A stretch of DNA of 64,000 nucleotides. It comes from a virus (Duplodnaviria > Caudoviricetes). The translations under genes were made by a program, and so were the position numbers. The notes beneath the pieces were generated by a model that worked only from the letters and a program-made list of their open reading frames with translations, was not told where the DNA came from and ran no database searches. The DNA lies in IMG/VR virus record IMGVR_UViG_3300022305_000326, positions 1 to 64,000 of that record. One strand, written 5' to 3'. Of this stretch, positions 1 through 64,000 are shown piece after piece; positions within the stretch are counted from its first letter, which is position 1, and each line of letters opens with the position of its first letter.

Positions 1-562
1 CTCCGTCACCTTCCTCAAGCTCACGTAAATCTTTCAGACTCGGATAACGTAGAAGAATACCAACATCTTCATCCAACATTACCTGCTTACCCTTTTCCTT
101 ATATCCGAAATTTTCCGCGACATATGGAATATAATCTTCTAGTTCTTCATTTAATTGTTCAATCTCGATTTCATCAACGACAATTGACATCTTGACTTTA
201 TTCTTGCAGATTCTATAGGTACCATATTCAGGGTCCGTGAACTCTGTCGAATTATCAACGTTAGGACATTTTGTATTCTGGAATACGATGCTTAATGTGT
301 TCGATTTTGAAGCTGTCATCAATTTCAGGAACATATATTCCATATCAATCTGAGTCATATCGACAGCATCAAAATCTGCGTTGAGCATACAGTTATTGAT
401 AATCTGCTTAACGGCGTCGATCATTTCAGAATAACTCTTACTCTCTGCCGCAACTAATAGAATGGATTCTTCCTTGACGGTGTATGGACGATATTCCAGT
501 TCCTTTCCGTTAGACGGTAATTTTGCTCTATAAATTTTGTGCTTGATTGTTGGTAATGCCAT
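1..562 (-). CDS. gp26: T4 gp26-like baseplate hub assembly protein (3' end runs off the window; absent from ORF track)
   Basis: Manual translation from ATG at 562: MALPTIKHKIYRAKLPSNGKELEYRPYTVKEESILLVAAES...IINNC...DMEYMFLKL, matching the gp26 pattern LPS.G....RP.tvkEe..Ll; sits downstream of gp54-like. Confidence 0.85.
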   Translation of the reverse strand, partial: MALPTIKHKIYRAKLPSNGKELEYRPYTVKEESILLVAAESKSYSEMIDAVKQIINNCMLNADFDAVDMTQIDMEYMFLKLMTASKSNTLSIVFQNTKCPNVDNSTEFTDPEYGTYRICKNKVKMSIVVDEIEIEQLNEELEDYIPYVAENFGYKEKGKQVMLDEDVGILLRYPSLKDLRELEEGDG

Positions 563-578
563 AATATAAACTTCTCCG

Positions 579-1358
579 TTAAATGTTGCCTAGAACTGTG
601 TTGACTGATGCTAATATTGTATTTACTGGACCCAATATAGAACGTTTTGCGTCGATGTACTCTACACTCCACGAACGATATGCAAACCCTACATTAAGTT
701 TACATATTTCGTTCTGTGCAGCCCATGATAGATCGACCTGATTTTTCTGGATTGGGAATGCGTCTTGGTATGTATAGATGCATTCGATGTCACCTTGCAT
801 GTCATATTTGTATACCTGCACAGTACCAACATAGTCATTATAATAACCAACGTCATATGATGAGAGTGGATGTTGTTCACCAGATTTTGCTCTAGGATTA
901 CAATCGACTACCATATTCATCCATTGGTTGATCATTTTATCGACTTTCCATCCTCGTTCAACAAGGAATGAAATATTGAGGTCTGTATTCTGTGTCATGG
1001 ACTGTCCCATTGTGTAGGGATTACCATAGTCTTGATATTGAACTGGTACGATAGCCTGTCCGGGAATTGATACGGATTCACATAAAAATCTTAGTTTCTG
1101 TAGAGTAATCTCTCCTTTATAGAATTCTTTAACCCCATCCGTTATGCTTTTTAGCGACGTACCTATGCTATTATCGGTACCGAACCCACTACCTTCCCTT
1201 ATTTGATCTCGTGGAGCTTCGACTCTGATAGAGGAACCATTAGTTGTCTTTTGTCCGCTTCTATCCAATGGCGGTTGCATTCTAACTTCAAAATGTGCAG
1301 GATGGCTAAATCCTGTAGTTAAAAATCTCGCACGAAATTCGTTTATATTAAATGGCAC
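579..1358 (-). CDS. gp54: Baseplate-tail tube initiator, gp54-like (tail-tube fold)
   Basis: N-terminus FNINEFR resembles the gp19 in this window (FNINDFR); LCESVSIPG, DAFPI...DLSW, FAYRSW motifs; T4-like synteny. Confidence 0.7.
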   Translation of the reverse strand: MPFNINEFRARFLTTGFSHPAHFEVRMQPPLDRSGQKTTNGSSIRVEAPRDQIREGSGFGTDNSIGTSLKSITDGVKEFYKGEITLQKLRFLCESVSIPGQAIVPVQYQDYGNPYTMGQSMTQNTDLNISFLVERGWKVDKMINQWMNMVVDCNPRAKSGEQHPLSSYDVGYYNDYVGTVQVYKYDMQGDIECIYTYQDAFPIQKNQVDLSWAAQNEICKLNVGFAYRSWSVEYIDAKRSILGPVNTILASVNTVLGNI

Positions 1359-1360
1359 GA

Positions 1361-2272
1361 TTATTTACCTATCATTCTAATGGAGTCTGACCAAACTTTG
1401 GTAGACGATGCTTTACGGAACTGTTGCCATGGTAGAAACAGTGCCATATCCCATTCAATCGGTTGGATAGGATAGAATTTTGAACGAACATGAGCAAATA
1501 GATATTGCTTGAAACACGGCTGGAAATACTTAAATTTACTTGCACCCTTCAGCATGTTGTACGACAGGTTCAATCTAGTATTTTCGTTTATATCTTTATT
1601 GGTTGCTGTCGTATACAATGCATCCATTAACTTTGCTCTTAGTATTGGCGGTAGGTAATGCATATTTAGTCCAGTAAACCCATTTGCGGTATAATCGACC
1701 ACAAATATTAAAGGAAATGCGTCATAATATGGTAATTCATCTTTAGTCTTTGGGTCATACGAATAGAAGTACATGCTTCCGGGACTAATCGATAATGTGG
1801 GGAATGCTTTATCGACATCATTATCCTGATTACGTTTAGCTAATACATCCTTATAAGATTTCGAACTTGAGATACTTGCTGCTGCTTTTTGGCGGAACCA
1901 ATTCTTCGAATTTGAAACATTCTTGGGAACACGACCGCGTTTTGCTGCATCTTCTAAAATCTTTTCAAATACTGTCTTATCTTGATCGAACTGTTTTGGT
2001 GCTTCATCGACTGGTGTGGCAAGATCAATTTTACCGTTCTTGGTCTTGACAATTTTGTACTTACCGTTAGCCAATTTGATTTTAGCGTAACCGATATTCT
2101 GCTTTTTGTTCTTGCGGGATTCGTTTAATAGATTGATTAGGTTGTTACCAACAGCCTCGGTCAGTTTATCGCCAGCAAAGGCACCCTTTATCAAACTCGT
2201 ACCAACAACCTCAAATGATCCAAGTACAGCAGACCCAAGTTTATTCAATACTGTCTTGTTATCGTCTTCCAT
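1361..2272 (-). CDS. gp2: DNA end protector protein
   Basis: PGSMYFYSYDPKTKDELPYYDAFPLIF and GLNMHYLPP motifs; adjacent to gp4. Confidence 0.9.
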   Translation of the reverse strand: MEDDNKTVLNKLGSAVLGSFEVVGTSLIKGAFAGDKLTEAVGNNLINLLNESRKNKKQNIGYAKIKLANGKYKIVKTKNGKIDLATPVDEAPKQFDQDKTVFEKILEDAAKRGRVPKNVSNSKNWFRQKAAASISSSKSYKDVLAKRNQDNDVDKAFPTLSISPGSMYFYSYDPKTKDELPYYDAFPLIFVVDYTANGFTGLNMHYLPPILRAKLMDALYTTATNKDINENTRLNLSYNMLKGASKFKYFQPCFKQYLFAHVRSKFYPIQPIEWDMALFLPWQQFRKASSTKVWSDSIRMIGK

Positions 2273-2715
2273 TATATTTTGATACCTAATTTACCTAATG
2301 ATTTTTCTGTCCAGACCTTAAAGATCATTTCATTCTTACGAGCATAGTCCATAGCTGCACGCCATTTCGCATTATTCTTTTCCCATGTCATTAAACTTTC
2401 CATATATGATTCGTTTATTTTCTTTGGGGTTTTTGGTGGCTTGGTCTGAGTATCTGGCTTAATCTCTATCAATATCTGTTGGCCATTTTTGAACTTGACC
2501 CAGAAATCTACAAAATATCTATGATACTGGTTGTCAACAGGTGATATGTAAGGGATGACAATTTCTTCTGATGAAAATTGCACAACATCTGGATTTTCGT
2601 CGCACCACTTGAGAAACTTTAGTTCCCACGATGATCTAAAGGTTATCATTTTAAGATTTCCTTTATATTTACTTGAATTTTTAACCTGATACTTACCTTT
2701 ATAGGAACTGCGCAT
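2272..2715 (-). CDS. gp4: Head completion nuclease (TnsA-like PD-(D/E)xK)
   Basis: KYKGN...FRSSWELKFLKWCD.NP.V....SEEIVIPY, HRYFVDF, IEIKP, N.AKW.AA. Confidence 0.93.
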   Translation of the reverse strand: MRSSYKGKYQVKNSSKYKGNLKMITFRSSWELKFLKWCDENPDVVQFSSEEIVIPYISPVDNQYHRYFVDFWVKFKNGQQILIEIKPDTQTKPPKTPKKINESYMESLMTWEKNNAKWRAAMDYARKNEMIFKVWTEKSLGKLGIKI

Positions 2716-2722
2716 ATTTCAT

Positions 2723-2748
2723 CTTAAATAGTACACTATTATATTTAC
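2723..2748. promoter_or_regulatory. Pair of face-to-face gp55-type late promoter boxes (CTTAAATA on + at 2723-2730; GTAAATA on - at 2742-2748)
   Basis: TAAATA core of the T4 late promoter on both strands in the 45-nt gap between divergent gp4 and gp48. Confidence 0.55.
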
Positions 2749-2760
2749 AAAGAGTTTTGA

Positions 2761-3717
2761 ATGGAAAACAGTGCAGCTATAAGAGACATAAACAACTTTC
2801 CAAATAGTGGTCCCTTTAGATCGGAATACCCAGATGCCGCAAATGGTAAGTATAAAACATACACCTTTCCGTCCAATCTCGGTACTTTAGAAAATAGACA
2901 CTTTATGTCCATTGCAGCAATAGATCAATCGAGAAGTCGAGACGTGTCAGATGCTGGAAAAATTGAAACAAGAACATTTTACAATTTTCCATTGCCAAGA
3001 AACATCACAACTGGTCTTAATGCTGGATGGGAAACCGTAAATGTCGATTCCGTATTCGGTGGTGGATTCCTGATTGATCTTGGTAAATCTATTGCGCAGA
3101 ATGGATTGAACGGGTCAGGTGGTGGCTCAGATATTTTAAGCACGACATTACAGGACATAAAAAATGGCGCATCTAAAGTCACTGAGACACTAGCTAATGC
3201 TGGTCTAGGTCTTGGACTTAGAGCCTTGGCAAATGCTTCAAGTCTGACAAAATCTCTAGTAAGCAACATCGGACTCGGTAGTAGAAACTATTCATCACAG
3301 TTCTTTGAAGGTATGAGCCTGAGAGAGTTCACGTTCACATGGGAATTTCTACCTAAAAGTTATGCAGAGTCGTTGGTTTTACGTGAGATGGAAAAGGCGT
3401 TTAAGGTTGACATGACACCAAGTACAACTGCTATCAATCAATTCCTTATAAAGTATCCATGCAAATTTTTGATAATTTTCAATGCGATATCATCAGATGG
3501 CGCGGAAATATTCGAAAATACCTACTTACCAAAATTAAGACCTTGTGTATTGACCTCGGCAGTTTTTCAATTCAATGGCTCCGGTGTAAACAGTTTCCAT
3601 ACAGAACAGGGAAATATAACTGAAGGTTCACCCCCACTATCAGTCAGCGTTGCACTACAATTCAGAGAAACAGAACTACTATACAGCGACGATTTCAAAT
3701 TGGATTACGTAAGATAA
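2761..3717 (+). CDS. gp48: Baseplate tail tube cap
   Basis: FEGMSLREFTFTWEFLPKSYAES, YP.KF.I.F, CVLTS, LQFRETE motifs; followed by gp53. Confidence 0.85.
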   Translation: MENSAAIRDINNFPNSGPFRSEYPDAANGKYKTYTFPSNLGTLENRHFMSIAAIDQSRSRDVSDAGKIETRTFYNFPLPRNITTGLNAGWETVNVDSVFGGGFLIDLGKSIAQNGLNGSGGGSDILSTTLQDIKNGASKVTETLANAGLGLGLRALANASSLTKSLVSNIGLGSRNYSSQFFEGMSLREFTFTWEFLPKSYAESLVLREMEKAFKVDMTPSTTAINQFLIKYPCKFLIIFNAISSDGAEIFENTYLPKLRPCVLTSAVFQFNGSGVNSFHTEQGNITEGSPPLSVSVALQFRETELLYSDDFKLDYVR

Positions 3718-4373
3718 TGTCATATTTCAAAAATTTACCAACTCTAAATTTCTATGGTACTGGATCGGTTGATTCCGCGTCCCTGATTTCCAATGCTCCC
3801 GGATTACAGAAACAAATCTCTTATGGTGTAACCCTTAGAGATTTAACTATCAGATACAAAATACGTGAGGATGTAATCTCAAATAATGTCGTATTCTATC
3901 CGTATACGTGGAACGATAATGACCGACCTGACACTGTAGCCGCCAAGTATTACGGCAATTCTTCGTATTGGTGGGTCGTGTTCTATTCCAATAAAGCATT
4001 CAACTACTATTTTGATTTCTGTTTGGGTCAGGATCAATTCCTCAAATATCTTCTCAAGAAATATGTCAAGACGTATTACCCAAATAGAGAAACATGGCAG
4101 TTGACTCTCAATGAACGAAACACACTTCTCAATACATTACAAATAGATATTTCGTATTATAGATCGGTCGATGGTGAGATTGTGGACAAGGCATATTATG
4201 ATTCATTCTCTCCGACCGATCCTAATCGTCCAATTCCTATAACTATCTATAATGACGAAGAAGTACGTAACGAAGCTAAACGTGAAATCAAGCTCTTGGA
4301 TAAAAGATACGTACAACAGGTACAGTCTGAATTAGAGTCTGAAACTAAAGTTAGACGAATCAGAGGTCGATAA
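3717..4373 (+). CDS. gp53: Baseplate wedge subunit (LysM-like)
   Basis: MSYFKNLP; DRPDTVAAKYYGNSSYWWVV; E..RNEAKREIKLL. Confidence 0.9.
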   Translation: MSYFKNLPTLNFYGTGSVDSASLISNAPGLQKQISYGVTLRDLTIRYKIREDVISNNVVFYPYTWNDNDRPDTVAAKYYGNSSYWWVVFYSNKAFNYYFDFCLGQDQFLKYLLKKYVKTYYPNRETWQLTLNERNTLLNTLQIDISYYRSVDGEIVDKAYYDSFSPTDPNRPIPITIYNDEEVRNEAKREIKLLDKRYVQQVQSELESETKVRRIRGR

Positions 4374-5710
4374 TGGCTGATGGAAATGTAACTGGGTATA
4401 ATATCCCCGGTAATTATGTACTAGATTCTATTGCAATTCAGAATTTTGATAAGTCTGAGTCTGTGGAAATGCGCGCTATGGTACAGAAAATGGTCATAGA
4501 AGAATCCATAATGTCATCCGCTGTTCATGGATTCATTGACGTTCTGGATACTGACGGTCTTCATGTGGATTTACCTATTTTTGGTCAGGAAACATTGACT
4601 CTAAAATACTCAACCGAAAACAGCGACAAATATCCAAGCATCAAAAGAACTTTCAGAATATACAAGATGGGTAGTAAGGTTCCAACCAACCTGAATGCTG
4701 TAACGTATAAACTATATTTCGTGTCAGAAGAATTGATCAAGAGTGAAAGCACTAAAATACAAAAGTCTTATAGAAATCAGGCAATATCTGATATCGTGAA
4801 TGACGTATTCTTAACGGTCAAGAATGATGTTCCAATTAATGTTGAACCAACCGTCAATACCCAGCGTATAGTAGTCCCTTACATGTCACCATTCAAGACA
4901 CTGAATTGGTTGTCCACATTTGCGGTCACTGGTAAAACACAGAATACATCGTTTCTATTTTATCAGGACAAAGACGCATTTCAATTCGTCAGTGTACAGA
5001 GTCTTTTAGAAAAGCCGTCTAAGGGAACATTTGAAAGGGTTCCGGTCAAGAATAGAGAAGTGACCGGCGATTTTAAAGATCGTAGTATTCAGAAAATGAT
5101 AATGAATCAGATGTTCGATAATCTATCATCATTATCAGAAGGTGCCTTTGGCTCAACCGTCCAGATATATGATCATTTGACGAGAACTTATAAAACTCAG
5201 ACGTATAGATATGATACGGATTATGATACAAGAAAATATCTAGAAACTGGTACGTTCGATACGTCAGCACTGTTCACAAAGGATGCTGAATTTTTGAATC
5301 CGTTGGCATGTAGAAAATTCATAATCAGTTCAACATCACAAGTTGATTCATCTTATATACAGAACAAGCAAGTAGACAATGAAGTCTTTTCCAAGAAACG
5401 AGAAGAATCATTGAACGCTAGATTGAGTCAGATTCTACAATTATCCCAGATAAAAATTCACATTGATGTTCCGGGCGATTCTAGTTTGACATGTGGGGAT
5501 GTTATCGATCTTAAAGTTCCTTCATATGGTATCGAAACTAAGCAGAAGCCTAATGATCAATATTATACTGGAAGATATTTGATTCAATCTATTCGACATG
5601 TTTTTGATGGAATGATCTATACATGTGAAATGGAACTATTGAAAGATTCTGTAAACTCAACACATAAAAATACACCAAGTAATGATAAGGGGTCTAACGA
5701 GAAAGCATAA
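4373..5710 (+). CDS. Baseplate central hub protein (gp27-like)
   Basis: ESI.S....G.I...D, FLFYQD...FQFVS..SL, VPGDSSLTCGDVI.L, YTGRYLI.SIRH; located between gp53 and gp5. Confidence 0.7.
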   Translation: MADGNVTGYNIPGNYVLDSIAIQNFDKSESVEMRAMVQKMVIEESIMSSAVHGFIDVLDTDGLHVDLPIFGQETLTLKYSTENSDKYPSIKRTFRIYKMGSKVPTNLNAVTYKLYFVSEELIKSESTKIQKSYRNQAISDIVNDVFLTVKNDVPINVEPTVNTQRIVVPYMSPFKTLNWLSTFAVTGKTQNTSFLFYQDKDAFQFVSVQSLLEKPSKGTFERVPVKNREVTGDFKDRSIQKMIMNQMFDNLSSLSEGAFGSTVQIYDHLTRTYKTQTYRYDTDYDTRKYLETGTFDTSALFTKDAEFLNPLACRKFIISSTSQVDSSYIQNKQVDNEVFSKKREESLNARLSQILQLSQIKIHIDVPGDSSLTCGDVIDLKVPSYGIETKQKPNDQYYTGRYLIQSIRHVFDGMIYTCEMELLKDSVNSTHKNTPSNDKGSNEKA

Positions 5711-6828
5711 TGGTATTCGATAAATCAAGTTATGGAATGAATGGTTTTTTCTGGTTCTTTGGTGTTGTCGAAGATCGTAAAGACCCATTAAACTGCGGGC
5801 GTGTAAGAGTCCGATGCTATTATTGGAATAATGAAGACCCTACACAGGTTCCAGTAGAGGATTTGCCATGGGCGCAAGTCGTTATGCCTGTGTCGTCAGC
5901 ATCGGTGTCTGGTGTTGGTCATAGTCCAACCGGAATAGTTGAAGGCTCTACTGTATTCGGATTTTTCGTTGATGGTCTTGAAGCACAGATGCCGATGATC
6001 ATAGGAACCGTCCCAGCAATACCAGCAGCAGTCGCCAACTATCAAATAGGTTTTAATGATCCTAGAACAGATACGCAGGGATTTCCGAAATATGTTCTAG
6101 GTAACACCCCAAGAACATTTCCAGCGTTTGCAGATGAGCCAGATGCTAATCGACTAGCTAGAAATGAAAACATAGATCAGACGATTAATTCATTCAAGGT
6201 TCCCGTTGACCAGATTGTATCTGCAAGTGGCACGTCGATATCACAACCATCTGATCCATATAATGCCAAATATCCATTTAACCATGTATATCAATCTGAG
6301 TCTGGTCATACTATAGAGGTCGATGATACTCCTGATGCAGAACGTATTCATATATTTCATCGATCTGGTACTAGAGTCGAAATTTTTCCAGACGGCTCCA
6401 TAGTCACAATTGGTAAGAACAATTCATATACCGCAATAGATGGTAATGGTGTTGAGCATGTTAAGGGAACTAAGGATGTTGTTGTTGATGGTAATGCGAC
6501 ATTAAAGATCAATGATATGACTATTCAGGTAACTGGTGGTGATTATAAATTATCTGTCGACTCTGGTAATGCGACATTGACAATTAATGGCAATCTAAAT
6601 ATGAATATAACAGGTGATGTATCTGAAACTATAGGTGGAAATTTGACCCGTAATGTTTCAGGTTCAATCAATGAATCAGCTTCCTCAATTACGTACAATA
6701 CTCCTAGTATATCAGCTAGTGGTACAATTGTAGCAACTGGAAATGTAACTGGTGCTGGTATTTCACTACAAACTCATTCGCATGTTGGTGTACGTTCTGG
6801 TGGCGATGTTTCCGGTCCACCAATCTAA
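5710..6828 (+). CDS. gp5: Baseplate central spike gp5 (OB-fold plus beta-helix, no lysozyme domain, HxH tip)
   Basis: WFFGVVEDRKDPLNCGRVRVR OB-fold; YPFNHVYQSESGH.IE.DDTP.AERI; V/IxG repeats; C-terminus SLQTHSHVGVRSGG. Confidence 0.9.
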   Translation: MVFDKSSYGMNGFFWFFGVVEDRKDPLNCGRVRVRCYYWNNEDPTQVPVEDLPWAQVVMPVSSASVSGVGHSPTGIVEGSTVFGFFVDGLEAQMPMIIGTVPAIPAAVANYQIGFNDPRTDTQGFPKYVLGNTPRTFPAFADEPDANRLARNENIDQTINSFKVPVDQIVSASGTSISQPSDPYNAKYPFNHVYQSESGHTIEVDDTPDAERIHIFHRSGTRVEIFPDGSIVTIGKNNSYTAIDGNGVEHVKGTKDVVVDGNATLKINDMTIQVTGGDYKLSVDSGNATLTINGNLNMNITGDVSETIGGNLTRNVSGSINESASSITYNTPSISASGTIVATGNVTGAGISLQTHSHVGVRSGGDVSGPPI

Positions 6829-6838
6829 AGGGATATAA

Positions 6839-8575
6839 ATGGCAAAGATTAATGGTACTTTAACCGTAACAGATAAAACGACAACCGCATCATTAGATGT
6901 AGGTGGTACTACTAATTTATTCGGTCCTGTAATTCTTGGTAATACGTTAACAGTAAACGCTCCAACTTCTGCCTTACATGCTGCGACGAAACAGTATGTG
7001 GATGATATAGCTGCTACGAAGCTTAATATCTCTGGTGGAACCCTGACAGGCCCGTTATTGCTTGCTGCTGATCCAACGGTCGCATTACAAGCTGCCACCA
7101 AACAGTATGTCGATAATCTAACAAATGCTTCTGGTGTCACTGTCACAACTGCACCGGGAAGTGGTGGTTCTGCAAATGAACCGACTTACATGACATTAAT
7201 AGACCCTTCTAGCACACCTACGGCGGTAGTGTTGAAGAATCTATCAAGAGGTCCGGGAATTTCACTTTATAGTGGTGCTGGTAGTGGTCAAATTTATATT
7301 GCTAATAGACCGTATATCGGAATAGATGCGTCAGATTTTCCGGCATTCGTAAGAACAGACTATAGCCTCAATACACAGAAAGGTAGAATGTTTTACCTAA
7401 AGGCTCCTACTGGTATATCAGGAACACGCAATGTAAGACTGTTGATTGATAGAATCGAGTTCCCTTCAGCCACAGATTTAGGGGCAGACTTTGAACTTGA
7501 TGTAAATGAAGGTATCGTATTCAGTATAATTGTTGATAACACTACAGCATTTGTCAGTAGCATAAGTGGTATATTATTCAATAGTGTAACAAACATACCA
7601 ATAAGTTATCAGGCATCTCCATATGCAGGTTTGATTCATATAGAACTCATGATGATTCGTAGAGCATCAGGACATTCTATTGTTGTGAAATCTATTGAAG
7701 AATTCGATACTGGCTCTAGTGGAGTATTCGGACCAAATTATATCTACCGAAATTCTAAGAATGTAAACAAGCCGATTTCTTCATATATCACAAGTGGCGC
7801 AACTCCAGCCGATATTAATATCGGCTACGAAATGATCACAAGTACCAATTTGATATCATCACCAAGCGGTCCTGTTAATATTGTCGTCCCAACAACTTCA
7901 ACATTAAACATTCCTATAGATTCAGAAATAATTATACACAATATAGGAACATTCCCATTTACTCTTGTTCCTGCTAGTGGTGTCACATTCCTAAATAACT
8001 CCACAAGTCTCGTATTCCCACAATCTAGAAGAGTTGTTCTTCGTAGATATTCTGGTGAAAATTGGATAATTACTAATCATGATGGATATGCAGATAGTAA
8101 ATTAGCACTATCTGGTGGTACGTTAACCGGAACCCTCACACTCAATGCCGATCCTGTATCAGCGTTACAAGCTGCTACCAAACAGTATGTTGATAATGCT
8201 CCATATACAAGTTTCTATGAACTTAGAGCGACATTCGTTAATGGTGGAATAGCTGTCGTTGCAGATGATGCTAATGTAGTCTACATAACTATACCAGAAA
8301 CAGGAAACCTACAATTCTATTCATTGTTTGGTAATGGTGGTCCAAGTGGATGTAGTATCGACGTATGGAAAGTCCCATTCGCATCATTCCCACCATCAGT
8401 AGCAAACAGTATAACAGGCGGTAATTATCCGACGATATCCGGAACATCAAGTGCATCTGATGGTGTACTTTCTGGATGGACCAAACCAGTTAATGCTGGT
8501 GATGTAATCGGAATCAAATTAAGAACAAATGGTTTATTCACATCAATATTTTTCACACTTAGAGTATCTGTATAA
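6839..8575 (+). CDS. Fibre-like virion protein, cassette 1 leader (3x AATKQYVD neck repeats, C-terminal jelly-roll-like domain)
   Basis: Repeats of GGTLTG.L.L.ADP..ALQAATKQYVD; N-terminus MAKINGTL shared with 9702. Confidence 0.65.
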   Translation: MAKINGTLTVTDKTTTASLDVGGTTNLFGPVILGNTLTVNAPTSALHAATKQYVDDIAATKLNISGGTLTGPLLLAADPTVALQAATKQYVDNLTNASGVTVTTAPGSGGSANEPTYMTLIDPSSTPTAVVLKNLSRGPGISLYSGAGSGQIYIANRPYIGIDASDFPAFVRTDYSLNTQKGRMFYLKAPTGISGTRNVRLLIDRIEFPSATDLGADFELDVNEGIVFSIIVDNTTAFVSSISGILFNSVTNIPISYQASPYAGLIHIELMMIRRASGHSIVVKSIEEFDTGSSGVFGPNYIYRNSKNVNKPISSYITSGATPADINIGYEMITSTNLISSPSGPVNIVVPTTSTLNIPIDSEIIIHNIGTFPFTLVPASGVTFLNNSTSLVFPQSRRVVLRRYSGENWIITNHDGYADSKLALSGGTLTGTLTLNADPVSALQAATKQYVDNAPYTSFYELRATFVNGGIAVVADDANVVYITIPETGNLQFYSLFGNGGPSGCSIDVWKVPFASFPPSVANSITGGNYPTISGTSSASDGVLSGWTKPVNAGDVIGIKLRTNGLFTSIFFTLRVSV

Positions 8576-9447
8576 TGTCAATCAATTCATACACATCACC
8601 GATTAACCACACCACTGACGCCAGTTTTAGACAATGGGGGTTAGATTTTTCTAATGGGTTAACCGCTGTCGGTTTAGTTCAAACTGCCGATACTGGTCAG
8701 ATCAATTGGACGACTGTAACAAGACCAGCAATTAACGTTTCGGCTGGTTATGAAATTCGCCGTTCATCTGACTCAACGATATATTATAAATTCGAATTTG
8801 GTACCGCTGGTACTGCAACCTTTCCGCAGATGTGGATCACGGTTGGTCAGTCATCTAACGGTGCCGGTACACTTACCGGGCAGTTATCGACCAGAAATAT
8901 TTGGACTTCCGCATCGACCCCAATTTCAACGACAACGCCGTACTCGACTTTCATGTCAGCAAGCGCAGATATGTTTGCCGTTGTGTGGGGACAGAATGGT
9001 TTCGCAACTGGTGCTGTTGCTCCGGGTGGAACTCTTGTCGTTGGAAAAACTGTCGATAATACAGGTCTTCCGACTACGATTGGATATACCGTATTACGTC
9101 AGGTGGCTCAGACGAACTTTGCAATGCAGTCTGTTAGAATCGCCGCAACTGCAACGACGTTCACGGAATCAACATTCTTCTCCATAGTTCCCGGTGCAGT
9201 TACATCATCGGTAACTGCTGGTAATAACCAAGCTTATTTGATGTGGGGTAATCATCCTGAAGTATTACCGAACCTATACTCAACAACCGTTGTTGCTGCT
9301 GAAGTTCCTGAAAATACTACATTCAGCGTCGCGTTAATCGGTGCGACATCACATACGTATTTGTGCATTGGTGGATTAGGCACGACTAACATCGGTCCTG
9401 CTAACGCTAACGCAACCACATATAGCTTAGCATTTTTATACGAGTAA
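8575..9447 (+). CDS. Putative virion/receptor-binding protein (Thr/Gly/Ala-rich, beta-rich)
   Basis: TAATG-coupled to the fibre gene; composition typical of fibre-tip proteins; no family recognised. Confidence 0.45.
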   Translation: MSINSYTSPINHTTDASFRQWGLDFSNGLTAVGLVQTADTGQINWTTVTRPAINVSAGYEIRRSSDSTIYYKFEFGTAGTATFPQMWITVGQSSNGAGTLTGQLSTRNIWTSASTPISTTTPYSTFMSASADMFAVVWGQNGFATGAVAPGGTLVVGKTVDNTGLPTTIGYTVLRQVAQTNFAMQSVRIAATATTFTESTFFSIVPGAVTSSVTAGNNQAYLMWGNHPEVLPNLYSTTVVAAEVPENTTFSVALIGATSHTYLCIGGLGTTNIGPANANATTYSLAFLYE

Positions 9448-9450
9448 TAT

Positions 9451-9702
9451 ATGGCATTCGTTCCTGCACCATCAACCGCAATAGCGGCTAGACCTTACTC
9501 GGCAGCAACAGAAAAACCTGCAACTGGGAAACTTGTGGCTACTGTTATGCCTGCTCCAGAATATGAATTCGCTGGTAGATCGTATAATCCAACTGTTACA
9601 GTTATCCCACCACAGATGTTGGCAGGAGTCTTGATTGCTGCACCAACTGTTACAAAGGTGGTTGTAAATACTGGCGCTAAAAGTGTGGGGTATGCAGGCT
9701 AA
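9451..9702 (+). CDS. Small Pro/Ala/Thr-rich protein, third gene of cassette 1
   Basis: Fills the gap exactly, with TAATG coupling to 9702. Confidence 0.55.
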   Translation: MAFVPAPSTAIAARPYSAATEKPATGKLVATVMPAPEYEFAGRSYNPTVTVIPPQMLAGVLIAAPTVTKVVVNTGAKSVGYAG

Positions 9703-10607
9703 TGGCAAAAATTAACGGAACCTTGAATGTAACGGGTCTTACGACATTAGAAACTTTGACCGTCAATGGCGCTTCAGTATTTGGCTCGTCGGTCATTGTA
9801 CCTGTTCCAGTAACAGATTTTGAAGCAGTTACTAAGAAATATGTCGATGATAATCTAACCGGACAATCAGCACTAAAGGTCAACAAATCTGGTGACACAA
9901 TGAGCGGGTTTTTGACGCTCCATGCAAACCCAACATTAGATTTTCATGCTGCAACCAAACAATATGTTGACATGGTTGTCGGTGGCATTTTTTACGTAAC
10001 CGGACCATCATCCGCAATAAATAATAATATTGCACTATTTGACGGTACAACTGGTAAGATAATAAAGGATGGATTGACAAGTCTTGGTGATCTCAATACC
10101 GCAACACAGACGGTAAATGCGACCAATAAAGCTACACTTGTTGATGCCGATAAATTACCTGTTGCTGATAGTGAAGCATCTAACGTATTGAAATATTTCA
10201 CGTATTCCAATCTTAAAAGTTCTCTGTCTACTTATTTTAACACACTTTATAGTAATAAGAACTATAGTGTTGGGTTTGGGTTCACGACCACACCAACTGC
10301 ATCCGAAATACTTTTGCTTCATACATTCTCAGAAACCATAACTTTCCCGGATGAATTTTTGGGGTCCGTAGGAAGAATCAGAACGAATCCGACCGCATCG
10401 TTCGTCTTGACAGTACAGAAAAATGTGGCTGGTAGTGGTATAACAACTGTCGGAACCATTACCGTGAGTACGGCTGGCGTATTTACTTTCACCACAACTG
10501 GAACAACTGTAGTATTTGCACCAACAGATGAGCTTGCAGTAATAGCTCCAGTTACACCAGACACGACCGCAGCAAACGTTTCAATCAATTTATTAGGGAC
10601 AAGATAA
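9702..10607 (+). CDS. Fibre-like virion protein, cassette 2 leader
   Basis: MAKINGTL N-terminus; AVTKKYVD and AATKQYVD repeats; C-terminal domain homologous to that of 12367 (ends LLGTR vs LHGTR). Confidence 0.65.
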   Translation: MAKINGTLNVTGLTTLETLTVNGASVFGSSVIVPVPVTDFEAVTKKYVDDNLTGQSALKVNKSGDTMSGFLTLHANPTLDFHAATKQYVDMVVGGIFYVTGPSSAINNNIALFDGTTGKIIKDGLTSLGDLNTATQTVNATNKATLVDADKLPVADSEASNVLKYFTYSNLKSSLSTYFNTLYSNKNYSVGFGFTTTPTASEILLLHTFSETITFPDEFLGSVGRIRTNPTASFVLTVQKNVAGSGITTVGTITVSTAGVFTFTTTGTTVVFAPTDELAVIAPVTPDTTAANVSINLLGTR

Positions 10608-11629
10608 TGCCAATTCCATCATATTGCGACAGTTTCATGTTGTATGATACGACTGTTTTGACTACAAAATATTTGTATATTACCCAGCAGATAGGGATAG
10701 CTACAACTGGCGGTAGAAATAATGGTAGATGCCTATCGCTAAACACTGGTACTGCTTCGTCCGTTGGAAACCCAGTTGTAGCGGGTAACAATTCTATCAA
10801 TATGGCCATAAGATTTAAATCATTGGAACTAGCTCCGAAGATTTTAATGACCCTACGTAATATAGCGAATTCCGTACACCATTTAACCGTATTATACACA
10901 TCGACTGGTCGTATCGAATTCAGACGAGGTGATTCTACTGGTACCCTATTAGCTACAAGTTCCTCGGTGTTGAACGCTAACGTTACCCATTCTATAAGCC
11001 TGAAATATACCGTAAATTCTACTACCGGGTCATTTAGTGCAAATATTAATGGTACAGCCGATTCAGGATTAACTGCATCGGGCGTCAATACACAAAATGG
11101 TGCGTCGGCAGATATCACCGCGTATTATATTGGATCAAGTACACAGAGTCCCGGCGCAGGAACATTGTTAGTTAATGATTTCGTTGTACGTGACGGATCA
11201 TTCCCATTACTTGGTGACGTTTATGTTGACGCTAAAGTTGTAACTGGACCGGGAACGTATCAGCAATTCACACCATCAACTGGCACAGACCATGCAGTAT
11301 TATTGGACGAAATTCCACCAAATACTACCGATTATGTTTCGTCAAGTACGACAGGCCACAGAGAAACCAATACAATATCACCGTTAACCGGAACACCGAC
11401 CATCTTATTTGTCCAAGCAGCAAATTACATGTATAAGAGTGACGCAGGTACAGCAATTGCCCGATCATTGATACGAAGTGGTGCAACTAATGCATTCGGT
11501 GATCCTACAACATTGTTCGGAAGTCCTACTTATTACACGACATCATTCGACACCGATCCAAATACAGGTGTTGCATGGACGGTTGCGGCTGCTAATGCCG
11601 TTGAAGTTGGTATAGAGAACGCGACCTAA
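10607..11629 (+). CDS. Lectin/beta-sandwich virion protein, paralog of 13348
   Basis: Shares TTGGR.NG, GTLL, DEIPP..TDY.SS.TTG, KSDAG.AIAR..IR, PNT..AW, VE.G.EN with 13348. Confidence 0.6.
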   Translation: MPIPSYCDSFMLYDTTVLTTKYLYITQQIGIATTGGRNNGRCLSLNTGTASSVGNPVVAGNNSINMAIRFKSLELAPKILMTLRNIANSVHHLTVLYTSTGRIEFRRGDSTGTLLATSSSVLNANVTHSISLKYTVNSTTGSFSANINGTADSGLTASGVNTQNGASADITAYYIGSSTQSPGAGTLLVNDFVVRDGSFPLLGDVYVDAKVVTGPGTYQQFTPSTGTDHAVLLDEIPPNTTDYVSSSTTGHRETNTISPLTGTPTILFVQAANYMYKSDAGTAIARSLIRSGATNAFGDPTTLFGSPTYYTTSFDTDPNTGVAWTVAAANAVEVGIENAT

Positions 11630-11631
11630 TC

Positions 11632-12318
11632 ATGCCAGTTTCGACCGATTGGAGACTAAGGTTTCCCTCAAGCTATAACGCAAATGGTTATTTAGGGTTG
11701 GCCGAAATAGAAATGCGCGCAACTATCGGTGGTGCTGACGAAACCACAGGAAGAACGGCAAGTGCATTTATATTTTTGGGCGGATTCCCGCCAAGTAATG
11801 CAATCGATAACAATTCCGCGACTTTCTATACAACGGGTGGAAATTCACCGCCTGTTGGTGGACATTGGATAGCTGTAAATTTTGCATCAGCAATTCAGAT
11901 TGATCAGGTATTGGTTCAAGTTCGACCAGATGGTTTCAGAGAAGACCCTAAAGATATGGTTGTTGAATATCTTGACGGTACAGTATGGACTCCATATTGG
12001 AATTGGTATTTCACGACAGCTTGGACGGCAGGGGAATCCAGAACAGCAGACGTTGTTTCCGCATCCGTACCAGCAACAGAGCGACTTTCACAATCTAGTG
12101 CTGATCTAGTATATTCAGGAACACCATCAATTAGACTTTCACAATCTAGTGCAGAATTACCTTACTCTGCACTCCCTTCAATACTACTCAGTCAGTCTGG
12201 TGCTGATATTGTCTATAACACTACACCAGAAATAGTATTGAGTCAATCTGCGGTAGAATTTGTCTACTATATCAACCCATCTGTATCGCGTAGAAGATTA
12301 ATGACTGTTATCAACTAA
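11632..12318 (+). CDS. Discoidin/F5-8-like carbohydrate-binding domain plus four 17-aa SQS repeats
   Basis: PSNAIDNNSATFY...HWIAVNF...PKD..VEY.DG..W pattern; C-terminal LSQSSA repeats. Confidence 0.55.
   Translation: MPVSTDWRLRFPSSYNANGYLGLAEIEMRATIGGADETTGRTASAFIFLGGFPPSNAIDNNSATFYTTGGNSPPVGGHWIAVNFASAIQIDQVLVQVRPDGFREDPKDMVVEYLDGTVWTPYWNWYFTTAWTAGESRTADVVSASVPATERLSQSSADLVYSGTPSIRLSQSSAELPYSALPSILLSQSGADIVYNTTPEIVLSQSAVEFVYYINPSVSRRRLMTVIN
12083..12270 (+). repeat. 51-nt (17-aa) tandem repeat, four copies
   Basis: gactttcacaatctagtgc identical at 12083 and 12134; protein units LSQSSAD / LSQSSAE / LSQSGAD / LSQSAVE. Confidence 0.85.
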
Positions 12319-12333
12319 CAGCAGCCTATATTT

Positions 12334-12341
12334 GATAAATA
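12334..12341 (+). promoter_or_regulatory. Late promoter box GATAAATA
   Basis: Intergenic, ~25 nt upstream of 12367. Confidence 0.6.
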
Positions 12342-12366
12342 TAATACAATTTAGAAGAGTACATAA

Positions 12367-13335
12367 ATGTTACTGAACGGAAATTTAATTTTACCCGGAA
12401 CCGTATATGTTGGAATATCTCCAACATTGCCAGAACAGGTCGCAAATAAAGCATATGTTGATGGTCTTTTGGGTGGCTTCATAGCTCGTTCAGGCGACTC
12501 TATGACTGGACAGTTGATATTGTCTGGCGCACCAACTAATCCATTAGCGGCTGCAACGAAAGCATATGTTGATAGTGTCGTTAATAACGGGATATCAACA
12601 GAGGGCGGAACATTCACTGGACCAGTGTATCTATATGGTCCACCAACACAACCATCAGAAGCTGCTACGAAAGCATATGTCGATAGCGTATCAAATACGG
12701 TAGGAGAAAATCTAGGAACTGGTGTTGGTATATACGCACAGAAGGTTTTATCATCATTACAATTCAAATCATTAACTTCCGGAACCGGAATAACGATAGA
12801 TGATATCGGTAACGAATTGGTCATAAATTCTACGTCGTCAGGTACAGCATTTGACCCTGCCGATTATATTGCCGTAGCTGGTGGTACAATGATAGGGTCA
12901 CTGTACCTATCAGGCGATCCTGTAACTGGACTAGAGGCAGCAACTAAGGATTACGTAGATACTAAAACCGCATTTCCTGCATTTGATGTTCATGCATATT
13001 ATCCGGGAACAGTTCCATCTAGTACAAATATTGTCAGAAATCCCGTCGCTCGTGATGTCACATTTGGTGCTAATTTCGCTTCAAGTTACGCAACGGCATC
13101 GGTAGCTGCAACTGCTGAAACCACATTTATAGTAAACAAAATTGTCGCAGGGGTTGTGACTCAGATAGGAACCATCGTATTTGCCCTCGGGACAACAACT
13201 GGCACATTCACAACTACTGGCGGTCTGGCTATAACCATAGTTGCTGGTACTGTAATAAATATATTATCACCAGTAGTTCCAGATTTAACACTTAGCGATG
13301 TTGGGATCGCACTTCACGGAACTAGACTAAATTAA
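12367..13335 (+). CDS. Fibre-like virion protein, cassette 3 leader
   Basis: Four (A)(T/N)KxYVD repeats; LQFKSLTSGTGITI motif; C-terminal domain homologous to 9702. Confidence 0.65.
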   Translation: MLLNGNLILPGTVYVGISPTLPEQVANKAYVDGLLGGFIARSGDSMTGQLILSGAPTNPLAAATKAYVDSVVNNGISTEGGTFTGPVYLYGPPTQPSEAATKAYVDSVSNTVGENLGTGVGIYAQKVLSSLQFKSLTSGTGITIDDIGNELVINSTSSGTAFDPADYIAVAGGTMIGSLYLSGDPVTGLEAATKDYVDTKTAFPAFDVHAYYPGTVPSSTNIVRNPVARDVTFGANFASSYATASVAATAETTFIVNKIVAGVVTQIGTIVFALGTTTGTFTTTGGLAITIVAGTVINILSPVVPDLTLSDVGIALHGTRLN

Positions 13336-13347
13336 TTGGAGATTTAA

Positions 13348-14376
13348 ATGGCATTAATAGCAGGTGATGGTATTGGATATTATGCAGCAGCACAGGTTCC
13401 GTTAAAATGGACTGCTGGCGCATCACAATACGAAGTATTTACGACTGGTGGTAGAGCTAACGGACCAAGACTTAGATTAAGTTTTGGATTTTTCGGTGGA
13501 TGGGTACGTCGAATCGTATCCGGAAGTAATACTGAATTGATCGTTGGCGTTCGTTTTAAACCAGAATCATTCGATTGTCCAATCTTAGGATTCAAGAATA
13601 TCGGAACAAACTCTGTTCATGTTCAATTAATGTTGGATAGTGCTGGGCGTGTAAAGGTCAATCGCAATGGAGTTAATGGTACTCTTTTAGGTACTGGTGC
13701 AACCCCAATTATAATGAACGGATTGACTTATATCGAAGCGCGAGTAAATATCAATGATACTACTGGTTCGGTAGAAGTTCGATTAAATGGATCGACAACT
13801 CCAGATTTATTACTGACTGGAATAGACACTCAACAAGGTGCCGATCCAATCATTGACATGTTCTATCTTGGTGGTGATACATCATTCGGTGGAGCACCAG
13901 CAAGCTATTGTGACTTCTATCTTTGCGACACTACGGGATCATCGAATAACACATTTCTTGGTGATATTAAGGTCAGTTCACTTATTCCTATCGGAGATGG
14001 ATTCTATCAGGCATTCACGCCATCATCGGGGACAACTCATCACCACATGATCGATGAAATTCCACCAACATTAACGGACTACTTGTCGAGCGCAACAACT
14101 GGACAAAAAGAAAGTGTCACATTGACATCTCTTGGTGCTGCGTTGTCAATTAAGGCAATTCAGGTACATAGTTATTTGACTAAATCTGACGCTGGTTCTG
14201 CGATTGCAAGACAATTCATAAGAACAGCATCGACCGATTATAATGGTAATTCTTTGACACTATCAACGGACCCATTATACGTTACAACTATATACGAACA
14301 GAACCCGAATACCACAGCGGCATGGGGATTGAGTGAAGTCAATACTGTTGAAATTGGACTTGAGAATATTACCTAA
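13348..14376 (+). CDS. Lectin/beta-sandwich virion protein, paralog of 10607
   Basis: Colinear similarity with 10607 over the full length; SD ggag upstream. Confidence 0.6.
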   Translation: MALIAGDGIGYYAAAQVPLKWTAGASQYEVFTTGGRANGPRLRLSFGFFGGWVRRIVSGSNTELIVGVRFKPESFDCPILGFKNIGTNSVHVQLMLDSAGRVKVNRNGVNGTLLGTGATPIIMNGLTYIEARVNINDTTGSVEVRLNGSTTPDLLLTGIDTQQGADPIIDMFYLGGDTSFGGAPASYCDFYLCDTTGSSNNTFLGDIKVSSLIPIGDGFYQAFTPSSGTTHHHMIDEIPPTLTDYLSSATTGQKESVTLTSLGAALSIKAIQVHSYLTKSDAGSAIARQFIRTASTDYNGNSLTLSTDPLYVTTIYEQNPNTTAAWGLSEVNTVEIGLENIT

Positions 14377-14615
14377 TGACTGATGTATTACTGCAACAGT
14401 ATACTGCTGAAACGATCTCGTCATCATCTAGCGAGACACAACTACAACAAAGTTCGTTGGAAGTTGTGTCTGCTTCTGCTACTAATGTACTGTACGGCCA
14501 AGCTTCAACTGAAGTTCTTCACACTCCACCAAACCTAATACTTCTACATCAGATGATGGTGGAAGTATTTTATATTGGTACTACAACGTTACCTGTTATA
14601 TTCATGACATCTTGA
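14376..14615 (+). CDS. Small protein made of four 17-aa Q-x3-E repeats (paralog of the C-terminus of 11632)
   Basis: LLQQYTAE / QLQQSSLE / LYGQASTE / LLHQMMVE at 17-aa spacing. Confidence 0.6.
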   Translation: MTDVLLQQYTAETISSSSSETQLQQSSLEVVSASATNVLYGQASTEVLHTPPNLILLHQMMVEVFYIGTTTLPVIFMTS

Positions 14616-14621
14616 TAAATA
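14614..14621 (+). promoter_or_regulatory. Late promoter box GATAAATA
   Basis: ~27 nt upstream of 14648. Confidence 0.6.
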
Positions 14622-14647
14622 AGTATTCATAAAACAAGAATAATAAA

Positions 14648-14851
14648 ATGAACAAAAATAAAAAAACCATATTACTCAAACTCAGCAGAATTTTCAAACA
14701 GCCATCGACATACTCGGCAATATGTGCGTTGTTGGTCGCATCTAAATTTGGAATTCATATTGACCAAGGATTTATCACAGCTATTACAGACTTCGGAATA
14801 GTTGTGGCTGGTGCAGTCGGAATCTGGGTAGACGAAGCAGCACCACAGTAA
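14648..14851 (+). CDS. Small membrane protein, putative holin (2 TM segments)
   Basis: Basic N-terminus, KQPSTY motif, two hydrophobic segments, 67 aa. Confidence 0.5.
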   Translation: MNKNKKTILLKLSRIFKQPSTYSAICALLVASKFGIHIDQGFITAITDFGIVVAGAVGIWVDEAAPQ

Positions 14852-16158
14852 TGTATTTCTCTGGATTGACATTCTATCAGAAACAATTACCGACTTGTTT
14901 TGGTTCGGTCGATTCGTTCTATGGAATGACCGGAAGTTCACTCACATTCGAACAGGTTGATGCGGTAATTCCAATCATAGATGGAGTCGTAACAGAAACC
15001 CCACCGAATCTTGCTGTTAGTATAGATTTGGTTGATTCTAGTTGCGTCAGTAAAATTGACATTAGACCATCAGGACCACTTGTCATATCTGATACATTTA
15101 CTGGTGTCAACGGTACTGGAATATCACTCCATAGCTCTGAAGTTGGTAGTGGCTATATCAAACAGTATATTAATGCACCAGATACAATGGTAATCGTTGA
15201 CGGTAAACTACAGACGGACGTTGCTCAGAATGGTGGTGGACCATCAGTATTCAGTAACCTATCTAAGAACCCTTTGACAAATTTCTATGTGGAATTTGAT
15301 GTATACTATTCCCCATCAAGCAATAGTGAAATTATATTCGGTTCGTTGTACTACGACTACTACCCATCTAGAATAGATTTAGGGTCAACCAGAATAATTA
15401 ATTTTTACGAAAATACATTAAACATATACGCAGATACGACAACGAATACATTCCAATTCTACAGTCGTGATAACGCAGTATATAATCTATCAGATTTCGG
15501 TATCGTATTACAAACCACGCTACCATATAAAGTCAGAATAGAAATTACAGAAAAATTCTTCACCAGAGTCTACTGTAACGGGATATTGATCTTTACCGAA
15601 TACCGCACATCTACAATAGTTCCAGATTATTTTGAAACTAATCATACGATGCTCGGCGTTAGAGAATATGACACCTTCGAAAATGCACCAAAATTTGACA
15701 ACTATAAAGTCGGGTTAATTGGTACAGTTTTTATGACTGCTGACTCTTTCATTTCGAGATTCGATATGTCATCCGACCTTGTAAATAATTTGGTATTTGG
15801 TGCGCGTATATCTATCGAAGACCCGACACCATTCCCACTCGAAATTGTCGATAATGTTGTGGCCACTAACATTCCATGGGGTAATATCGGATATGCATGT
15901 GAATTGTATCTCGGTGACGATGCCACAACGTTCAATCTGAATCTTACTGGTGTAGAAGTTGGTTATAGATATATTCAAATACACAATGATCCAGCAAAAA
16001 CCTACCCGACATTCACGTATTCAGTTAACGGTGGAACCACCGCAGCTATAACATACGGATTAACAGGCGTATCTTTATATGGATCGCACGTATCGAATAT
16101 AAGATTTTACTGGAACGGCACAACTATGACATACGAAGCTGTACATCTGACACCATAA
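14851..16158 (+). CDS. ConA/LamG-like lectin-domain virion protein, paralog of 16160
   Basis: DTFTGVNGT, NPLTNFYVEFDV, VYCNG, FDNYKVGLIGT. Confidence 0.5.
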   Translation: MYFSGLTFYQKQLPTCFGSVDSFYGMTGSSLTFEQVDAVIPIIDGVVTETPPNLAVSIDLVDSSCVSKIDIRPSGPLVISDTFTGVNGTGISLHSSEVGSGYIKQYINAPDTMVIVDGKLQTDVAQNGGGPSVFSNLSKNPLTNFYVEFDVYYSPSSNSEIIFGSLYYDYYPSRIDLGSTRIINFYENTLNIYADTTTNTFQFYSRDNAVYNLSDFGIVLQTTLPYKVRIEITEKFFTRVYCNGILIFTEYRTSTIVPDYFETNHTMLGVREYDTFENAPKFDNYKVGLIGTVFMTADSFISRFDMSSDLVNNLVFGARISIEDPTPFPLEIVDNVVATNIPWGNIGYACELYLGDDATTFNLNLTGVEVGYRYIQIHNDPAKTYPTFTYSVNGGTTAAITYGLTGVSLYGSHVSNIRFYWNGTTMTYEAVHLTP

Positions 16159-16159
16159 T

Positions 16160-17689
16160 ATGATTAATTTAACTGCTTCATTGACTACACCACCGACTAA
16201 TGATTCCAAGTCTATAAATTTCAGATACGAAAGATCGTTTTCTGAACCCTTAGCAGATACGATGAATTTTAGCGTGAGTGATGGGTCAAACATCCCTGCT
16301 GATGTTTACACCGCACCAATTGGTCCCGGTGAAGAAGGATATTGGGCAACTAGATTGATATGGACCGATGGCGTAATGTCAACTGAAGCTGTGTGGGTGT
16401 CAAATGGCATCGTTCTACACTACGATACATTCACCGCGATAAATGGAACAAAAATTGTTAATTCTCCATATTTCCCGGATAAAGGACTACCGTACTATTA
16501 CGGTAATGAAACGCATCCATTAAGCACTAGAACTTCTGGTGACGGTACGGCTTTGCAGGATGATTGGAATGGTTTGAGAATAACCAATAATGGGCTACAG
16601 CAGTTAACGCAGCCCGTAATTGAATCTGCATATTTCAGAGAATTGTATATCTCTATTGGTACAGAGAATCCAGTTACAAATTTCTATCTGGAATTTGATG
16701 TCACATGGTACGAACCAACTGTTGACGATGAAAGTTATTGGTCATTATACATCGGAAACGGTTCTATAAAAAAGAGAGTATTTGTCGGGTACGCACCAGA
16801 CGTTTTCCATGACAGGGGTGAAACTTGGCATCAAATAGAATATAACGGGTATAGTGGACCCGGTGTTAACTATACCGGATTTTACTATCAAAACGCACCG
16901 GCTACAATATATTTGGGTGAATTGATTGGCGGTGTCGTTTATGGTCAGCCGATGAGATTTAGAAGTGAATATATCAAAGACGTTGGCGTTAAGCATTACA
17001 TAAATGGACAATATGTTGGAATGTATGCTGGCACTCTTGGCTATTTCTATGCAGACAGAATAGGGCTTGAGTTTATAGCATATACATTCCCATCGAAAGA
17101 TTTTATACCAGCGGTATTCGACAATCTTAAAGTTGGTCTGATCGGTACAGAATTCCTAAATTTGCAGACGTATGAGAATAATATGTCTAATATTGGGCCA
17201 TTCCTGAATACAGTCTCAGATGCCCCTAAATGGCCGACCAGATATAAGACATCTGATATCATACTGACGGGGGAATTCGTCGTTGATAAGTATGTTGTCC
17301 CTAGCACTATTCCTATTAGCTGGACTAAAGATGGTCCGAAGTCACAACTATTCACACAGTACGACAACACCGGATTCTTCCATTTCAATATTTCGACTCT
17401 GGAAACCCTCAACACAATATTCCTAGACTTCACTGATCTTCCAGATAGAGTGAGTAGAAAATCTTTTGGTATAATTCGTAACGGCCAGAATAGAGTAAAT
17501 TCTCCGAACATCGGTACGCCAGCATATCTAGATGCACTAATTGTCAAGTATAGAGTCGGAACATCAGGTCCATATAAAACAGTCGCATTCAATGAAACCT
17601 TGACCAACGTATCCCAAGTATATTTGATTTTCGAAACTGATGGATTCACAGTTTCCGTTTATGATGCCAGACACTCTATATACACATAA
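16160..17689 (+). CDS. ConA/LamG-like lectin-domain virion protein, paralog of 14851
   Basis: DTFTAINGT, NPVTNFYLEFDV, HYING, FDNLKVGLIGT. Confidence 0.5.
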   Translation: MINLTASLTTPPTNDSKSINFRYERSFSEPLADTMNFSVSDGSNIPADVYTAPIGPGEEGYWATRLIWTDGVMSTEAVWVSNGIVLHYDTFTAINGTKIVNSPYFPDKGLPYYYGNETHPLSTRTSGDGTALQDDWNGLRITNNGLQQLTQPVIESAYFRELYISIGTENPVTNFYLEFDVTWYEPTVDDESYWSLYIGNGSIKKRVFVGYAPDVFHDRGETWHQIEYNGYSGPGVNYTGFYYQNAPATIYLGELIGGVVYGQPMRFRSEYIKDVGVKHYINGQYVGMYAGTLGYFYADRIGLEFIAYTFPSKDFIPAVFDNLKVGLIGTEFLNLQTYENNMSNIGPFLNTVSDAPKWPTRYKTSDIILTGEFVVDKYVVPSTIPISWTKDGPKSQLFTQYDNTGFFHFNISTLETLNTIFLDFTDLPDRVSRKSFGIIRNGQNRVNSPNIGTPAYLDALIVKYRVGTSGPYKTVAFNETLTNVSQVYLIFETDGFTVSVYDARHSIYT

Positions 17690-17694
17690 CTACC

Positions 17695-17702
17695 TATAAA
17701 TA
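17695..17702 (+). promoter_or_regulatory. T4 consensus late promoter TATAAATA
   Basis: Exact consensus, intergenic, upstream of gp25. Confidence 0.8.
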
Positions 17703-17728
17703 CAAAACATATTATACGGTATAGATAA

Positions 17729-18127
17729 ATGGCAGTTACAGATCAGTTGGTTCGATATAAAGACATAGACCTTACTCTTGCCTCTGTACCATCAACAGGT
17801 GACATTTCTGTTTATACGGACGAACGTGCCATCACACAGTCGATCAAAAATCTAGTTTTGACTAGACCATACGAAAGACTGTTCCAAGAAAATATTAGAT
17901 CACAGGTGTATTCAAGTTTATTCGAACTTAATACGCCTATAACACGTAATGCTATAGAACAGAGTGTAATAAACGTAATCACAAACTACGAGCCTAGAGC
18001 TATCGTACTTTCCGTGATTGCAACAAATTCACCAGACGAGAATGGTTATAAACTAACTATTACATATATTGTACGCACGACGACACGACAAGTTACATTT
18101 GATTTCATTTTATATAGAGTTCGATAA
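17729..18127 (+). CDS. gp25: Baseplate wedge subunit
   Basis: YKDIDL, AITQSIKNLVLT.PYERLF, I.NYEPR. Confidence 0.93.
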   Translation: MAVTDQLVRYKDIDLTLASVPSTGDISVYTDERAITQSIKNLVLTRPYERLFQENIRSQVYSSLFELNTPITRNAIEQSVINVITNYEPRAIVLSVIATNSPDENGYKLTITYIVRTTTRQVTFDFILYRVR

Positions 18128-19977
18128 TGGCCGATAATACAACTACAGGATTGACAGCGAATCAAAATTTCGTTGAGCTTGACTTTTTCAATCTAAAACA
18201 AAGCCTGAAGAACTATCTAAAAAATAGACCAGAATTTTTAGATTACGATTTTGATGGATCGACTATAAATCTATTGTTGGATAGCATGACGTTCAACACA
18301 CAGAACAATGCATTCTATTTTAACCTATTGGCATCTGAATTCTTCCTTGGAACCGCACAAAAGCGTGAATCCGTAGTATCAAGAGCGCAGGAACTAGGAT
18401 ATACCTCACGTTCCGCTGCATCAGCCAAGGCTATTATAGACATTAAATTAACATCTAGTAATATCGTAAACACTAGCCTGATCATTCCGGCTGGTACGGT
18501 ATTCACGACATCTGTTGATGGTAAGACCTACAAGTTTGTCACATTAGATGATGTTGTGTCAACTGATCGTGACCTTAGCACCCTTGCAAATAAGGCAATA
18601 TTCTCATTCTATGGTGTTGCCATTTATGAGGGTAGCCCACTCGTTTCAACCACAATCATCAGTAACGCAACATTATCTGGCGTCGTAATTCCTAACCAAA
18701 ATATCGATACTTCACTGTTGAGAGTTACCGTAGCCGAAAGTGCATCAGTAGACTTAGCTATCGCGTACAGTGTCGGTACGAATTTGTTGGATATTACTCC
18801 GAATTCTAATGTATATTTTGTCGAAGAAATCAACGATCAGCTTTATAGAATCTCATTTGGTGATGGTACAATCGGAAAGGCCATTGCTGTTGGAAACAAG
18901 GTTGTTATCAAATATCTCATTACTTCAGGTTCTAAGCCGAATGGTGCAAGGCTGTTCACTCTGGCATCAACCATTTCAACGGTCACCGGAGTTTATAGTT
19001 ATTCTGTTGTGCAGCCGGCTCAAGCTGGTGCAGATATTGAATCTATCGAATCAGTTCGATTCAACGCGCCTTTAATTTACTCCGCACAGAACAGGGCAGT
19101 TGTTCCAAAGGATTATCTGGCCATCATCAACCGCGAATATACAGGGCTTAAAAGTGTCGTTGCATGGGGCGGTGAAGATAATGTACCGATTGCATTAGGA
19201 TACGTTTTCATTTCAATTAAGCCTAATGATAGAGAAGCACTGACCAATTCTGAAAAATTGGATATTGAGACAAATCTAAAGGACAACTATTGCCCGGCAG
19301 CTATCATACCAATCGTCGTTGATCCAGAACTAATCTATCTGAATATTACAGCAACAGTAAAATACAATCCTACCGTAGCTGTGGCTGGTCCAGATTCTAT
19401 CAGAGGTAAAATCACATCCGCTATAGTAAACTATGGAGCAACTGACCTAGACCAATTCTCACAGTATTTCAGATATTCGAAATTATCTAGACAAATCGAC
19501 GGTGCTGATATTGCGGTCAATAACAACAATATTGTTGTTGAAATGGAAAAGCGTTTCGTTCCTAGTCTTGTAACTGCACGTTCGTATAACTTCTTCTTCA
19601 GAAATCCTGTAGAAGCGGATGCTGGTGTGTTAACTTCAAATAAATTCACGTATAAAGATTCTGCGGACGTTGAGTATCCAGATGCGTATTTCACAAATGA
19701 TATCAACGGTGTCATATCAGTCAATTACACATTAAATAACACTACTCTAGTTGCAAATCCTAATATCGGTAGACTCGATTTTGCAACTGGATCAATATCA
19801 ATCAATAATTTTCTTGCTACACGTTTCGGTGGAACTTTAGACCCACTTGGAAAAGTAACGGATATAAGACTAAAATTGATTCCATTAAACCAAGACATTT
19901 ACCCTGTACGTAATGTTATTCTCGTCATAGATCAGGGTGGAGTAGTGGTAAACATGTTACCGGATAATATTTCATAA
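18127..19977 (+). CDS. gp6: Baseplate wedge subunit
   Basis: ELDFFNLKQSLKNYL, DYDFDGS, FGDG.IGK, ESIES.RFNAP, QNRAV, WGGEDN. Confidence 0.93.
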   Translation: MADNTTTGLTANQNFVELDFFNLKQSLKNYLKNRPEFLDYDFDGSTINLLLDSMTFNTQNNAFYFNLLASEFFLGTAQKRESVVSRAQELGYTSRSAASAKAIIDIKLTSSNIVNTSLIIPAGTVFTTSVDGKTYKFVTLDDVVSTDRDLSTLANKAIFSFYGVAIYEGSPLVSTTIISNATLSGVVIPNQNIDTSLLRVTVAESASVDLAIAYSVGTNLLDITPNSNVYFVEEINDQLYRISFGDGTIGKAIAVGNKVVIKYLITSGSKPNGARLFTLASTISTVTGVYSYSVVQPAQAGADIESIESVRFNAPLIYSAQNRAVVPKDYLAIINREYTGLKSVVAWGGEDNVPIALGYVFISIKPNDREALTNSEKLDIETNLKDNYCPAAIIPIVVDPELIYLNITATVKYNPTVAVAGPDSIRGKITSAIVNYGATDLDQFSQYFRYSKLSRQIDGADIAVNNNNIVVEMEKRFVPSLVTARSYNFFFRNPVEADAGVLTSNKFTYKDSADVEYPDAYFTNDINGVISVNYTLNNTTLVANPNIGRLDFATGSISINNFLATRFGGTLDPLGKVTDIRLKLIPLNQDIYPVRNVILVIDQGGVVVNMLPDNIS

Positions 19978-22900
19978 TGGCAGATTTCACATTAACAAAG
20001 ATACTTGGTGATTTAGTAGGTCCATCTTTATCTAATTATTTTCATGACCAGACTGTGGCATCTGTCACATGGTCAGTTGTACATAATCTAAACGATCTGA
20101 ATGCTCTCATATATTTCTATGATGATGCAGCAAAGATCAATATCGTATCTGCAATAAACATCGATTCTAATACAACAGAATTGACGTTCAGTGAGCCGAC
20201 TATTGGTGGTATTCTAGTAATATCCCCAAGACCACAAGAATTGTTTATTGCTGATATTACAGTACCAAATACTGTCATCACCGTAGAACATAATCTTAAT
20301 GAACTGTACCCTGTCGTCCAATCTAAATCATTGGCTGATGGATCGGTCATCCCTGATGATGTACGAGTTGTCAACGCGAATACTGTAGAATTAACGTTCT
20401 CTGTAAGTTTCACAGGACAAATATCAGTATTCTCAGTATCTCCTGAATATTCAAACGTTGTGCGAAGTGTCTACCAGAGAATAGTCGCAAGCACTTCATG
20501 GATAATCAACCATAATCATAATGACTTAACACCAATTTTCATATTCTATGATGAGAATTCTAGAGAAATCTATCCCGATGAAGTGATATTCGTTGATGCG
20601 GATACTATGGTGGTTAACTGGGCTGTTCCTCAGATGGGATCGGCTATCATCGCATCATTGAATTTAATTATTTCCAAGAGTTGTGGAACTGCTGGAACTG
20701 GATTGGACCCTAACCCAGAGTTTGCAGAATCATTCCTATACGAAAATACGTCAACAAACACAAGCATTACAGTCGTTCATGACCTGAATGACATTCTGCC
20801 TCTTGTAGAAATATATGATGATAGCGGCTCTGTAATTCTGGCAAACGAAGTCACGGTTATTGACGTTAATACTGTACTGGTAAATTTATTCGAACCACAA
20901 AACTGCAACATTCGTGTCACGACTGTTCAGGGTAGTTCTGCATTCATTTCGGTTCAGGCCAACCCAGTCAATATCTGGTGTATCCCTCATGGTCTGAATG
21001 ATTCACAGGTAATGATTCAGTTCTATGACTTGAATCGTAATAAGATAGTTCCGCAAACATCTGTTAACCTAAACAACAATTCTACCGAGGCTACATTTTT
21101 AATAGCTCAGGCAGGTTATGCGAAGGTCGTATCTCTAAAATATAAAATCAATAACGTTGATACGTATCTTCATGCTCAACCGTTTGTTTCGAACACTTGG
21201 TTAATCAACCATAACAAGAGAGACAATAACCCAATTCTCGCTTTTTATGATCTATCCGGTAATTATTTGATTCCGGATCAGATACTATCGGTTGACGAAA
21301 ACAATACAACTGCCACGTTCCTAAGCGCATTTCGTGGATATGCTCGATTTATAACGACTGAAAATATCGTACCTGATGTAGTCGTTGTCGATAGATTCAC
21401 CGATAGATTCAAATCAATTGTCCCATTCATTGCACTACAATTCCCTGAATTCGCTCGTGCATATGATTATGCGCCAACATCAACTGCAAAGGGCAACATT
21501 TTAGTCACATTCATGGAAGCATATTATGAATGGCTTGAACGTGCATTGCCATTGAACGAGTCGCAGGACAATATTCAGTATCAGATAAACAATGCAGATT
21601 TGATATTCAGTCTTGAGTATGGTGTCCAGAGATTCTTCGAATTATACAGAAATACCTATCTACAGTCAATTCCATATTTCTTCCAGAATGGAACAAACGT
21701 AAACCCTGCACTATTGATCAAAATAATTCGATCATTCTATCTGACCAAAGGAACTAAAAAGGCGATCAAATTCCTATTCAATTTCTTGTTCAACGATCCG
21801 ACTGCACAGATATCATACGTTACCCCAAGACTCCTAACTTCAGCCGCAGCTACAGTATCGGTTAGATCGTATGTGAGAGTAATGTTTACATCTGATTTAT
21901 CGACGGACGATAACTATAAAATTCTATTGGGTCAGACGTTGATAGGACAACAGTCGTTTACGAGAATGACAGTTCAAGGATTTAGAGTCTTCACGGTCGG
22001 TCAAAATTCTGTTCTTGAGATAGAAGTATCTAATATTTCCGGTGAATTGATCTTAGGTGAAAATCTAACTGGAACTGTAACCAACGTCGTAGGCGATCAA
22101 ACATTTACTGTCACATATCAGTTGATCCCGTATACAATCGCAGGTAAATTCTCGATAGATGCACCGGGAACAGGATATGAAAAATTCAAAACTGTATCAC
22201 TAGCCACATCAGGAAACGGACTTGGATTCAGTGCGCAGATTTACGATGTTGACGTAAATGGTGCGATAACTGATTTGAGAATCGATGATCCGGGTATCAA
22301 CTATACAGTGGCACCTACGCTGGATTTGACCAATTTGGGTGACGGTAACGCAACGATTACAATATACCCTTCAATAATCTATACCAATATAACAACTGGA
22401 ACTCGTTATTCCGGTCAGGCTTCTGATATTCCAAAACAGCAGACTATAACGGTATTCACTGATTATACCTCAAGATATACGAATCTAAGAGACTCGACTA
22501 TCGGATACACCTTCTATCCTACTGTCGAAGATTTTGGACCTAACAAACTTCATGGTGTTGTTGTTGGCGAAGGTATGCAAATAGTCCAAAATTCTGATAT
22601 GACAGATTATGGATTTGCATTCACTGGTGTCAATGACGGCACATTGTCAAATGGCGTAAGTTTCGGTATATCAAATGTATTGTCTCCAATCACCCCATGG
22701 ACATTGGAAGTTAAACTAACTGCGAACTTGTTATCGAAGACTCAGAGCGTCATCGGTAAATGGGGCGCGGATTCTATTGATAGACATTTTGTTATACAGA
22801 TCGATGACAATAATAGATTGGTTGCCAGTGCTGTTATGTTTGGGTCAACGATCATCGTATTACAGGATACTGTTCCATTAAGCGGGTCTACGGATTATGA

Positions 22901-23777
22901 TATTGCGTTGGTATGGGATGGTACTGTTCTATATCTATTCAAAAATGGTAACTTTGTAACATCTGCACCATTTGCACGTATGCAGTTACCTTCTGAAAAT
23001 GTCAGTTTTTGGTTGGGTAGAGACGACGACGATAAGAATGGTAATACCCCTAACCCATTCAGCGGAACCATCTACCAAGCTCGTTTGAGTGGTGTTGCTA
23101 GATATACTACAGGATATACACCAGTAGCATACACTTTAGATGACGATACAATATCATTATATGAACTGAACGAAGTCAGAGAAGATTTGCAGATTGGTAC
23201 TGGTACAATCATAGCATCAGCACCAGATGAATACACCTACTATATCACATCACAGACTCCTATTAGTCAGTATAGAGATATCCTGAAAGCCACTGTTCAT
23301 CCAGCAGGTATGAGATTTGTCGGAAGATTCATTTTGAGTTCATATGACACTAATACCCATAAAGCTGAAATGTATCACTATTATCACCCAGATGATGCAA
23401 ATTTCAACAATCCGCTATATTCTACTTCAAGATTCTTCAAGATTTTGACGCTCAAGATTGCAACGAAACCAAACTCTGGTGATGAAACATTGACCGCAGT
23501 ATGTTCAGATTTCAATCTAAAACTTAAAATTAACCCATTGGCCATATCAGAACGTCTTGGTAGAGTTAGTGTTATCGATGATTATGGTCCATACTTGATA
23601 GATTTATTTGATACATATACATACCCGAACACGTTATTTGGTAACACAATGCCAGCAAAACCAACTGACATTGACCCAAATTCACCAAACAGAACGTCAT
23701 ACGAATCGTTTGGTTTTTACAAATTACACCATTTTAGTAAATATACTAGAGGTGGTGCTGAAGTGACAATAATATAA
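19977..23777 (+). CDS. gp7: Enlarged gp7-like baseplate wedge initiator with six N-terminal HNL repeats and an inserted LamG domain
   Basis: Between gp6 and gp8; core motifs QFPEF, FMEAYYEWLE, FY.TKGT..AI.FLF..LF, Y.Y.I.S, K.TVHPAGM. Confidence 0.75.
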   Translation: MADFTLTKILGDLVGPSLSNYFHDQTVASVTWSVVHNLNDLNALIYFYDDAAKINIVSAINIDSNTTELTFSEPTIGGILVISPRPQELFIADITVPNTVITVEHNLNELYPVVQSKSLADGSVIPDDVRVVNANTVELTFSVSFTGQISVFSVSPEYSNVVRSVYQRIVASTSWIINHNHNDLTPIFIFYDENSREIYPDEVIFVDADTMVVNWAVPQMGSAIIASLNLIISKSCGTAGTGLDPNPEFAESFLYENTSTNTSITVVHDLNDILPLVEIYDDSGSVILANEVTVIDVNTVLVNLFEPQNCNIRVTTVQGSSAFISVQANPVNIWCIPHGLNDSQVMIQFYDLNRNKIVPQTSVNLNNNSTEATFLIAQAGYAKVVSLKYKINNVDTYLHAQPFVSNTWLINHNKRDNNPILAFYDLSGNYLIPDQILSVDENNTTATFLSAFRGYARFITTENIVPDVVVVDRFTDRFKSIVPFIALQFPEFARAYDYAPTSTAKGNILVTFMEAYYEWLERALPLNESQDNIQYQINNADLIFSLEYGVQRFFELYRNTYLQSIPYFFQNGTNVNPALLIKIIRSFYLTKGTKKAIKFLFNFLFNDPTAQISYVTPRLLTSAAATVSVRSYVRVMFTSDLSTDDNYKILLGQTLIGQQSFTRMTVQGFRVFTVGQNSVLEIEVSNISGELILGENLTGTVTNVVGDQTFTVTYQLIPYTIAGKFSIDAPGTGYEKFKTVSLATSGNGLGFSAQIYDVDVNGAITDLRIDDPGINYTVAPTLDLTNLGDGNATITIYPSIIYTNITTGTRYSGQASDIPKQQTITVFTDYTSRYTNLRDSTIGYTFYPTVEDFGPNKLHGVVVGEGMQIVQNSDMTDYGFAFTGVNDGTLSNGVSFGISNVLSPITPWTLEVKLTANLLSKTQSVIGKWGADSIDRHFVIQIDDNNRLVASAVMFGSTIIVLQDTVPLSGSTDYDIALVWDGTVLYLFKNGNFVTSAPFARMQLPSENVSFWLGRDDDDKNGNTPNPFSGTIYQARLSGVARYTTGYTPVAYTLDDDTISLYELNEVREDLQIGTGTIIASAPDEYTYYITSQTPISQYRDILKATVHPAGMRFVGRFILSSYDTNTHKAEMYHYYHPDDANFNNPLYSTSRFFKILTLKIATKPNSGDETLTAVCSDFNLKLKINPLAISERLGRVSVIDDYGPYLIDLFDTYTYPNTLFGNTMPAKPTDIDPNSPNRTSYESFGFYKLHHFSKYTRGGAEVTII
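20034..21360 (+). repeat. Six tandem ~65-75 aa repeats (W/I-x-V/I-x-H-N-L-N...YD...T..F...G) in gp7
   Basis: HNLND, HNLNE, HNHND, HDLND, HGLND, HNKRD units visible in the translation. Confidence 0.85.
23736..23743 (+). promoter_or_regulatory. Late promoter box AGTAAATA
   Basis: ~48 nt upstream of gp8, inside the 3' end of gp7. Confidence 0.45.
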
Positions 23778-23790
23778 TTTAGAGGAACAT

Positions 23791-25164
23791 ATGGCAAATC
23801 CAGCATCAGCAGTCGTAACAGATCAGCTTAGAATCAGTAATGCTAAAAATTATCTGGCGGATGTTATCTCATCCAACTATTATCTAAGTATCGGTAAGGT
23901 TGACACATGGCCTGTAGAATTGAATCCCGAAATCCCTCTAGATAATACGTCATATAGAGACTACAAGACTTGGTTCGACATGCTCGGCGCCAAGAAAATA
24001 GTGACCGGGAATACGAGTCTGGTATTGAGTCGTTATAATTGGACTATCAATACCGTATATGCAGCATACGATTCAGAAGATTCCGAATTATTCAGAAAAC
24101 CATTTTTCGTTCACGTACCAAAGGTCGATGGTTCAATCAACGTATACAAGTGTATTGAACGTCCTATCAACGCCATGGGAACACCACAGCCATCGACTGT
24201 TCAGCCGTCCGATGAAAACGTAACTGGTGGCCCTAATGGTGCAACTACTTCTACTGCCGCAAGATTGGCCGATGGTTATATCTGGAAGTTTATGGGTAAT
24301 GTCAGTAGTGGTGATGTTGCACTATACGGTACTATTCAATTCGTTCCAATCAAAACAATAACAACCAATGACGGCTCTGCACAGTACCAAATTCAGCAGA
24401 ACGCAATTTCCGGTGCGATATTCTCAATCAATATCACGAACACTGGTACCGGATACACTTCAGCACCAACCGTTCAGATTAATGGTAATGGTACTGGTGC
24501 CACGGCAGTTGCAGTATTGTCTGGAAGTAATGTCGTCAGAGTTGACATGACCGCATTTGGTACTGGTTACACTTATGCAACGATTGTGCTATCAGGTGGC
24601 GGTGGAACAAATGCTACCGCAAAAGCTAACATCGCACCAGTCGGCGGTCATGGAAAGGATGCAGAACGTGAGCTTGGCGCATATTTTGGAATGATCTTTG
24701 TTCAGTTAGATAATACTGAAAATTCAACTCTACCAGTAGACAATGGGTTCAGAAGAATCTCACTTATAAAAAATCCACTGTTATACGGCACATCAACCCT
24801 AGCAACATCATTGAATTACCGCCAGACCTATAGATATTCAGTTACAAGCCAATCCGTAACGCCATTCCAAATCAATGAAACAGTTTCACAGGCTGTCACG
24901 AATCAGACTGCCGTTGTTGTCGATGTGGATACGGTCAATAACTTCATATACCTAACGTCACAAAGCAACATTTTCGACACAACCAATAATAGATTGGTAA
25001 CTGGTACAACTTCAGGGGCAACATGCATATTTTCTGCTCAGGTTGCCGGTAACTTACCGGGACTACAACCAAACTCCGGTATTATCGGTTTCATCGAAAA
25101 TCGAAAAGTTGTAAATAGAGCTTCAGACCAGTCTGAAGTCATCCAAATTGTAATTGAATTTTAA
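23791..25164 (+). CDS. gp8: Baseplate wedge subunit
   Basis: SA.VTDQLRI.NA, RYNW, VYKCI, DGYIWKFM, P.GGHG.D...ELGA, ENRK.VNR..DQ.E.I.IVIEF. Confidence 0.92.
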   Translation: MANPASAVVTDQLRISNAKNYLADVISSNYYLSIGKVDTWPVELNPEIPLDNTSYRDYKTWFDMLGAKKIVTGNTSLVLSRYNWTINTVYAAYDSEDSELFRKPFFVHVPKVDGSINVYKCIERPINAMGTPQPSTVQPSDENVTGGPNGATTSTAARLADGYIWKFMGNVSSGDVALYGTIQFVPIKTITTNDGSAQYQIQQNAISGAIFSINITNTGTGYTSAPTVQINGNGTGATAVAVLSGSNVVRVDMTAFGTGYTYATIVLSGGGGTNATAKANIAPVGGHGKDAERELGAYFGMIFVQLDNTENSTLPVDNGFRRISLIKNPLLYGTSTLATSLNYRQTYRYSVTSQSVTPFQINETVSQAVTNQTAVVVDVDTVNNFIYLTSQSNIFDTTNNRLVTGTTSGATCIFSAQVAGNLPGLQPNSGIIGFIENRKVVNRASDQSEVIQIVIEF

Positions 25165-25190
25165 TGTGTTGGGTTGAATAATAAGAGGAT

Positions 25191-25568
25191 ATGTTAATGC
25201 CACCATCAATAAACGACAACACGATCTCAATTTACGAAGTCGGTAAATTAAGCGCGGAAATATCTAACCTAGCATCAGTATTCAAGGAATTAAGTCAAAC
25301 AGTGAAAGAGAATGCTCGTCAAATTGATGAGAAATTCGAACGTATTAATCAACAGCTTAGAGAAATTGTTGATACCCATACTTCTCGTAGGGAATTCGAT
25401 GATTTGAAGGTCGAGGTTAATAAATTAAGAATCGAGATTGCTACAGTTAAACAGACCACCCACGACAATGCAGTAGAAAATGCGTCGAATAGATTCATTA
25501 TAAAAATAATGGGTATTGTAATTTCGAGCGCGACACTATTGTATTTTGGACTACAGGCAGTACATTAA
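25191..25568 (+). CDS. Coiled-coil protein with C-terminal transmembrane helix (possible lysis/holin-associated protein)
   Basis: Heptad-rich body, hydrophobic tail FIIKIMGIVISSATLLYFGL; SD gagga. Confidence 0.4.
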   Translation: MLMPPSINDNTISIYEVGKLSAEISNLASVFKELSQTVKENARQIDEKFERINQQLREIVDTHTSRREFDDLKVEVNKLRIEIATVKQTTHDNAVENASNRFIIKIMGIVISSATLLYFGLQAVH

Positions 25569-26308
25569 TGGCCGTCCCGTCTAACAGAAACGAGTTTAAG
25601 GAATATTGCCTACGAAGACTGGGCAAATCCGCTATTAAAGTGAACGTTACCGATCCTCAGATTGAGGATCGTATAGATGAGGCACTATTATTCTGGAAAG
25701 ATTATCACCATGAAGCACGTTATATGACATACGTGAAGCATGAGATAACTCAGCAGAATATAGATGACAAGTTTATCGTTCTACCTAATAACATAATATC
25801 AGTTGTCAAGGTATTCAATACTGACATTGGTATCACTTCAGGTATTTTCTCTCTACGTTACCAGTTGCATTTGAATGATCTTTATGATCTAAGTTCAACC
25901 AACCTATCAAATTTCGTCATAGCACAGCAGTATGTCAATCTAATTCAGGATGTTTTATCACCACAATCTGCAATACGATTCCAGAGTGTTGAACATACCC
26001 TGAGATTTGACGCAGAAACATTATACAAGTTCAGAGTTGGTCAGTTCATCATCCTAGAAATATACACTGAAATTGATGAAAACGTATACACTGATATTTG
26101 GAAGAATCGTACATTAGCGGATTTGGCTACTGCGATGATTCGTCGTCAATGGGGGGAAAACCTTAAGAAGTATCAAGGTATTGTTCTTCCGGGTGGATCA
26201 ACTCTAAATGGACAGGTAATGTACAACGAGTCCATCGAAGAAATCAAAAACTTAAAAGAAACATTCATAAATCTATACCAAGACCCGGTAAATTTCGTGG
26301 TTGCTTGA
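25568..26308 (+). CDS. gp13: Neck protein
   Basis: FKEYCLRRLG...I.VNV...QIEDRIDEAL; QWGENLKKYQGI.LPGG..LNG. Confidence 0.95.
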   Translation: MAVPSNRNEFKEYCLRRLGKSAIKVNVTDPQIEDRIDEALLFWKDYHHEARYMTYVKHEITQQNIDDKFIVLPNNIISVVKVFNTDIGITSGIFSLRYQLHLNDLYDLSSTNLSNFVIAQQYVNLIQDVLSPQSAIRFQSVEHTLRFDAETLYKFRVGQFIILEIYTEIDENVYTDIWKNRTLADLATAMIRRQWGENLKKYQGIVLPGGSTLNGQVMYNESIEEIKNLKETFINLYQDPVNFVVA

Positions 26309-26317
26309 GGATGCACG

Positions 26318-26857
26318 ATGATATCAGAAGAAACGAAGAATATATTAATCAAACAGTTGTCAGATCACGAAGGTGTAAAAAAGACACCTTACGTGGACAC
26401 TGTTGGTATCTGGACAGTTGGAATAGGACGCAATCTAAAGCGTCTATTTACTGCTGATGAAGAATTTAAAATATTCGGAAAAATATACAAATACAATTAT
26501 GAAAAATTGGTCGCCGCTCTGAAAACCAAACCGTTGACCAAAGATCAAGTCGAATATCTTTTCCTTAAAGACTTGAATGAACATCTAGAAAAATTGTATT
26601 CTGATCTTCCGTGGGTAAAAGGATTGGATGAAGTAAGACAGGCTGTTCTAATCAACATGGCTTTCAATTTAGGTAATGCTGGTCTTCTCTCATTCAAAAA
26701 TACCCTGAAGATGATAAAGGACGGTGATTACGTAGCTGCGTCTAATGCAATGCGTAGTTCAAAATGGGCATCACAGGTCAAGGGGCGTGCCGTTGAATTG
26801 TGTGATCAAATGGCGAGCGGCGAATTTGCACTTAAATACAAAAACACTAAGAGTTAA
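26318..26857 (+). CDS. T4-type lysozyme (GH24), probable endolysin
   Basis: HEG......Y.DT.G..T.GIG catalytic E-x8-D-x5-T; RQAVLINMAFNLG..GL..F; S.WA.QV..RA. Confidence 0.92.
   Translation: MISEETKNILIKQLSDHEGVKKTPYVDTVGIWTVGIGRNLKRLFTADEEFKIFGKIYKYNYEKLVAALKTKPLTKDQVEYLFLKDLNEHLEKLYSDLPWVKGLDEVRQAVLINMAFNLGNAGLLSFKNTLKMIKDGDYVAASNAMRSSKWASQVKGRAVELCDQMASGEFALKYKNTKS
26831..26838 (+). promoter_or_regulatory. Late promoter box CTTAAATA
   Basis: ~25 nt upstream of 26863. Confidence 0.45.
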
Positions 26858-26862
26858 TTTAA

Positions 26863-28674
26863 ATGGCAATTGCATACCTATTACTTCCAGCTTCTACATT
26901 CTATGATCAGGTTGATAAAATCAACGAGATCATCGATTATCTTAATGCCCCATCTTCACCGATCACGACATATGCTAACCTGACAATAAATCCGGGTCCA
27001 CTACTTGTCGGTACTACGGTCGATAACGGTGCGGCTAATACCCAATTAAGAGCTAATGCCAGATCGAGAGCATTGGACCTCTATGGCGCAGCAGCATTCG
27101 ATGACGGGTCCGCTGTAAGTCCATCAATAGCATTCAGAAATTCTATAAACACTGGATTTTACCGTCAAGGTACAAACTCAATTGGTGTCTCAACCAGTGG
27201 TGTTAACCGTATGACTGTTACCGCTGCTGGGCTGATCGGAATTGGAACACAGTCACCATCTACAGCATTACATGTTATAGGTTCTTTGACTTACACCGGA
27301 TTGAGTATAAACAATGCAAATTCATCTGGATATAATGATCTAATCGGAACAAACAGCGTAGAACGATATTACTTGTTAGGGACTCTGCCTCTCAACAATG
27401 CAGGTAATTACGGTGCCATGAAACTGAAAGGTACATTTGGTTTCTGGGTGAACGGTGGTCGATATATATTGGATGCATATTTCTCAAATAGAGACGGATT
27501 CTCTGCAACCACTAGTATACGTCGTGCTGAGAAATTATCTGCTGGGTCTATTCGTCCAGTAGTATATCAACAGACTGATGGAACAATCAGTGTTTATGTG
27601 TATTGCCCTGCCACATCGTTTCATATTTTCTCATGCGAAATTCATGATTCTATTCAGGTATCAAACAACCCGAATTACATCACGTATTCTAGCACGTTAC
27701 CAACTGGAACATTGGTCTATGACGCACTTACTGCATCCAAGGATGTTCAGTATAACACTAATGGAACGTTAACCGTAACAACAAATGTTAACAATAACAC
27801 TGGTGGTATTAAAGTAACTGACTCATTAAGTTCAATAACTGCAAGTGTTTGGGCTGGTTCGACTGGCGTTTATTTCGGTTCAGAAACAGGCATCAACGTT
27901 CCTGCTATTGTAAAGTCTAACGGTACAAATATCGTTTCATTCTCGACCTCATCTGCTGCATTCACTGTGCCGATTAATGCGCCGTCTGGGACTATTACGA
28001 CACTTGCCGCATCAACATTTTCTGCTGCAACATCCATCAGTTTAAGCGATTTCAGCGTACTTCCAACAACTCCTGCTACTACAAGAGTCGCAACTGTCAC
28101 TCAGACTGATGCAAGATACTTGAGATTAGCTGGCGGTACAATGACTGGTCCATTAATCCTAAGTGCTGACCCTACAGCAGCTTTGGGTGCTGCAACTAAA
28201 CAGTATGTTGATAATTCAACTAGTGCGGCTATTCCGACTTATATAAACCCTATTGTCGTCTTTACAAAGGAAGTTGTACCACCAGTCAGAGATGTTGGTG
28301 TTGACGATGGCGGTGGTGACTTCACTGTTAATAATGCTGGCGTTTTGACTGTTGCTAATCCGTCAAATTGGAGAACTTACTCAATCCCTAGTGGTATACC
28401 TTCAACGGCTAAGGCTATCCTTGTAAAATGCGTGTTGAGAACGAACAATTCCGCTCTCGCAATTATGGCAAGAATGCATTCAACTGCCCCAGTCTTTGTA
28501 TTGAACCACATATACGCATTGGGTGGTGGTGATAGCATCCGCGACCAAACAACGACAGTAATTCCAATACAAGTAGCTCCGGGAAATCTGTTACCATCAT
28601 ATGATCTAATTCTAATGTTAGCCAATACATCAAATTATTGGGACTATAAAGTAGTGATCGTTGGGTATCAATAA
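26863..28674 (+). CDS. Fibre protein inserted between neck genes (possible collar/whisker fibre)
   Basis: TF.DQ..KINEI N-terminal anchor; DGSA..PSIAF....TGFY, GLIGIGT.SP...LHV fibre motifs; GGTMTGPL.L.ADP...AATKQYVD. Confidence 0.6.
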   Translation: MAIAYLLLPASTFYDQVDKINEIIDYLNAPSSPITTYANLTINPGPLLVGTTVDNGAANTQLRANARSRALDLYGAAAFDDGSAVSPSIAFRNSINTGFYRQGTNSIGVSTSGVNRMTVTAAGLIGIGTQSPSTALHVIGSLTYTGLSINNANSSGYNDLIGTNSVERYYLLGTLPLNNAGNYGAMKLKGTFGFWVNGGRYILDAYFSNRDGFSATTSIRRAEKLSAGSIRPVVYQQTDGTISVYVYCPATSFHIFSCEIHDSIQVSNNPNYITYSSTLPTGTLVYDALTASKDVQYNTNGTLTVTTNVNNNTGGIKVTDSLSSITASVWAGSTGVYFGSETGINVPAIVKSNGTNIVSFSTSSAAFTVPINAPSGTITTLAASTFSAATSISLSDFSVLPTTPATTRVATVTQTDARYLRLAGGTMTGPLILSADPTAALGAATKQYVDNSTSAAIPTYINPIVVFTKEVVPPVRDVGVDDGGGDFTVNNAGVLTVANPSNWRTYSIPSGIPSTAKAILVKCVLRTNNSALAIMARMHSTAPVFVLNHIYALGGGDSIRDQTTTVIPIQVAPGNLLPSYDLILMLANTSNYWDYKVVIVGYQ

Positions 28675-29528
28675 TGCCGCAGACAATCAATCAAGTATTT
28701 GATTTTTTTCACATAGACGACGAGCAGCTTCTAGTCGAAGATTTGATCATTGAATCGATCCAGATTTTCGGTCTAGAGGTTCTGTACATCCCAAGAAAAT
28801 ATATCAACCTTGATAGATACTATGGCGAGGATGTTATATCGTCATTCGAGCGATCATATCCAATCGAAATGTATATCAAGAATATAACGTCTTATGATGG
28901 CCAAAGAGAATTTATGTCGAAATTTGATATCCAATTGAGAAACGAAATATCGTTCAATGTTGCTATCAGACGTTTCGATGAGATGGTAATTGATCCTCAT
29001 AAAACTCAAACAACAGAAACATTACTACGTCCGAAAGAAGGTGATTTGATTTACTTTACTTTGGATAAACGTCTGTTCGAGATTTCTAATGTCGAAAAAC
29101 GTTCTGTATTCTTCCAGATCGGTAATCTATACATGTACGAACTGAATTGCAAACAATTTGAAATTTCCGGTGAACGATTCAAGACTGGCAATGATCAGAT
29201 TGATATTATTGAAGATATGAACAATTACGAAGTCACACTAGAAGTAACGTCTGGATTCGGTGACTACATTCTCGGTGAAAAGGTATCTCTTGGAGATTTC
29301 TCTGGTATTGTAACGGAGTGGAACGTAGATACTTCTAAGTTGTCATTGATGCGTCCAAAAAACGAACTACCTATAACTGGTCTATTAACAGGTGAAACCT
29401 CTGGCGCAACCTACATGTTAGCGTCTGATGTAGAAATTGAACAGAATACAAATGAACCAATTGTCGATAACGATGTCTCGAAAAATGTCGAGTTCCTATT
29501 GACAAATACAAATCCATTATCAGGATAA
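28674..29528 (+). CDS. gp14: Neck protein
   Basis: EQ.LVEDLIIESIQIFG..V.YIPR; RPKEGDLIYF; LFEI..VE....FFQIG. Confidence 0.95.
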   Translation: MPQTINQVFDFFHIDDEQLLVEDLIIESIQIFGLEVLYIPRKYINLDRYYGEDVISSFERSYPIEMYIKNITSYDGQREFMSKFDIQLRNEISFNVAIRRFDEMVIDPHKTQTTETLLRPKEGDLIYFTLDKRLFEISNVEKRSVFFQIGNLYMYELNCKQFEISGERFKTGNDQIDIIEDMNNYEVTLEVTSGFGDYILGEKVSLGDFSGIVTEWNVDTSKLSLMRPKNELPITGLLTGETSGATYMLASDVEIEQNTNEPIVDNDVSKNVEFLLTNTNPLSG

Positions 29529-29530
29529 TC

Positions 29531-30310
29531 ATGTCGATCACAAACAAATACTATTTTCATGACTTGATCAGAAAATACTCAATCGCATTCGGATCATTAT
29601 TCGAAAACATTCAAATCGTCCGATATAATTCTGACGGAACCGAGGAAAGTCGTGAGCGAGTAATTTGTAATCAAGCTCCAAAAGAAAAGTATTTTGCTAG
29701 AACAGAACAAGACCCTGAACTATCTCGTAATGTGGCCTTCAAGTCTCCTAGAATGGCGTATGAGCTTGTTGACATGAAATATGATCCAGAGCGTAGGGCT
29801 GCTGCTTTAAACATCCTACGCAACGGCACAGGAGCTAATGCAGATGGTACTGTGAAGGCATCTTACTATCCTGTACCGTACAACCTAACATTTGAGCTTT
29901 ATATTCAGACAAAAAACATAATTGACGGTAATCAGATTGTCGAACAGATCATGCCGTTCTTCGGTCCAGATTGGAATATAAAAATAAACCCTGTTGCTGG
30001 ACTGTGCGTATATCTAAATCTTCCGGTGACAATGAATGACATATCGTGGGTTGACACCTTCGAAGGTCCATTTGTAGACAGACGAGAAATCATGTGGACT
30101 CTGCGTTTCACAATGAAGGCATATTTCTTTGGACCTGTTTCAGATAGACCTGTCATCAAAGAAACAATAATTTCATACAACACTGATACTCCGGACGGTC
30201 CAATTCTAGAATATACCATCAACGGTGTCCCACACGTTGATGGTAAGACTCTAGACCAAATTGGATCAAATGATGATTATACATACGTAGAAACTATAAC
30301 AGAGAACTGA
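29531..30310 (+). CDS. gp15: Tail sheath stabilizer/terminator
   Basis: IRKY.IAFGSLF.NI; PR M.YE....YD..R; PVPYNL.FEL; QIVEQI.PFF.P. Confidence 0.95.
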   Translation: MSITNKYYFHDLIRKYSIAFGSLFENIQIVRYNSDGTEESRERVICNQAPKEKYFARTEQDPELSRNVAFKSPRMAYELVDMKYDPERRAAALNILRNGTGANADGTVKASYYPVPYNLTFELYIQTKNIIDGNQIVEQIMPFFGPDWNIKINPVAGLCVYLNLPVTMNDISWVDTFEGPFVDRREIMWTLRFTMKAYFFGPVSDRPVIKETIISYNTDTPDGPILEYTINGVPHVDGKTLDQIGSNDDYTYVETITEN

Positions 30311-30311
30311 A

Positions 30312-30761
30312 GTGTCTGATAATAATGATATTTTTCAAAATCCCGATGAATTGGGTATCGAACCCTACACAGTGTCGGGCGATCTTCCTGTTGAAACTGT
30401 TCCATCGGATGTTGTCAAGGCGGAAGAGGTATCGGAAATAGATGTTGCGAAAGCGAATCTTCTTATGATAACCGAAACGGGTAATAAGGCGCTAAAGCAA
30501 TTGTATAATTTGGCCGTTGCTACTGATGATCCTAGAGTCTATCGTGCATTATCGGAATTGATGGGAACCGTTGCTGGTGCTAACAGAGAGATCATAGAAC
30601 TTTACAAAGTAAAGAACGACGTTAACCGTAACACTGGTCCAGCGCAGAATGTCACCAACAATACGTTGTTTGTTGGTTCAAGTGCTGAATTGAACAAGTT
30701 CATCAGCGAAATGAAGCGAAACAACGATCCACCAGAATTAGAAGCATATATCGATGACTGA
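30312..30761 (+). CDS. gp16: Terminase small subunit
   Basis: PRVY..LSELM; NVTNNTLFVGSSAEL; overlaps gp17 start. Confidence 0.9.
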   Translation: MSDNNDIFQNPDELGIEPYTVSGDLPVETVPSDVVKAEEVSEIDVAKANLLMITETGNKALKQLYNLAVATDDPRVYRALSELMGTVAGANREIIELYKVKNDVNRNTGPAQNVTNNTLFVGSSAELNKFISEMKRNNDPPELEAYIDD

Positions 30762-32442
30762 ATCAATGCGCCATAACGGTATCCCTACTTACATGGGGAA
30801 CCGTAATCTTAAAAAGGCTGGTGTTGCTTTAGAATGGACACACGAGCAGATACAAGAATACGCCAAGTGTAAGGAAGACCCGATTTATTTCGTGGAAACC
30901 TACATGAAGATTATTAACGTTGATCGTGGTCTTATTCCGCTTAAATTGTACCCGTATCAGAAAAGACTACTCAAAGCATTCCTGACCAAGAACCGCGTGC
31001 TGGCTAGAATGAGTCGTCAGTGTGGTAAGTCAACGACGTATTGTGCATTCGTATTACATTACATCATATTCAACGATTATAAGAAAATTGCAATTCTCGC
31101 TAACAAAGGTGAAACTGCAATCGATCTCTTGGGTCGTGTTCAGATGGCATACGAAAACCTTCCAAAATGGCTTCAGCACGGTGTTGTCGAATATAACAAG
31201 AAATCCTTCGTCCTTGAAAACGAATCGTCCGTGATCGCTGCTGCAACGTCTTCTGACAGCATCCGTGGTCAGGCTGTTAACGTCGTTATTCTAGACGAGG
31301 TGGCGTTCATCGATAGATGGGATGAATTCTACGCATCGACTTATCCAGTAATTACTTCTGGTAAGGATACTAAGCTTATTTTCGTTAGTACACCTAGAGG
31401 ATTGAACCATTTCTATAAATTCTGGAAAGAAGGTACGGAAAAGGAATTGGACGAAGCTGGTAAACCTACAGGGAACACCAGAAACGGTTTCACTGTAATT
31501 GACATGAAATGGGATGACGTTCCCGGTCGTGACGCAGCATTCAGAAAGAAGATTATTGCCGAAACTTCATTGGAACAGTGGAACGTAGAATACTGTTGTG
31601 AATTCTTAGGGTCATCTGGGACATTGATAAGTGGTTCTAAATTGAAGCAGTTGTCGTCGATGATGCCAAAAGACACTGTTGCGGAGTTCAAGATTAGAGT
31701 ATACGAAGAACCAGTTCCCGGTCATCGTTATATTACGAGTGTGGACGTTTCTCGTGGCGTTGGTCTTGACGCATCTGCTATATCAGTCATCGACATTACG
31801 AACAAGCCGTTCAAGCAGGTTTGTGTCATGAACAATTCGAATCTGTTCCCGCATGAACTTGAACGTGTCGTCACATCGTTAGGTAAGAAATATAACAATT
31901 CTTATTTGTTAATTGAGAATAATGATCTCGGTCAAGGTGTAGCTTACAATATATTCACATTACATGAATATGAGTATGTCCTATTCTCGAAACCAATGGG
32001 TCAAGCAGGATTACAGGTAACGTTGGATTCTCGTGATACAACACCGGGATTGAAGACAACAAAGAAAACTAAACAGATTGGTTGTCAGACTCTAAAGAAT
32101 CTTATCGAAAGTAATCAGCTATCCGTTGTTGACGAACCAACCATTAATGAATTGTATAACTTCATCAAAGTTAAAGACACCTATAAAGCTGATGATGGCT
32201 ATATGGATGACTTGGCAATGTCACTCGTTATATTCGCCTATCTTGCTGACACAGAGTTGTTCAAGGAATTACAAGGTACTAATTTCAAACTAACGACTGA
32301 CTATACTAAAGAGCAGTTTGATCTTCCTAATATCATAACACCTGATGATTATGTTCTATCATCCAGTTTCATTAGAGTAGGTGGTGATGTTTGGTTCACT
32401 GATTCTGATATGTCTGATAACGCATTCAACTTCAACTGGTAA
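30754..32442 (+). CDS. gp17: Terminase large subunit
   Basis: SRQCGKST Walker A; VILDEVAF Walker B; STPRG.NHF; RNase H-like DVSRG, DDLAM. Confidence 0.97.
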   Translation: MTESMRHNGIPTYMGNRNLKKAGVALEWTHEQIQEYAKCKEDPIYFVETYMKIINVDRGLIPLKLYPYQKRLLKAFLTKNRVLARMSRQCGKSTTYCAFVLHYIIFNDYKKIAILANKGETAIDLLGRVQMAYENLPKWLQHGVVEYNKKSFVLENESSVIAAATSSDSIRGQAVNVVILDEVAFIDRWDEFYASTYPVITSGKDTKLIFVSTPRGLNHFYKFWKEGTEKELDEAGKPTGNTRNGFTVIDMKWDDVPGRDAAFRKKIIAETSLEQWNVEYCCEFLGSSGTLISGSKLKQLSSMMPKDTVAEFKIRVYEEPVPGHRYITSVDVSRGVGLDASAISVIDITNKPFKQVCVMNNSNLFPHELERVVTSLGKKYNNSYLLIENNDLGQGVAYNIFTLHEYEYVLFSKPMGQAGLQVTLDSRDTTPGLKTTKKTKQIGCQTLKNLIESNQLSVVDEPTINELYNFIKVKDTYKADDGYMDDLAMSLVIFAYLADTELFKELQGTNFKLTTDYTKEQFDLPNIITPDDYVLSSSFIRVGGDVWFTDSDMSDNAFNFNW

Positions 32443-32475
32443 TTATTATATTATCATCCGGGGCACGATTTCTTT

Positions 32476-32504
32476 ATTATAGTGACGAGTTGAGTTATTG
32501 TCAA
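32476..32504 (-). promoter_or_regulatory. Perfect sigma70 consensus promoter TTGACA-N17-TATAAT, pointing antisense into gp17
   Basis: Reverse complement reads TTGACA ataactcaactcgtcac TATAAT. Confidence 0.8.
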
Positions 32505-32528
32505 TAGGCAAATGAAAATAATTTGTAT

Positions 32529-32564
32529 TTGTTTTTAATCATGTGGTTAGGTAAACTTACCTAA
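32529..32564 (+). promoter_or_regulatory. Candidate sigma70 promoter for gp55 (TTGTTT-N17-TAAACT) overlapped by the palindrome TTAGGTAA-ac-TTACCTAA
   Basis: Spacing and inverted repeat read directly; SD aaggag follows. Confidence 0.45.
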
Positions 32565-32579
32565 ATCAAGGAGACTGTT

Positions 32580-33260
32580 ATGAGTGAAGAAGAAAAACCG
32601 ATGAGAAAGAAGAAGCGTTCAGAGAACTATGTTGATGGTAAGAAATTTTTTGAAGCTATACGTGACTATAAAGTCTTAGTCAAATCAGCCGAAGCTGAAG
32701 GCAGAAAGAAACCAAAAATTCCTGAGTATATCGGGGAATGCATTTACAAGATTGCATCAAACCTCATCAGAAGCTATAAATTCAATGGAAAATATAGCTT
32801 CGAAGATCAGATGATCTCAGATGCATGTTTGCAATGTATTGAATATTTGGATACATTTGATCCTGAAAGATCATCATCTGCGTTTTCATTCTTTACACAG
32901 ACTTGTTACAACACGTTCATTCGTCGTATCAAGATCGAAAAGAAAGCAATGTATATCAGAACGAAGCTCATAATCGATATGCCAGCTAATGGTGAACTCG
33001 CTGATTCTGAGTCAGATGACCATAGCATGGATAATATAGAGGTTGCATATGAAAACATGCATGAATTCGTAAGAGATTATGAAACTAAGAATGGCCTCAA
33101 TAAGCCACGTAAGAAGCGCGGATCAAAGGATGATACCGTTGATCCGGATAAGGTAGAAGTCACGCCATTGGCCCGTTGTGGACTCTTCGGTAGGCGTCCG
33201 AAACAGGTCGTAGTCGATGAGATCGGTGTCGATCTAGATGAAGATAATTATGAAATTTAA
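32580..33260 (+). CDS. gp55: Late transcription sigma factor
   Basis: NYVD.K.F, IPEYIGEC.YKIA..L, MISDA, FDPE.S..AF.FFTQ..Y..F.RRI..EKK. Confidence 0.95.
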   Translation: MSEEEKPMRKKKRSENYVDGKKFFEAIRDYKVLVKSAEAEGRKKPKIPEYIGECIYKIASNLIRSYKFNGKYSFEDQMISDACLQCIEYLDTFDPERSSSAFSFFTQTCYNTFIRRIKIEKKAMYIRTKLIIDMPANGELADSESDDHSMDNIEVAYENMHEFVRDYETKNGLNKPRKKRGSKDDTVDPDKVEVTPLARCGLFGRRPKQVVVDEIGVDLDEDNYEI

Positions 33261-33273
33261 GTGAAGGAGTTAT

Positions 33274-34365
33274 ATGAAATTAGCGATTATATCGGATACC
33301 CATTGTGGTATTAGAAATGATTCAGTCCAGTTTATGGACTATCAGGACAGATTTTTCAGTAGAACATTTTTCCCCTATTGCGTAGAAAATGAGATAACGA
33401 CGATTTTGCATCTTGGTGATATGTTTGATCGTCGGAAATATATCAATCATCATAGTCTAGAACGATTCCATACAATGTTCGTTGAGCCTGTGATGAAATA
33501 TGACATGCAGGTATACGTCACTGTCGGTAATCATGACGTGTACTGGAAAAATACAAACAAGGTTTCATCGGTAAAGAACATACTTGGTAACAATAGTAAT
33601 TTCCATATTATTGATGTTAATCCAATGATCGTGAATTTTGATGGCACCCCTGTAGGACTTGTTCCTTGGATAACGGATGATAATCATGACGAATGCATGA
33701 ATTTCATCAACACATCCCACACTAAAACCAAATATGTGTTCGGTCACTTTGAGATTAAGAATTTCGAAATGATGCGCGGTACGATGTCAACAGTCGGTAT
33801 TGATAGAGACATCTTCGGGAAATATGATCTTGTAGGAAGCGGACACTATCATACAAAATCAGAGGATGGTCCAATCGTATACTTCGGTACGCAGATGGAA
33901 TTCACATGGTCAGACTTCAACGACAAGAAATATTTTCATGTTTTTGATACGGATGCCAAGACCATAGAATCGATTCAGAATCCAGAAATCATGTTCTGTC
34001 GAGTGTTTTATGATGATATTGCGTATAAGAACCCACTTGACATCATCAAGGATTGCGACTATTCAGAGAAATGTGTCAGAATCATTGTCAAAAAGAAAGA
34101 AAACTTGATCGCATATGAAGAATTCATCAAGACGATCAAATCAATGAATCCATTCGATATGGTTGTCATGGACGAAGCTGCATTCAAGATGATCCAGAGT
34201 GACGCCGAATTTGAAGATTATGAAGAAGAGTGGGATAATGTACCAACAACAATGGATGTTCTTAATCAATATGTCGATGGTATGGAATCAATGAATGTGG
34301 ATATCAAAGAACCACTTAAGACGCTATTCGGTGATTTGTATCTAGCATCAATGCACAAGGAATAA
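33274..34365 (+). CDS. gp47: Recombination endonuclease subunit (Mre11/SbcD-like)
   Basis: DTHCG, HLGDMFDRR, GNHD, GHFE, SGHYH. Confidence 0.95.
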   Translation: MKLAIISDTHCGIRNDSVQFMDYQDRFFSRTFFPYCVENEITTILHLGDMFDRRKYINHHSLERFHTMFVEPVMKYDMQVYVTVGNHDVYWKNTNKVSSVKNILGNNSNFHIIDVNPMIVNFDGTPVGLVPWITDDNHDECMNFINTSHTKTKYVFGHFEIKNFEMMRGTMSTVGIDRDIFGKYDLVGSGHYHTKSEDGPIVYFGTQMEFTWSDFNDKKYFHVFDTDAKTIESIQNPEIMFCRVFYDDIAYKNPLDIIKDCDYSEKCVRIIVKKKENLIAYEEFIKTIKSMNPFDMVVMDEAAFKMIQSDAEFEDYEEEWDNVPTTMDVLNQYVDGMESMNVDIKEPLKTLFGDLYLASMHKE

Positions 34366-34368
34366 TGA

Positions 34369-36072
34369 ATGTTAAATCTACAAACCATAACATATAAAAA
34401 TTTCATGGGAGTTGGAAATAGCCCGATCACAGTAGACCTAACAAAACATAACACTACATTGATCACCGGCCTTAATGGTGCAGGTAAGAGTTCACTATTA
34501 GAGGCGATTGTATTTGCACTGTACAATAGATCATATAGAGGTGTTAATAAAGATGAACTCATTAACAAAACGAATCAAAAGGCTTGTTCAGTAGAATTGT
34601 CATTCTCTATAGGATCGAAGCAGTATAAGATCGTCAGAGGTATGAAACCTTCCATATTTCAGATATATGAAAATGGGGTACTGTTCGACAAGGATGCTGC
34701 GATCAAAGATCATCAGTCATTTTTAGAAGATGTGATTATCAAAAGAACGTTCAAGACATTCTGTCAGGTCGATATTTTGGGGTCAGCCAACTACGTACCA
34801 TTCATGCAATTGAAATCTCAAGATAGACGAGATATTGTAGAAAATCTATTAGAAATTTCAGTTTTCTCTGAAATGAACAAGAATCTTAAAGTTAAAGTCT
34901 CTGAATGGGACGCTTTAAGGTTAGAAAACATTAGATCGATAGAACGCACCGAAATCAATATCGAGAATCAGCGTAAATTCATTGACCGAATTGATACTGA
35001 TACCACCAAGAGAATATCGCAGTTGGCCAATGATATCTCTATTATAAAGGCAAGTATTTTGCAAAATGATGAAATTATCAAATCTTTGAGAGGGTATAAA
35101 ACATCATATGAACAATTAGAGCTTGCAAAATATCAGAAAAGCGATACGTTGAAAAAGTATCAGTTCACTGTCACACAATTAGAAAGAAAACTTTCACAAT
35201 TTAAGGATGTAGCTCACGATTGTTCTGAATGTGATAGACCCCATGACCCAACAAAAATAGCATATTTACAGGCGATAGTTGACAGTGATCGCAAGAAATG
35301 TGTAGATGAAATCTCTGAATATAAGAGTTCCATCAAATCTCTTGAGGACGAAATTTTAACACTCGGTAATGGTATGTTGGGGCTGAAATCGGATATCGAA
35401 AAATTGAATACGTTAGAGGCAGAACGTAAATTCAACATCAATAATGGCATTAAATTGTCAAATGACTTGAAGTTATTGAAGTCTGAGGCCAATAATGACA
35501 TAGCAGCAGAACGTGAAGTGCTATCGGAACTTGCCAATGAATTAAAAAATCTTAAAATAGAAGAGTCGAATCTACTAACAGCTAAAAGTGTACTGGATTC
35601 AGCAGGAAAACTTTTAAAGGATACTGGTATTAAAACGGTTATTATTAAAAAATATATTCCGTTATTCAATCAGTATGTTAACAAGTACCTCACAATGTTG
35701 AATTTTAATGTCAAATTTGCACTGGATGAGAATTTCAACGACACTATTACAGTTTTCGGTGGACAACAATTCCCATATAAGTTATTCTCAATGGGGCAGC
35801 AGATGCGAATCGATTTGGCTGTACTATTTGCATGGAGAGAGTTAGCTAAAACTAAAAACTCTATGTCATGTAATTTCCTAGCACTTGACGAAATATTTGA
35901 TAGCTCTCTAGACGCACAGGGCGCAGAAGATTTGATGACTATTTTGACTTCATTAGGTCAGGATGCTAGAATAGTCGTAGTATCACATCGATCAGATAAT
36001 TTGGTTGACATACTAGATAGGCACTTAGTATTCACGATGAAGAATGGATTCACTTCAGTAGAAGAACAGTAA
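34369..36072 (+). CDS. gp46: Recombination ATPase subunit (Rad50/SbcC-like)
   Basis: GLNGAGKS Walker A; coiled coil with CSEC hook; LDEIFDSSLD; VSH. Confidence 0.95.
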   Translation: MLNLQTITYKNFMGVGNSPITVDLTKHNTTLITGLNGAGKSSLLEAIVFALYNRSYRGVNKDELINKTNQKACSVELSFSIGSKQYKIVRGMKPSIFQIYENGVLFDKDAAIKDHQSFLEDVIIKRTFKTFCQVDILGSANYVPFMQLKSQDRRDIVENLLEISVFSEMNKNLKVKVSEWDALRLENIRSIERTEINIENQRKFIDRIDTDTTKRISQLANDISIIKASILQNDEIIKSLRGYKTSYEQLELAKYQKSDTLKKYQFTVTQLERKLSQFKDVAHDCSECDRPHDPTKIAYLQAIVDSDRKKCVDEISEYKSSIKSLEDEILTLGNGMLGLKSDIEKLNTLEAERKFNINNGIKLSNDLKLLKSEANNDIAAEREVLSELANELKNLKIEESNLLTAKSVLDSAGKLLKDTGIKTVIIKKYIPLFNQYVNKYLTMLNFNVKFALDENFNDTITVFGGQQFPYKLFSMGQQMRIDLAVLFAWRELAKTKNSMSCNFLALDEIFDSSLDAQGAEDLMTILTSLGQDARIVVVSHRSDNLVDILDRHLVFTMKNGFTSVEEQ

Positions 36073-36093
36073 TTTAAATAATGCGGAGACAAT

Positions 36094-36768
36094 ATGAAAC
36101 TTTCAAAAGATACACTCTTAATCCTTAAAAATTTCGGAGCCATCAACGACAATATCTTGTTTAGGCCCGGTAACGTAGTTGTAACAGGTTCACCAGTTGG
36201 AGACATTTACGCTTCAGCAACAGTAGAAGAAACCTTTCCGATGGAATTTGGAATTTACAATCTCTCAAAATTCCTGAGCGCAATTTCCCTCTTTAAAGAT
36301 TCCGATTTAGTCTTCGAAGACGAAAATTTTGTTATCATCAACGGCACTAATGGATCAAGCCTAAAATACGTATTCTCCGAACCGAATACATTGGTCACAC
36401 CACCAGACGAAATTGGTGATGATTTCCCAGAGCTAGAAGAAACATTCAAGCTAAGCTCTATTCAGTTAGACTCAGTGCTCAAGGCAGCATCTACTTTGGG
36501 CGTCAAGGATATTTGTTTTATTTCCGAAGGCGATACTGTGTCATTGGTGGCAGTTGATTTATCGAACCCATCCAGCGACAGATTTTCCCTTGATATTGGA
36601 CATAGTTCAAATATCTTCTCCATCAACTTTCCGGTTGAAGTTCTGAAGATACTTCCGGGAGATTATACGGTCGGATTTTCAAGAACTGGTATTTCTAATT
36701 GGCTACATTCTTCTGGTACCGTTACATATTGGATTGCGTCATCAACGACCTCAACGTTCGAAGATTGA
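36094..36768 (+). CDS. gp45: Sliding clamp
   Basis: MKLSKDTL.ILKNF..IN; F.IY.L..FL; LPGDY.V; YWIA; TTTAAATA box at 36073-36080. Confidence 0.95.
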   Translation: MKLSKDTLLILKNFGAINDNILFRPGNVVVTGSPVGDIYASATVEETFPMEFGIYNLSKFLSAISLFKDSDLVFEDENFVIINGTNGSSLKYVFSEPNTLVTPPDEIGDDFPELEETFKLSSIQLDSVLKAASTLGVKDICFISEGDTVSLVAVDLSNPSSDRFSLDIGHSSNIFSINFPVEVLKILPGDYTVGFSRTGISNWLHSSGTVTYWIASSTTSTFED

Positions 36769-36782
36769 TAAAGGGATAAATT

Positions 36783-37721
36783 ATGAGTGATAATCATGTG
36801 TTGTATGTGGAAAGATATAGACCAAAAAAGATAGACGAATGTATTCTACCTATTCATCTTAAGGAAACATTCAAGGGATTCATTCAGAATAAGAACATTC
36901 CAAATCTTATTCTGAGTGGTTCTGCTGGTATCGGAAAGACTACGGTTGCAAGAGCATTGGCCGATGAACTGAATTATGATTTTCTTTTCATTAACGGTTC
37001 GAATGAAGGTAAGTTACTCGATACATTGCGTAATAAGATTCAGCAGTTTACGTCGTCAAAATCATTGGTCAACAAGAGAAAGTTGGTTCTTATTGACGAA
37101 GGCGATCAAATGCCCGAAGCCGTGCAGACAGCATTGAGAGCCTTCATCGAAAGTGTTTCTATGAATTGTAGCTTTATCATAACCTGTAACTATAGAAATA
37201 GAATCATTGCGCCATTGGCATCAAGATTTTCTGATGTTGAATTCACCTTACCTAAAAAGGAAACAGCCAGTTTACAAGCACAATATTTCAAGAGAATGAA
37301 GTCTATCCTAGATGAAAATTCAATTGAATATGATCCTACGGTTCTGGCAAAGGTAGTTTCGAAGAACTTCCCGGATTTTAGAAAAACGTTAAACAATATT
37401 CAGAAATATTCATCCAGAGGAAAGATTGATGAAGGTATCTTCTCGTCAATGGTTGATATGGATATGAAAAACATTATGGGTATGTTGAAATCCCGTAATT
37501 TCCGTGATACCAGACTTTGGGTATCATCGGTGACGGTTGAAATGCCACAATTGGTCAGAGGTCTATACGATGCACTATATGAGTACGTACAACCAGCATC
37601 TATACCAGATGCCGTATTGATCCTCAATAAGTATCAATATCAACATGCATTCGTAGTCGATCCAGAGATTAATATCATGGCAATGATGACCGAATTGATG
37701 TCAGAATTGGAGTGGAAATAA
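36783..37721 (+). CDS. gp44: Clamp loader large subunit
   Basis: ERYRPK.IDECILP; GSAGIGKTT; IDE; LRAFIE; PDFR. Confidence 0.96.
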   Translation: MSDNHVLYVERYRPKKIDECILPIHLKETFKGFIQNKNIPNLILSGSAGIGKTTVARALADELNYDFLFINGSNEGKLLDTLRNKIQQFTSSKSLVNKRKLVLIDEGDQMPEAVQTALRAFIESVSMNCSFIITCNYRNRIIAPLASRFSDVEFTLPKKETASLQAQYFKRMKSILDENSIEYDPTVLAKVVSKNFPDFRKTLNNIQKYSSRGKIDEGIFSSMVDMDMKNIMGMLKSRNFRDTRLWVSSVTVEMPQLVRGLYDALYEYVQPASIPDAVLILNKYQYQHAFVVDPEINIMAMMTELMSELEWK

Positions 37722-38107
37722 TGGAACTTAAAGATTTCATGAACTCCATAAATTTTGACAAAACTAACGTGATACGAAATGCAAGCGCACCAGAAGCAGC
37801 AGAAAAAATGTATCCGGCATTTGTTGTTAATAGAGGACTTTCATACTTTCCAGAGTGTATTTTCTACGTTAACGAAATCAATCTCTTAAATACAGTGGAT
37901 AGACTTCAACATTATGAATATCTTTTACATGCAATACCAAAGGGAAAGCGATTTTCTCGTTGGGGAAAGGCTGAAAAAGATGATGAAATTATAGGTTGTA
38001 TTATGAAAAAATACAATTATTCAAGAATTCGAGCAAAGGAAGTCTTGCCGATACTGTCGGATAATGATGTTGAAACTCTAATTAATTCATATAAAACAAC
38101 TAATTAG
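37721..38107 (+). CDS. gp62: Clamp loader small subunit (start probably 37721, TAATG-coupled)
   Basis: ELKDFMNSIN..K; YPAFVVNR.LS; KRFS.W. Confidence 0.93.
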   Translation: MELKDFMNSINFDKTNVIRNASAPEAAEKMYPAFVVNRGLSYFPECIFYVNEINLLNTVDRLQHYEYLLHAIPKGKRFSRWGKAEKDDEIIGCIMKKYNYSRIRAKEVLPILSDNDVETLINSYKTTN

Positions 38108-38116
38108 GAGATTCAA

Positions 38117-38551
38117 ATGTATAATGTGTTTTTGGGAGAGCTGAGTAGAGAACAAATTCTAACTCAGATGATAGAAGTCAGATTAACAAGACCTGATTCT
38201 TTCCTTATTATAAAAGAGACGTTGACGAGAATGGGAATCCCTAGCACTAATGGGAATAAACTGTTTCAGTCATGCCACATCTTTCATAAGAAGGGCAGAT
38301 TTTATATCGTCCATTTTAAAGAAATGTTAGCGATGGATGGACTCAATGTCACAATGTCATCTGAGGATTTAGCAAGACGTAACGCAATTGCGCTCCAACT
38401 TGAAGAATGGAGATTGATCACAATTGTTGATCATGGTAACATTTCTCATGGGGAAATCGATTTGTTCATCCTGCCACATGAAAATAAAAAGGATTGGGCA
38501 CTGATACCGAAATACTCAATGGGTAAGAAAATTGTTAGAGGAGATAGTTGA
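38117..38551 (+). CDS. regA: Translational repressor RegA
   Basis: FL..KETLTRMGI; LFQSCHI.HK.G.FYIVHFKE...DG; RRN.IA..L..W; W.L.PKY. Confidence 0.96.
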   Translation: MYNVFLGELSREQILTQMIEVRLTRPDSFLIIKETLTRMGIPSTNGNKLFQSCHIFHKKGRFYIVHFKEMLAMDGLNVTMSSEDLARRNAIALQLEEWRLITIVDHGNISHGEIDLFILPHENKKDWALIPKYSMGKKIVRGDS

Positions 38552-38883
38552 TGAGTGAAGTTGAAGATACTAAAGAAGTAGCAGCGATAAGACTTAATAC
38601 CGGAGAAGTCTTAGTTGGATATATGGAAGACATGAGTCCGGGTGTTATGATTATGCGAGACTTAATGAGTATAGAGGCAAGGCCCGGTGCTGGTGGTCAG
38701 ATGTCGTTAGGGCTTGGTCCATTCATCCCGTTCTGTGCAGATTCAACATTTTCAATTTTGACGAATTCTGTGCAGATGATGTTTACGCTTGACGCATCTA
38801 TTGTTGAGAATTATAAGTCGATTATAAAAAGACTCAAGACTGGTTTGATTGTACCGGAAGAAAAGAAGATAATTTTGGGGTAA
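38551..38883 (+). CDS. Conserved T4-like hypothetical protein (Sm-like beta fold) preceding gp43
   Basis: IRLNTGE.LVG; C-terminal GLIVPE.K.II; position typical of marine/freshwater T4-like phages. Confidence 0.6.
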   Translation: MSEVEDTKEVAAIRLNTGEVLVGYMEDMSPGVMIMRDLMSIEARPGAGGQMSLGLGPFIPFCADSTFSILTNSVQMMFTLDASIVENYKSIIKRLKTGLIVPEEKKIILG

Positions 38884-38885
38884 GA

Positions 38886-41465
38886 ATGATATATTCTAAT
38901 TTTGTGTTGATGGGTGACACCTTTCTTGTCAGAGGCTATGATGATAAAGGTAAGCCATTCAAGAAGCGTGAGAAGCCGTTAGTTTCAGTTTTCATGAAAG
39001 ACTCTGATATTCCACCATCAGAGTTTACTGATATGTTTGGTGACGAACTGTCAGAAATAACATTCTCAAGTGTGTGGGAAGCTAAGAAGTTCATCAAAGA
39101 AGCGGAACAGCCACTCTACTACAACCATCGTTTTCCATATGAGTTGATTAATAGAATGTTTCCGGGTAAGGTCGAAGTCGATATCAGTAAACTGAAAATA
39201 TGCAATATCGACATCGAATGTGAATCTGAAAACGGATTCCCTATTCCAGAGGAAGCAGCAGAAGTTGTCAATGCAATTACGTTTGCTGTAAATGATACTT
39301 ATCATGTGTTTGGTCTAACCGAGACGTTCGACACTTCAGCTATTATTCTTACCAATGGTGAAGATATCAAATATCATTCATCGGTTACAGAAGAAGAGCT
39401 ATTGAAGAATTTCGTTACGGTATGGCAGGATAATTATCCAGATATCGTGACTGGATGGAACTGCGAATTCTTCGATTTTCCATATCTGGCTAATCGTATC
39501 AATAACATATTAGGTGAAGATTGGTTATTCAAACTTTCTCCTTGGAAGAAAGTTGAAATCCAGATGAAGAAGAATGATTTCGGTCAGGAAGTCCAATCTG
39601 TTAGTATATCTGGAATTGCTATTCTGGATTATATTGCTCTGTACAAGAAATTTAGACTTAAACGCCGCGACAGCTATAGACTTAGTAATATTGCAGAAGT
39701 TGAAGGTATCGAACAGCAGAAGATGACATACGATGAACACAAGACTCTCAAGGACTTGTACCGTAATGACTATCAGAAGTATTTGAGATATAACATGCAG
39801 GACGTTAGAACTGTCAAATATCTCGATAAGAAACTGAACTATATTCTACTGTCTGTCACGTTGGCATATCAGGCTAAGGTCAATTTCGATGACGTTCTTT
39901 CACAGGTAAGAATGTGGGAATGCATCATCATGAACGAACTTTATGATATGAAAATGATTCCTGAGATTAAGCCACGAGGGATAAAAACCGATAAACTAGT
40001 TGGGGCATATGTCAAGGATGCAGAACCGGGATCAGATCATTGGTTAGTTTCACTCGACTTGAACAGTCTGTATCCTTCGCTTATCAGAATGTTAAACGTA
40101 TCACCAGATACCATTCTACAATCCTCACCGAAGGGTACAGTGGACAAAGATAAGTTGAACAGTATTATCGATGAGTTTATCAATAATAGAAAACCTATCC
40201 ATGACGGTATCCATATTCAAGCATTTAATAAGTCTAAGTTCCGCAAGGATAAACAGGGCATCATTCCATATCTTGTAACTAAGATGTATCAGGATAGAAA
40301 GAAATATAAGAACCTGATGCTTAAAAAGAAGAAGGAATTACAGGATGCTGAAAAGGTAGGTGATTCAGTTTTGATCGCCAATCTGACGAATGAAGTTGCG
40401 AAGTTTAGTACGATGCAGGAATCGTTGAAGGTATGTTTGAACTCAGTTTACGGTGCAACTGGTAATCAATATTTCATGTTTTTCGATGCAAGATCAGCCG
40501 AAGCGGTTACAACGACAGGTCAGGCAGCAATCAAATGGATTTCTGTTAGATTGAACGAATACATGAATAAATTACTGAAGACAGCGGATATCGATTACGT
40601 GAAGTATATTGACACCGATTCTGTCACATTGAAAATGTATCCACTGGTCAAGCACGTCTATGGTGATAACGTTCCAGAAGATGCCAATGTCATTGCCGAC
40701 TTTCTATTGAAGGTTTTCGATACTAAAATTCTTCCGTTTATCGATAAGATGTATGATGAATTTAAGCAGCACATCAATGCTGACGAAAACCATCTATCAT
40801 TGAAGATCGACACAATTACCAGAAAGGCATTATACCTAACCAAGAAGCGATACATCTACGAGGTTATTGATGCTGAAGGTATTAGACATGATCCACCAGA
40901 AATGAAAATCATGGGTTTGCAGGCTATCAAATCATCGACCCCAGCAGCTTCTAGAGTCAAATTGAAAGAAGGTATCATGAAAATTTTCCATGGTACTGAG
41001 AGCGAATGTAGGAAGTTTTCTACAGAGTTCAAAAAGGAACATGACAGCCTTCCAGTCGAAGATATTGCAGCACCGTCAGGGATCAGTAATATCACAAAAT
41101 ATGAAGATAGAACAACCGTATATAGAAAAGGTACACCAGCACACGTTAAAGCGGCTCTAGTCTATAACAAGGCAATTGATGATTTGGGTCTTGGGTCGAA
41201 ATATAGAAAGATCATGGGTGGTGACAAGATCAAATATGTGCTGTTGAGGATGCCGAATCCATTACATCAGGAAGCTATTGCATTTGTCGACTACATGCCA
41301 ACAGAAATTATGGAAGCATATAACCTGAACAAATATATCGACCGAAAGGAATTATTTGAAAAGAACTTCCTTTCACCATACAATGACATGGTAGAAGGTG
41401 CGGGATTCAAAACTGGTACCAGAGGTAGTTTGGCTATATTATTTGCTAAAAGAGAAACTAAATGA
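38886..41465 (+). CDS. gp43: Family B DNA polymerase
   Basis: DIE exonuclease motif; TGWN..FFD; DLNSLYPS; K..LNS.YG; YIDTDS; KKRY; C-terminal clamp motif SLAILF. Confidence 0.97.
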   Translation: MIYSNFVLMGDTFLVRGYDDKGKPFKKREKPLVSVFMKDSDIPPSEFTDMFGDELSEITFSSVWEAKKFIKEAEQPLYYNHRFPYELINRMFPGKVEVDISKLKICNIDIECESENGFPIPEEAAEVVNAITFAVNDTYHVFGLTETFDTSAIILTNGEDIKYHSSVTEEELLKNFVTVWQDNYPDIVTGWNCEFFDFPYLANRINNILGEDWLFKLSPWKKVEIQMKKNDFGQEVQSVSISGIAILDYIALYKKFRLKRRDSYRLSNIAEVEGIEQQKMTYDEHKTLKDLYRNDYQKYLRYNMQDVRTVKYLDKKLNYILLSVTLAYQAKVNFDDVLSQVRMWECIIMNELYDMKMIPEIKPRGIKTDKLVGAYVKDAEPGSDHWLVSLDLNSLYPSLIRMLNVSPDTILQSSPKGTVDKDKLNSIIDEFINNRKPIHDGIHIQAFNKSKFRKDKQGIIPYLVTKMYQDRKKYKNLMLKKKKELQDAEKVGDSVLIANLTNEVAKFSTMQESLKVCLNSVYGATGNQYFMFFDARSAEAVTTTGQAAIKWISVRLNEYMNKLLKTADIDYVKYIDTDSVTLKMYPLVKHVYGDNVPEDANVIADFLLKVFDTKILPFIDKMYDEFKQHINADENHLSLKIDTITRKALYLTKKRYIYEVIDAEGIRHDPPEMKIMGLQAIKSSTPAASRVKLKEGIMKIFHGTESECRKFSTEFKKEHDSLPVEDIAAPSGISNITKYEDRTTVYRKGTPAHVKAALVYNKAIDDLGLGSKYRKIMGGDKIKYVLLRMPNPLHQEAIAFVDYMPTEIMEAYNLNKYIDRKELFEKNFLSPYNDMVEGAGFKTGTRGSLAILFAKRETK

Positions 41466-42553
41466 ATACAAAATTGTTAGACAGATTGATTAAAAATACC
41501 AAAATCAAGGGTGCGGATACCATGAATGATTCCGCATTCTTCTTACCACCAGAGGAAGTATCAACACCAGTCTATGCACTCAATATTGCATTGAGTGGGT
41601 CTTTATATGGTGGATATGATTATGGTGTGTATGGTTGGGCAGGCGAATCGAAGTCATTTAAGACTATGTTCGGCTTGATTATGATGAAATGCTACTTGGA
41701 TAAGTATCCAAACGCAGTTGCTATATTCTACGATACAGAGTTTGGCGCATCACTTGAATATTTCAAGAACGTTGGAATTGACGTTAAACGTGTAGTTCAT
41801 ATCCCGATCATGAACCTAGAAGAACTCAAATTCGATATGGTCGGACAACTTGATGCTTTGGAGCATGGTGATAAGGTATTCTTCTTCATCGATTCCATCG
41901 GAAACATTGCGTCTAAGAAAGAACTTGAAGATGCCAAGGAAGGTAAGGGTACTCAGGACATGAGCCGTGCCAAGCAATTAAAATCTTTCTGGAGAATGGT
42001 AACCCCATACATCAAGACCAAGAAATTACCATGTTGGGCAATTCACCACATTTACATGGAACAGGGGTCAATGTACCCAAAGGCCGTCGTTAGTGGCGGT
42101 ACAGGTGGCATCTATTCAAGTGACGGTATCTATATGGTCACTAAGTCTCAGAATAAGGATGGTAAAGATTTACTCGGTTATAACTTTACGATTGTCATTA
42201 ACAAATCTCGTAAGGTCATTGAACAATCTAAGATTCCGATTACAGTGAATTTTGGTGATAGTATCAATCCTTATACTGGCCTGTTCGATCTAGCTATGGA
42301 AAGCGGTCATATTATCGCACCTAAGCAGGGATATTACACTAGAGTTATTGTCGATAAGACTACGGGTGAAGTGAAGCCAGATAAGAATTGGCGCAGAGCA
42401 GACGCAGAAACGTCTAAAGAGTTTTGGAATCCGGTCCTCAATGAGAGTGATTTCCCTGAATGGGTCAAGACAAACTTCCAGCTAGCAAATAGTCAGTTGT
42501 TTAATGATGAAGATGAATTTGCGAAGATCGTGGGTGATGATGATGTGGAATAA
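41462..42553 (+). CDS. uvsX: RecA-like recombinase
   Basis: LNIALSG; GESKSFKT; YDTEFG; IDSIGN.ASKKE.ED; DM.RAK.LKS; SGGTG. Confidence 0.96.
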   Translation: MNTKLLDRLIKNTKIKGADTMNDSAFFLPPEEVSTPVYALNIALSGSLYGGYDYGVYGWAGESKSFKTMFGLIMMKCYLDKYPNAVAIFYDTEFGASLEYFKNVGIDVKRVVHIPIMNLEELKFDMVGQLDALEHGDKVFFFIDSIGNIASKKELEDAKEGKGTQDMSRAKQLKSFWRMVTPYIKTKKLPCWAIHHIYMEQGSMYPKAVVSGGTGGIYSSDGIYMVTKSQNKDGKDLLGYNFTIVINKSRKVIEQSKIPITVNFGDSINPYTGLFDLAMESGHIIAPKQGYYTRVIVDKTTGEVKPDKNWRRADAETSKEFWNPVLNESDFPEWVKTNFQLANSQLFNDEDEFAKIVGDDDVE

Positions 42554-42944
42554 GATAAAATCTTGGTTCAAAAATGACGATTCTTATAGAATCGTCATTT
42601 TGTCTGACATTCAGTTAGAATCATCTAAATTAGACGAACGACAGAGTGAAGAATTACAATCAATCGGGTTCGAAATTACTGGCGGTAAATTCAAAGGCGT
42701 AACTGCAAGATTACGTTCGGTTATACAACGCCCCGTCCCGGATCAACCAGATGATGACCGTAGATTATATTTGATATTCGATTATGTCGTTATCGGAATA
42801 CCGAAGAAATGTAATTACACGTTAGATGATATCAATGATGAGAACACCAGTATTGGTTTAGCCTTCACTGATATTGCCAGACCAATGTTTGAAAATTTCA
42901 TGCAACAAGTAGTATCACATTATAATGAGACGCCAAATGACTAA
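42537..42944 (+). CDS. gp40-like hypothetical protein, copy 1 (start uncertain, 42537-42543)
   Basis: I.GGKFKGV...L.FDY.V..IP pattern; occupies the gp40 slot between uvsX and gp41. Confidence 0.4.
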   Translation: MMMWNKIKSWFKNDDSYRIVILSDIQLESSKLDERQSEELQSIGFEITGGKFKGVTARLRSVIQRPVPDQPDDDRRLYLIFDYVVIGIPKKCNYTLDDINDENTSIGLAFTDIARPMFENFMQQVVSHYNETPND

Positions 42945-43224
42945 TAAAACTGAATTAACGATTTTAGATGATACCAGTAAATTTAATGGTGTAAAATTAC
43001 TGCTGTGGAATTTTGGTATAGATGATGAAGCTTCATTATTAACATATCAATATGAGGTGTTATCTATTCCTGATGGGGTAGAATACACGAAATATTCGTT
43101 GGAAAATATTGAAGAACCAGCTACACTAGAGTTCCAGCAAACCATAGGGAATATAATCCTATCAGCATTGGAAAATGAAATGTTGAATCGCGGATTGGAT
43201 ATGGATTTATTAGATAGAGAGTGA
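42937..43224 (+). CDS. gp40-like hypothetical protein, copy 2
   Basis: KFNGV...LTYQYEV.SIP...EFQQTIGNII; same slot. Confidence 0.45.
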   Translation: MTNKTELTILDDTSKFNGVKLLLWNFGIDDEASLLTYQYEVLSIPDGVEYTKYSLENIEEPATLEFQQTIGNIILSALENEMLNRGLDMDLLDRE

Positions 43225-43225
43225 A

Positions 43226-44767
43226 ATGACAAACACAGAATTGATGATGTTCAGAGGTATTTTGCAGAATGAGGACTATTATCGTAGAGTAATGCCTCAT
43301 CTGAAAGTCGAATACTTCCAGAACAATGATACCTTGAAAGTTTTATTTGAAATAGTAGCGGAATATTCATCGAAGTACAATACCGTGCCTAGCAGAATGG
43401 CAATTGATACCATGATGGAGAATCGTGCTGGTATTAGAGAATCGACAGAAAAATCATTAGCATCTGAATTGGATGTCATCTATTCTGAATCATTTAACGA
43501 AGATTTGAATTATGCGGTTGATAGTGCAGAGAAATTCTGTCAAGAAACCGCAGTATTCAACGCTATTCAAGAGTCTATCCAGATTCTTGATGGTGAATCT
43601 AAGAAACTGACAAAGAATGCTATTCCGCAGTTGTTGCAACAGGCTTTGAGTGTAGTATTCAATACTTCGGTTGGTCACGATTATTTCGAAGATGCAGCCC
43701 TTCGATTTGATTCGTATCACGATGATGTTGAGCGTATTCCGTTTTCGATATCGCTACTTAATAAAATTACAAAGCGTGGGTTACCTAAAAAGACGATGGC
43801 ATGTATCATCGCCCCTACAGGTGTCGGTAAATCCACCATCATGTGCGATTTTGCAACGGACAATATCCGAAAGGGTAAGAACGTACTATACATCACGCTT
43901 GAAATGTCAGAAGAACGTATTTCTGAACGTATTGATGCTAATCTGTTGGATATTGACTTAGACCAATTAGCTAATATGTCTAAGGAAAGATATCTCCGTA
44001 AAATCACGGCAGCAAGAGAAAAATGTCCGGGTAAACTGATCGTCAAGGAATACCCAACTGGCGAAGCTGGCGCAAATCATTTCAGATATCTTCTACAAGA
44101 ATTGAAGACTAAAAAGAATTTCGTTCCTGACGTAATCTATATCGACTATCTTAACCTATGTTCTTCAACCAAGATCAAGGGTCGTGAAAATACTTACGTT
44201 TTGATCAAGGGTATCGCAGAAGAACTTAGAGCATTGGCAGTTGAGCAAAATGTACTTATTATCACAGCGTCACAGACCAACCGTAATGGTCAGGGGGCAT
44301 CAGATTATGATCTTAGCGACGTATCGGAATCACATGGTCTTGCTATGACCTGTGACTTTATTTTGGCTGTTATTTCGACGGATGAATTAGAAAAAAGTAA
44401 GCGATTACGATTCAAGCAGTTCAAGAATCGGTTCGGGTCTGTATCGGATATTCCGTCATTCCTAGTCGGTATAGATAGAGCTAGAATGAAATTGTATGAT
44501 ATCGATAACCAGTTTGCATCCGAAGGCCCACCGAAAGCTGCCGTTTCTTATTCGACACCAGTACCAGTCCAACCAGAACGCAAGGTCGAAAATTTCTTCT
44601 CGACTGGAAAGAAGGATAAGAGTAAAGCCAAAAAACCGTTGATGGTTGATGAGGATAGTGACTTCACAGGGGTAATTGATATCATGAATATAAAACCAGT
44701 TATAAAACCGGGATATGAAAATCCGTTAGAAGTTTCGGATGATGATGTCCCACCATGGGATATTTAA
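43226..44767 (+). CDS. gp41: Replicative helicase with C-terminal extension
   Basis: APTGVGKS; NVLYITLEMSEE.I.ERIDANL; KEYPT; IDYLN; IAEELR; QTNR; SES.GL..T.D; K.R. Confidence 0.96.
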   Translation: MTNTELMMFRGILQNEDYYRRVMPHLKVEYFQNNDTLKVLFEIVAEYSSKYNTVPSRMAIDTMMENRAGIRESTEKSLASELDVIYSESFNEDLNYAVDSAEKFCQETAVFNAIQESIQILDGESKKLTKNAIPQLLQQALSVVFNTSVGHDYFEDAALRFDSYHDDVERIPFSISLLNKITKRGLPKKTMACIIAPTGVGKSTIMCDFATDNIRKGKNVLYITLEMSEERISERIDANLLDIDLDQLANMSKERYLRKITAAREKCPGKLIVKEYPTGEAGANHFRYLLQELKTKKNFVPDVIYIDYLNLCSSTKIKGRENTYVLIKGIAEELRALAVEQNVLIITASQTNRNGQGASDYDLSDVSESHGLAMTCDFILAVISTDELEKSKRLRFKQFKNRFGSVSDIPSFLVGIDRARMKLYDIDNQFASEGPPKAAVSYSTPVPVQPERKVENFFSTGKKDKSKAKKPLMVDEDSDFTGVIDIMNIKPVIKPGYENPLEVSDDDVPPWDI

Positions 44768-44769
44768 TA

Positions 44770-44777
44770 GATAAATA
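44770..44777 (+). promoter_or_regulatory. Late promoter box GATAAATA
   Basis: Immediately after the gp41 stop, upstream of 44812. Confidence 0.6.
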
Positions 44778-44811
44778 GAAATTACAATCGACTCAACTAT
44801 TTGGATAACAT

Positions 44812-45336
44812 ATGACACTTCTAGAAAAATTATCTATGACAAGAGATATTAATGACATTCCGTTTGATCGCGCACTAGAGAATGCGCTGGTCAAGATGGG
44901 ATTAAAAAATCCAGCCAAAGATTCTGATATCTCTCATGACTCTGGTAAAGATGAAACCTCAATGTCTACTATGACACCTACATCCCCAAAGGTTGATGTT
45001 GCAGAACCAGACAACGATGATGACGAAAATCATCCTGATAAGTCGGAAAAGAAGACTTGGGAATATGGATATCCAAGAGGTGAGGGATATCATTCGTATC
45101 CTACATCAACAGGCTACACTTATTCTGGACCACTAAAACTCGCATTAGCCATTGATGAAGCCTCCCCACTGGATATTATGATGGCCATCCATAAGGAAGT
45201 TATTCTCGAAAAGAATGACAAGGTTGCATCCTTTATCGTAGTCACAAAAACTGGTCAGAAGTATAACGCTCATACATACGAAGAAGCAGTTAAACTGAAG
45301 GCTCAGTACGGCGGCAAAATTGAAAGAGGATTGTAA
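44812..45336 (+). CDS. Hypothetical protein (possible internal head protein)
   Basis: First gene after late box; disordered acidic segment; TAATG-coupled to the ART gene. Confidence 0.5.
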   Translation: MTLLEKLSMTRDINDIPFDRALENALVKMGLKNPAKDSDISHDSGKDETSMSTMTPTSPKVDVAEPDNDDDENHPDKSEKKTWEYGYPRGEGYHSYPTSTGYTYSGPLKLALAIDEASPLDIMMAIHKEVILEKNDKVASFIVVTKTGQKYNAHTYEEAVKLKAQYGGKIERGL

Positions 45337-46316
45337 TGTCATTTGTTACCCATAATTGGTTCGATCCTGAACTGGAACTTACCAAAAAAATAAAAAGCAA
45401 TATTTTCAATATTGCTAGAAATGATCATGAAAATGGTCATGAAGATGAAGATAATGATGATATCCCGGCATCATTTGCCGGGATAGGTCAGCATTCTGTT
45501 GATTCTGGATTATCTGAAGATTCCGAGCAGTTTCTACAACCAGATGTACATCTTACACAAGAACATCGCATCAAAGCAAAACATTTACATGATAGTTTGA
45601 AGCATCATTATCATATAATGAACGGTTCAGATGTGATGGAACATCATCTGGAAAATACACCATCTGACGAATATGATTCGCATGTTGAATCATTACCTCA
45701 TCATGATAAACCAGCAGATGATACAACTAAATTTAAACATGCGGCAGCAGTTGGTCAATACACACTGAGTTCAACAGCTTTAAATAAATCTCTGTTGAAA
45801 AGACATTCTGACATGGTCGAGTCCGGAAAAACGAATTCTCATACGTCTAATGCCATAAAGGGAATTGATCATCCATCAATTAAGTCGTATATTCACAATA
45901 TCAGTGCCTTAGATAATTTGACCAGAGATCATATTAAAACGCCACATGAATTGGACCTATTCACTGGTATTCATACTGATCCTAGTAAAATTACAAATAA
46001 ATATGGTAAGGTACATTTACCTGCATACACATCATCGACAACTAACTATGACACTGGTAAATTTTTCGCAAAGCTTAAATCTGGTGCTGGAGATTCACCG
46101 AAATCTGGAATAGTGAGTCATGTACTTCGTATTAAATATCCAAAAGATTCAAATGGTGCATACATTGCACATCATTCCAATCACACGTCAGAGCATGAAT
46201 TTCTCTTACCAAGAGGGTTGACTTTGAAAATCCATAAGAATCCAACAAAAATGATCGACAAATACGGGTCGGAGATTCATATCCATGACGCAGAACCAGT
46301 TAAGGGACACAAATAA
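45336..46316 (+). CDS. His-rich ADP-ribosyltransferase (VIP2/Alt-like fold)
   Basis: YT.SS..LN..L, LFTG, LPAYTSST, VLRI.YPK...GAYI, EHEFLLPRG..LKI. Confidence 0.8.
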   Translation: MSFVTHNWFDPELELTKKIKSNIFNIARNDHENGHEDEDNDDIPASFAGIGQHSVDSGLSEDSEQFLQPDVHLTQEHRIKAKHLHDSLKHHYHIMNGSDVMEHHLENTPSDEYDSHVESLPHHDKPADDTTKFKHAAAVGQYTLSSTALNKSLLKRHSDMVESGKTNSHTSNAIKGIDHPSIKSYIHNISALDNLTRDHIKTPHELDLFTGIHTDPSKITNKYGKVHLPAYTSSTTNYDTGKFFAKLKSGAGDSPKSGIVSHVLRIKYPKDSNGAYIAHHSNHTSEHEFLLPRGLTLKIHKNPTKMIDKYGSEIHIHDAEPVKGHK

Positions 46317-46582
46317 TGTCATTTACAAATAATAATTTTGATATGCGTGACCCGTTAGTTAAACTGGTCATGTCATTCTTGTCTGAACAGAGTGGTATCC
46401 CTGACGACAGCGATATGGAGACTGGTGAGGTAGAACAGCAGCCGACAGCAGCAGAGTTCAAGAAAGGTACTCAGCCCGAAAATGAACTCACTGACACCAT
46501 TCAAATAAATCCTGATATGTCATCAACTACACAGTCTCCAGATAGTCAAGACAACTCATATACCTACAACGCCCAACAGTAA
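46316..46582 (+). CDS. Small acidic hypothetical protein
   Basis: Translationally coupled; MSF start like the ART gene; I.INP motif. Confidence 0.55.
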   Translation: MSFTNNNFDMRDPLVKLVMSFLSEQSGIPDDSDMETGEVEQQPTAAEFKKGTQPENELTDTIQINPDMSSTTQSPDSQDNSYTYNAQQ

Positions 46583-46584
46583 TT

Positions 46585-46971
46585 ATGACATTTAATGCGA
46601 TTCAGTATTCCTTCCAGTTATGGGTGACGGAAGGAAATTCACCACTAAAATTCAGAGAATTCAAAGATGAATATAGTAAATTCATCTTCATAGGAAGGAT
46701 ACTGAAATCATATAAGTTGAAAAATAACCTAAACATAAGATTATTACTGAATCACATTATAATCCTTTATAATATTTTCGGTGAAAAGATAACACCTCTA
46801 TTCTTCCTCACCACTGATGAAAGTGTATGGCCAGAAATCCATGCAATCCTTCAATACCTAAATCGTGTTCCGATCCCACCAACTATAGTGATAAGTGAAT
46901 ATTCTATAGTCATTGATCTGAACGAATACCCTGCTAATGTGGACGTTATTAAACTACTTGAGACGTTATGA
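46585..46971 (+). CDS. Conserved T4-like hypothetical protein
   Basis: EF..E...F..I.R....Y.....L..RLLLNHIIILYNIFG signature seen in environmental T4-like phages. Confidence 0.7.
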   Translation: MTFNAIQYSFQLWVTEGNSPLKFREFKDEYSKFIFIGRILKSYKLKNNLNIRLLLNHIIILYNIFGEKITPLFFLTTDESVWPEIHAILQYLNRVPIPPTIVISEYSIVIDLNEYPANVDVIKLLETL

Positions 46972-47540
46972 TTTTATTCGAATCCAATATACAGTCTGTA
47001 GACGAACGCTTGGTCACTACTATAATAAGTAGATTGACTCAGCCATTCGTTGACATGGACGAGTATAAACAGGGTCTTATAGATGATTCGGGTAATGTCT
47101 TAGTTAAACGTGGTAAGAAGAATGGAAAGCACAGACTTTCTAGATTTTCGTTATTGATCATAAATCTTAAAAAATTGATCAAACGTTCCATACCAGATAG
47201 CAATATTAGACCTGTAGCTTTAAGTCTATTGTTATTAAAGGAACATGTTGAGCGATTAAGTGAGCAGACTATTCAACATTTAGCTGAATCTATGAATTCA
47301 GATATGGCGATTGATACGTATCTGTTTGAAAGTGAAGCCCCTGTTAATGTATCGAATGCTTCACCACAACCACAACCAACTTCAGATAACATACAGTTCC
47401 CTGAACCACCGGCAGTCAAAAAGAAAAAGAAAATGGTTGGATACAAGGTTAAAGAAATTAATGAATGGTCAGATATGGACAAGTATCCTGATGGGATTAC
47501 ACTGTACATAATAGGTTCTGATAGTGTACTGAAGGTCTGA
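46968..47540 (+). CDS. T4 gp61.1-like conserved protein
   Basis: L..PF.....YK.GLID..GNVL; L..NLKKLI; L.LLKE. Confidence 0.65.
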   Translation: MILFESNIQSVDERLVTTIISRLTQPFVDMDEYKQGLIDDSGNVLVKRGKKNGKHRLSRFSLLIINLKKLIKRSIPDSNIRPVALSLLLLKEHVERLSEQTIQHLAESMNSDMAIDTYLFESEAPVNVSNASPQPQPTSDNIQFPEPPAVKKKKKMVGYKVKEINEWSDMDKYPDGITLYIIGSDSVLKV

Positions 47541-47541
47541 C

Positions 47542-47937
47542 ATGACAACATTACTTACAATTGCTGGTATATTGAAAAGAATTCCATTTATTGTATACGT
47601 AGTGCTGGCAGTCCTATTACTAATTGGCTATTTGTACCTGAACAATCAATCATTGAGTAGACACCTTAAAGTTTCAGATACAAAACTGGCAGATGCGACA
47701 GAGTTGGTCGATAACATTAAAACTAATGAAACTAAAAGATCCAAGATAATAGATAATGTTACTATTGTAGTGAAGAAGCAGACAGTGAAGCCGGAAAACG
47801 ATCCATTATCAGATAGCAAGATTGTTGAAATGGCAAAGACCAAAGGTGCCTCGGTTACTTCGAATTACATCAACACTAATTTGAATGCAACCTTGTTGTG
47901 TATAGAAAAGATTACCAGAGATGACACCTGTGAATAA
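47542..47937 (+). CDS. Inner-membrane spanin (Rz-like)
   Basis: N-terminal TM helix, periplasmic coiled coil, C-terminal Cys pair; overlaps a lipoprotein gene. Confidence 0.7.
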   Translation: MTTLLTIAGILKRIPFIVYVVLAVLLLIGYLYLNNQSLSRHLKVSDTKLADATELVDNIKTNETKRSKIIDNVTIVVKKQTVKPENDPLSDSKIVEMAKTKGASVTSNYINTNLNATLLCIEKITRDDTCE

Positions 47938-48223
47938 ATTATTATGTGGTCTATTGCTAGTTTTTATGGTCGGATGTAATCCTCAAACTACGACTAGACC
48001 TGATGCCAATTCAATAGTGAAACTGAAGTTACAACCGTTACCACCGTTAGATTTAAAACCTTATTATTTTGAACTGAAATATCTCAACCAAGATAACGTG
48101 TGTATGTCTATGGATGGTGTCAGAAGAATCAGTGAATTGAATACTATCCTCAGAAACCGAATAGAACTACAGAACAAGTATATACAAAGCTATCAGAAAT
48201 ACTACGAATCTGATAGCAAATAA
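47921..48223 (+). CDS. Outer-membrane spanin lipoprotein (Rz1-like)
   Basis: Lipobox MVGC after a hydrophobic signal; Pro-rich linker; YQKYYE tail. Confidence 0.75.
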   Translation: MTPVNKLLCGLLLVFMVGCNPQTTTRPDANSIVKLKLQPLPPLDLKPYYFELKYLNQDNVCMSMDGVRRISELNTILRNRIELQNKYIQSYQKYYESDSK

Positions 48224-48225
48224 CT

Positions 48226-48252
48226 ATAAGTCATGACATAATAAGTCACGAC
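48226..48252. repeat. Tandem 12-nt direct repeat ATAAGTCAYGAC upstream of primase
   Basis: ataagtcatgac at 48226 and ataagtcacgac at 48241. Confidence 0.6.
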
Positions 48253-48266
48253 CCGAAGACATTATT

Positions 48267-49340
48267 ATGATAGACGCGAATACCCAAAAATATTACATCA
48301 ATAGAATGGCACAGTCCTTGACTCATTTTAAATGGGTTGGTGAGACTGGAACTTTTAGGTGCCCGTTATGTGGCGATTCTAAGAAGAATAAATTCAAGAC
48401 CAGAGGGACATTTTACAGAAAGTCTACGCAGTCTGGTAAGATGGTTTATGCTTTTAAATGTTTTAATTGCAATGAACCCAAGTCTTTCACCAATTTCATG
48501 AAAGAACAGTTCCCGGAATTGTATAAAGAATACCTATCGTTAAGATTTAAAAAAAATATTTCTGTTCAAGATGCCGGTATTCCTTCGTCGTTTGGAAGAA
48601 AATCTAAACTAAAACAACTGAGTACGACGATAAAGCCGATTCTATCGAAGCCTATTGCCGATCTTGATACGGAACATGTAGCGTATAAATATTTTTCCAA
48701 AAGAATGTTTCCGGAAAAATACAAAACCATATTACACTACACCGATAACTTCTCGAAATACATCATGGAAGATTATTTTCATGGGAATGACGAAGCCATC
48801 GATAGATACAAAAATATGCATTTACCGAAAGACCCTAGAATCATTATTCATTTCAATGATAGGGACGGAAATTCACGACTGGTACAGGGAAGATCACTTG
48901 ATCCAAACTGTGAATTGCGATATATTACCGTTAGATTTGACGAAACTTTCCCGAAAGTCTACGGATTAGATCGACATGATAAGGACAAATTGACACTGAT
49001 CGTAGAAGGACCGTTTGATTCCATGATGTTACCCAACTGCCTAGCTATAGGTGGAGTAGGATTATCAGACGATCTATTACAATTTACAGGAATAGACAAA
49101 ACGAAGTGTATCATGGTATATGACAATCAGCCAAGAAATGCGGATGTTGTCAACCAGATAAAGCGAGCGATAGAATTGGGTGTCAGGGTTGTGATCTGGA
49201 ATGATCCTATCAGTGTAGAGAAAGATATCAATGCAATGTTAATGTCTGGAATTGACCGTAAGGCTCTAGTCAAATACTTAGCAACGCATAATTATAGTGG
49301 GTTAATGGCACGATTGCAGTTATCAAAATGGGCGAAATAA
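48267..49340 (+). CDS. gp61: DNA primase
   Basis: FRCPLCGDS.K...K.RG; CFNC; QGRSL; YGLD; EGPFDS; DNQPRN; KDIN. Confidence 0.96.
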   Translation: MIDANTQKYYINRMAQSLTHFKWVGETGTFRCPLCGDSKKNKFKTRGTFYRKSTQSGKMVYAFKCFNCNEPKSFTNFMKEQFPELYKEYLSLRFKKNISVQDAGIPSSFGRKSKLKQLSTTIKPILSKPIADLDTEHVAYKYFSKRMFPEKYKTILHYTDNFSKYIMEDYFHGNDEAIDRYKNMHLPKDPRIIIHFNDRDGNSRLVQGRSLDPNCELRYITVRFDETFPKVYGLDRHDKDKLTLIVEGPFDSMMLPNCLAIGGVGLSDDLLQFTGIDKTKCIMVYDNQPRNADVVNQIKRAIELGVRVVIWNDPISVEKDINAMLMSGIDRKALVKYLATHNYSGLMARLQLSKWAK

Positions 49341-49351
49341 TAAGGAGAAAT

Positions 49352-50329
49352 ATGGAAACGCCGAATATTTTAAAGAAACAGGATGTCTATATTATAGAAT
49401 ATCCAGAAGCAGTAAAATTTGCAGATACACAGAACTCCGTATTCTGGACCGCAGATGAAATTGACGTATCAAAAGATGTACAAGACATTATGACAGGTAT
49501 GACGGAATCAGAACGTTATGCCACAATTGAAGTGTTAAAGTTATTCACGCAATATGAATTAGCTATCGGTAATGAATATTGGGGCGAACGTGTTAAGAGG
49601 GATTTCCAAAGACCTGATATCCAGAGAATGGCAAACTCGTTCTCATATTTTGAAATCAATGTACATGCACCGTTCTATAATAAGTTAAACGAAGCACTAC
49701 ATCTTAATACCAAAGAATTCTTGAGTGAATATAAGCAAGACCCTGTTCTGTCAAGTCGTATGGCATTCATTGATGAACAGTTGAATAGTCCCGACACATT
49801 ACATTCCCTTGGTGTTTTCTCGATGGTAGAGGGCGCAATCCTTTATAGTAATTTTGCATTTTTGAAGCATTTCCAGTCACAAGGAAAGAACAAGATGTTA
49901 AACGTTGTTCGTGGAATTAACTTCTCTGTTCGTGACGAAAATCTTCATAACGAAGGTGGTGCATGGTTGTTCAGAACACTACTGAAGGAATCAAACATTT
50001 CGGACGAAAAGACGGATGAATTGTTTAAGGGTATCATTGATGCAGCCCATCATATTAGAGAACATGAACATAGAATCATCGCTAAGATGTTCTTGAAGGG
50101 ACCAATTGAAGGTGTCACCCAAATTCAAATGAATAATTTCATTGATTCCCGCATTAATCTGTGCCTCAGTAAAATCGGCATCCGTAAGATTTTCGATGTG
50201 ACGTATAATCCTATTGCAGACTGGTTTTATAAAGGTATTAATTCTTACACCTTCCATGACTTTTTCACTGGAACAGGTAATCAATACAATCGTAAATGGG
50301 ATGAATCAAAGTTAGGATGGGCGAATTAA
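49352..50329 (+). CDS. nrdB: Ribonucleotide reductase class I beta subunit (start at 49352 after SD taaggag)
   Basis: FW...EI....D; E...H...Y; EG..LYS.F; RDENLH; DFF.....QY. Confidence 0.92.
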   Translation: METPNILKKQDVYIIEYPEAVKFADTQNSVFWTADEIDVSKDVQDIMTGMTESERYATIEVLKLFTQYELAIGNEYWGERVKRDFQRPDIQRMANSFSYFEINVHAPFYNKLNEALHLNTKEFLSEYKQDPVLSSRMAFIDEQLNSPDTLHSLGVFSMVEGAILYSNFAFLKHFQSQGKNKMLNVVRGINFSVRDENLHNEGGAWLFRTLLKESNISDEKTDELFKGIIDAAHHIREHEHRIIAKMFLKGPIEGVTQIQMNNFIDSRINLCLSKIGIRKIFDVTYNPIADWFYKGINSYTFHDFFTGTGNQYNRKWDESKLGWAN

Positions 50330-50330
50330 A

Positions 50331-52034
50331 ATGAAAGATAAAAATATCTACGAAAAACTCTCAGAAGAACGCAAGAAGCTTCAAGAGGAAGGTAAACTAC
50401 CAGAATGGTTCACAACGGCAGGTTGGCAGTTGTTCAAGAGTAAGTATCTTTATGGTACAGATGACGGTTTCCGTGGTCAGGCTCGTCGCATTGCAAAAAC
50501 TGCTGCTCAATGGGCACCAAAGACTGGTGAATATGGTTGGGAAGAAGCTTTCTATGACATTATTTGGAACGGGTATCTGTCATGCTCGACACCAGTTCTA
50601 GCCAATACAGGAACAGATAAGGGAATGCCAGTAAGCTGTTCTGGTCAATATATCGGTGATTCTATCAGTGCATTCTACGGTAACCGTGCAGAAACCGCCA
50701 TCTTGACAAAGGAAGGTTTCGGTACAAGTGGTTATTTTGGTCATATCAGACCTCGTGGAGAAACGTTTAAGGGTGGTGGTGTCGCTGCTGGTGCTGTTCC
50801 AGTTATCGATTCATTTAGACAGGATATGAGATACGTCGCGCAGGGCACACAACGCCGTGGAGCATTCGCCGCATATCTTGACATCGATCATGGTGACTTT
50901 GATGAATTGGCCGATCTTCTTAAGAATGATCCAGACGATTTGAATATTGGTTGGAATATTTCATCAGCATTTATCGAGCGATTAAAGAATGGTGATGTAG
51001 AAGCCGATAGACGTTACAAGAAAGCTCTATTCATTAAATTGATTACTGGTAAAGGATACTTCTTCTTCACCGATAAAGTTAATGGGAAGCGTCCTAAAGG
51101 ATATGTCGACAATGAATTATTTGTTCATGCTTCGAACTTATGCACAGAAATCACATTAACAGCCGATCTTGAACACACTTTTACGTGTGTACTTTCGAGT
51201 GTTAATGCTGTTCACTTTGATATCATTAAGACTAAGAATGTGGTCTATATTGCAACAGTATTCTTGGATTGTATCGCTCAAGAATTCATTGAACGAGCAA
51301 GACATATTCCGGAATTAGAGAAGGCGGTAAGATTTACCGAGAAAGGTCGCGCATTAGGATTGGGTGTATGTGGATATCACACGTATCTACAGTTGAACAA
51401 TATTCCATTTGAATCGTTCGAAGCTCATATGAAGAATAGTGAAATCTTCAAGCACATTCATGATGAGTCCCTAAGAGCCTCTAAAATGCTCGCAGATCAC
51501 TTTGGTGAACCAGAATGGTGTAAGGGTACAGGTCTACGTAATACGCACCGTATAGCCATTGCTCCTACGATGTCAACGGCTCAGATCATGGGTGGAGTGT
51601 CACAAGGAATCGAACCTTTCTTGGGTAACGCATTTAATCAGGCTGGTGCTGCTGGTGAAATTGAACGAGTTAACCCTGTACTGATCCCAATAATGAAAGA
51701 TCGTGGAGTCTTCACCAAGAAAATTATTGACGATATTGCAGAGAAAATTGGTTCAGTGCAGCATGTTACATGGCTTAATGATCATGAAAAATTAGTATTC
51801 AAGACAGCATTTGAAATCGACCAGAGAACTATTCTAAGAAAGGCGTCAACCAGAGCCAAGTATATCTGTCAATGGCAGTCTTTGAACCTATTCTTCTCCG
51901 CAGATGAATCCGAAGATTACATTTCAGAAATTCATAAAGAAGCGTTCCTTGACCCAAACATCTTGGCATTGTACTATATGAGAACACAGGCTGGAGTTTT
52001 GGCCTCTAAAGACGAATGTATTGCCTGCCAGTGA
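50331..52034 (+). CDS. nrdA: Ribonucleotide reductase class I alpha subunit, compact, no ATP cone
   Basis: STPVL.N; PVSC; QG..RRGA; SNLCTEI; C.LSS.N; RALGLG; APT; LYY; C-terminal CIACQ. Confidence 0.94.
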   Translation: MKDKNIYEKLSEERKKLQEEGKLPEWFTTAGWQLFKSKYLYGTDDGFRGQARRIAKTAAQWAPKTGEYGWEEAFYDIIWNGYLSCSTPVLANTGTDKGMPVSCSGQYIGDSISAFYGNRAETAILTKEGFGTSGYFGHIRPRGETFKGGGVAAGAVPVIDSFRQDMRYVAQGTQRRGAFAAYLDIDHGDFDELADLLKNDPDDLNIGWNISSAFIERLKNGDVEADRRYKKALFIKLITGKGYFFFTDKVNGKRPKGYVDNELFVHASNLCTEITLTADLEHTFTCVLSSVNAVHFDIIKTKNVVYIATVFLDCIAQEFIERARHIPELEKAVRFTEKGRALGLGVCGYHTYLQLNNIPFESFEAHMKNSEIFKHIHDESLRASKMLADHFGEPEWCKGTGLRNTHRIAIAPTMSTAQIMGGVSQGIEPFLGNAFNQAGAAGEIERVNPVLIPIMKDRGVFTKKIIDDIAEKIGSVQHVTWLNDHEKLVFKTAFEIDQRTILRKASTRAKYICQWQSLNLFFSADESEDYISEIHKEAFLDPNILALYYMRTQAGVLASKDECIACQ

Positions 52035-52046
52035 GTTAGGAGCGTT

Positions 52047-52496
52047 ATGAAAGTTATATTCTTGGATTTTGATGGTGTTGTTTCAAAGGGATTTACCAAG
52101 AAGTTCGACAAAATGTCTTTATTCTGTGCTTTCATGAGGCAGAATAAAGACGTTAAGATTGTCATATCGTCATCGTGGCGAGAGTTCAGATCGATGGACG
52201 AATTACGACTATTTTTCGATGAGGATGTTAGGGATCAGGTTATCGACAAGACTCCAATATTGACATGGGACGATGACCTAACTGATATTCCATTCGAAAG
52301 ATCACATGAAATTGGTCTATGGTTACATGATCATCCAGAAGTGACACGTTATATTGCACTTGATGACTGCCCTGAACTTTTCGATAAGGCATTTAAAAAT
52401 CTGTATACCGTTAACATGGGTACAGGTATAACTGAATGTGATATTAAAACTATACAGAGAATCATTAATGAAACTAATAATAGCAGGAAGTCGTAG
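52047..52496 (+). CDS. HAD-family phosphatase of the Swiss-Army-knife RNA repair type
   Basis: IFLDFDGV; IVISSSWR; TP; R..EI..WL; YIALDD; GIT. Confidence 0.85.
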   Translation: MKVIFLDFDGVVSKGFTKKFDKMSLFCAFMRQNKDVKIVISSSWREFRSMDELRLFFDEDVRDQVIDKTPILTWDDDLTDIPFERSHEIGLWLHDHPEVTRYIALDDCPELFDKAFKNLYTVNMGTGITECDIKTIQRIINETNNSRKS

Positions 52497-52818
52497 TATT
52501 CTACATTATCCGGTAATACCTCTCAATATAGCACGATTTTCATGGCATAAGGATATCACAGAAATAGTATCTGGTACAGCGCGAGGGGTAGATTTACTTG
52601 GTGAAAGATATGCGATTGAAAATGACATTCCTGTAACACGTTTCCCTGCTGACTGGAATAGATACGGTAAATCAGCAGGAGTACGTAGGAATGAAACGAT
52701 GGGTGACTATGCAGATAGATTGATATTGTTTTGGGATGGTGAGTCATCAGGTTCAAAGCATATGATGATGTATATGGCGAAAATAAAAAAACCATTTAAC
52801 GTAATTATCGTAAAGTAG
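52468..52818 (+). CDS. YspA/DUF2493-like SLOG protein
   Basis: MKLIIAGSR; IVSG.ARG.D..GE.YA; FPADW.RYGKSAG..RN..M; FWDG.S.G..HM. Confidence 0.88.
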   Translation: MKLIIAGSRSILHYPVIPLNIARFSWHKDITEIVSGTARGVDLLGERYAIENDIPVTRFPADWNRYGKSAGVRRNETMGDYADRLILFWDGESSGSKHMMMYMAKIKKPFNVIIVK

Positions 52819-52877
52819 TTTAAATAAAAGGTACGAACAGGACTATAGAAATATGAGAATTAGTATCTAAACAACCG

Positions 52878-52912
52878 AAGACCATACAGTGTGCTGCTGT
52901 ATGGTCTTTTTT
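52878..52912 (+). terminator. Intrinsic terminator-like hairpin upstream of phoH
   Basis: AAGACCATACAG-tgtgctg-CTGTATGGTCTT followed by TTTT. Confidence 0.75.
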
Positions 52913-52935
52913 ATTGTCAACCAACTGGAGTAACC

Positions 52936-53703
52936 ATGTCTAGAAAGCGCAGAAAACTAATAAACACCCCACATGCTGCTAGTAAATCCAATGTAGACTA
53001 TCTCGATTATCACAGCTACGATAACGAGGAATCAAATTACCAGAGAGAGTTACCAAAGCGCCGTCAAAAACCAGCACCATTGACAGCCAAGACCGCCAAA
53101 CAAAAGGAATATATTGACGCAATTTACGGAAGTCCACAGATTGTCGTATGCGGTCCAGCAGGCGTAGGTAAGACTTACATTGCAGCTAGAATTGCTGCTG
53201 AGATGTTGTCGAATAAAGAAGTCGATAAGATTGTAATTTCAAGACCGAACGTCAGTTCTTCCAAGTCTATTGGTTACGTTCCCGGCGATAAGAATATGAA
53301 ATTTCAAGGTTGGGCGATTCCAATTCTTGAGGTATTAAAGGAATATCTCGGTGAAGGCGCATATGACTATTATCTAAAGAATGAGAAGATTGAATTGGTT
53401 CCATTCGAATACATGCGTGGAAGATCGTTCAACAACTGCTTCGTTATCGTTGATGAATTCCAGTCAACTACAGTTGATGAGGCTATTTGTATAGTGACCA
53501 GAATTGGAGAGAATTCCAAACTGATCCTTATGGGTGACGTTAGGCAGAAAGACATCAAACAAGAAGGTGGTCTTGAGTTTGTTACCAAGATGGTGAAAAC
53601 TCGATACAATCTGAGAAATTTTGTCAAGCTAATTGATTTCGATCTGACGGATGTTGTTCGTTCAGGTGTATGCTCAGCATGGGTATACGAGATTTATGAC
53701 TAA
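52936..53703 (+). CDS. phoH: PhoH-like ATPase (start at 52936 after SD ggag)
   Basis: GPAGVGKT; IGYVPGD; MRGRSF; VDEFQ; TRIGENSK....GD..Q.D; DVVRSG. Confidence 0.95.
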   Translation: MSRKRRKLINTPHAASKSNVDYLDYHSYDNEESNYQRELPKRRQKPAPLTAKTAKQKEYIDAIYGSPQIVVCGPAGVGKTYIAARIAAEMLSNKEVDKIVISRPNVSSSKSIGYVPGDKNMKFQGWAIPILEVLKEYLGEGAYDYYLKNEKIELVPFEYMRGRSFNNCFVIVDEFQSTTVDEAICIVTRIGENSKLILMGDVRQKDIKQEGGLEFVTKMVKTRYNLRNFVKLIDFDLTDVVRSGVCSAWVYEIYD

Positions 53704-53706
53704 ATA
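53699..53706 (+). promoter_or_regulatory. Late promoter box ACTAAATA
   Basis: Overlaps the phoH stop, upstream of 53734. Confidence 0.55.
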
Positions 53707-53733
53707 ATAGTCAACATCTAATAGACGACCATC

Positions 53734-54195
53734 ATGAATATCAACGAAGAAGTATCGAATTACAATATAACGTATTCACACGAAATCAATGATAAGGGTG
53801 GTCGTCGATTAGAGCAAAGAACTGCTACTGTTTCTGGTCGTTCAAAGGAACATGCACATAAACAATTCAGTAGTAGTTCTGCCTCAAAGTTGGCAGGCTT
53901 CAAGATTCATTCAGTCGAACCATCAAAGGGATTAGACACGTTCATGAAAGAATCTCTTGATGACGATAGAAAATTAATTGCCACATATCGTAGGCAGGAT
54001 CATCTAGACAAAGCCAAGATATCAATGGCAGGCGGAAGATTAAGTAACTATCATTTAGCACTGGCTCACAGTAACCAAGCTAAGATCGCTAAGATAAATG
54101 GTGACAAAGAACGAGAAGAATCACACACGAAAATGGCCGCGATACATAAAGAAAAGTATCGAAAGGCCAAAAAGAATGACGATTCAACAAGTTAA
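53734..54195 (+). CDS. His/Lys-rich hypothetical protein (possible internal head protein); C-terminal half similar to 57122
   Basis: Own late box; G..SNYH...H and D.E.E.SHT....HK.K segments. Confidence 0.6.
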   Translation: MNINEEVSNYNITYSHEINDKGGRRLEQRTATVSGRSKEHAHKQFSSSSASKLAGFKIHSVEPSKGLDTFMKESLDDDRKLIATYRRQDHLDKAKISMAGGRLSNYHLALAHSNQAKIAKINGDKEREESHTKMAAIHKEKYRKAKKNDDSTS

Positions 54196-54730
54196 GGTAG
54201 GTATAGATTATTCAATTACGTGTCCCACTATCTGTATAGACGGTGGGACATTTTTCGAGTTTCATTACACGAAAGCTGAAAATAGATTCACTGGAAAGTG
54301 GACTAGTGGAATCTATAAGTTCGTTGGACACAAATATCCAGAATACAAATCTGATCTTGAACGCTACGATCAGATTTCTGACATCTTTATAAACGCAATG
54401 TCAGCATATAAACCAACTCTCATTAATATTGAAGCATATTCGTATGGATCGAATGGTAAGTCATTCAATCTTGCGGAGAATACTGGGCTGTTGAAATATA
54501 AAATATGGAAAACATTCGGTATAGAATGCAAGACCTTTTCACCAATGACACTGAAAAAGGTCGCAACTGGTAAGGGTGTTGGTAAGAAAGATGTCATGTA
54601 TAAGGCATGGGATGAACAAATGCCATTCCTAAACCTATACACTGTTTTCAAAGTCAAGCCGACTAAAAATGTTGGTAGTCCAATTTCTGATATTATCGAT
54701 TCTTATTATCTTACAAAGTGTGGGGTTTAG
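54176..54730 (+). CDS. RuvC-like Holliday junction resolvase (start probably 54176)
   Basis: GIDYS; IE.YSYGS; LAENTGLLK; P.TLKK.ATGKG; DI.DSYY (RNase H/RuvC acidic set). Confidence 0.75.
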   Translation: MTIQQVKVGIDYSITCPTICIDGGTFFEFHYTKAENRFTGKWTSGIYKFVGHKYPEYKSDLERYDQISDIFINAMSAYKPTLINIEAYSYGSNGKSFNLAENTGLLKYKIWKTFGIECKTFSPMTLKKVATGKGVGKKDVMYKAWDEQMPFLNLYTVFKVKPTKNVGSPISDIIDSYYLTKCGV

Positions 54731-54734
54731 GATT

Positions 54735-54742
54735 TATAAATA
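54735..54742 (+). promoter_or_regulatory. T4 consensus late promoter TATAAATA
   Basis: Exact consensus upstream of gp18. Confidence 0.82.
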
Positions 54743-54782
54743 ACAAGTGTATCTTTCATATCATTAATTAGGAGAATTACAG

Positions 54783-56528
54783 ATGACATTCGGTGTCTCT
54801 CCCGGCGTTGTATCCCGCGAAATCGACTTAACCACGATTATCCCGGTCGCATTCGGAACAAATACGGCTTTTGCAGGCCAAGCAAACTGGGGACCAATCG
54901 GCGTCCCGGTTTTAACATCATCTGAACCAAATTGGATCAGCACCTTTACTCGTCCTACGGATGCGGTAACTGGCGTCGATTATTTGATCACAGCCTCTAT
55001 TCTTGCATATACCAATTCATTATATTTCTCAAGAATTGGTTCAGCATCAACGGACTTGAACGCAGTCTCACCAAAAGCTGCTCTTGGTGCCGATCCTGCT
55101 CCAACTCCGGAATATGTCCCTAATGCAGAAGTGTTTACTGCTGGTGGAACGATCTATTCAGTAACAGCACATCTTCTAGCAAGATATCCAAGTGCTTTAG
55201 GAAATGGTATTGGCGTTATTGTCTGCGATGGTTCTGTTCAGTATGCATCACCATCATTCGCAGCTTATCGCAGAAACTTCCCATCAGCACCATCGACCTC
55301 AGAATTCGTTTCTGCTCGTGGTGGTTCGAATGACGAAATTCACATTCTTGTTGTCGACAATACTGGTGCATTCTCTGGTATTGCAGGACAGATTCTTGAA
55401 ACCTATCCGTTCGTTTCAAAGGCATCAAATGCAAGAACTGAAAGTGGAACATCAAATTATTACATTGACGTACTGAATAACAATTCTCAGTATGTTTATG
55501 GAATCAATCCTGATAACAGTGCTGTTGGTCTAGGTCCAGAAGTTGGTCTAGCAGCAAGCGGAACTGCATTCACCCGTTCAACTGCAACCAGCGTAATCAC
55601 CTATGCATTCACTGGTGGTGTCACTGGCGTCCCAGCATCAAGCGATAAATTGGCTGCTTATGACGTATTCAAGTCAGCCGAAACTGTTCCAGTATCAGTA
55701 ATTGCTGGTGGTACCGCAGATGAAACCTTGAGCGAATACTTAATCCAGAATATCGCAGAAGCCCGTAAGGATTGTGTTGTATTCATCTCACCACCAGCAA
55801 ATCTTGTTGTCGGTAAGACCAACTTCGATACCGTTGCAACTAACGTTGCGAACTATCGTACAACCACTCTTGGAACCAATTCATCATATGGTTTCATGGA
55901 TTCCGGTTGGAAGTACATGTACGATAAGTACAATGACGTATATCGTTGGATTCCTTTAAACGGTGATATTGCGGGACTATGCTCAACAACTGATAGAGTT
56001 GCTGATCCATGGTATTCAATTGCAGGATTCACTCGTGGTCAAATCAAGAACGTTGTTCGTCTTGCATGGACCCCAAATGAAGCTCAGAGAGACGTACTGT
56101 ATCAGGTCGGTGTCAACCCAGTAGTTGCATTTCCGGGTCAGGGCACGGTCTTGTATGGTGATAAGACTCTTCTATCAAGAACTTCAGCATTTGACAGAAT
56201 TAACGTCCGTAGATTGTTCATCATCCTACGTACATTGGTTTCAACTGCTGCACAATCAAGCCTATTCGAATTCAACGACGAGTTTACCCGCGCACAGTTC
56301 GTATCATTGGTTGAACCATTCTTGAGAGATATTCAGGGTCGTCGTGGTATTACGGATTTCAGAGTTGTTTGCGATGAAACGAACAACACACCACAGGTCA
56401 TCGACTCTAACCAGTTCAAGGGTGACATTTATGTTAAACCTGCCCGCAGCATCAACTTCATTCTTCTAAGCTTCGTTGCCGTTAGAACTGGCGTAGCATT
56501 TGAAGAAGTTGTTGGTCAGGCTGGTTAA
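54783..56528 (+). CDS. gp18: Tail sheath protein
   Basis: SPGV..REIDLT; WGP; RKDCV.FISP; YDKYND.YRW.P.NGDIAGL; AFDRINVRRLF; EFNDEFTR; KPARSINFI.L.FVA. Confidence 0.98.
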   Translation: MTFGVSPGVVSREIDLTTIIPVAFGTNTAFAGQANWGPIGVPVLTSSEPNWISTFTRPTDAVTGVDYLITASILAYTNSLYFSRIGSASTDLNAVSPKAALGADPAPTPEYVPNAEVFTAGGTIYSVTAHLLARYPSALGNGIGVIVCDGSVQYASPSFAAYRRNFPSAPSTSEFVSARGGSNDEIHILVVDNTGAFSGIAGQILETYPFVSKASNARTESGTSNYYIDVLNNNSQYVYGINPDNSAVGLGPEVGLAASGTAFTRSTATSVITYAFTGGVTGVPASSDKLAAYDVFKSAETVPVSVIAGGTADETLSEYLIQNIAEARKDCVVFISPPANLVVGKTNFDTVATNVANYRTTTLGTNSSYGFMDSGWKYMYDKYNDVYRWIPLNGDIAGLCSTTDRVADPWYSIAGFTRGQIKNVVRLAWTPNEAQRDVLYQVGVNPVVAFPGQGTVLYGDKTLLSRTSAFDRINVRRLFIILRTLVSTAAQSSLFEFNDEFTRAQFVSLVEPFLRDIQGRRGITDFRVVCDETNNTPQVIDSNQFKGDIYVKPARSINFILLSFVAVRTGVAFEEVVGQAG

Positions 56529-56553
56529 TAGTTAGAATAACGGAGTATTAAAA

Positions 56554-57111
56554 ATGGCACAGTTTAACATTAATGATTTCCGTTCAGCGTTACGCGCAGA
56601 CGGTGCTAGACCGACGCTTTTCAAGGTCATTCTAACAGCACCAGTCTTCGCGGCTTTGAACGTCCCACAGCTTTCGTTTATGGCAAAAGCTACACAGATG
56701 CCGGGATCAACAATTGGAACCGTTCAGCAGTCGTATTTTGGTCGTAAGATCAAATTGGCTGGTGATCGTAATATTGCGGATTGGCAGATCACAGTTATTA
56801 ACGATGAAACATTCGATATGTACGGTGCGTTTGAGCGTTGGATCAATGCAATGGCCCATACATCAACTAGATTGAATGCTCAGCGTGTTCTTGGTGCAAC
56901 ATCTTCACCAGCATCATATGTTGGTCAGGCTCTTGTTCAGCACTATGGCAAGGAAGGTAATGTAATTCGTACAATGAAATTGACTAATGTATGGCCTTCT
57001 GATGTATCACCAATCGATCTATCGTGGGATGCTAATGACACGATAGAAGAATTCGGTGTCACATTCAATATGGACTGGTTTGAAGTTGTTGATGGTGTTG
57101 GTCCAAACTAA
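56554..57111 (+). CDS. gp19: Tail tube protein
   Basis: GARP.LF.V; PGSTIG; GR.IK.AGDR; W..TVINDE.F; WP....IDLSWD....IEEF.VTF. Confidence 0.97.
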   Translation: MAQFNINDFRSALRADGARPTLFKVILTAPVFAALNVPQLSFMAKATQMPGSTIGTVQQSYFGRKIKLAGDRNIADWQITVINDETFDMYGAFERWINAMAHTSTRLNAQRVLGATSSPASYVGQALVQHYGKEGNVIRTMKLTNVWPSDVSPIDLSWDANDTIEEFGVTFNMDWFEVVDGVGPN

Positions 57112-57121
57112 GGAATAAACC

Positions 57122-57421
57122 ATGGCAGACTATAACATCGATTTAATTATGCATCACAAAGCACAGGCTGAAAAGCACGGTGCTGCTGGAAACAAATCCT
57201 CATATCATGAACACATGTATGGGGTACATAATGAATCATCAAAGTATCACCAGTTGATGGCAAACAAAGCAACCGATAGAAAAGAAAAAGAAAACCACAC
57301 AAACCTAGTTGGACAACATAAGACGAAGGCAGCAGAACATTTTGGGTATTACATGAACGCAGATAGAAAGATCAATGAATCAATCATTGGTTACAAAGCG
57401 TTTATTAGCCGAAAAGTTTAA
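57122..57421 (+). CDS. Small His-heptad helical protein
   Basis: His at 12/19, 29/36/43, 59/66/73; SD aagga; lies before the operon terminator. Confidence 0.65.
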   Translation: MADYNIDLIMHHKAQAEKHGAAGNKSSYHEHMYGVHNESSKYHQLMANKATDRKEKENHTNLVGQHKTKAAEHFGYYMNADRKINESIIGYKAFISRKV

Positions 57422-57442
57422 ATCACCGATAAGAGTGATGTT

Positions 57443-57471
57443 AAAGGGGAGCATTATGCTCCCCTTTTTTT
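57443..57471 (+). terminator. Rho-independent terminator of the gp18-gp19 unit
   Basis: AAAGGGGAGCA-tta-TGCTCCCCTTT followed by a T-run. Confidence 0.92.
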
Positions 57472-57472
57472 G

Positions 57473-57480
57473 TTTAAATA
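57473..57480 (+). promoter_or_regulatory. Late promoter box TTTAAATA for the portal gene
   Basis: Directly after the terminator, upstream of gp20. Confidence 0.6.
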
Positions 57481-57508
57481 AAATACAAATATACATGGGT
57501 ATTATAAT

Positions 57509-59221
57509 ATGGCACTTTTCAAACTGTTCGGTTACAATCACGTTTCTTCATCGGAACAGTTACCACCAGAACAAAAACCACTTATTCGTTCGTTTGTTAA
57601 TCCAGAGAATGAAGATGGTGCTAAAGATTACGGTAACCATAATCTAGGTGGTTCATTTTCATATGCATTAGACTTGGATAAATCTGTAACTAACCAAGCT
57701 GCATTGATTAACGAATATCGTGGCACCTCACAGATTCCACAGGTTGACATGGCAATCGAAGATATCGTGAATGAAGCCATAGTTATTGACGATGGTAGTC
57801 AGCCATTAGAATTGCATTTGGATGACACCACAATATCAGATAGCACCAAGAAGATCATAATGGATGAATTTGATCATGTTCTCAGTCTTTTGAAATTTCC
57901 AATGAGATCGCATGACATCTTCAAGCGTTACTATGTAGATGGTCAGTTGAACTATCACAAAATGATCGATGAAAAAAATCCTATGGACGGTATTCAGGAA
58001 CTACGATTCATTGATCCACGTAACTTAGTCAAGGTCCGTGAACACCAGACAACAAGTTCTAGTAATGGTATCGACTATCTTTCACTGAAGTCAACTAATT
58101 ATATCGAGTATTGGGTCTATAACGAATCAGGCTTCACTAATAGTCCGACAACTGTTGGCGCACAGACTACATTGACCGGAATCAAAATCGCAAGAGATTC
58201 TATCGCTCATGTTAACTCAGGAACAATTGATCCTAATAGCAAGCTGATTATGAGCCATCTACACAAGGCAGTCAGAATTGCTAGACAGCTACGAATGCTT
58301 GAAGACTCATTGATCATCTATAGAATCTCAAGAGCCGCTGAACGTAGAATTTTCTATATTGACGTAGGTTCTCTACCTAAAGCTCGTGCAGAACAGTATA
58401 TGCAGTCTATTATCGCAAAGTATAAAAACAAACTGGTATACGATGCTGGTACTGGTGAACTGCGCGATGAAAGAAAGCACTTGGCGATAACCGAAGACTT
58501 TTGGATTCCTCGTTCAAACGGACAGGATGGTACGAAGATCGAAACCTTGAAGGGTGCAGAAAATCTAGGCATTATTGCGGACGTTGAATATTTCAAGAAT
58601 AATTTATATGACGCTCTAAACGTACCAAGATCACGCATGGATTCAGAAACCATGTTCAGTATTGGTAAGTCTGGTGAAACCACACGAGACGAAGTTAAGT
58701 ATTCTAGATTTATCGATAGACTGAGAACCAGATTCACTATTCTATTCGATGATCTATTGTCATCACAATTAAAATTGAAGGGAATTGTCAATGACGATGA
58801 ATGGCAGGTAATCAAGAAGAAGGTCAAGTATAAGTTTAATAGAGATAACCACTTCGCCGAATTGATGGAAAGTGAATTGAACCTGAACAGAGTCACTTTA
58901 CTTGAACAGTTTGACAACTATACAGGTAAGTATTTCTCTAAGGAATGGATTTTCAAGAATATCCTCAAGCTGGATGACGATCAAATCGAAGAAATTTACG
59001 AACAGATTCAGGAAGAAATGATAATGGATAATCAGATGTTGCTTGACGACCATTTGATGAAGATGAAGATGGGTCTTGTTGCTCCTGATCCGGAAACTGG
59101 TGCTGCTGTTCCACAGTTTCATCAGGGTGGGATGAATGAGACAGAATCAGATGACCTAAATAATTTGCTCCAAACGTTAAAAGAAGAAACGGACGCAAGA
59201 ATAGAATCTCGTAAATCATAA
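57509..59221 (+). CDS. gp20: Portal protein
   Basis: LI..YR; D.AIEDIVNEAIV; YVDG; IQELR.IDP; QLRMLED...IYR.SRA.ERRIFYIDVG.LPK..AEQY; EDFW.PR; RDE.K...FI.RLR. Confidence 0.98.
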   Translation: MALFKLFGYNHVSSSEQLPPEQKPLIRSFVNPENEDGAKDYGNHNLGGSFSYALDLDKSVTNQAALINEYRGTSQIPQVDMAIEDIVNEAIVIDDGSQPLELHLDDTTISDSTKKIIMDEFDHVLSLLKFPMRSHDIFKRYYVDGQLNYHKMIDEKNPMDGIQELRFIDPRNLVKVREHQTTSSSNGIDYLSLKSTNYIEYWVYNESGFTNSPTTVGAQTTLTGIKIARDSIAHVNSGTIDPNSKLIMSHLHKAVRIARQLRMLEDSLIIYRISRAAERRIFYIDVGSLPKARAEQYMQSIIAKYKNKLVYDAGTGELRDERKHLAITEDFWIPRSNGQDGTKIETLKGAENLGIIADVEYFKNNLYDALNVPRSRMDSETMFSIGKSGETTRDEVKYSRFIDRLRTRFTILFDDLLSSQLKLKGIVNDDEWQVIKKKVKYKFNRDNHFAELMESELNLNRVTLLEQFDNYTGKYFSKEWIFKNILKLDDDQIEEIYEQIQEEMIMDNQMLLDDHLMKMKMGLVAPDPETGAAVPQFHQGGMNETESDDLNNLLQTLKEETDARIESRKS

Positions 59222-59236
59222 TAGACATCATTAAGC

Positions 59237-60772
59237 ATGAGTTCAATAGAGAAAAAGGTAGCAGTCGCAATCACGGCGGCTATATGCAACGTCCGTGAGG
59301 AGATTTCGAATATACAGTTGAACTTGATCGAGACAATCGATTCAAGAGTCAACGGTCTATCTGTGCCTATTCTGGAAAAAATCGTCCAGAGATTGAACGA
59401 TTTAGAAATTGACAAGGATAGACTTACGAGTCTAATCGAATCAAAATCTATACAGATTATAGAAGAACATATTCACAATAACACTATCCAGAATATTGAT
59501 GTAGATATTCCGAATGATGTGATCAGACAGCATAATATTGATGCATTGACGACTAAACTAGATGAATCATTTCAGTCAATATTGACTGAAATGATTCAGA
59601 TTAAAGATGTGGCATTACCATCATTATCAAATATATACCATAATCACGATGGAATCTACGCCACATTTGATCACAGTCACGATGATATTTGGTCAGAGGT
59701 CAGAACTCTGGAAAGATTGCAGACCGATGATCGCCAAAAGACATTAGAATTCAACTCAAATCTTCTCAACAGAGTCGACAAGAGTGATGCAAGTGTAAAG
59801 GCGGAATTGTTGAATTTGATATCTCATATAGAAGAATCGAAAGAAGCTATATGGAAAGATTTCAATAAACACTCCGACGAAACCGAGAAAAAATTAAGTG
59901 ATCTGATTTCAGACCTATCAAAATCTCTGAATGTATTTGAACGTGATGTTGGTCTTAGACTGAAATCACTCGATAAAGAATATCAGTTGATAGGTGAAGA
60001 ATTACAGAATGCACTGAAAAGGGTTAGTGCCAAACTGAATGATGGTCTTGAATCGAAAGCTAATATTCAACACTATCACCCAGAATTCAAAACCTTCTCC
60101 CAGAAGGATCATACGCATAAAGAATTTGATAAGTTCTCTAAGCTATTAGACAAAATAGACACGAACACTCTGAAGAAGTCCGATATCAATTCTCTTATCG
60201 ATGGTGTATTGAAGAAAATTCCTGAGCCAATTCCCGGAAAGGATGGGATCGGCTGGGAATTTAAATTTGATAAATCTGATGAAGGTATTCTACTTTATCG
60301 TAAAGAAGGCGATTCTAAGTGGAATAAGCAAGACTTACGTGGTCCTAGAGGTCTTCCGGGGAAAAATAGCGACGGTGGTGGGTTCGGTGGTGGTGGCGGT
60401 GGTTCTATTCTCGACATTAAAAAGAATGGAACTTTGGTCGGTCGTGGTATTACTGCATTGGATTTTGCCGGTCCGGTAAACGTAACCAATCCAACATCCG
60501 GTATAGCTAGAATAGAAATTGTCGGTAGTAGTGGGGGCGGCTCGTCAGTCAGACAATATTTTACTTCGGTATCATTAACAGCGAATATCCCATTGGCGAT
60601 TGTCCATGGACTAAATTTAACAGATCGTGACGCATTTCAGATAAATGTAATGAAAAATCACGGTCAAATTTCCGTTTCTGTAGAAAGTATTGATGTCAAC
60701 GGCTTAATCATAACATCAAATGTCACACTATCAGATGTTAAGGTCACTGTAACAGGGGCATCGTCCACATAA
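59237..60772 (+). CDS. Post-portal fibre-like protein: coiled coil, HxH motifs, short collagen/Gly linker, C-terminal HNL-type domain
   Basis: HNHD, HSHD, HYHP, HTHK; GKDG, GPRGLPG, poly-Gly; C-terminus IVHGLN...V..IDVN.L.ITS. Confidence 0.55.
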   Translation: MSSIEKKVAVAITAAICNVREEISNIQLNLIETIDSRVNGLSVPILEKIVQRLNDLEIDKDRLTSLIESKSIQIIEEHIHNNTIQNIDVDIPNDVIRQHNIDALTTKLDESFQSILTEMIQIKDVALPSLSNIYHNHDGIYATFDHSHDDIWSEVRTLERLQTDDRQKTLEFNSNLLNRVDKSDASVKAELLNLISHIEESKEAIWKDFNKHSDETEKKLSDLISDLSKSLNVFERDVGLRLKSLDKEYQLIGEELQNALKRVSAKLNDGLESKANIQHYHPEFKTFSQKDHTHKEFDKFSKLLDKIDTNTLKKSDINSLIDGVLKKIPEPIPGKDGIGWEFKFDKSDEGILLYRKEGDSKWNKQDLRGPRGLPGKNSDGGGFGGGGGGSILDIKKNGTLVGRGITALDFAGPVNVTNPTSGIARIEIVGSSGGGSSVRQYFTSVSLTANIPLAIVHGLNLTDRDAFQINVMKNHGQISVSVESIDVNGLIITSNVTLSDVKVTVTGASST

Positions 60773-60816
60773 TATAGATATATAAGAGATTGATGATTGT
60801 GTAATTAAACAAAAGT

Positions 60817-60824
60817 TTTAAATA
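60817..60824 (+). promoter_or_regulatory. Late promoter box TTTAAATA
   Basis: Intergenic, upstream of 60874. Confidence 0.5.
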
Positions 60825-60873
60825 ATTACAATACAGCTAACACACCCATTTTGATATTAAATTAAGGTATAAA

Positions 60874-61641
60874 ATGTCCGAAAAAGAAATTTACACAGAT
60901 TACAATTTTGCTCGCGTCGGTCAGGTCAGAGACTTTCGAGTGCATAATGTAACAACCACAGAAAGAAATTCACTATCACTAGCTCTTGGGGCTGGTAATT
61001 CAGGTTTGCACGTATATGACACGACAATTAAATCGGCATATTATTGGGACGGTGCAGCATTCCAGCCAGTAAGTCCAGTTATAGCAGGGGCGATGGTTTA
61101 TAAAGGAACCTACTCTGATACTGTGAATACACCAACAACGCCAGAAATGGGACACGTTTATGTATGGAATGGCGGTAATTCCACTTTAACGTGGAGTACA
61201 CAAACCTTTAACCCAGATGCTATTGTACAAAATGGTGACCAAATTATATACCGTGGTTCTGGCGTATGGGATATTTTTCAGGCAGATTTAAATCCTGCAA
61301 GTGAAACTGACGCTGGCTACATTGCAATCTCGACCCAAGCTGCAACTAATGCAGGTACTAATGATACGACCGCCGTTACTCCGTCAAAATTGAATGGGTA
61401 TAGAGTGGCTAAGTCACTGGCTTCAGTATATTTCGCCAGTTCCGTAAACACAAGTGCGTTAACCCCTTTAACCATAACTCATAATCTAAATCTTCAGAAT
61501 AGAAATTCATTTGTTATCAGTATCAAGAATTCCGCGCATTCTGAAATCACTCTTGATGTTGATTCAATCGATGTAAATTCCCTTACTATTACATCATCTA
61601 TAGCCTTGACAGGATTATTCGTGAGTATTGTAGGTTTCTGA
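60874..61641 (+). CDS. Fibre/adaptor protein with T4 gp34/gp12-like ATQ repeat and C-terminal HNL-type domain
   Basis: MVYKGTY...GD.IIY...W domain; ASET.AG...ISTQA..NAGT.D..AVTP.KL; ITHNLN. Confidence 0.6.
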   Translation: MSEKEIYTDYNFARVGQVRDFRVHNVTTTERNSLSLALGAGNSGLHVYDTTIKSAYYWDGAAFQPVSPVIAGAMVYKGTYSDTVNTPTTPEMGHVYVWNGGNSTLTWSTQTFNPDAIVQNGDQIIYRGSGVWDIFQADLNPASETDAGYIAISTQAATNAGTNDTTAVTPSKLNGYRVAKSLASVYFASSVNTSALTPLTITHNLNLQNRNSFVISIKNSAHSEITLDVDSIDVNSLTITSSIALTGLFVSIVGF

Positions 61642-61642
61642 T

Positions 61643-61951
61643 ATGTCATCCAGAGACTTTCTGACTAATGTCGATCTAGTTCAAAATAATGATCCTAGTA
61701 ATCCTTTAAGTGGATATGTTAGAATCATTGCCAAACCTGACGATAGACTTTATTTAAGACTTAATAGTGGAGTAGAGGTCGAATTGACGAATAATTCGAC
61801 CTCTACTTCTGCACCTGTAGAAAATAGATATGAAGTATTCGATGATGAGGTGGTAACTGTGACTATAGGAAGAATAATGTTTCAGTATGGTGCGTTGGTA
61901 AACAGAGGGTTTCTGATTAATCGCGGTAGAATTATAGAGGTAGCTAACTAA
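61643..61951 (+). CDS. Small fibre adaptor-like protein
   Basis: N-terminus RDFLTNVDL; P..P.SG...I..K.D..LY; C-terminal NxG beta repeats (VNRG.LINRG). Confidence 0.5.
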   Translation: MSSRDFLTNVDLVQNNDPSNPLSGYVRIIAKPDDRLYLRLNSGVEVELTNNSTSTSAPVENRYEVFDDEVVTVTIGRIMFQYGALVNRGFLINRGRIIEVAN

Positions 61952-64000
61952 TGTCAGGTGGAGTATATATTGCACCAAAGGTTGATATTGCAAATTCAAC
62001 TTTAATTACATACATTCAAGGTATTATGCAGGTTGGAGATATTGCAACCGTAGCCGATACCACAACAGGACTACTCTACTATATTCCAAAGAGTGGATCA
62101 CCATATCAGGCCGTTTCTGGTGTAACCAGTGTAGCAGGTCTAGGTGGTACAGTAAGCGCAGCTTCTCTTGCCGCTGCTCTCGATACTTACTTTCTTACAC
62201 CAGCAGAAGGTAATGCTGCTTATGATGCAATAGGTGCTGCAAGCACTGTTCAAAGCAACCTTACTTCGCACATAAATAATGCATCAGGTGCACATGCTGC
62301 TTCTGCTATTTCAAACGTAGCGGCGGGTGGTATTTCAGCAACTAACGTACAAGCTGCGCTTAATGAATTAGATTCTGAAAAAGCCAACTTAGCATCTCCT
62401 GCATTTACAGGTAACCCAACAGCACCTACACCTTCTCTCGGTGACAATGACACTAGTATAGCAACAACTGCTTTCGTAAATGCAGAGATTGCAAATGATG
62501 CTCCTAATGTTACATTAGCAAACGTAGGATCAGCACCAAATGCTCAAGGTGCTTCACTTTCATCTCAACAACTAACTCTTCAACCAGCATCGGGTTCATT
62601 TCCCGGTTTATTGTCTTCTGCTAACTTTAATAACTTAGCTAGGTTTTTTGGTACTGCTCTATTTAACGTAAAGGACTTTGGTGCAGTAGCGGATGACGTT
62701 CTTGGTGCTGGTGGTACTGATAATAGTACAGCAATTCAGAATGCTATTAATGCTGCTCAGTCTGCTGGTGGTGGTATTGTATTCTTTCCACCCGGACTAT
62801 ACAGTATTCAGACTGGTCTTACCGTAACTGGAAATTCAGTTCATCTAATGGGCTGTGGTTCTTCATATACAGCAGATGTTGGTGACTATAGAGCAACAGG
62901 TGGTTCATGGCTTTCATGGCGCGGTCCAGCTAGTACAATAATGCTTACTGTTGCACCAAATGCAGGTGCTTCTCAGAATCCTATTTTTGGATTTAGAATT
63001 ACAGGTTTGAACTTCGATGGTCGTGACCTTCAAGTAGGTTCTACTGATACTGGTGCAACTCCGCCTGCAATCGGTATTTTAATGCAGGCAGTTGCTGGTG
63101 CGCATTTGCAGGACTTCTTCATGAATGGTCCGTTTACAACTGCTGCCATTAGTCTAGGTGCTTTGACTGCGGGCACAATTGGTGGTGTAGATACTCACGG
63201 TGTCGTAAGATCAATTTTTGAAAGATTCTGCATCAGACAGTTAGATGGTGCTGCTCCCGGTATTGGTATTCAGTTTTCTGGTACAGCAACAGCAAACGTA
63301 AATTTCTGTAAGTTCGATACTTTCCAGATCATGTATCTTGGTTCATCGAGCAGAAAACCTGCGATTCAACTTGGTAACTCAGATTCTAATACTTTCGTCA
63401 TGGGTGCTTGTAACCGAGCAGGTTCGGGTACTACGAATTGGGGTATTGAAATTCTAGGCAGTAATACAAGCGCATCAGAAGTTTCTCGTGCTAATTTTTT
63501 CATGCACTGCTCAGCAGGAGCCAACGGTGTCTTCCTTGCAGGTACAGCAAGTGGTCGTGATCCAGCGGGTACATCAATTGCTGCATTGAACTTTACCAAC
63601 CCTTCCACGGATAACCAATTAAGACCTTATTCTACTGAAAACGGAGAGCCTGTTCCTGTTTTTGGTACGGGCTCTACTGGTGGTTATGGTATTACAGGTG
63701 GTTCAACCGGACCTAGATTTTATTCGGAAGGTGCAAGTTTAGCATCTAGATCAGCACAGTTGGTAATCAATACAACTGCTTTGACTAGTATTGTTTCATT
63801 CGTTGCTCCACCTAACTTCATGAAAGCAGGAACAGTAATTGAACTGAGATGCATGGGTTATGTTTCAAACGCAGCGGTAGCATCTACGCACAACGCTCAG
63901 GTTAGATTCAATGCAGCAAACCCTATTGGTACTCTTGTGGCATTGGGTGCAACGGCAAGAACTACACAACCTGCGTCTATTACATGTAGATTTGTTCATA
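61951..64000 (+). CDS. Tailspike / polysaccharide depolymerase (pectate-lyase-like beta-helix); runs off the right edge, absent from ORF track
   Basis: Manual translation from ATG 61951 (TAATG overlap): MSGGVYIAPK...ATNVQAALNEL...ASPAFTGNPTAPTP...IATTAFV...FNVKDFGAVADD...TDNSTAIQNAINAA...GGGIVFFPPGLY; no stop seen. Confidence 0.85.
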   Translation, partial: MSGGVYIAPKVDIANSTLITYIQGIMQVGDIATVADTTTGLLYYIPKSGSPYQAVSGVTSVAGLGGTVSAASLAAALDTYFLTPAEGNAAYDAIGAASTVQSNLTSHINNASGAHAASAISNVAAGGISATNVQAALNELDSEKANLASPAFTGNPTAPTPSLGDNDTSIATTAFVNAEIANDAPNVTLANVGSAPNAQGASLSSQQLTLQPASGSFPGLLSSANFNNLARFFGTALFNVKDFGAVADDVLGAGGTDNSTAIQNAINAAQSAGGGIVFFPPGLYSIQTGLTVTGNSVHLMGCGSSYTADVGDYRATGGSWLSWRGPASTIMLTVAPNAGASQNPIFGFRITGLNFDGRDLQVGSTDTGATPPAIGILMQAVAGAHLQDFFMNGPFTTAAISLGALTAGTIGGVDTHGVVRSIFERFCIRQLDGAAPGIGIQFSGTATANVNFCKFDTFQIMYLGSSSRKPAIQLGNSDSNTFVMGACNRAGSGTTNWGIEILGSNTSASEVSRANFFMHCSAGANGVFLAGTASGRDPAGTSIAALNFTNPSTDNQLRPYSTENGEPVPVFGTGSTGGYGITGGSTGPRFYSEGASLASRSAQLVINTTALTSIVSFVAPPNFMKAGTVIELRCMGYVSNAAVASTHNAQVRFNAANPIGTLVALGATARTTQPASITCRFVH

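Follow-up and report, generated by a model that had tools for sequence, protein, structure and literature searches.

A T4 gp7-type baseplate wedge protein with six tandem phage-fibre domains that may form two single-chain knobs

In the T4 baseplate, gp7 is present in one copy per wedge, and the part of it that lies N-terminal to the core holds the trimeric gp9 and gp10, which we take from the published T4 baseplate structures. T4 gp10, the XD region of CBA120 TSP4 and the C-terminus of TP901-1 BppU are small trimeric beta-sandwiches at the baseplate periphery that hold trimeric fibres. Many environmental T4-like phages have no recognisable gp9-gp12, which raises the question of how their many fibres are anchored and how their baseplates sense the host. 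Outside phages, engineered single-chain adiponectin, C1q and TNF trimers and the C-terminal domain of PCSK9 place three beta-sandwiches around a pseudo-threefold axis within one chain. A wedge protein in which a trimeric fibre domain becomes a single-chain pseudo-trimer would, if true, be a simple solution to the mismatch in symmetry between monomer and trimer where wedge and fibre meet. In this work, we analyse a window of 64,000 nucleotides from a rare T4-like phage (positions 1 to 64,000 of the IMG/VR virus record IMGVR_UViG_3300022305_000326), for which the original prediction had proposed such a protein: six repeats on gp7 forming threefold sockets that capture the N-terminal strands of trimeric fibres and replace gp9, gp10 and gp11.

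The open reading frame at 19977..23777 (plus strand; P0001, 1266 aa) is a T4 gp7-type wedge protein by its position between gp6 and gp8 and by the similarity of its core to wedge families. The wedge module runs gp25 (17729), gp6 (18127), the gp7 reading frame (19977) and gp8 (23791), the same order as in T4 and in locus L001; gp6 (18127-19977) matches phrog_219 at E 4e-152 and gp8 (23791-25164) matches phrog_438 at E 6e-83. The conserved gp7 core, aa 475-700 (21399..22076, plus strand), is matched by two profiles labelled 'baseplate wedge subunit', phrog_17744 (E 2.9e-17; aa 475-698 on profile positions 5-201) and phrog_26741 (E 1.2e-24; aa 480-701 on positions 4-208). BLASTP against T4 gp7 gives two weak, collinear segments (aa 587-699 against 734-828, E 0.002, and aa 1086-1123 against 862-899, E 0.086), and Pfam PF23786 reaches 16 bits, below its 27-bit cut-off. 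A Concanavalin A-like or Laminin_G_3-like domain is inserted at aa 905-1041 (22689..23099, plus strand; PF13385, E 8.5e-6, at 26.4 bits slightly below the 27.6-bit cut-off), and precomputed assignments give this Pfam family for both P0001 and its orthologue P0004.

The region N-terminal to the core, which would be the peripheral part of the wedge in both phages, differs from that of T4. T4 gp7 has no HNL repeats, whereas aa 19-462 of the protein studied here consist of six tandem fibre-type domains of ~70 aa each, arranged 3+3 around a conserved Gly-rich linker of 20 aa, in a record where gp9, gp10 and gp11 are undetectable. The first triplet comprises repeat 1 at 20031..20231 (repeat-profile E 9.9e-31), repeat 2 at 20238..20444 (E 2.1e-30) and repeat 3 at 20454..20663 (E 5.5e-34); the second comprises repeat 4 at 20724..20930 (E 4.6e-30), repeat 5 at 20934..21140 (E 8.6e-33) and repeat 6 at 21153..21362 (E 2.9e-34), all on the plus strand. 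PHROG 21918 likewise matches gp7 in six stretches (E 5.6e-46), so that the predicted number of repeats is recovered in two ways. The triplets are separated by the Gly/Pro-rich linker, aa 230-249 (20664..20723, plus strand), which contains ...KSCGTAGTGLDPNPEF... and includes the motif KSCGTAGTG. Since the repeats are otherwise 1-4 aa apart and a 20-aa gap occurs solely between repeats 3 and 4, the 3+3 layout, also part of the prediction, is real. Pairwise identity among the repeats is 16-34%, with one invariant His; they are old, diverged copies, and a chance pattern is excluded. Duplication of a three-repeat block was considered and rejected, because the corresponding pairs (R1-R4 29%, R2-R5 25%, R3-R6 29%) are not more similar than the remaining pairs.

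At the N-terminus of gp7, the array is an addition specific to this lineage. P0001 and P0004 are the only wedge proteins found to begin with an array in the 3+3 layout; among the gp7-like relatives in IMG/VR, 47 match only from about aa 476 on and three from aa 419-442, and no split or stand-alone array is found among shorter proteins. Between P0001 and P0004, identity is 54% in the array, 79% in gp6, 81% in gp8 and ~90% in the gp7 core (aa 475-640, alignment read by eye). Within the array, the most conserved parts are the junctions between repeats (...SVSPEYSNV.RSVY... and ...SAFIS.QA.P.NIWCIPHG...) and the linker, whose KSCGTAGTG is identical in P0004, and this conservation fits a fixed geometry of the array. 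Repeat 6 is the most conserved repeat and continues directly into the gp7 core. In comparisons with cultured phages, blastn finds no DNA match to gp7, and tblastn with the array finds Phage NCTB only, at 31% identity.

The repeats themselves are members of an uncharacterised family of phage domains, PHROG 21918 and its relatives, which is very large and comprises at least 5,358 clusters at 50% identity (E<=1e-3). PHROGs 21918, 16122, 30556, 34633, 28944 and 27448 are uncharacterised 'virion structural' and fibre proteins with the repeat W.V.HNLN...YD...D.NT..TF...G. In addition to this sequence similarity, the predicted fold is the same (rmsd ~1 Å). In particular, a single HNL domain superposes on BFVD models at rmsd 0.7-1.5 Å and 20-33% identity, and these models are labelled 'collagen triple helix repeat', 'Peptidase S74', 'tail fiber protein' or 'lambda Stf repeat'. 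The other carriers differ from gp7 in being fibre-like, with collagen repeats, an S74 chaperone (Peptidase_S74 lies downstream of the HNL repeats in P0014 and P0035) or a C-terminal position of the domain, and in having any copy number. The domain is C-terminal in many carriers, for example P0040, P0086, P0114 (which has no match among cultured phages) and P0150; the C-terminal end is the usual location of the receptor-binding tip in fibres. Among the best 150 carriers, the copy number is 2-13 and most commonly 4; by a hand tally, 19 carriers have 2 copies, 37 have 3, 39 have 4, 12 have 5, 19 have 6, 7 have 7, 5 have 8, 4 have 9, 1 has 10, 5 have 11, 1 has 12 and 1 has 13. These counts contradict a multiple-of-three rule for the family.

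AlphaFold2 was used to model the array. Repeats 1-3 (aa 1-240) are predicted as a single compact pseudo-threefold body (pLDDT 85.3, pTM 0.77) and not as an extended chain of beads. In the model of gp7 1-480 (pTM 0.49) there is a break at the linker, with pLDDT <50 at aa 231-233 and 241-250. Over 185-197 residues covering all three repeats, the first triplet aligns with 4dou_A, 5hzf_A, 5kca_A and 4zch_B, which are engineered single-chain TNF/C1q trimers (Z 4.7-5.0, rmsd 4.8-5.6 Å, 5-9% identity), and the superposition is repeated in a second model made from a different alignment. Foldseek additionally relates the triplet to the pseudo-threefold C-terminal domain of PCSK9 and to the APC-beta domain, and in BFVD one protein has its three domains placed in the same way (TMq 0.72). 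The majority of the remaining tandem arrays in BFVD superpose on a single domain only, which indicates that AlphaFold2 does not compact such repeats by default. Note that the models come from shallow alignments of 23-24 rows, in which homologous repeats can mislead contact inference, and that all structural matches have Z<8, a range that may reflect a shared arrangement alone.

The choice of "homotrimer or single-chain pseudo-trimer" in the original prediction is a reasonable reading, because HNL carriers elsewhere have the hallmarks of homotrimeric fibres. For repeats 1-3 the single-chain alternative is backed by the compact model and its superposition on single-chain trimers, and the modelling supports a single-chain pseudo-threefold knob. 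Repeats 4-6, which are modelled with lower confidence (pLDDT 64-93) and without a whole-triplet match, may, less clearly, form a second one. The resemblance of the triplet to C1q and TNF is geometric only, with no similarity in sequence, and we do not class it as a C1q/TNF-like head. TNF and C1q heads are 10-strand jelly rolls, whereas the HNL domain has ~70 aa and about six strands as counted from the strand list of the model; some HNL carriers do share with C1q a collagen stalk followed by a C-terminal head.

For the single domain, the best fold neighbours, all at Z<8, come from proteins that act on sugars or bind receptors, and are their C-terminal trimer or lectin-type domains. They include 3h6j_A (Z 7.0), the Pam1 tailspike 7eea_A (Z 6.0), the H-type lectin of discoidin I 2w94_A (Z 5.5-5.7), the foot of the R2 pyocin fibre (6cl6 and 6cu2, Z ~5) and the C-termini of the K64-1 and K1 depolymerases; the H-type lectin 3wmp_A follows at Z 4.4-4.8, and there is no lectin sequence match. 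Links to the phiKZ baseplate and to cyanophage A4 were set aside as weak fold matches with nothing interpretable.

These observations suggest to us, tentatively and at somewhat less than even odds, that the N-terminus of gp7 is a pair of single-chain pseudo-threefold knobs serving as a built-in pin that contacts the host. The first 470 residues would be an addition of six copies of a beta-sandwich domain that is widespread in phage fibres. Ordinary carriers would use this domain in homotrimeric fibres, as beads of the shaft or as the C-terminal tip. In gp7, two successive sets of three copies in cis would let a single chain make two knobs (repeats 1-3 and 4-6) joined via the conserved Gly-rich hinge. 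The knobs would make up the wedge's outer arm, where T4 has the N-terminal domains of gp7 and the trimeric gp9, gp10 and gp11, and may substitute for these missing proteins. Their most likely role is that of a fibre-tip-like pair touching the host surface, lectin-like or adhesive, rather than a fibre socket. We prefer the adhesive role because of the lectin- and receptor-type fold neighbours, the faster divergence of the array than of the core, and the ConA/LamG-like domain on the same protein. The faster divergence and the tip-like position would suit a docking surface equally well. Furthermore, the phage encodes at least seven fibre-like or spike proteins, which could cover all host binding and themselves need attachment sites, and this favours a socket.

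A docking platform is accordingly the alternative to weigh most carefully, although we regard it as unlikely on balance. Each pseudo-trimer would offer a threefold face to a trimeric fibre, with two sites per wedge, and the array would replace gp9, gp10 and gp11. The modelled pseudo-trimer is in keeping with this, as is the location of the array N-terminal to the gp7 core, which corresponds to the region by which T4 gp7 holds gp9 and gp10. Canonical copies of the replaced proteins elsewhere would have spoken against it; the Pfam models for gp9/gp10 (PF07880) and gp11 (PF08677) match nothing at E<=1 in the record of 100,740 b, nor in a complete relative of 164 kb, and recover the T4 proteins used as a positive control at E 2e-75 and 1e-116. 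The syntenic slot for gp9-gp12/wac holds only a 125-aa ORF. As the record is 55% complete, absence of the three genes from the phage itself is unproven. Against docking, relatives with a short gp7 and without the HNL domain also lack gp9-11, so the clade must have other ways of anchoring fibres, and two proteins beside gp25 (14851-17689, encoded at 14851-16158 and 16160-17689), which match no PHROG, Pfam or PDB entry, could be the real adaptors. Other fibres contain the domain in 2-13 copies, so sockets can account for only a minority of the copies. The known docking domains T4 gp10, TSP4 XD and BppU would be functional analogues of the gp7 knobs if the socket idea is right; they are true homotrimers rather than single-chain triplets, the fold matches to the CBA120 TSP4 XD region (7rfv_A, Z 5.2-5.3) and the TP901-1 BppU C-terminus (3u6x_S, Z 4.8) are at noise level, and PF07880 is not found here.

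In its most specific form, to which we give a still lower probability, the triplets would be mock-trimer sockets into which trimeric fibres plug straight, with 12 sites per baseplate and a dispensable gp9/gp10/gp11 layer. Fibre N-termini could be the partners, or else the two post-portal fibres could contribute their HNL-like C-terminal knobs, stacking like-with-like. These knobs are the C-terminal domains of a coiled-coil, Gly-rich protein (P0002, 59237-60772; domain at 60554..60769, plus strand) and of a short fibre protein (P0003, 60874-61641; domain at 61420..61638, plus strand), the latter also carrying, at aa ~137-178, a fibre repeat of the T4 gp12/gp34 type. The two domains, claimed to be related to each other and to the gp7 repeats, are clear homologues of one another (BLASTP E 3e-13, 38% over 93 aa), and their kinship to gp7 is weak. 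The gp7-repeat HMM matches 61441-61614 of P0003 at E 1.1e-4 and does not find the P0002 domain at E<=1, which is linked to the gp7 repeats through a joint profile only. Comparison of the C-terminal domains with the gp7 repeats by hhalign gives E 1.2e-4, 2.2e-4 and 2e-3 (probability 55, 45 and 13%), the second value being that of P0003, in a register that agrees on the His-x-Leu-Asn and Asp-x-Asn motifs. The proposed plug strands have no shared motif, which tells against docking in either form. KEIYTDYNF (60874) and RDFLTNVDL (61643), thought to be similar N-terminal strands, give no BLASTP alignment at E<=100. The three cassette leaders (6839, 9702 and 12367), also said to begin with a common strand, are true paralogues over ~100 aa (E 3e-21 and 3e-12), but the N-terminal ~26 aa are missing from 12367, in which 'LLNGNL' pairs with position ~27 of 6839 instead of with 'KINGTL'.

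Least probable is a plain chain of Ig-like beads that extends or braces the periphery (inter-wedge contacts, decoration), with the compact triplet as a modelling artefact: tandem small beta-sandwich domains are common on phage structural proteins, and the free copy number in the best 150 carriers, the mostly non-compact BFVD models of other arrays, the less confident repeats 4-6 and the lack of block duplication are all in line with it, but a pTM of 0.77 for three domains, the whole-triplet superposition in two models, the sharp 3+3 break and the conserved linker and junctions oppose it.

Whichever role the gp7 copies have, the HNL domain is among the larger unnamed structural domains of phages, and its definition would help to annotate thousands of fibre proteins. 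The first 470 residues of gp7 match no Pfam family at E<=0.1 and no NCBIfam model (Ig-like, FN3, Big or lectin), and for the relatives Pfam gives only GBD_IRG7_N, below threshold. Searching the PDB by sequence with gp7, with P0040, with the repeat profile or with the triplet alignment gives no credible match: armadillo-repeat and RGL matches are spurious, being short or compositional, and the 'capsid decoration protein' 9nx3_A, at E 0.09, spans the whole domain. The matches in the ESM Atlas are unnamed viral clusters only. One HNL-containing PHROG carries the label 'HNH endonuclease', which is perhaps a mislabel.

The record is linear, 100,740 b long and estimated to be 55% complete, with a GC content of ~38-39% throughout, the repeat region included; the window is its first 64 kb. 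PHROG scans identify the gene set of a T4-like myovirus: a gp48/54-like tube cap (2761), a gp53-like protein (3717), a 445-aa 'tail protein' (4373-5710, phrog_350), which we guess is perhaps a gp27-like hub, a 372-aa gp5 homologue (5710-6828), three fibre cassettes (6839-14376), gp25 (17729), gp6 (18127), a gp7-like ORF (19977-23777), gp8 (23791), a 125-aa coiled-coil ORF (25191-25568) and gp13 (25568), followed in order by a lysozyme, a 603-aa fibre, gp14, gp15 and TerL. Replication genes lie between TerL and the sheath (54783), which is followed by the tube (56554), the portal (57509) and two post-portal proteins, P0002 (59237-60772) and P0003 (60874-61641). The gp5 homologue matches gp5 families in two parts and has no lysozyme-family match in the PHROG scan; since a stand-alone lysozyme gene (179 aa) lies beside the 603-aa fibre-like gene between gp13 and gp14 (26318-28674), the tail lysozyme may be encoded apart from gp5.

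As originally noted, the gp7-like protein (1266 aa) opens with six tandem ~70-aa repeats (HNL repeats). A profile built from the repeats detects all six copies in the record, each at E 1e-30 to 3e-34, and PHROG 21918 covers six stretches of gp7 (E 5.6e-46). Adjacent repeats are spaced by 1-4 aa except for a 20-aa segment between repeats 3 and 4 (20664-20723; gp7 aa 230-249), a Gly/Pro-rich linker containing KSCGTAGTG; since this is the sole long gap, the proposed 3+3 layout is real. Identity between repeats is 16-34%, a His being the single invariant residue, and the pairwise identities do not point to duplication of a three-repeat block.

Among 5.8 billion proteins, the only close relative is P0004, also of 1266 aa, which sits on a 12-kb contig in the same gene order (gp25-gp6-gp7-gp8-x-gp13-lysozyme). 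Identity to this relative is 54% in the HNL array, 79% in gp6, 81% in gp8 and, by eye from the alignment, ~90% in the gp7 core (aa 475-640). Within the array, conservation is highest in the linker and at the inter-repeat junctions, and KSCGTAGTG is unchanged in P0004, against only ~50% identity in the repeats on either side. Such conservation is more than a passive spacer would be expected to show; the linker may act as a hinge, make a contact or be a site of processing. Matches to PHROG wedge families and to 47 IMG/VR gp7-like loci begin only at about aa 476 (for three of the loci at aa 419-442). In three relatives checked, the gp7 product is 610-1040 aa long (610-694 aa in two) and has its N-terminus at or close to the core; the HNL domain is absent from five records of this kind, one of which is a complete 164-kb genome, and no stand-alone form of the array occurs among the shorter proteins searched. 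Alignment to T4 gp7 is weak but collinear (residues 587-699 with T4 734-828, and 1086-1123 with T4 862-899), and therefore places the array on the N-terminal side of the core. In published T4 structures this side is peripheral and holds gp8, gp9 and gp10.

No Pfam or NCBIfam model covers the HNL domain. A HMMER search of 1.84 billion cluster representatives finds 5,358 related proteins at E<=1e-3 (957 at E<=1e-10), with 2-13 matched copies per carrier. Among the best 150 of the 5,358, tallied by hand, 19 carry two copies, 37 three, 39 four, 12 five, 19 six, seven 7, five 8, four 9 and five 11, with one carrier each for 10, 12 and 13. In some carriers the repeats are followed by a Peptidase_S74 chaperone, and in some they adjoin tail-fibre or collagen-like PHROG regions; BFVD models that superpose on one gp7 repeat (0.7-1.5 A, 20-33% identity) bear the names 'collagen triple helix repeat', 'Peptidase S74', 'tail fiber protein' and 'lambda Stf repeat'. 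Because the carriers are fibre-type and the domain forms the C-terminal end of many of them, HNL is a widespread module, as yet without a name, from which homotrimeric phage fibres are built. Separately, phrog_24148, labelled 'HNH endonuclease', aligns through profile positions ~190-275 with gp7 aa 18-82 and with many HNL carriers; the label may be wrong and could then be passed on to fibre proteins.

A related domain had also been proposed to cap the post-portal proteins. P0002 and P0003 do have homologous C-terminal domains (E 3e-13), and these align weakly but in register with the gp7 repeats (E ~1e-4; hhalign probability 13-55%). P0003 (255 aa) is a short trimeric-fibre-type protein with a fibre repeat at aa ~137-178 that matches T4 gp34/gp12 PDB chains (profile E 2.6e-28 to 9x3r_M); its close homologues match DUF2793 at aa ~82-130. 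By eye, a long helical, charged region of P0002 gives way to a short collagen-like/Gly-rich stretch (…GPRGLPGK…GGGFGGGGGG…) and then to the HNL-like C-terminal domain; the protein resembles an analogue of neck whiskers or fibritin, encoded here among the head genes.

The shared N-terminal "plug" strands that gp7 was supposed to capture were not borne out. No similarity is detectable between the N-termini of the 60874 and 61643 products. The cassette leaders 6839, 9702 and 12367 are paralogues over about 100 aa, with N-terminal ...ATKxYVD... repeat regions (E 3e-21, 3e-12); 12367 lacks the first 26 aa, so its 'LLNGNL' is not the counterpart of 'KINGTL'. Leaders 9702 and 12367 have a common C-terminal domain (phrog_11585/7049), ~340-aa paralogous partners (10607 and 13348, phrog_2448) follow two of the three leaders, and GC is slightly raised in the cassettes (0.41-0.43 vs 0.38). 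A large Ala/Gly-rich ORF (61951-63999, continuing past the window; GC raised to 0.43) resembles a tail fibre or tailspike, with PHROG matches to both.

Where T4 has gp6-gp7-gp8-[gp9-gp10-gp11-gp12-wac]-gp13-gp14-gp15, the bracketed block is here replaced by the 125-aa ORF, and the order otherwise matches. This ORF has weak, sub-threshold Pfam matches to coiled-coil-type families and a 124-aa version in the relative L001. The proposed replacement of gp9, gp10 and gp11 agrees with the absence of any match to gp9/gp10 (PF07880) or gp11 (PF08677) in the 100,740-b record, at its 55% completeness, or in two relatives, the T4 control being strong. The proteins gp7, gp10 and gp12 are shared by non-cyanophage T4-likes beyond the all-T4 core (Sullivan et al. 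2010, PMC3037559); as non-cyanophage additions, they fall outside the gene set shared with marine cyanophage T4-likes, so loss of detectable gp10 and gp12 is not new. A docking platform on which the array holds fibres would suit where the array lies in gp7, the vacant gp9-12 slot and the need to anchor many fibres. However, elsewhere the domain occurs 2-13 times per fibre and is often its distal tip, which argues against a universal socket, and two large ORFs directly upstream of gp25 (14851-17689; 435 and 509 aa) may be alternative adaptors; we consider docking rather unlikely. No PHROG, Pfam or PDB sequence match exists for these two ORFs, which are candidates for the baseplate periphery or for adaptors of fibres. 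A 523-aa ORF upstream of gp25 in L001 appears to correspond to the 509-aa one, and the 268-aa ORF preceding it there is cut by the contig end.

An AlphaFold2 model of gp7 aa 1-240 (23-row alignment) has pLDDT 85.3 and pTM 0.77, a high score for a three-domain model, implying that repeats 1-3 hold fixed positions relative to one another. In a structure search independent of Foldseek (48,161 PDB representatives), the complete triplet aligns over 194-197 residues (model residues 14-232) to single-chain adiponectin, C1q and Cbln1 trimers at Z 4.7-5.0 and rmsd ~5 A, below the Z of 8 from which matches are trustworthy; Foldseek returns the pseudo-threefold PCSK9 C-terminal domain and the APC-beta domain. 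A second model (aa 1-480, different alignment) again gives the triplet match (4zch_B, 5kca_A, 4dou_A; 185-193 residues), and its pTM of 0.49 and linker pLDDT <50 suggest two bodies joined by a hinge. Repeats 4-6 of this model have lower confidence than repeats 1-3 and no whole-triplet match in the same search. Thus, of the predicted assembly of three domains in trans or in a single chain, modelling supports a single-chain pseudo-trimer for repeats 1-3, which fits the trimeric nature of HNL carriers. One BFVD protein has the three-domain arrangement (TMq 0.72) and most other tandem arrays do not, so compaction is not automatic; set against the fixed arrangement implied for repeats 1-3, a plain bead chain of six domains seems improbable.

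The nearest single-domain shapes, all below Z 8 and a description of shape only, come from small C-terminal domains that form trimers or are of lectin type: 3h6j_A (Z 7.0), Pam1 tailspike 7eea_A (6.0), discoidin I H-type lectin (5.7), the CBA120 TSP4 XD region (5.2), the R2 pyocin fibre foot (~5) and the TP901-1 BppU C-terminus (4.8). Because the array diverges faster than the core, has lectin-like neighbours and shares its protein with a ConA-like domain, we lean, tentatively, towards the triplets being adhesive or pin knobs that would face the host; all geometry and function of the array are predictions. Our literature search found no description of this architecture; it is best regarded as a wedge protein bearing fibre-type domains, in itself a known kind, made unusual on the models by single-chain triplication. 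In the distant relatives L002 and L020, where gp7 is short (610-694 aa) and the HNL domain is absent, giant ORFs two genes downstream of gp7 (13814-19297, 1827 aa, and 13583-20611, 2342 aa, respectively) may supply the baseplate periphery instead.
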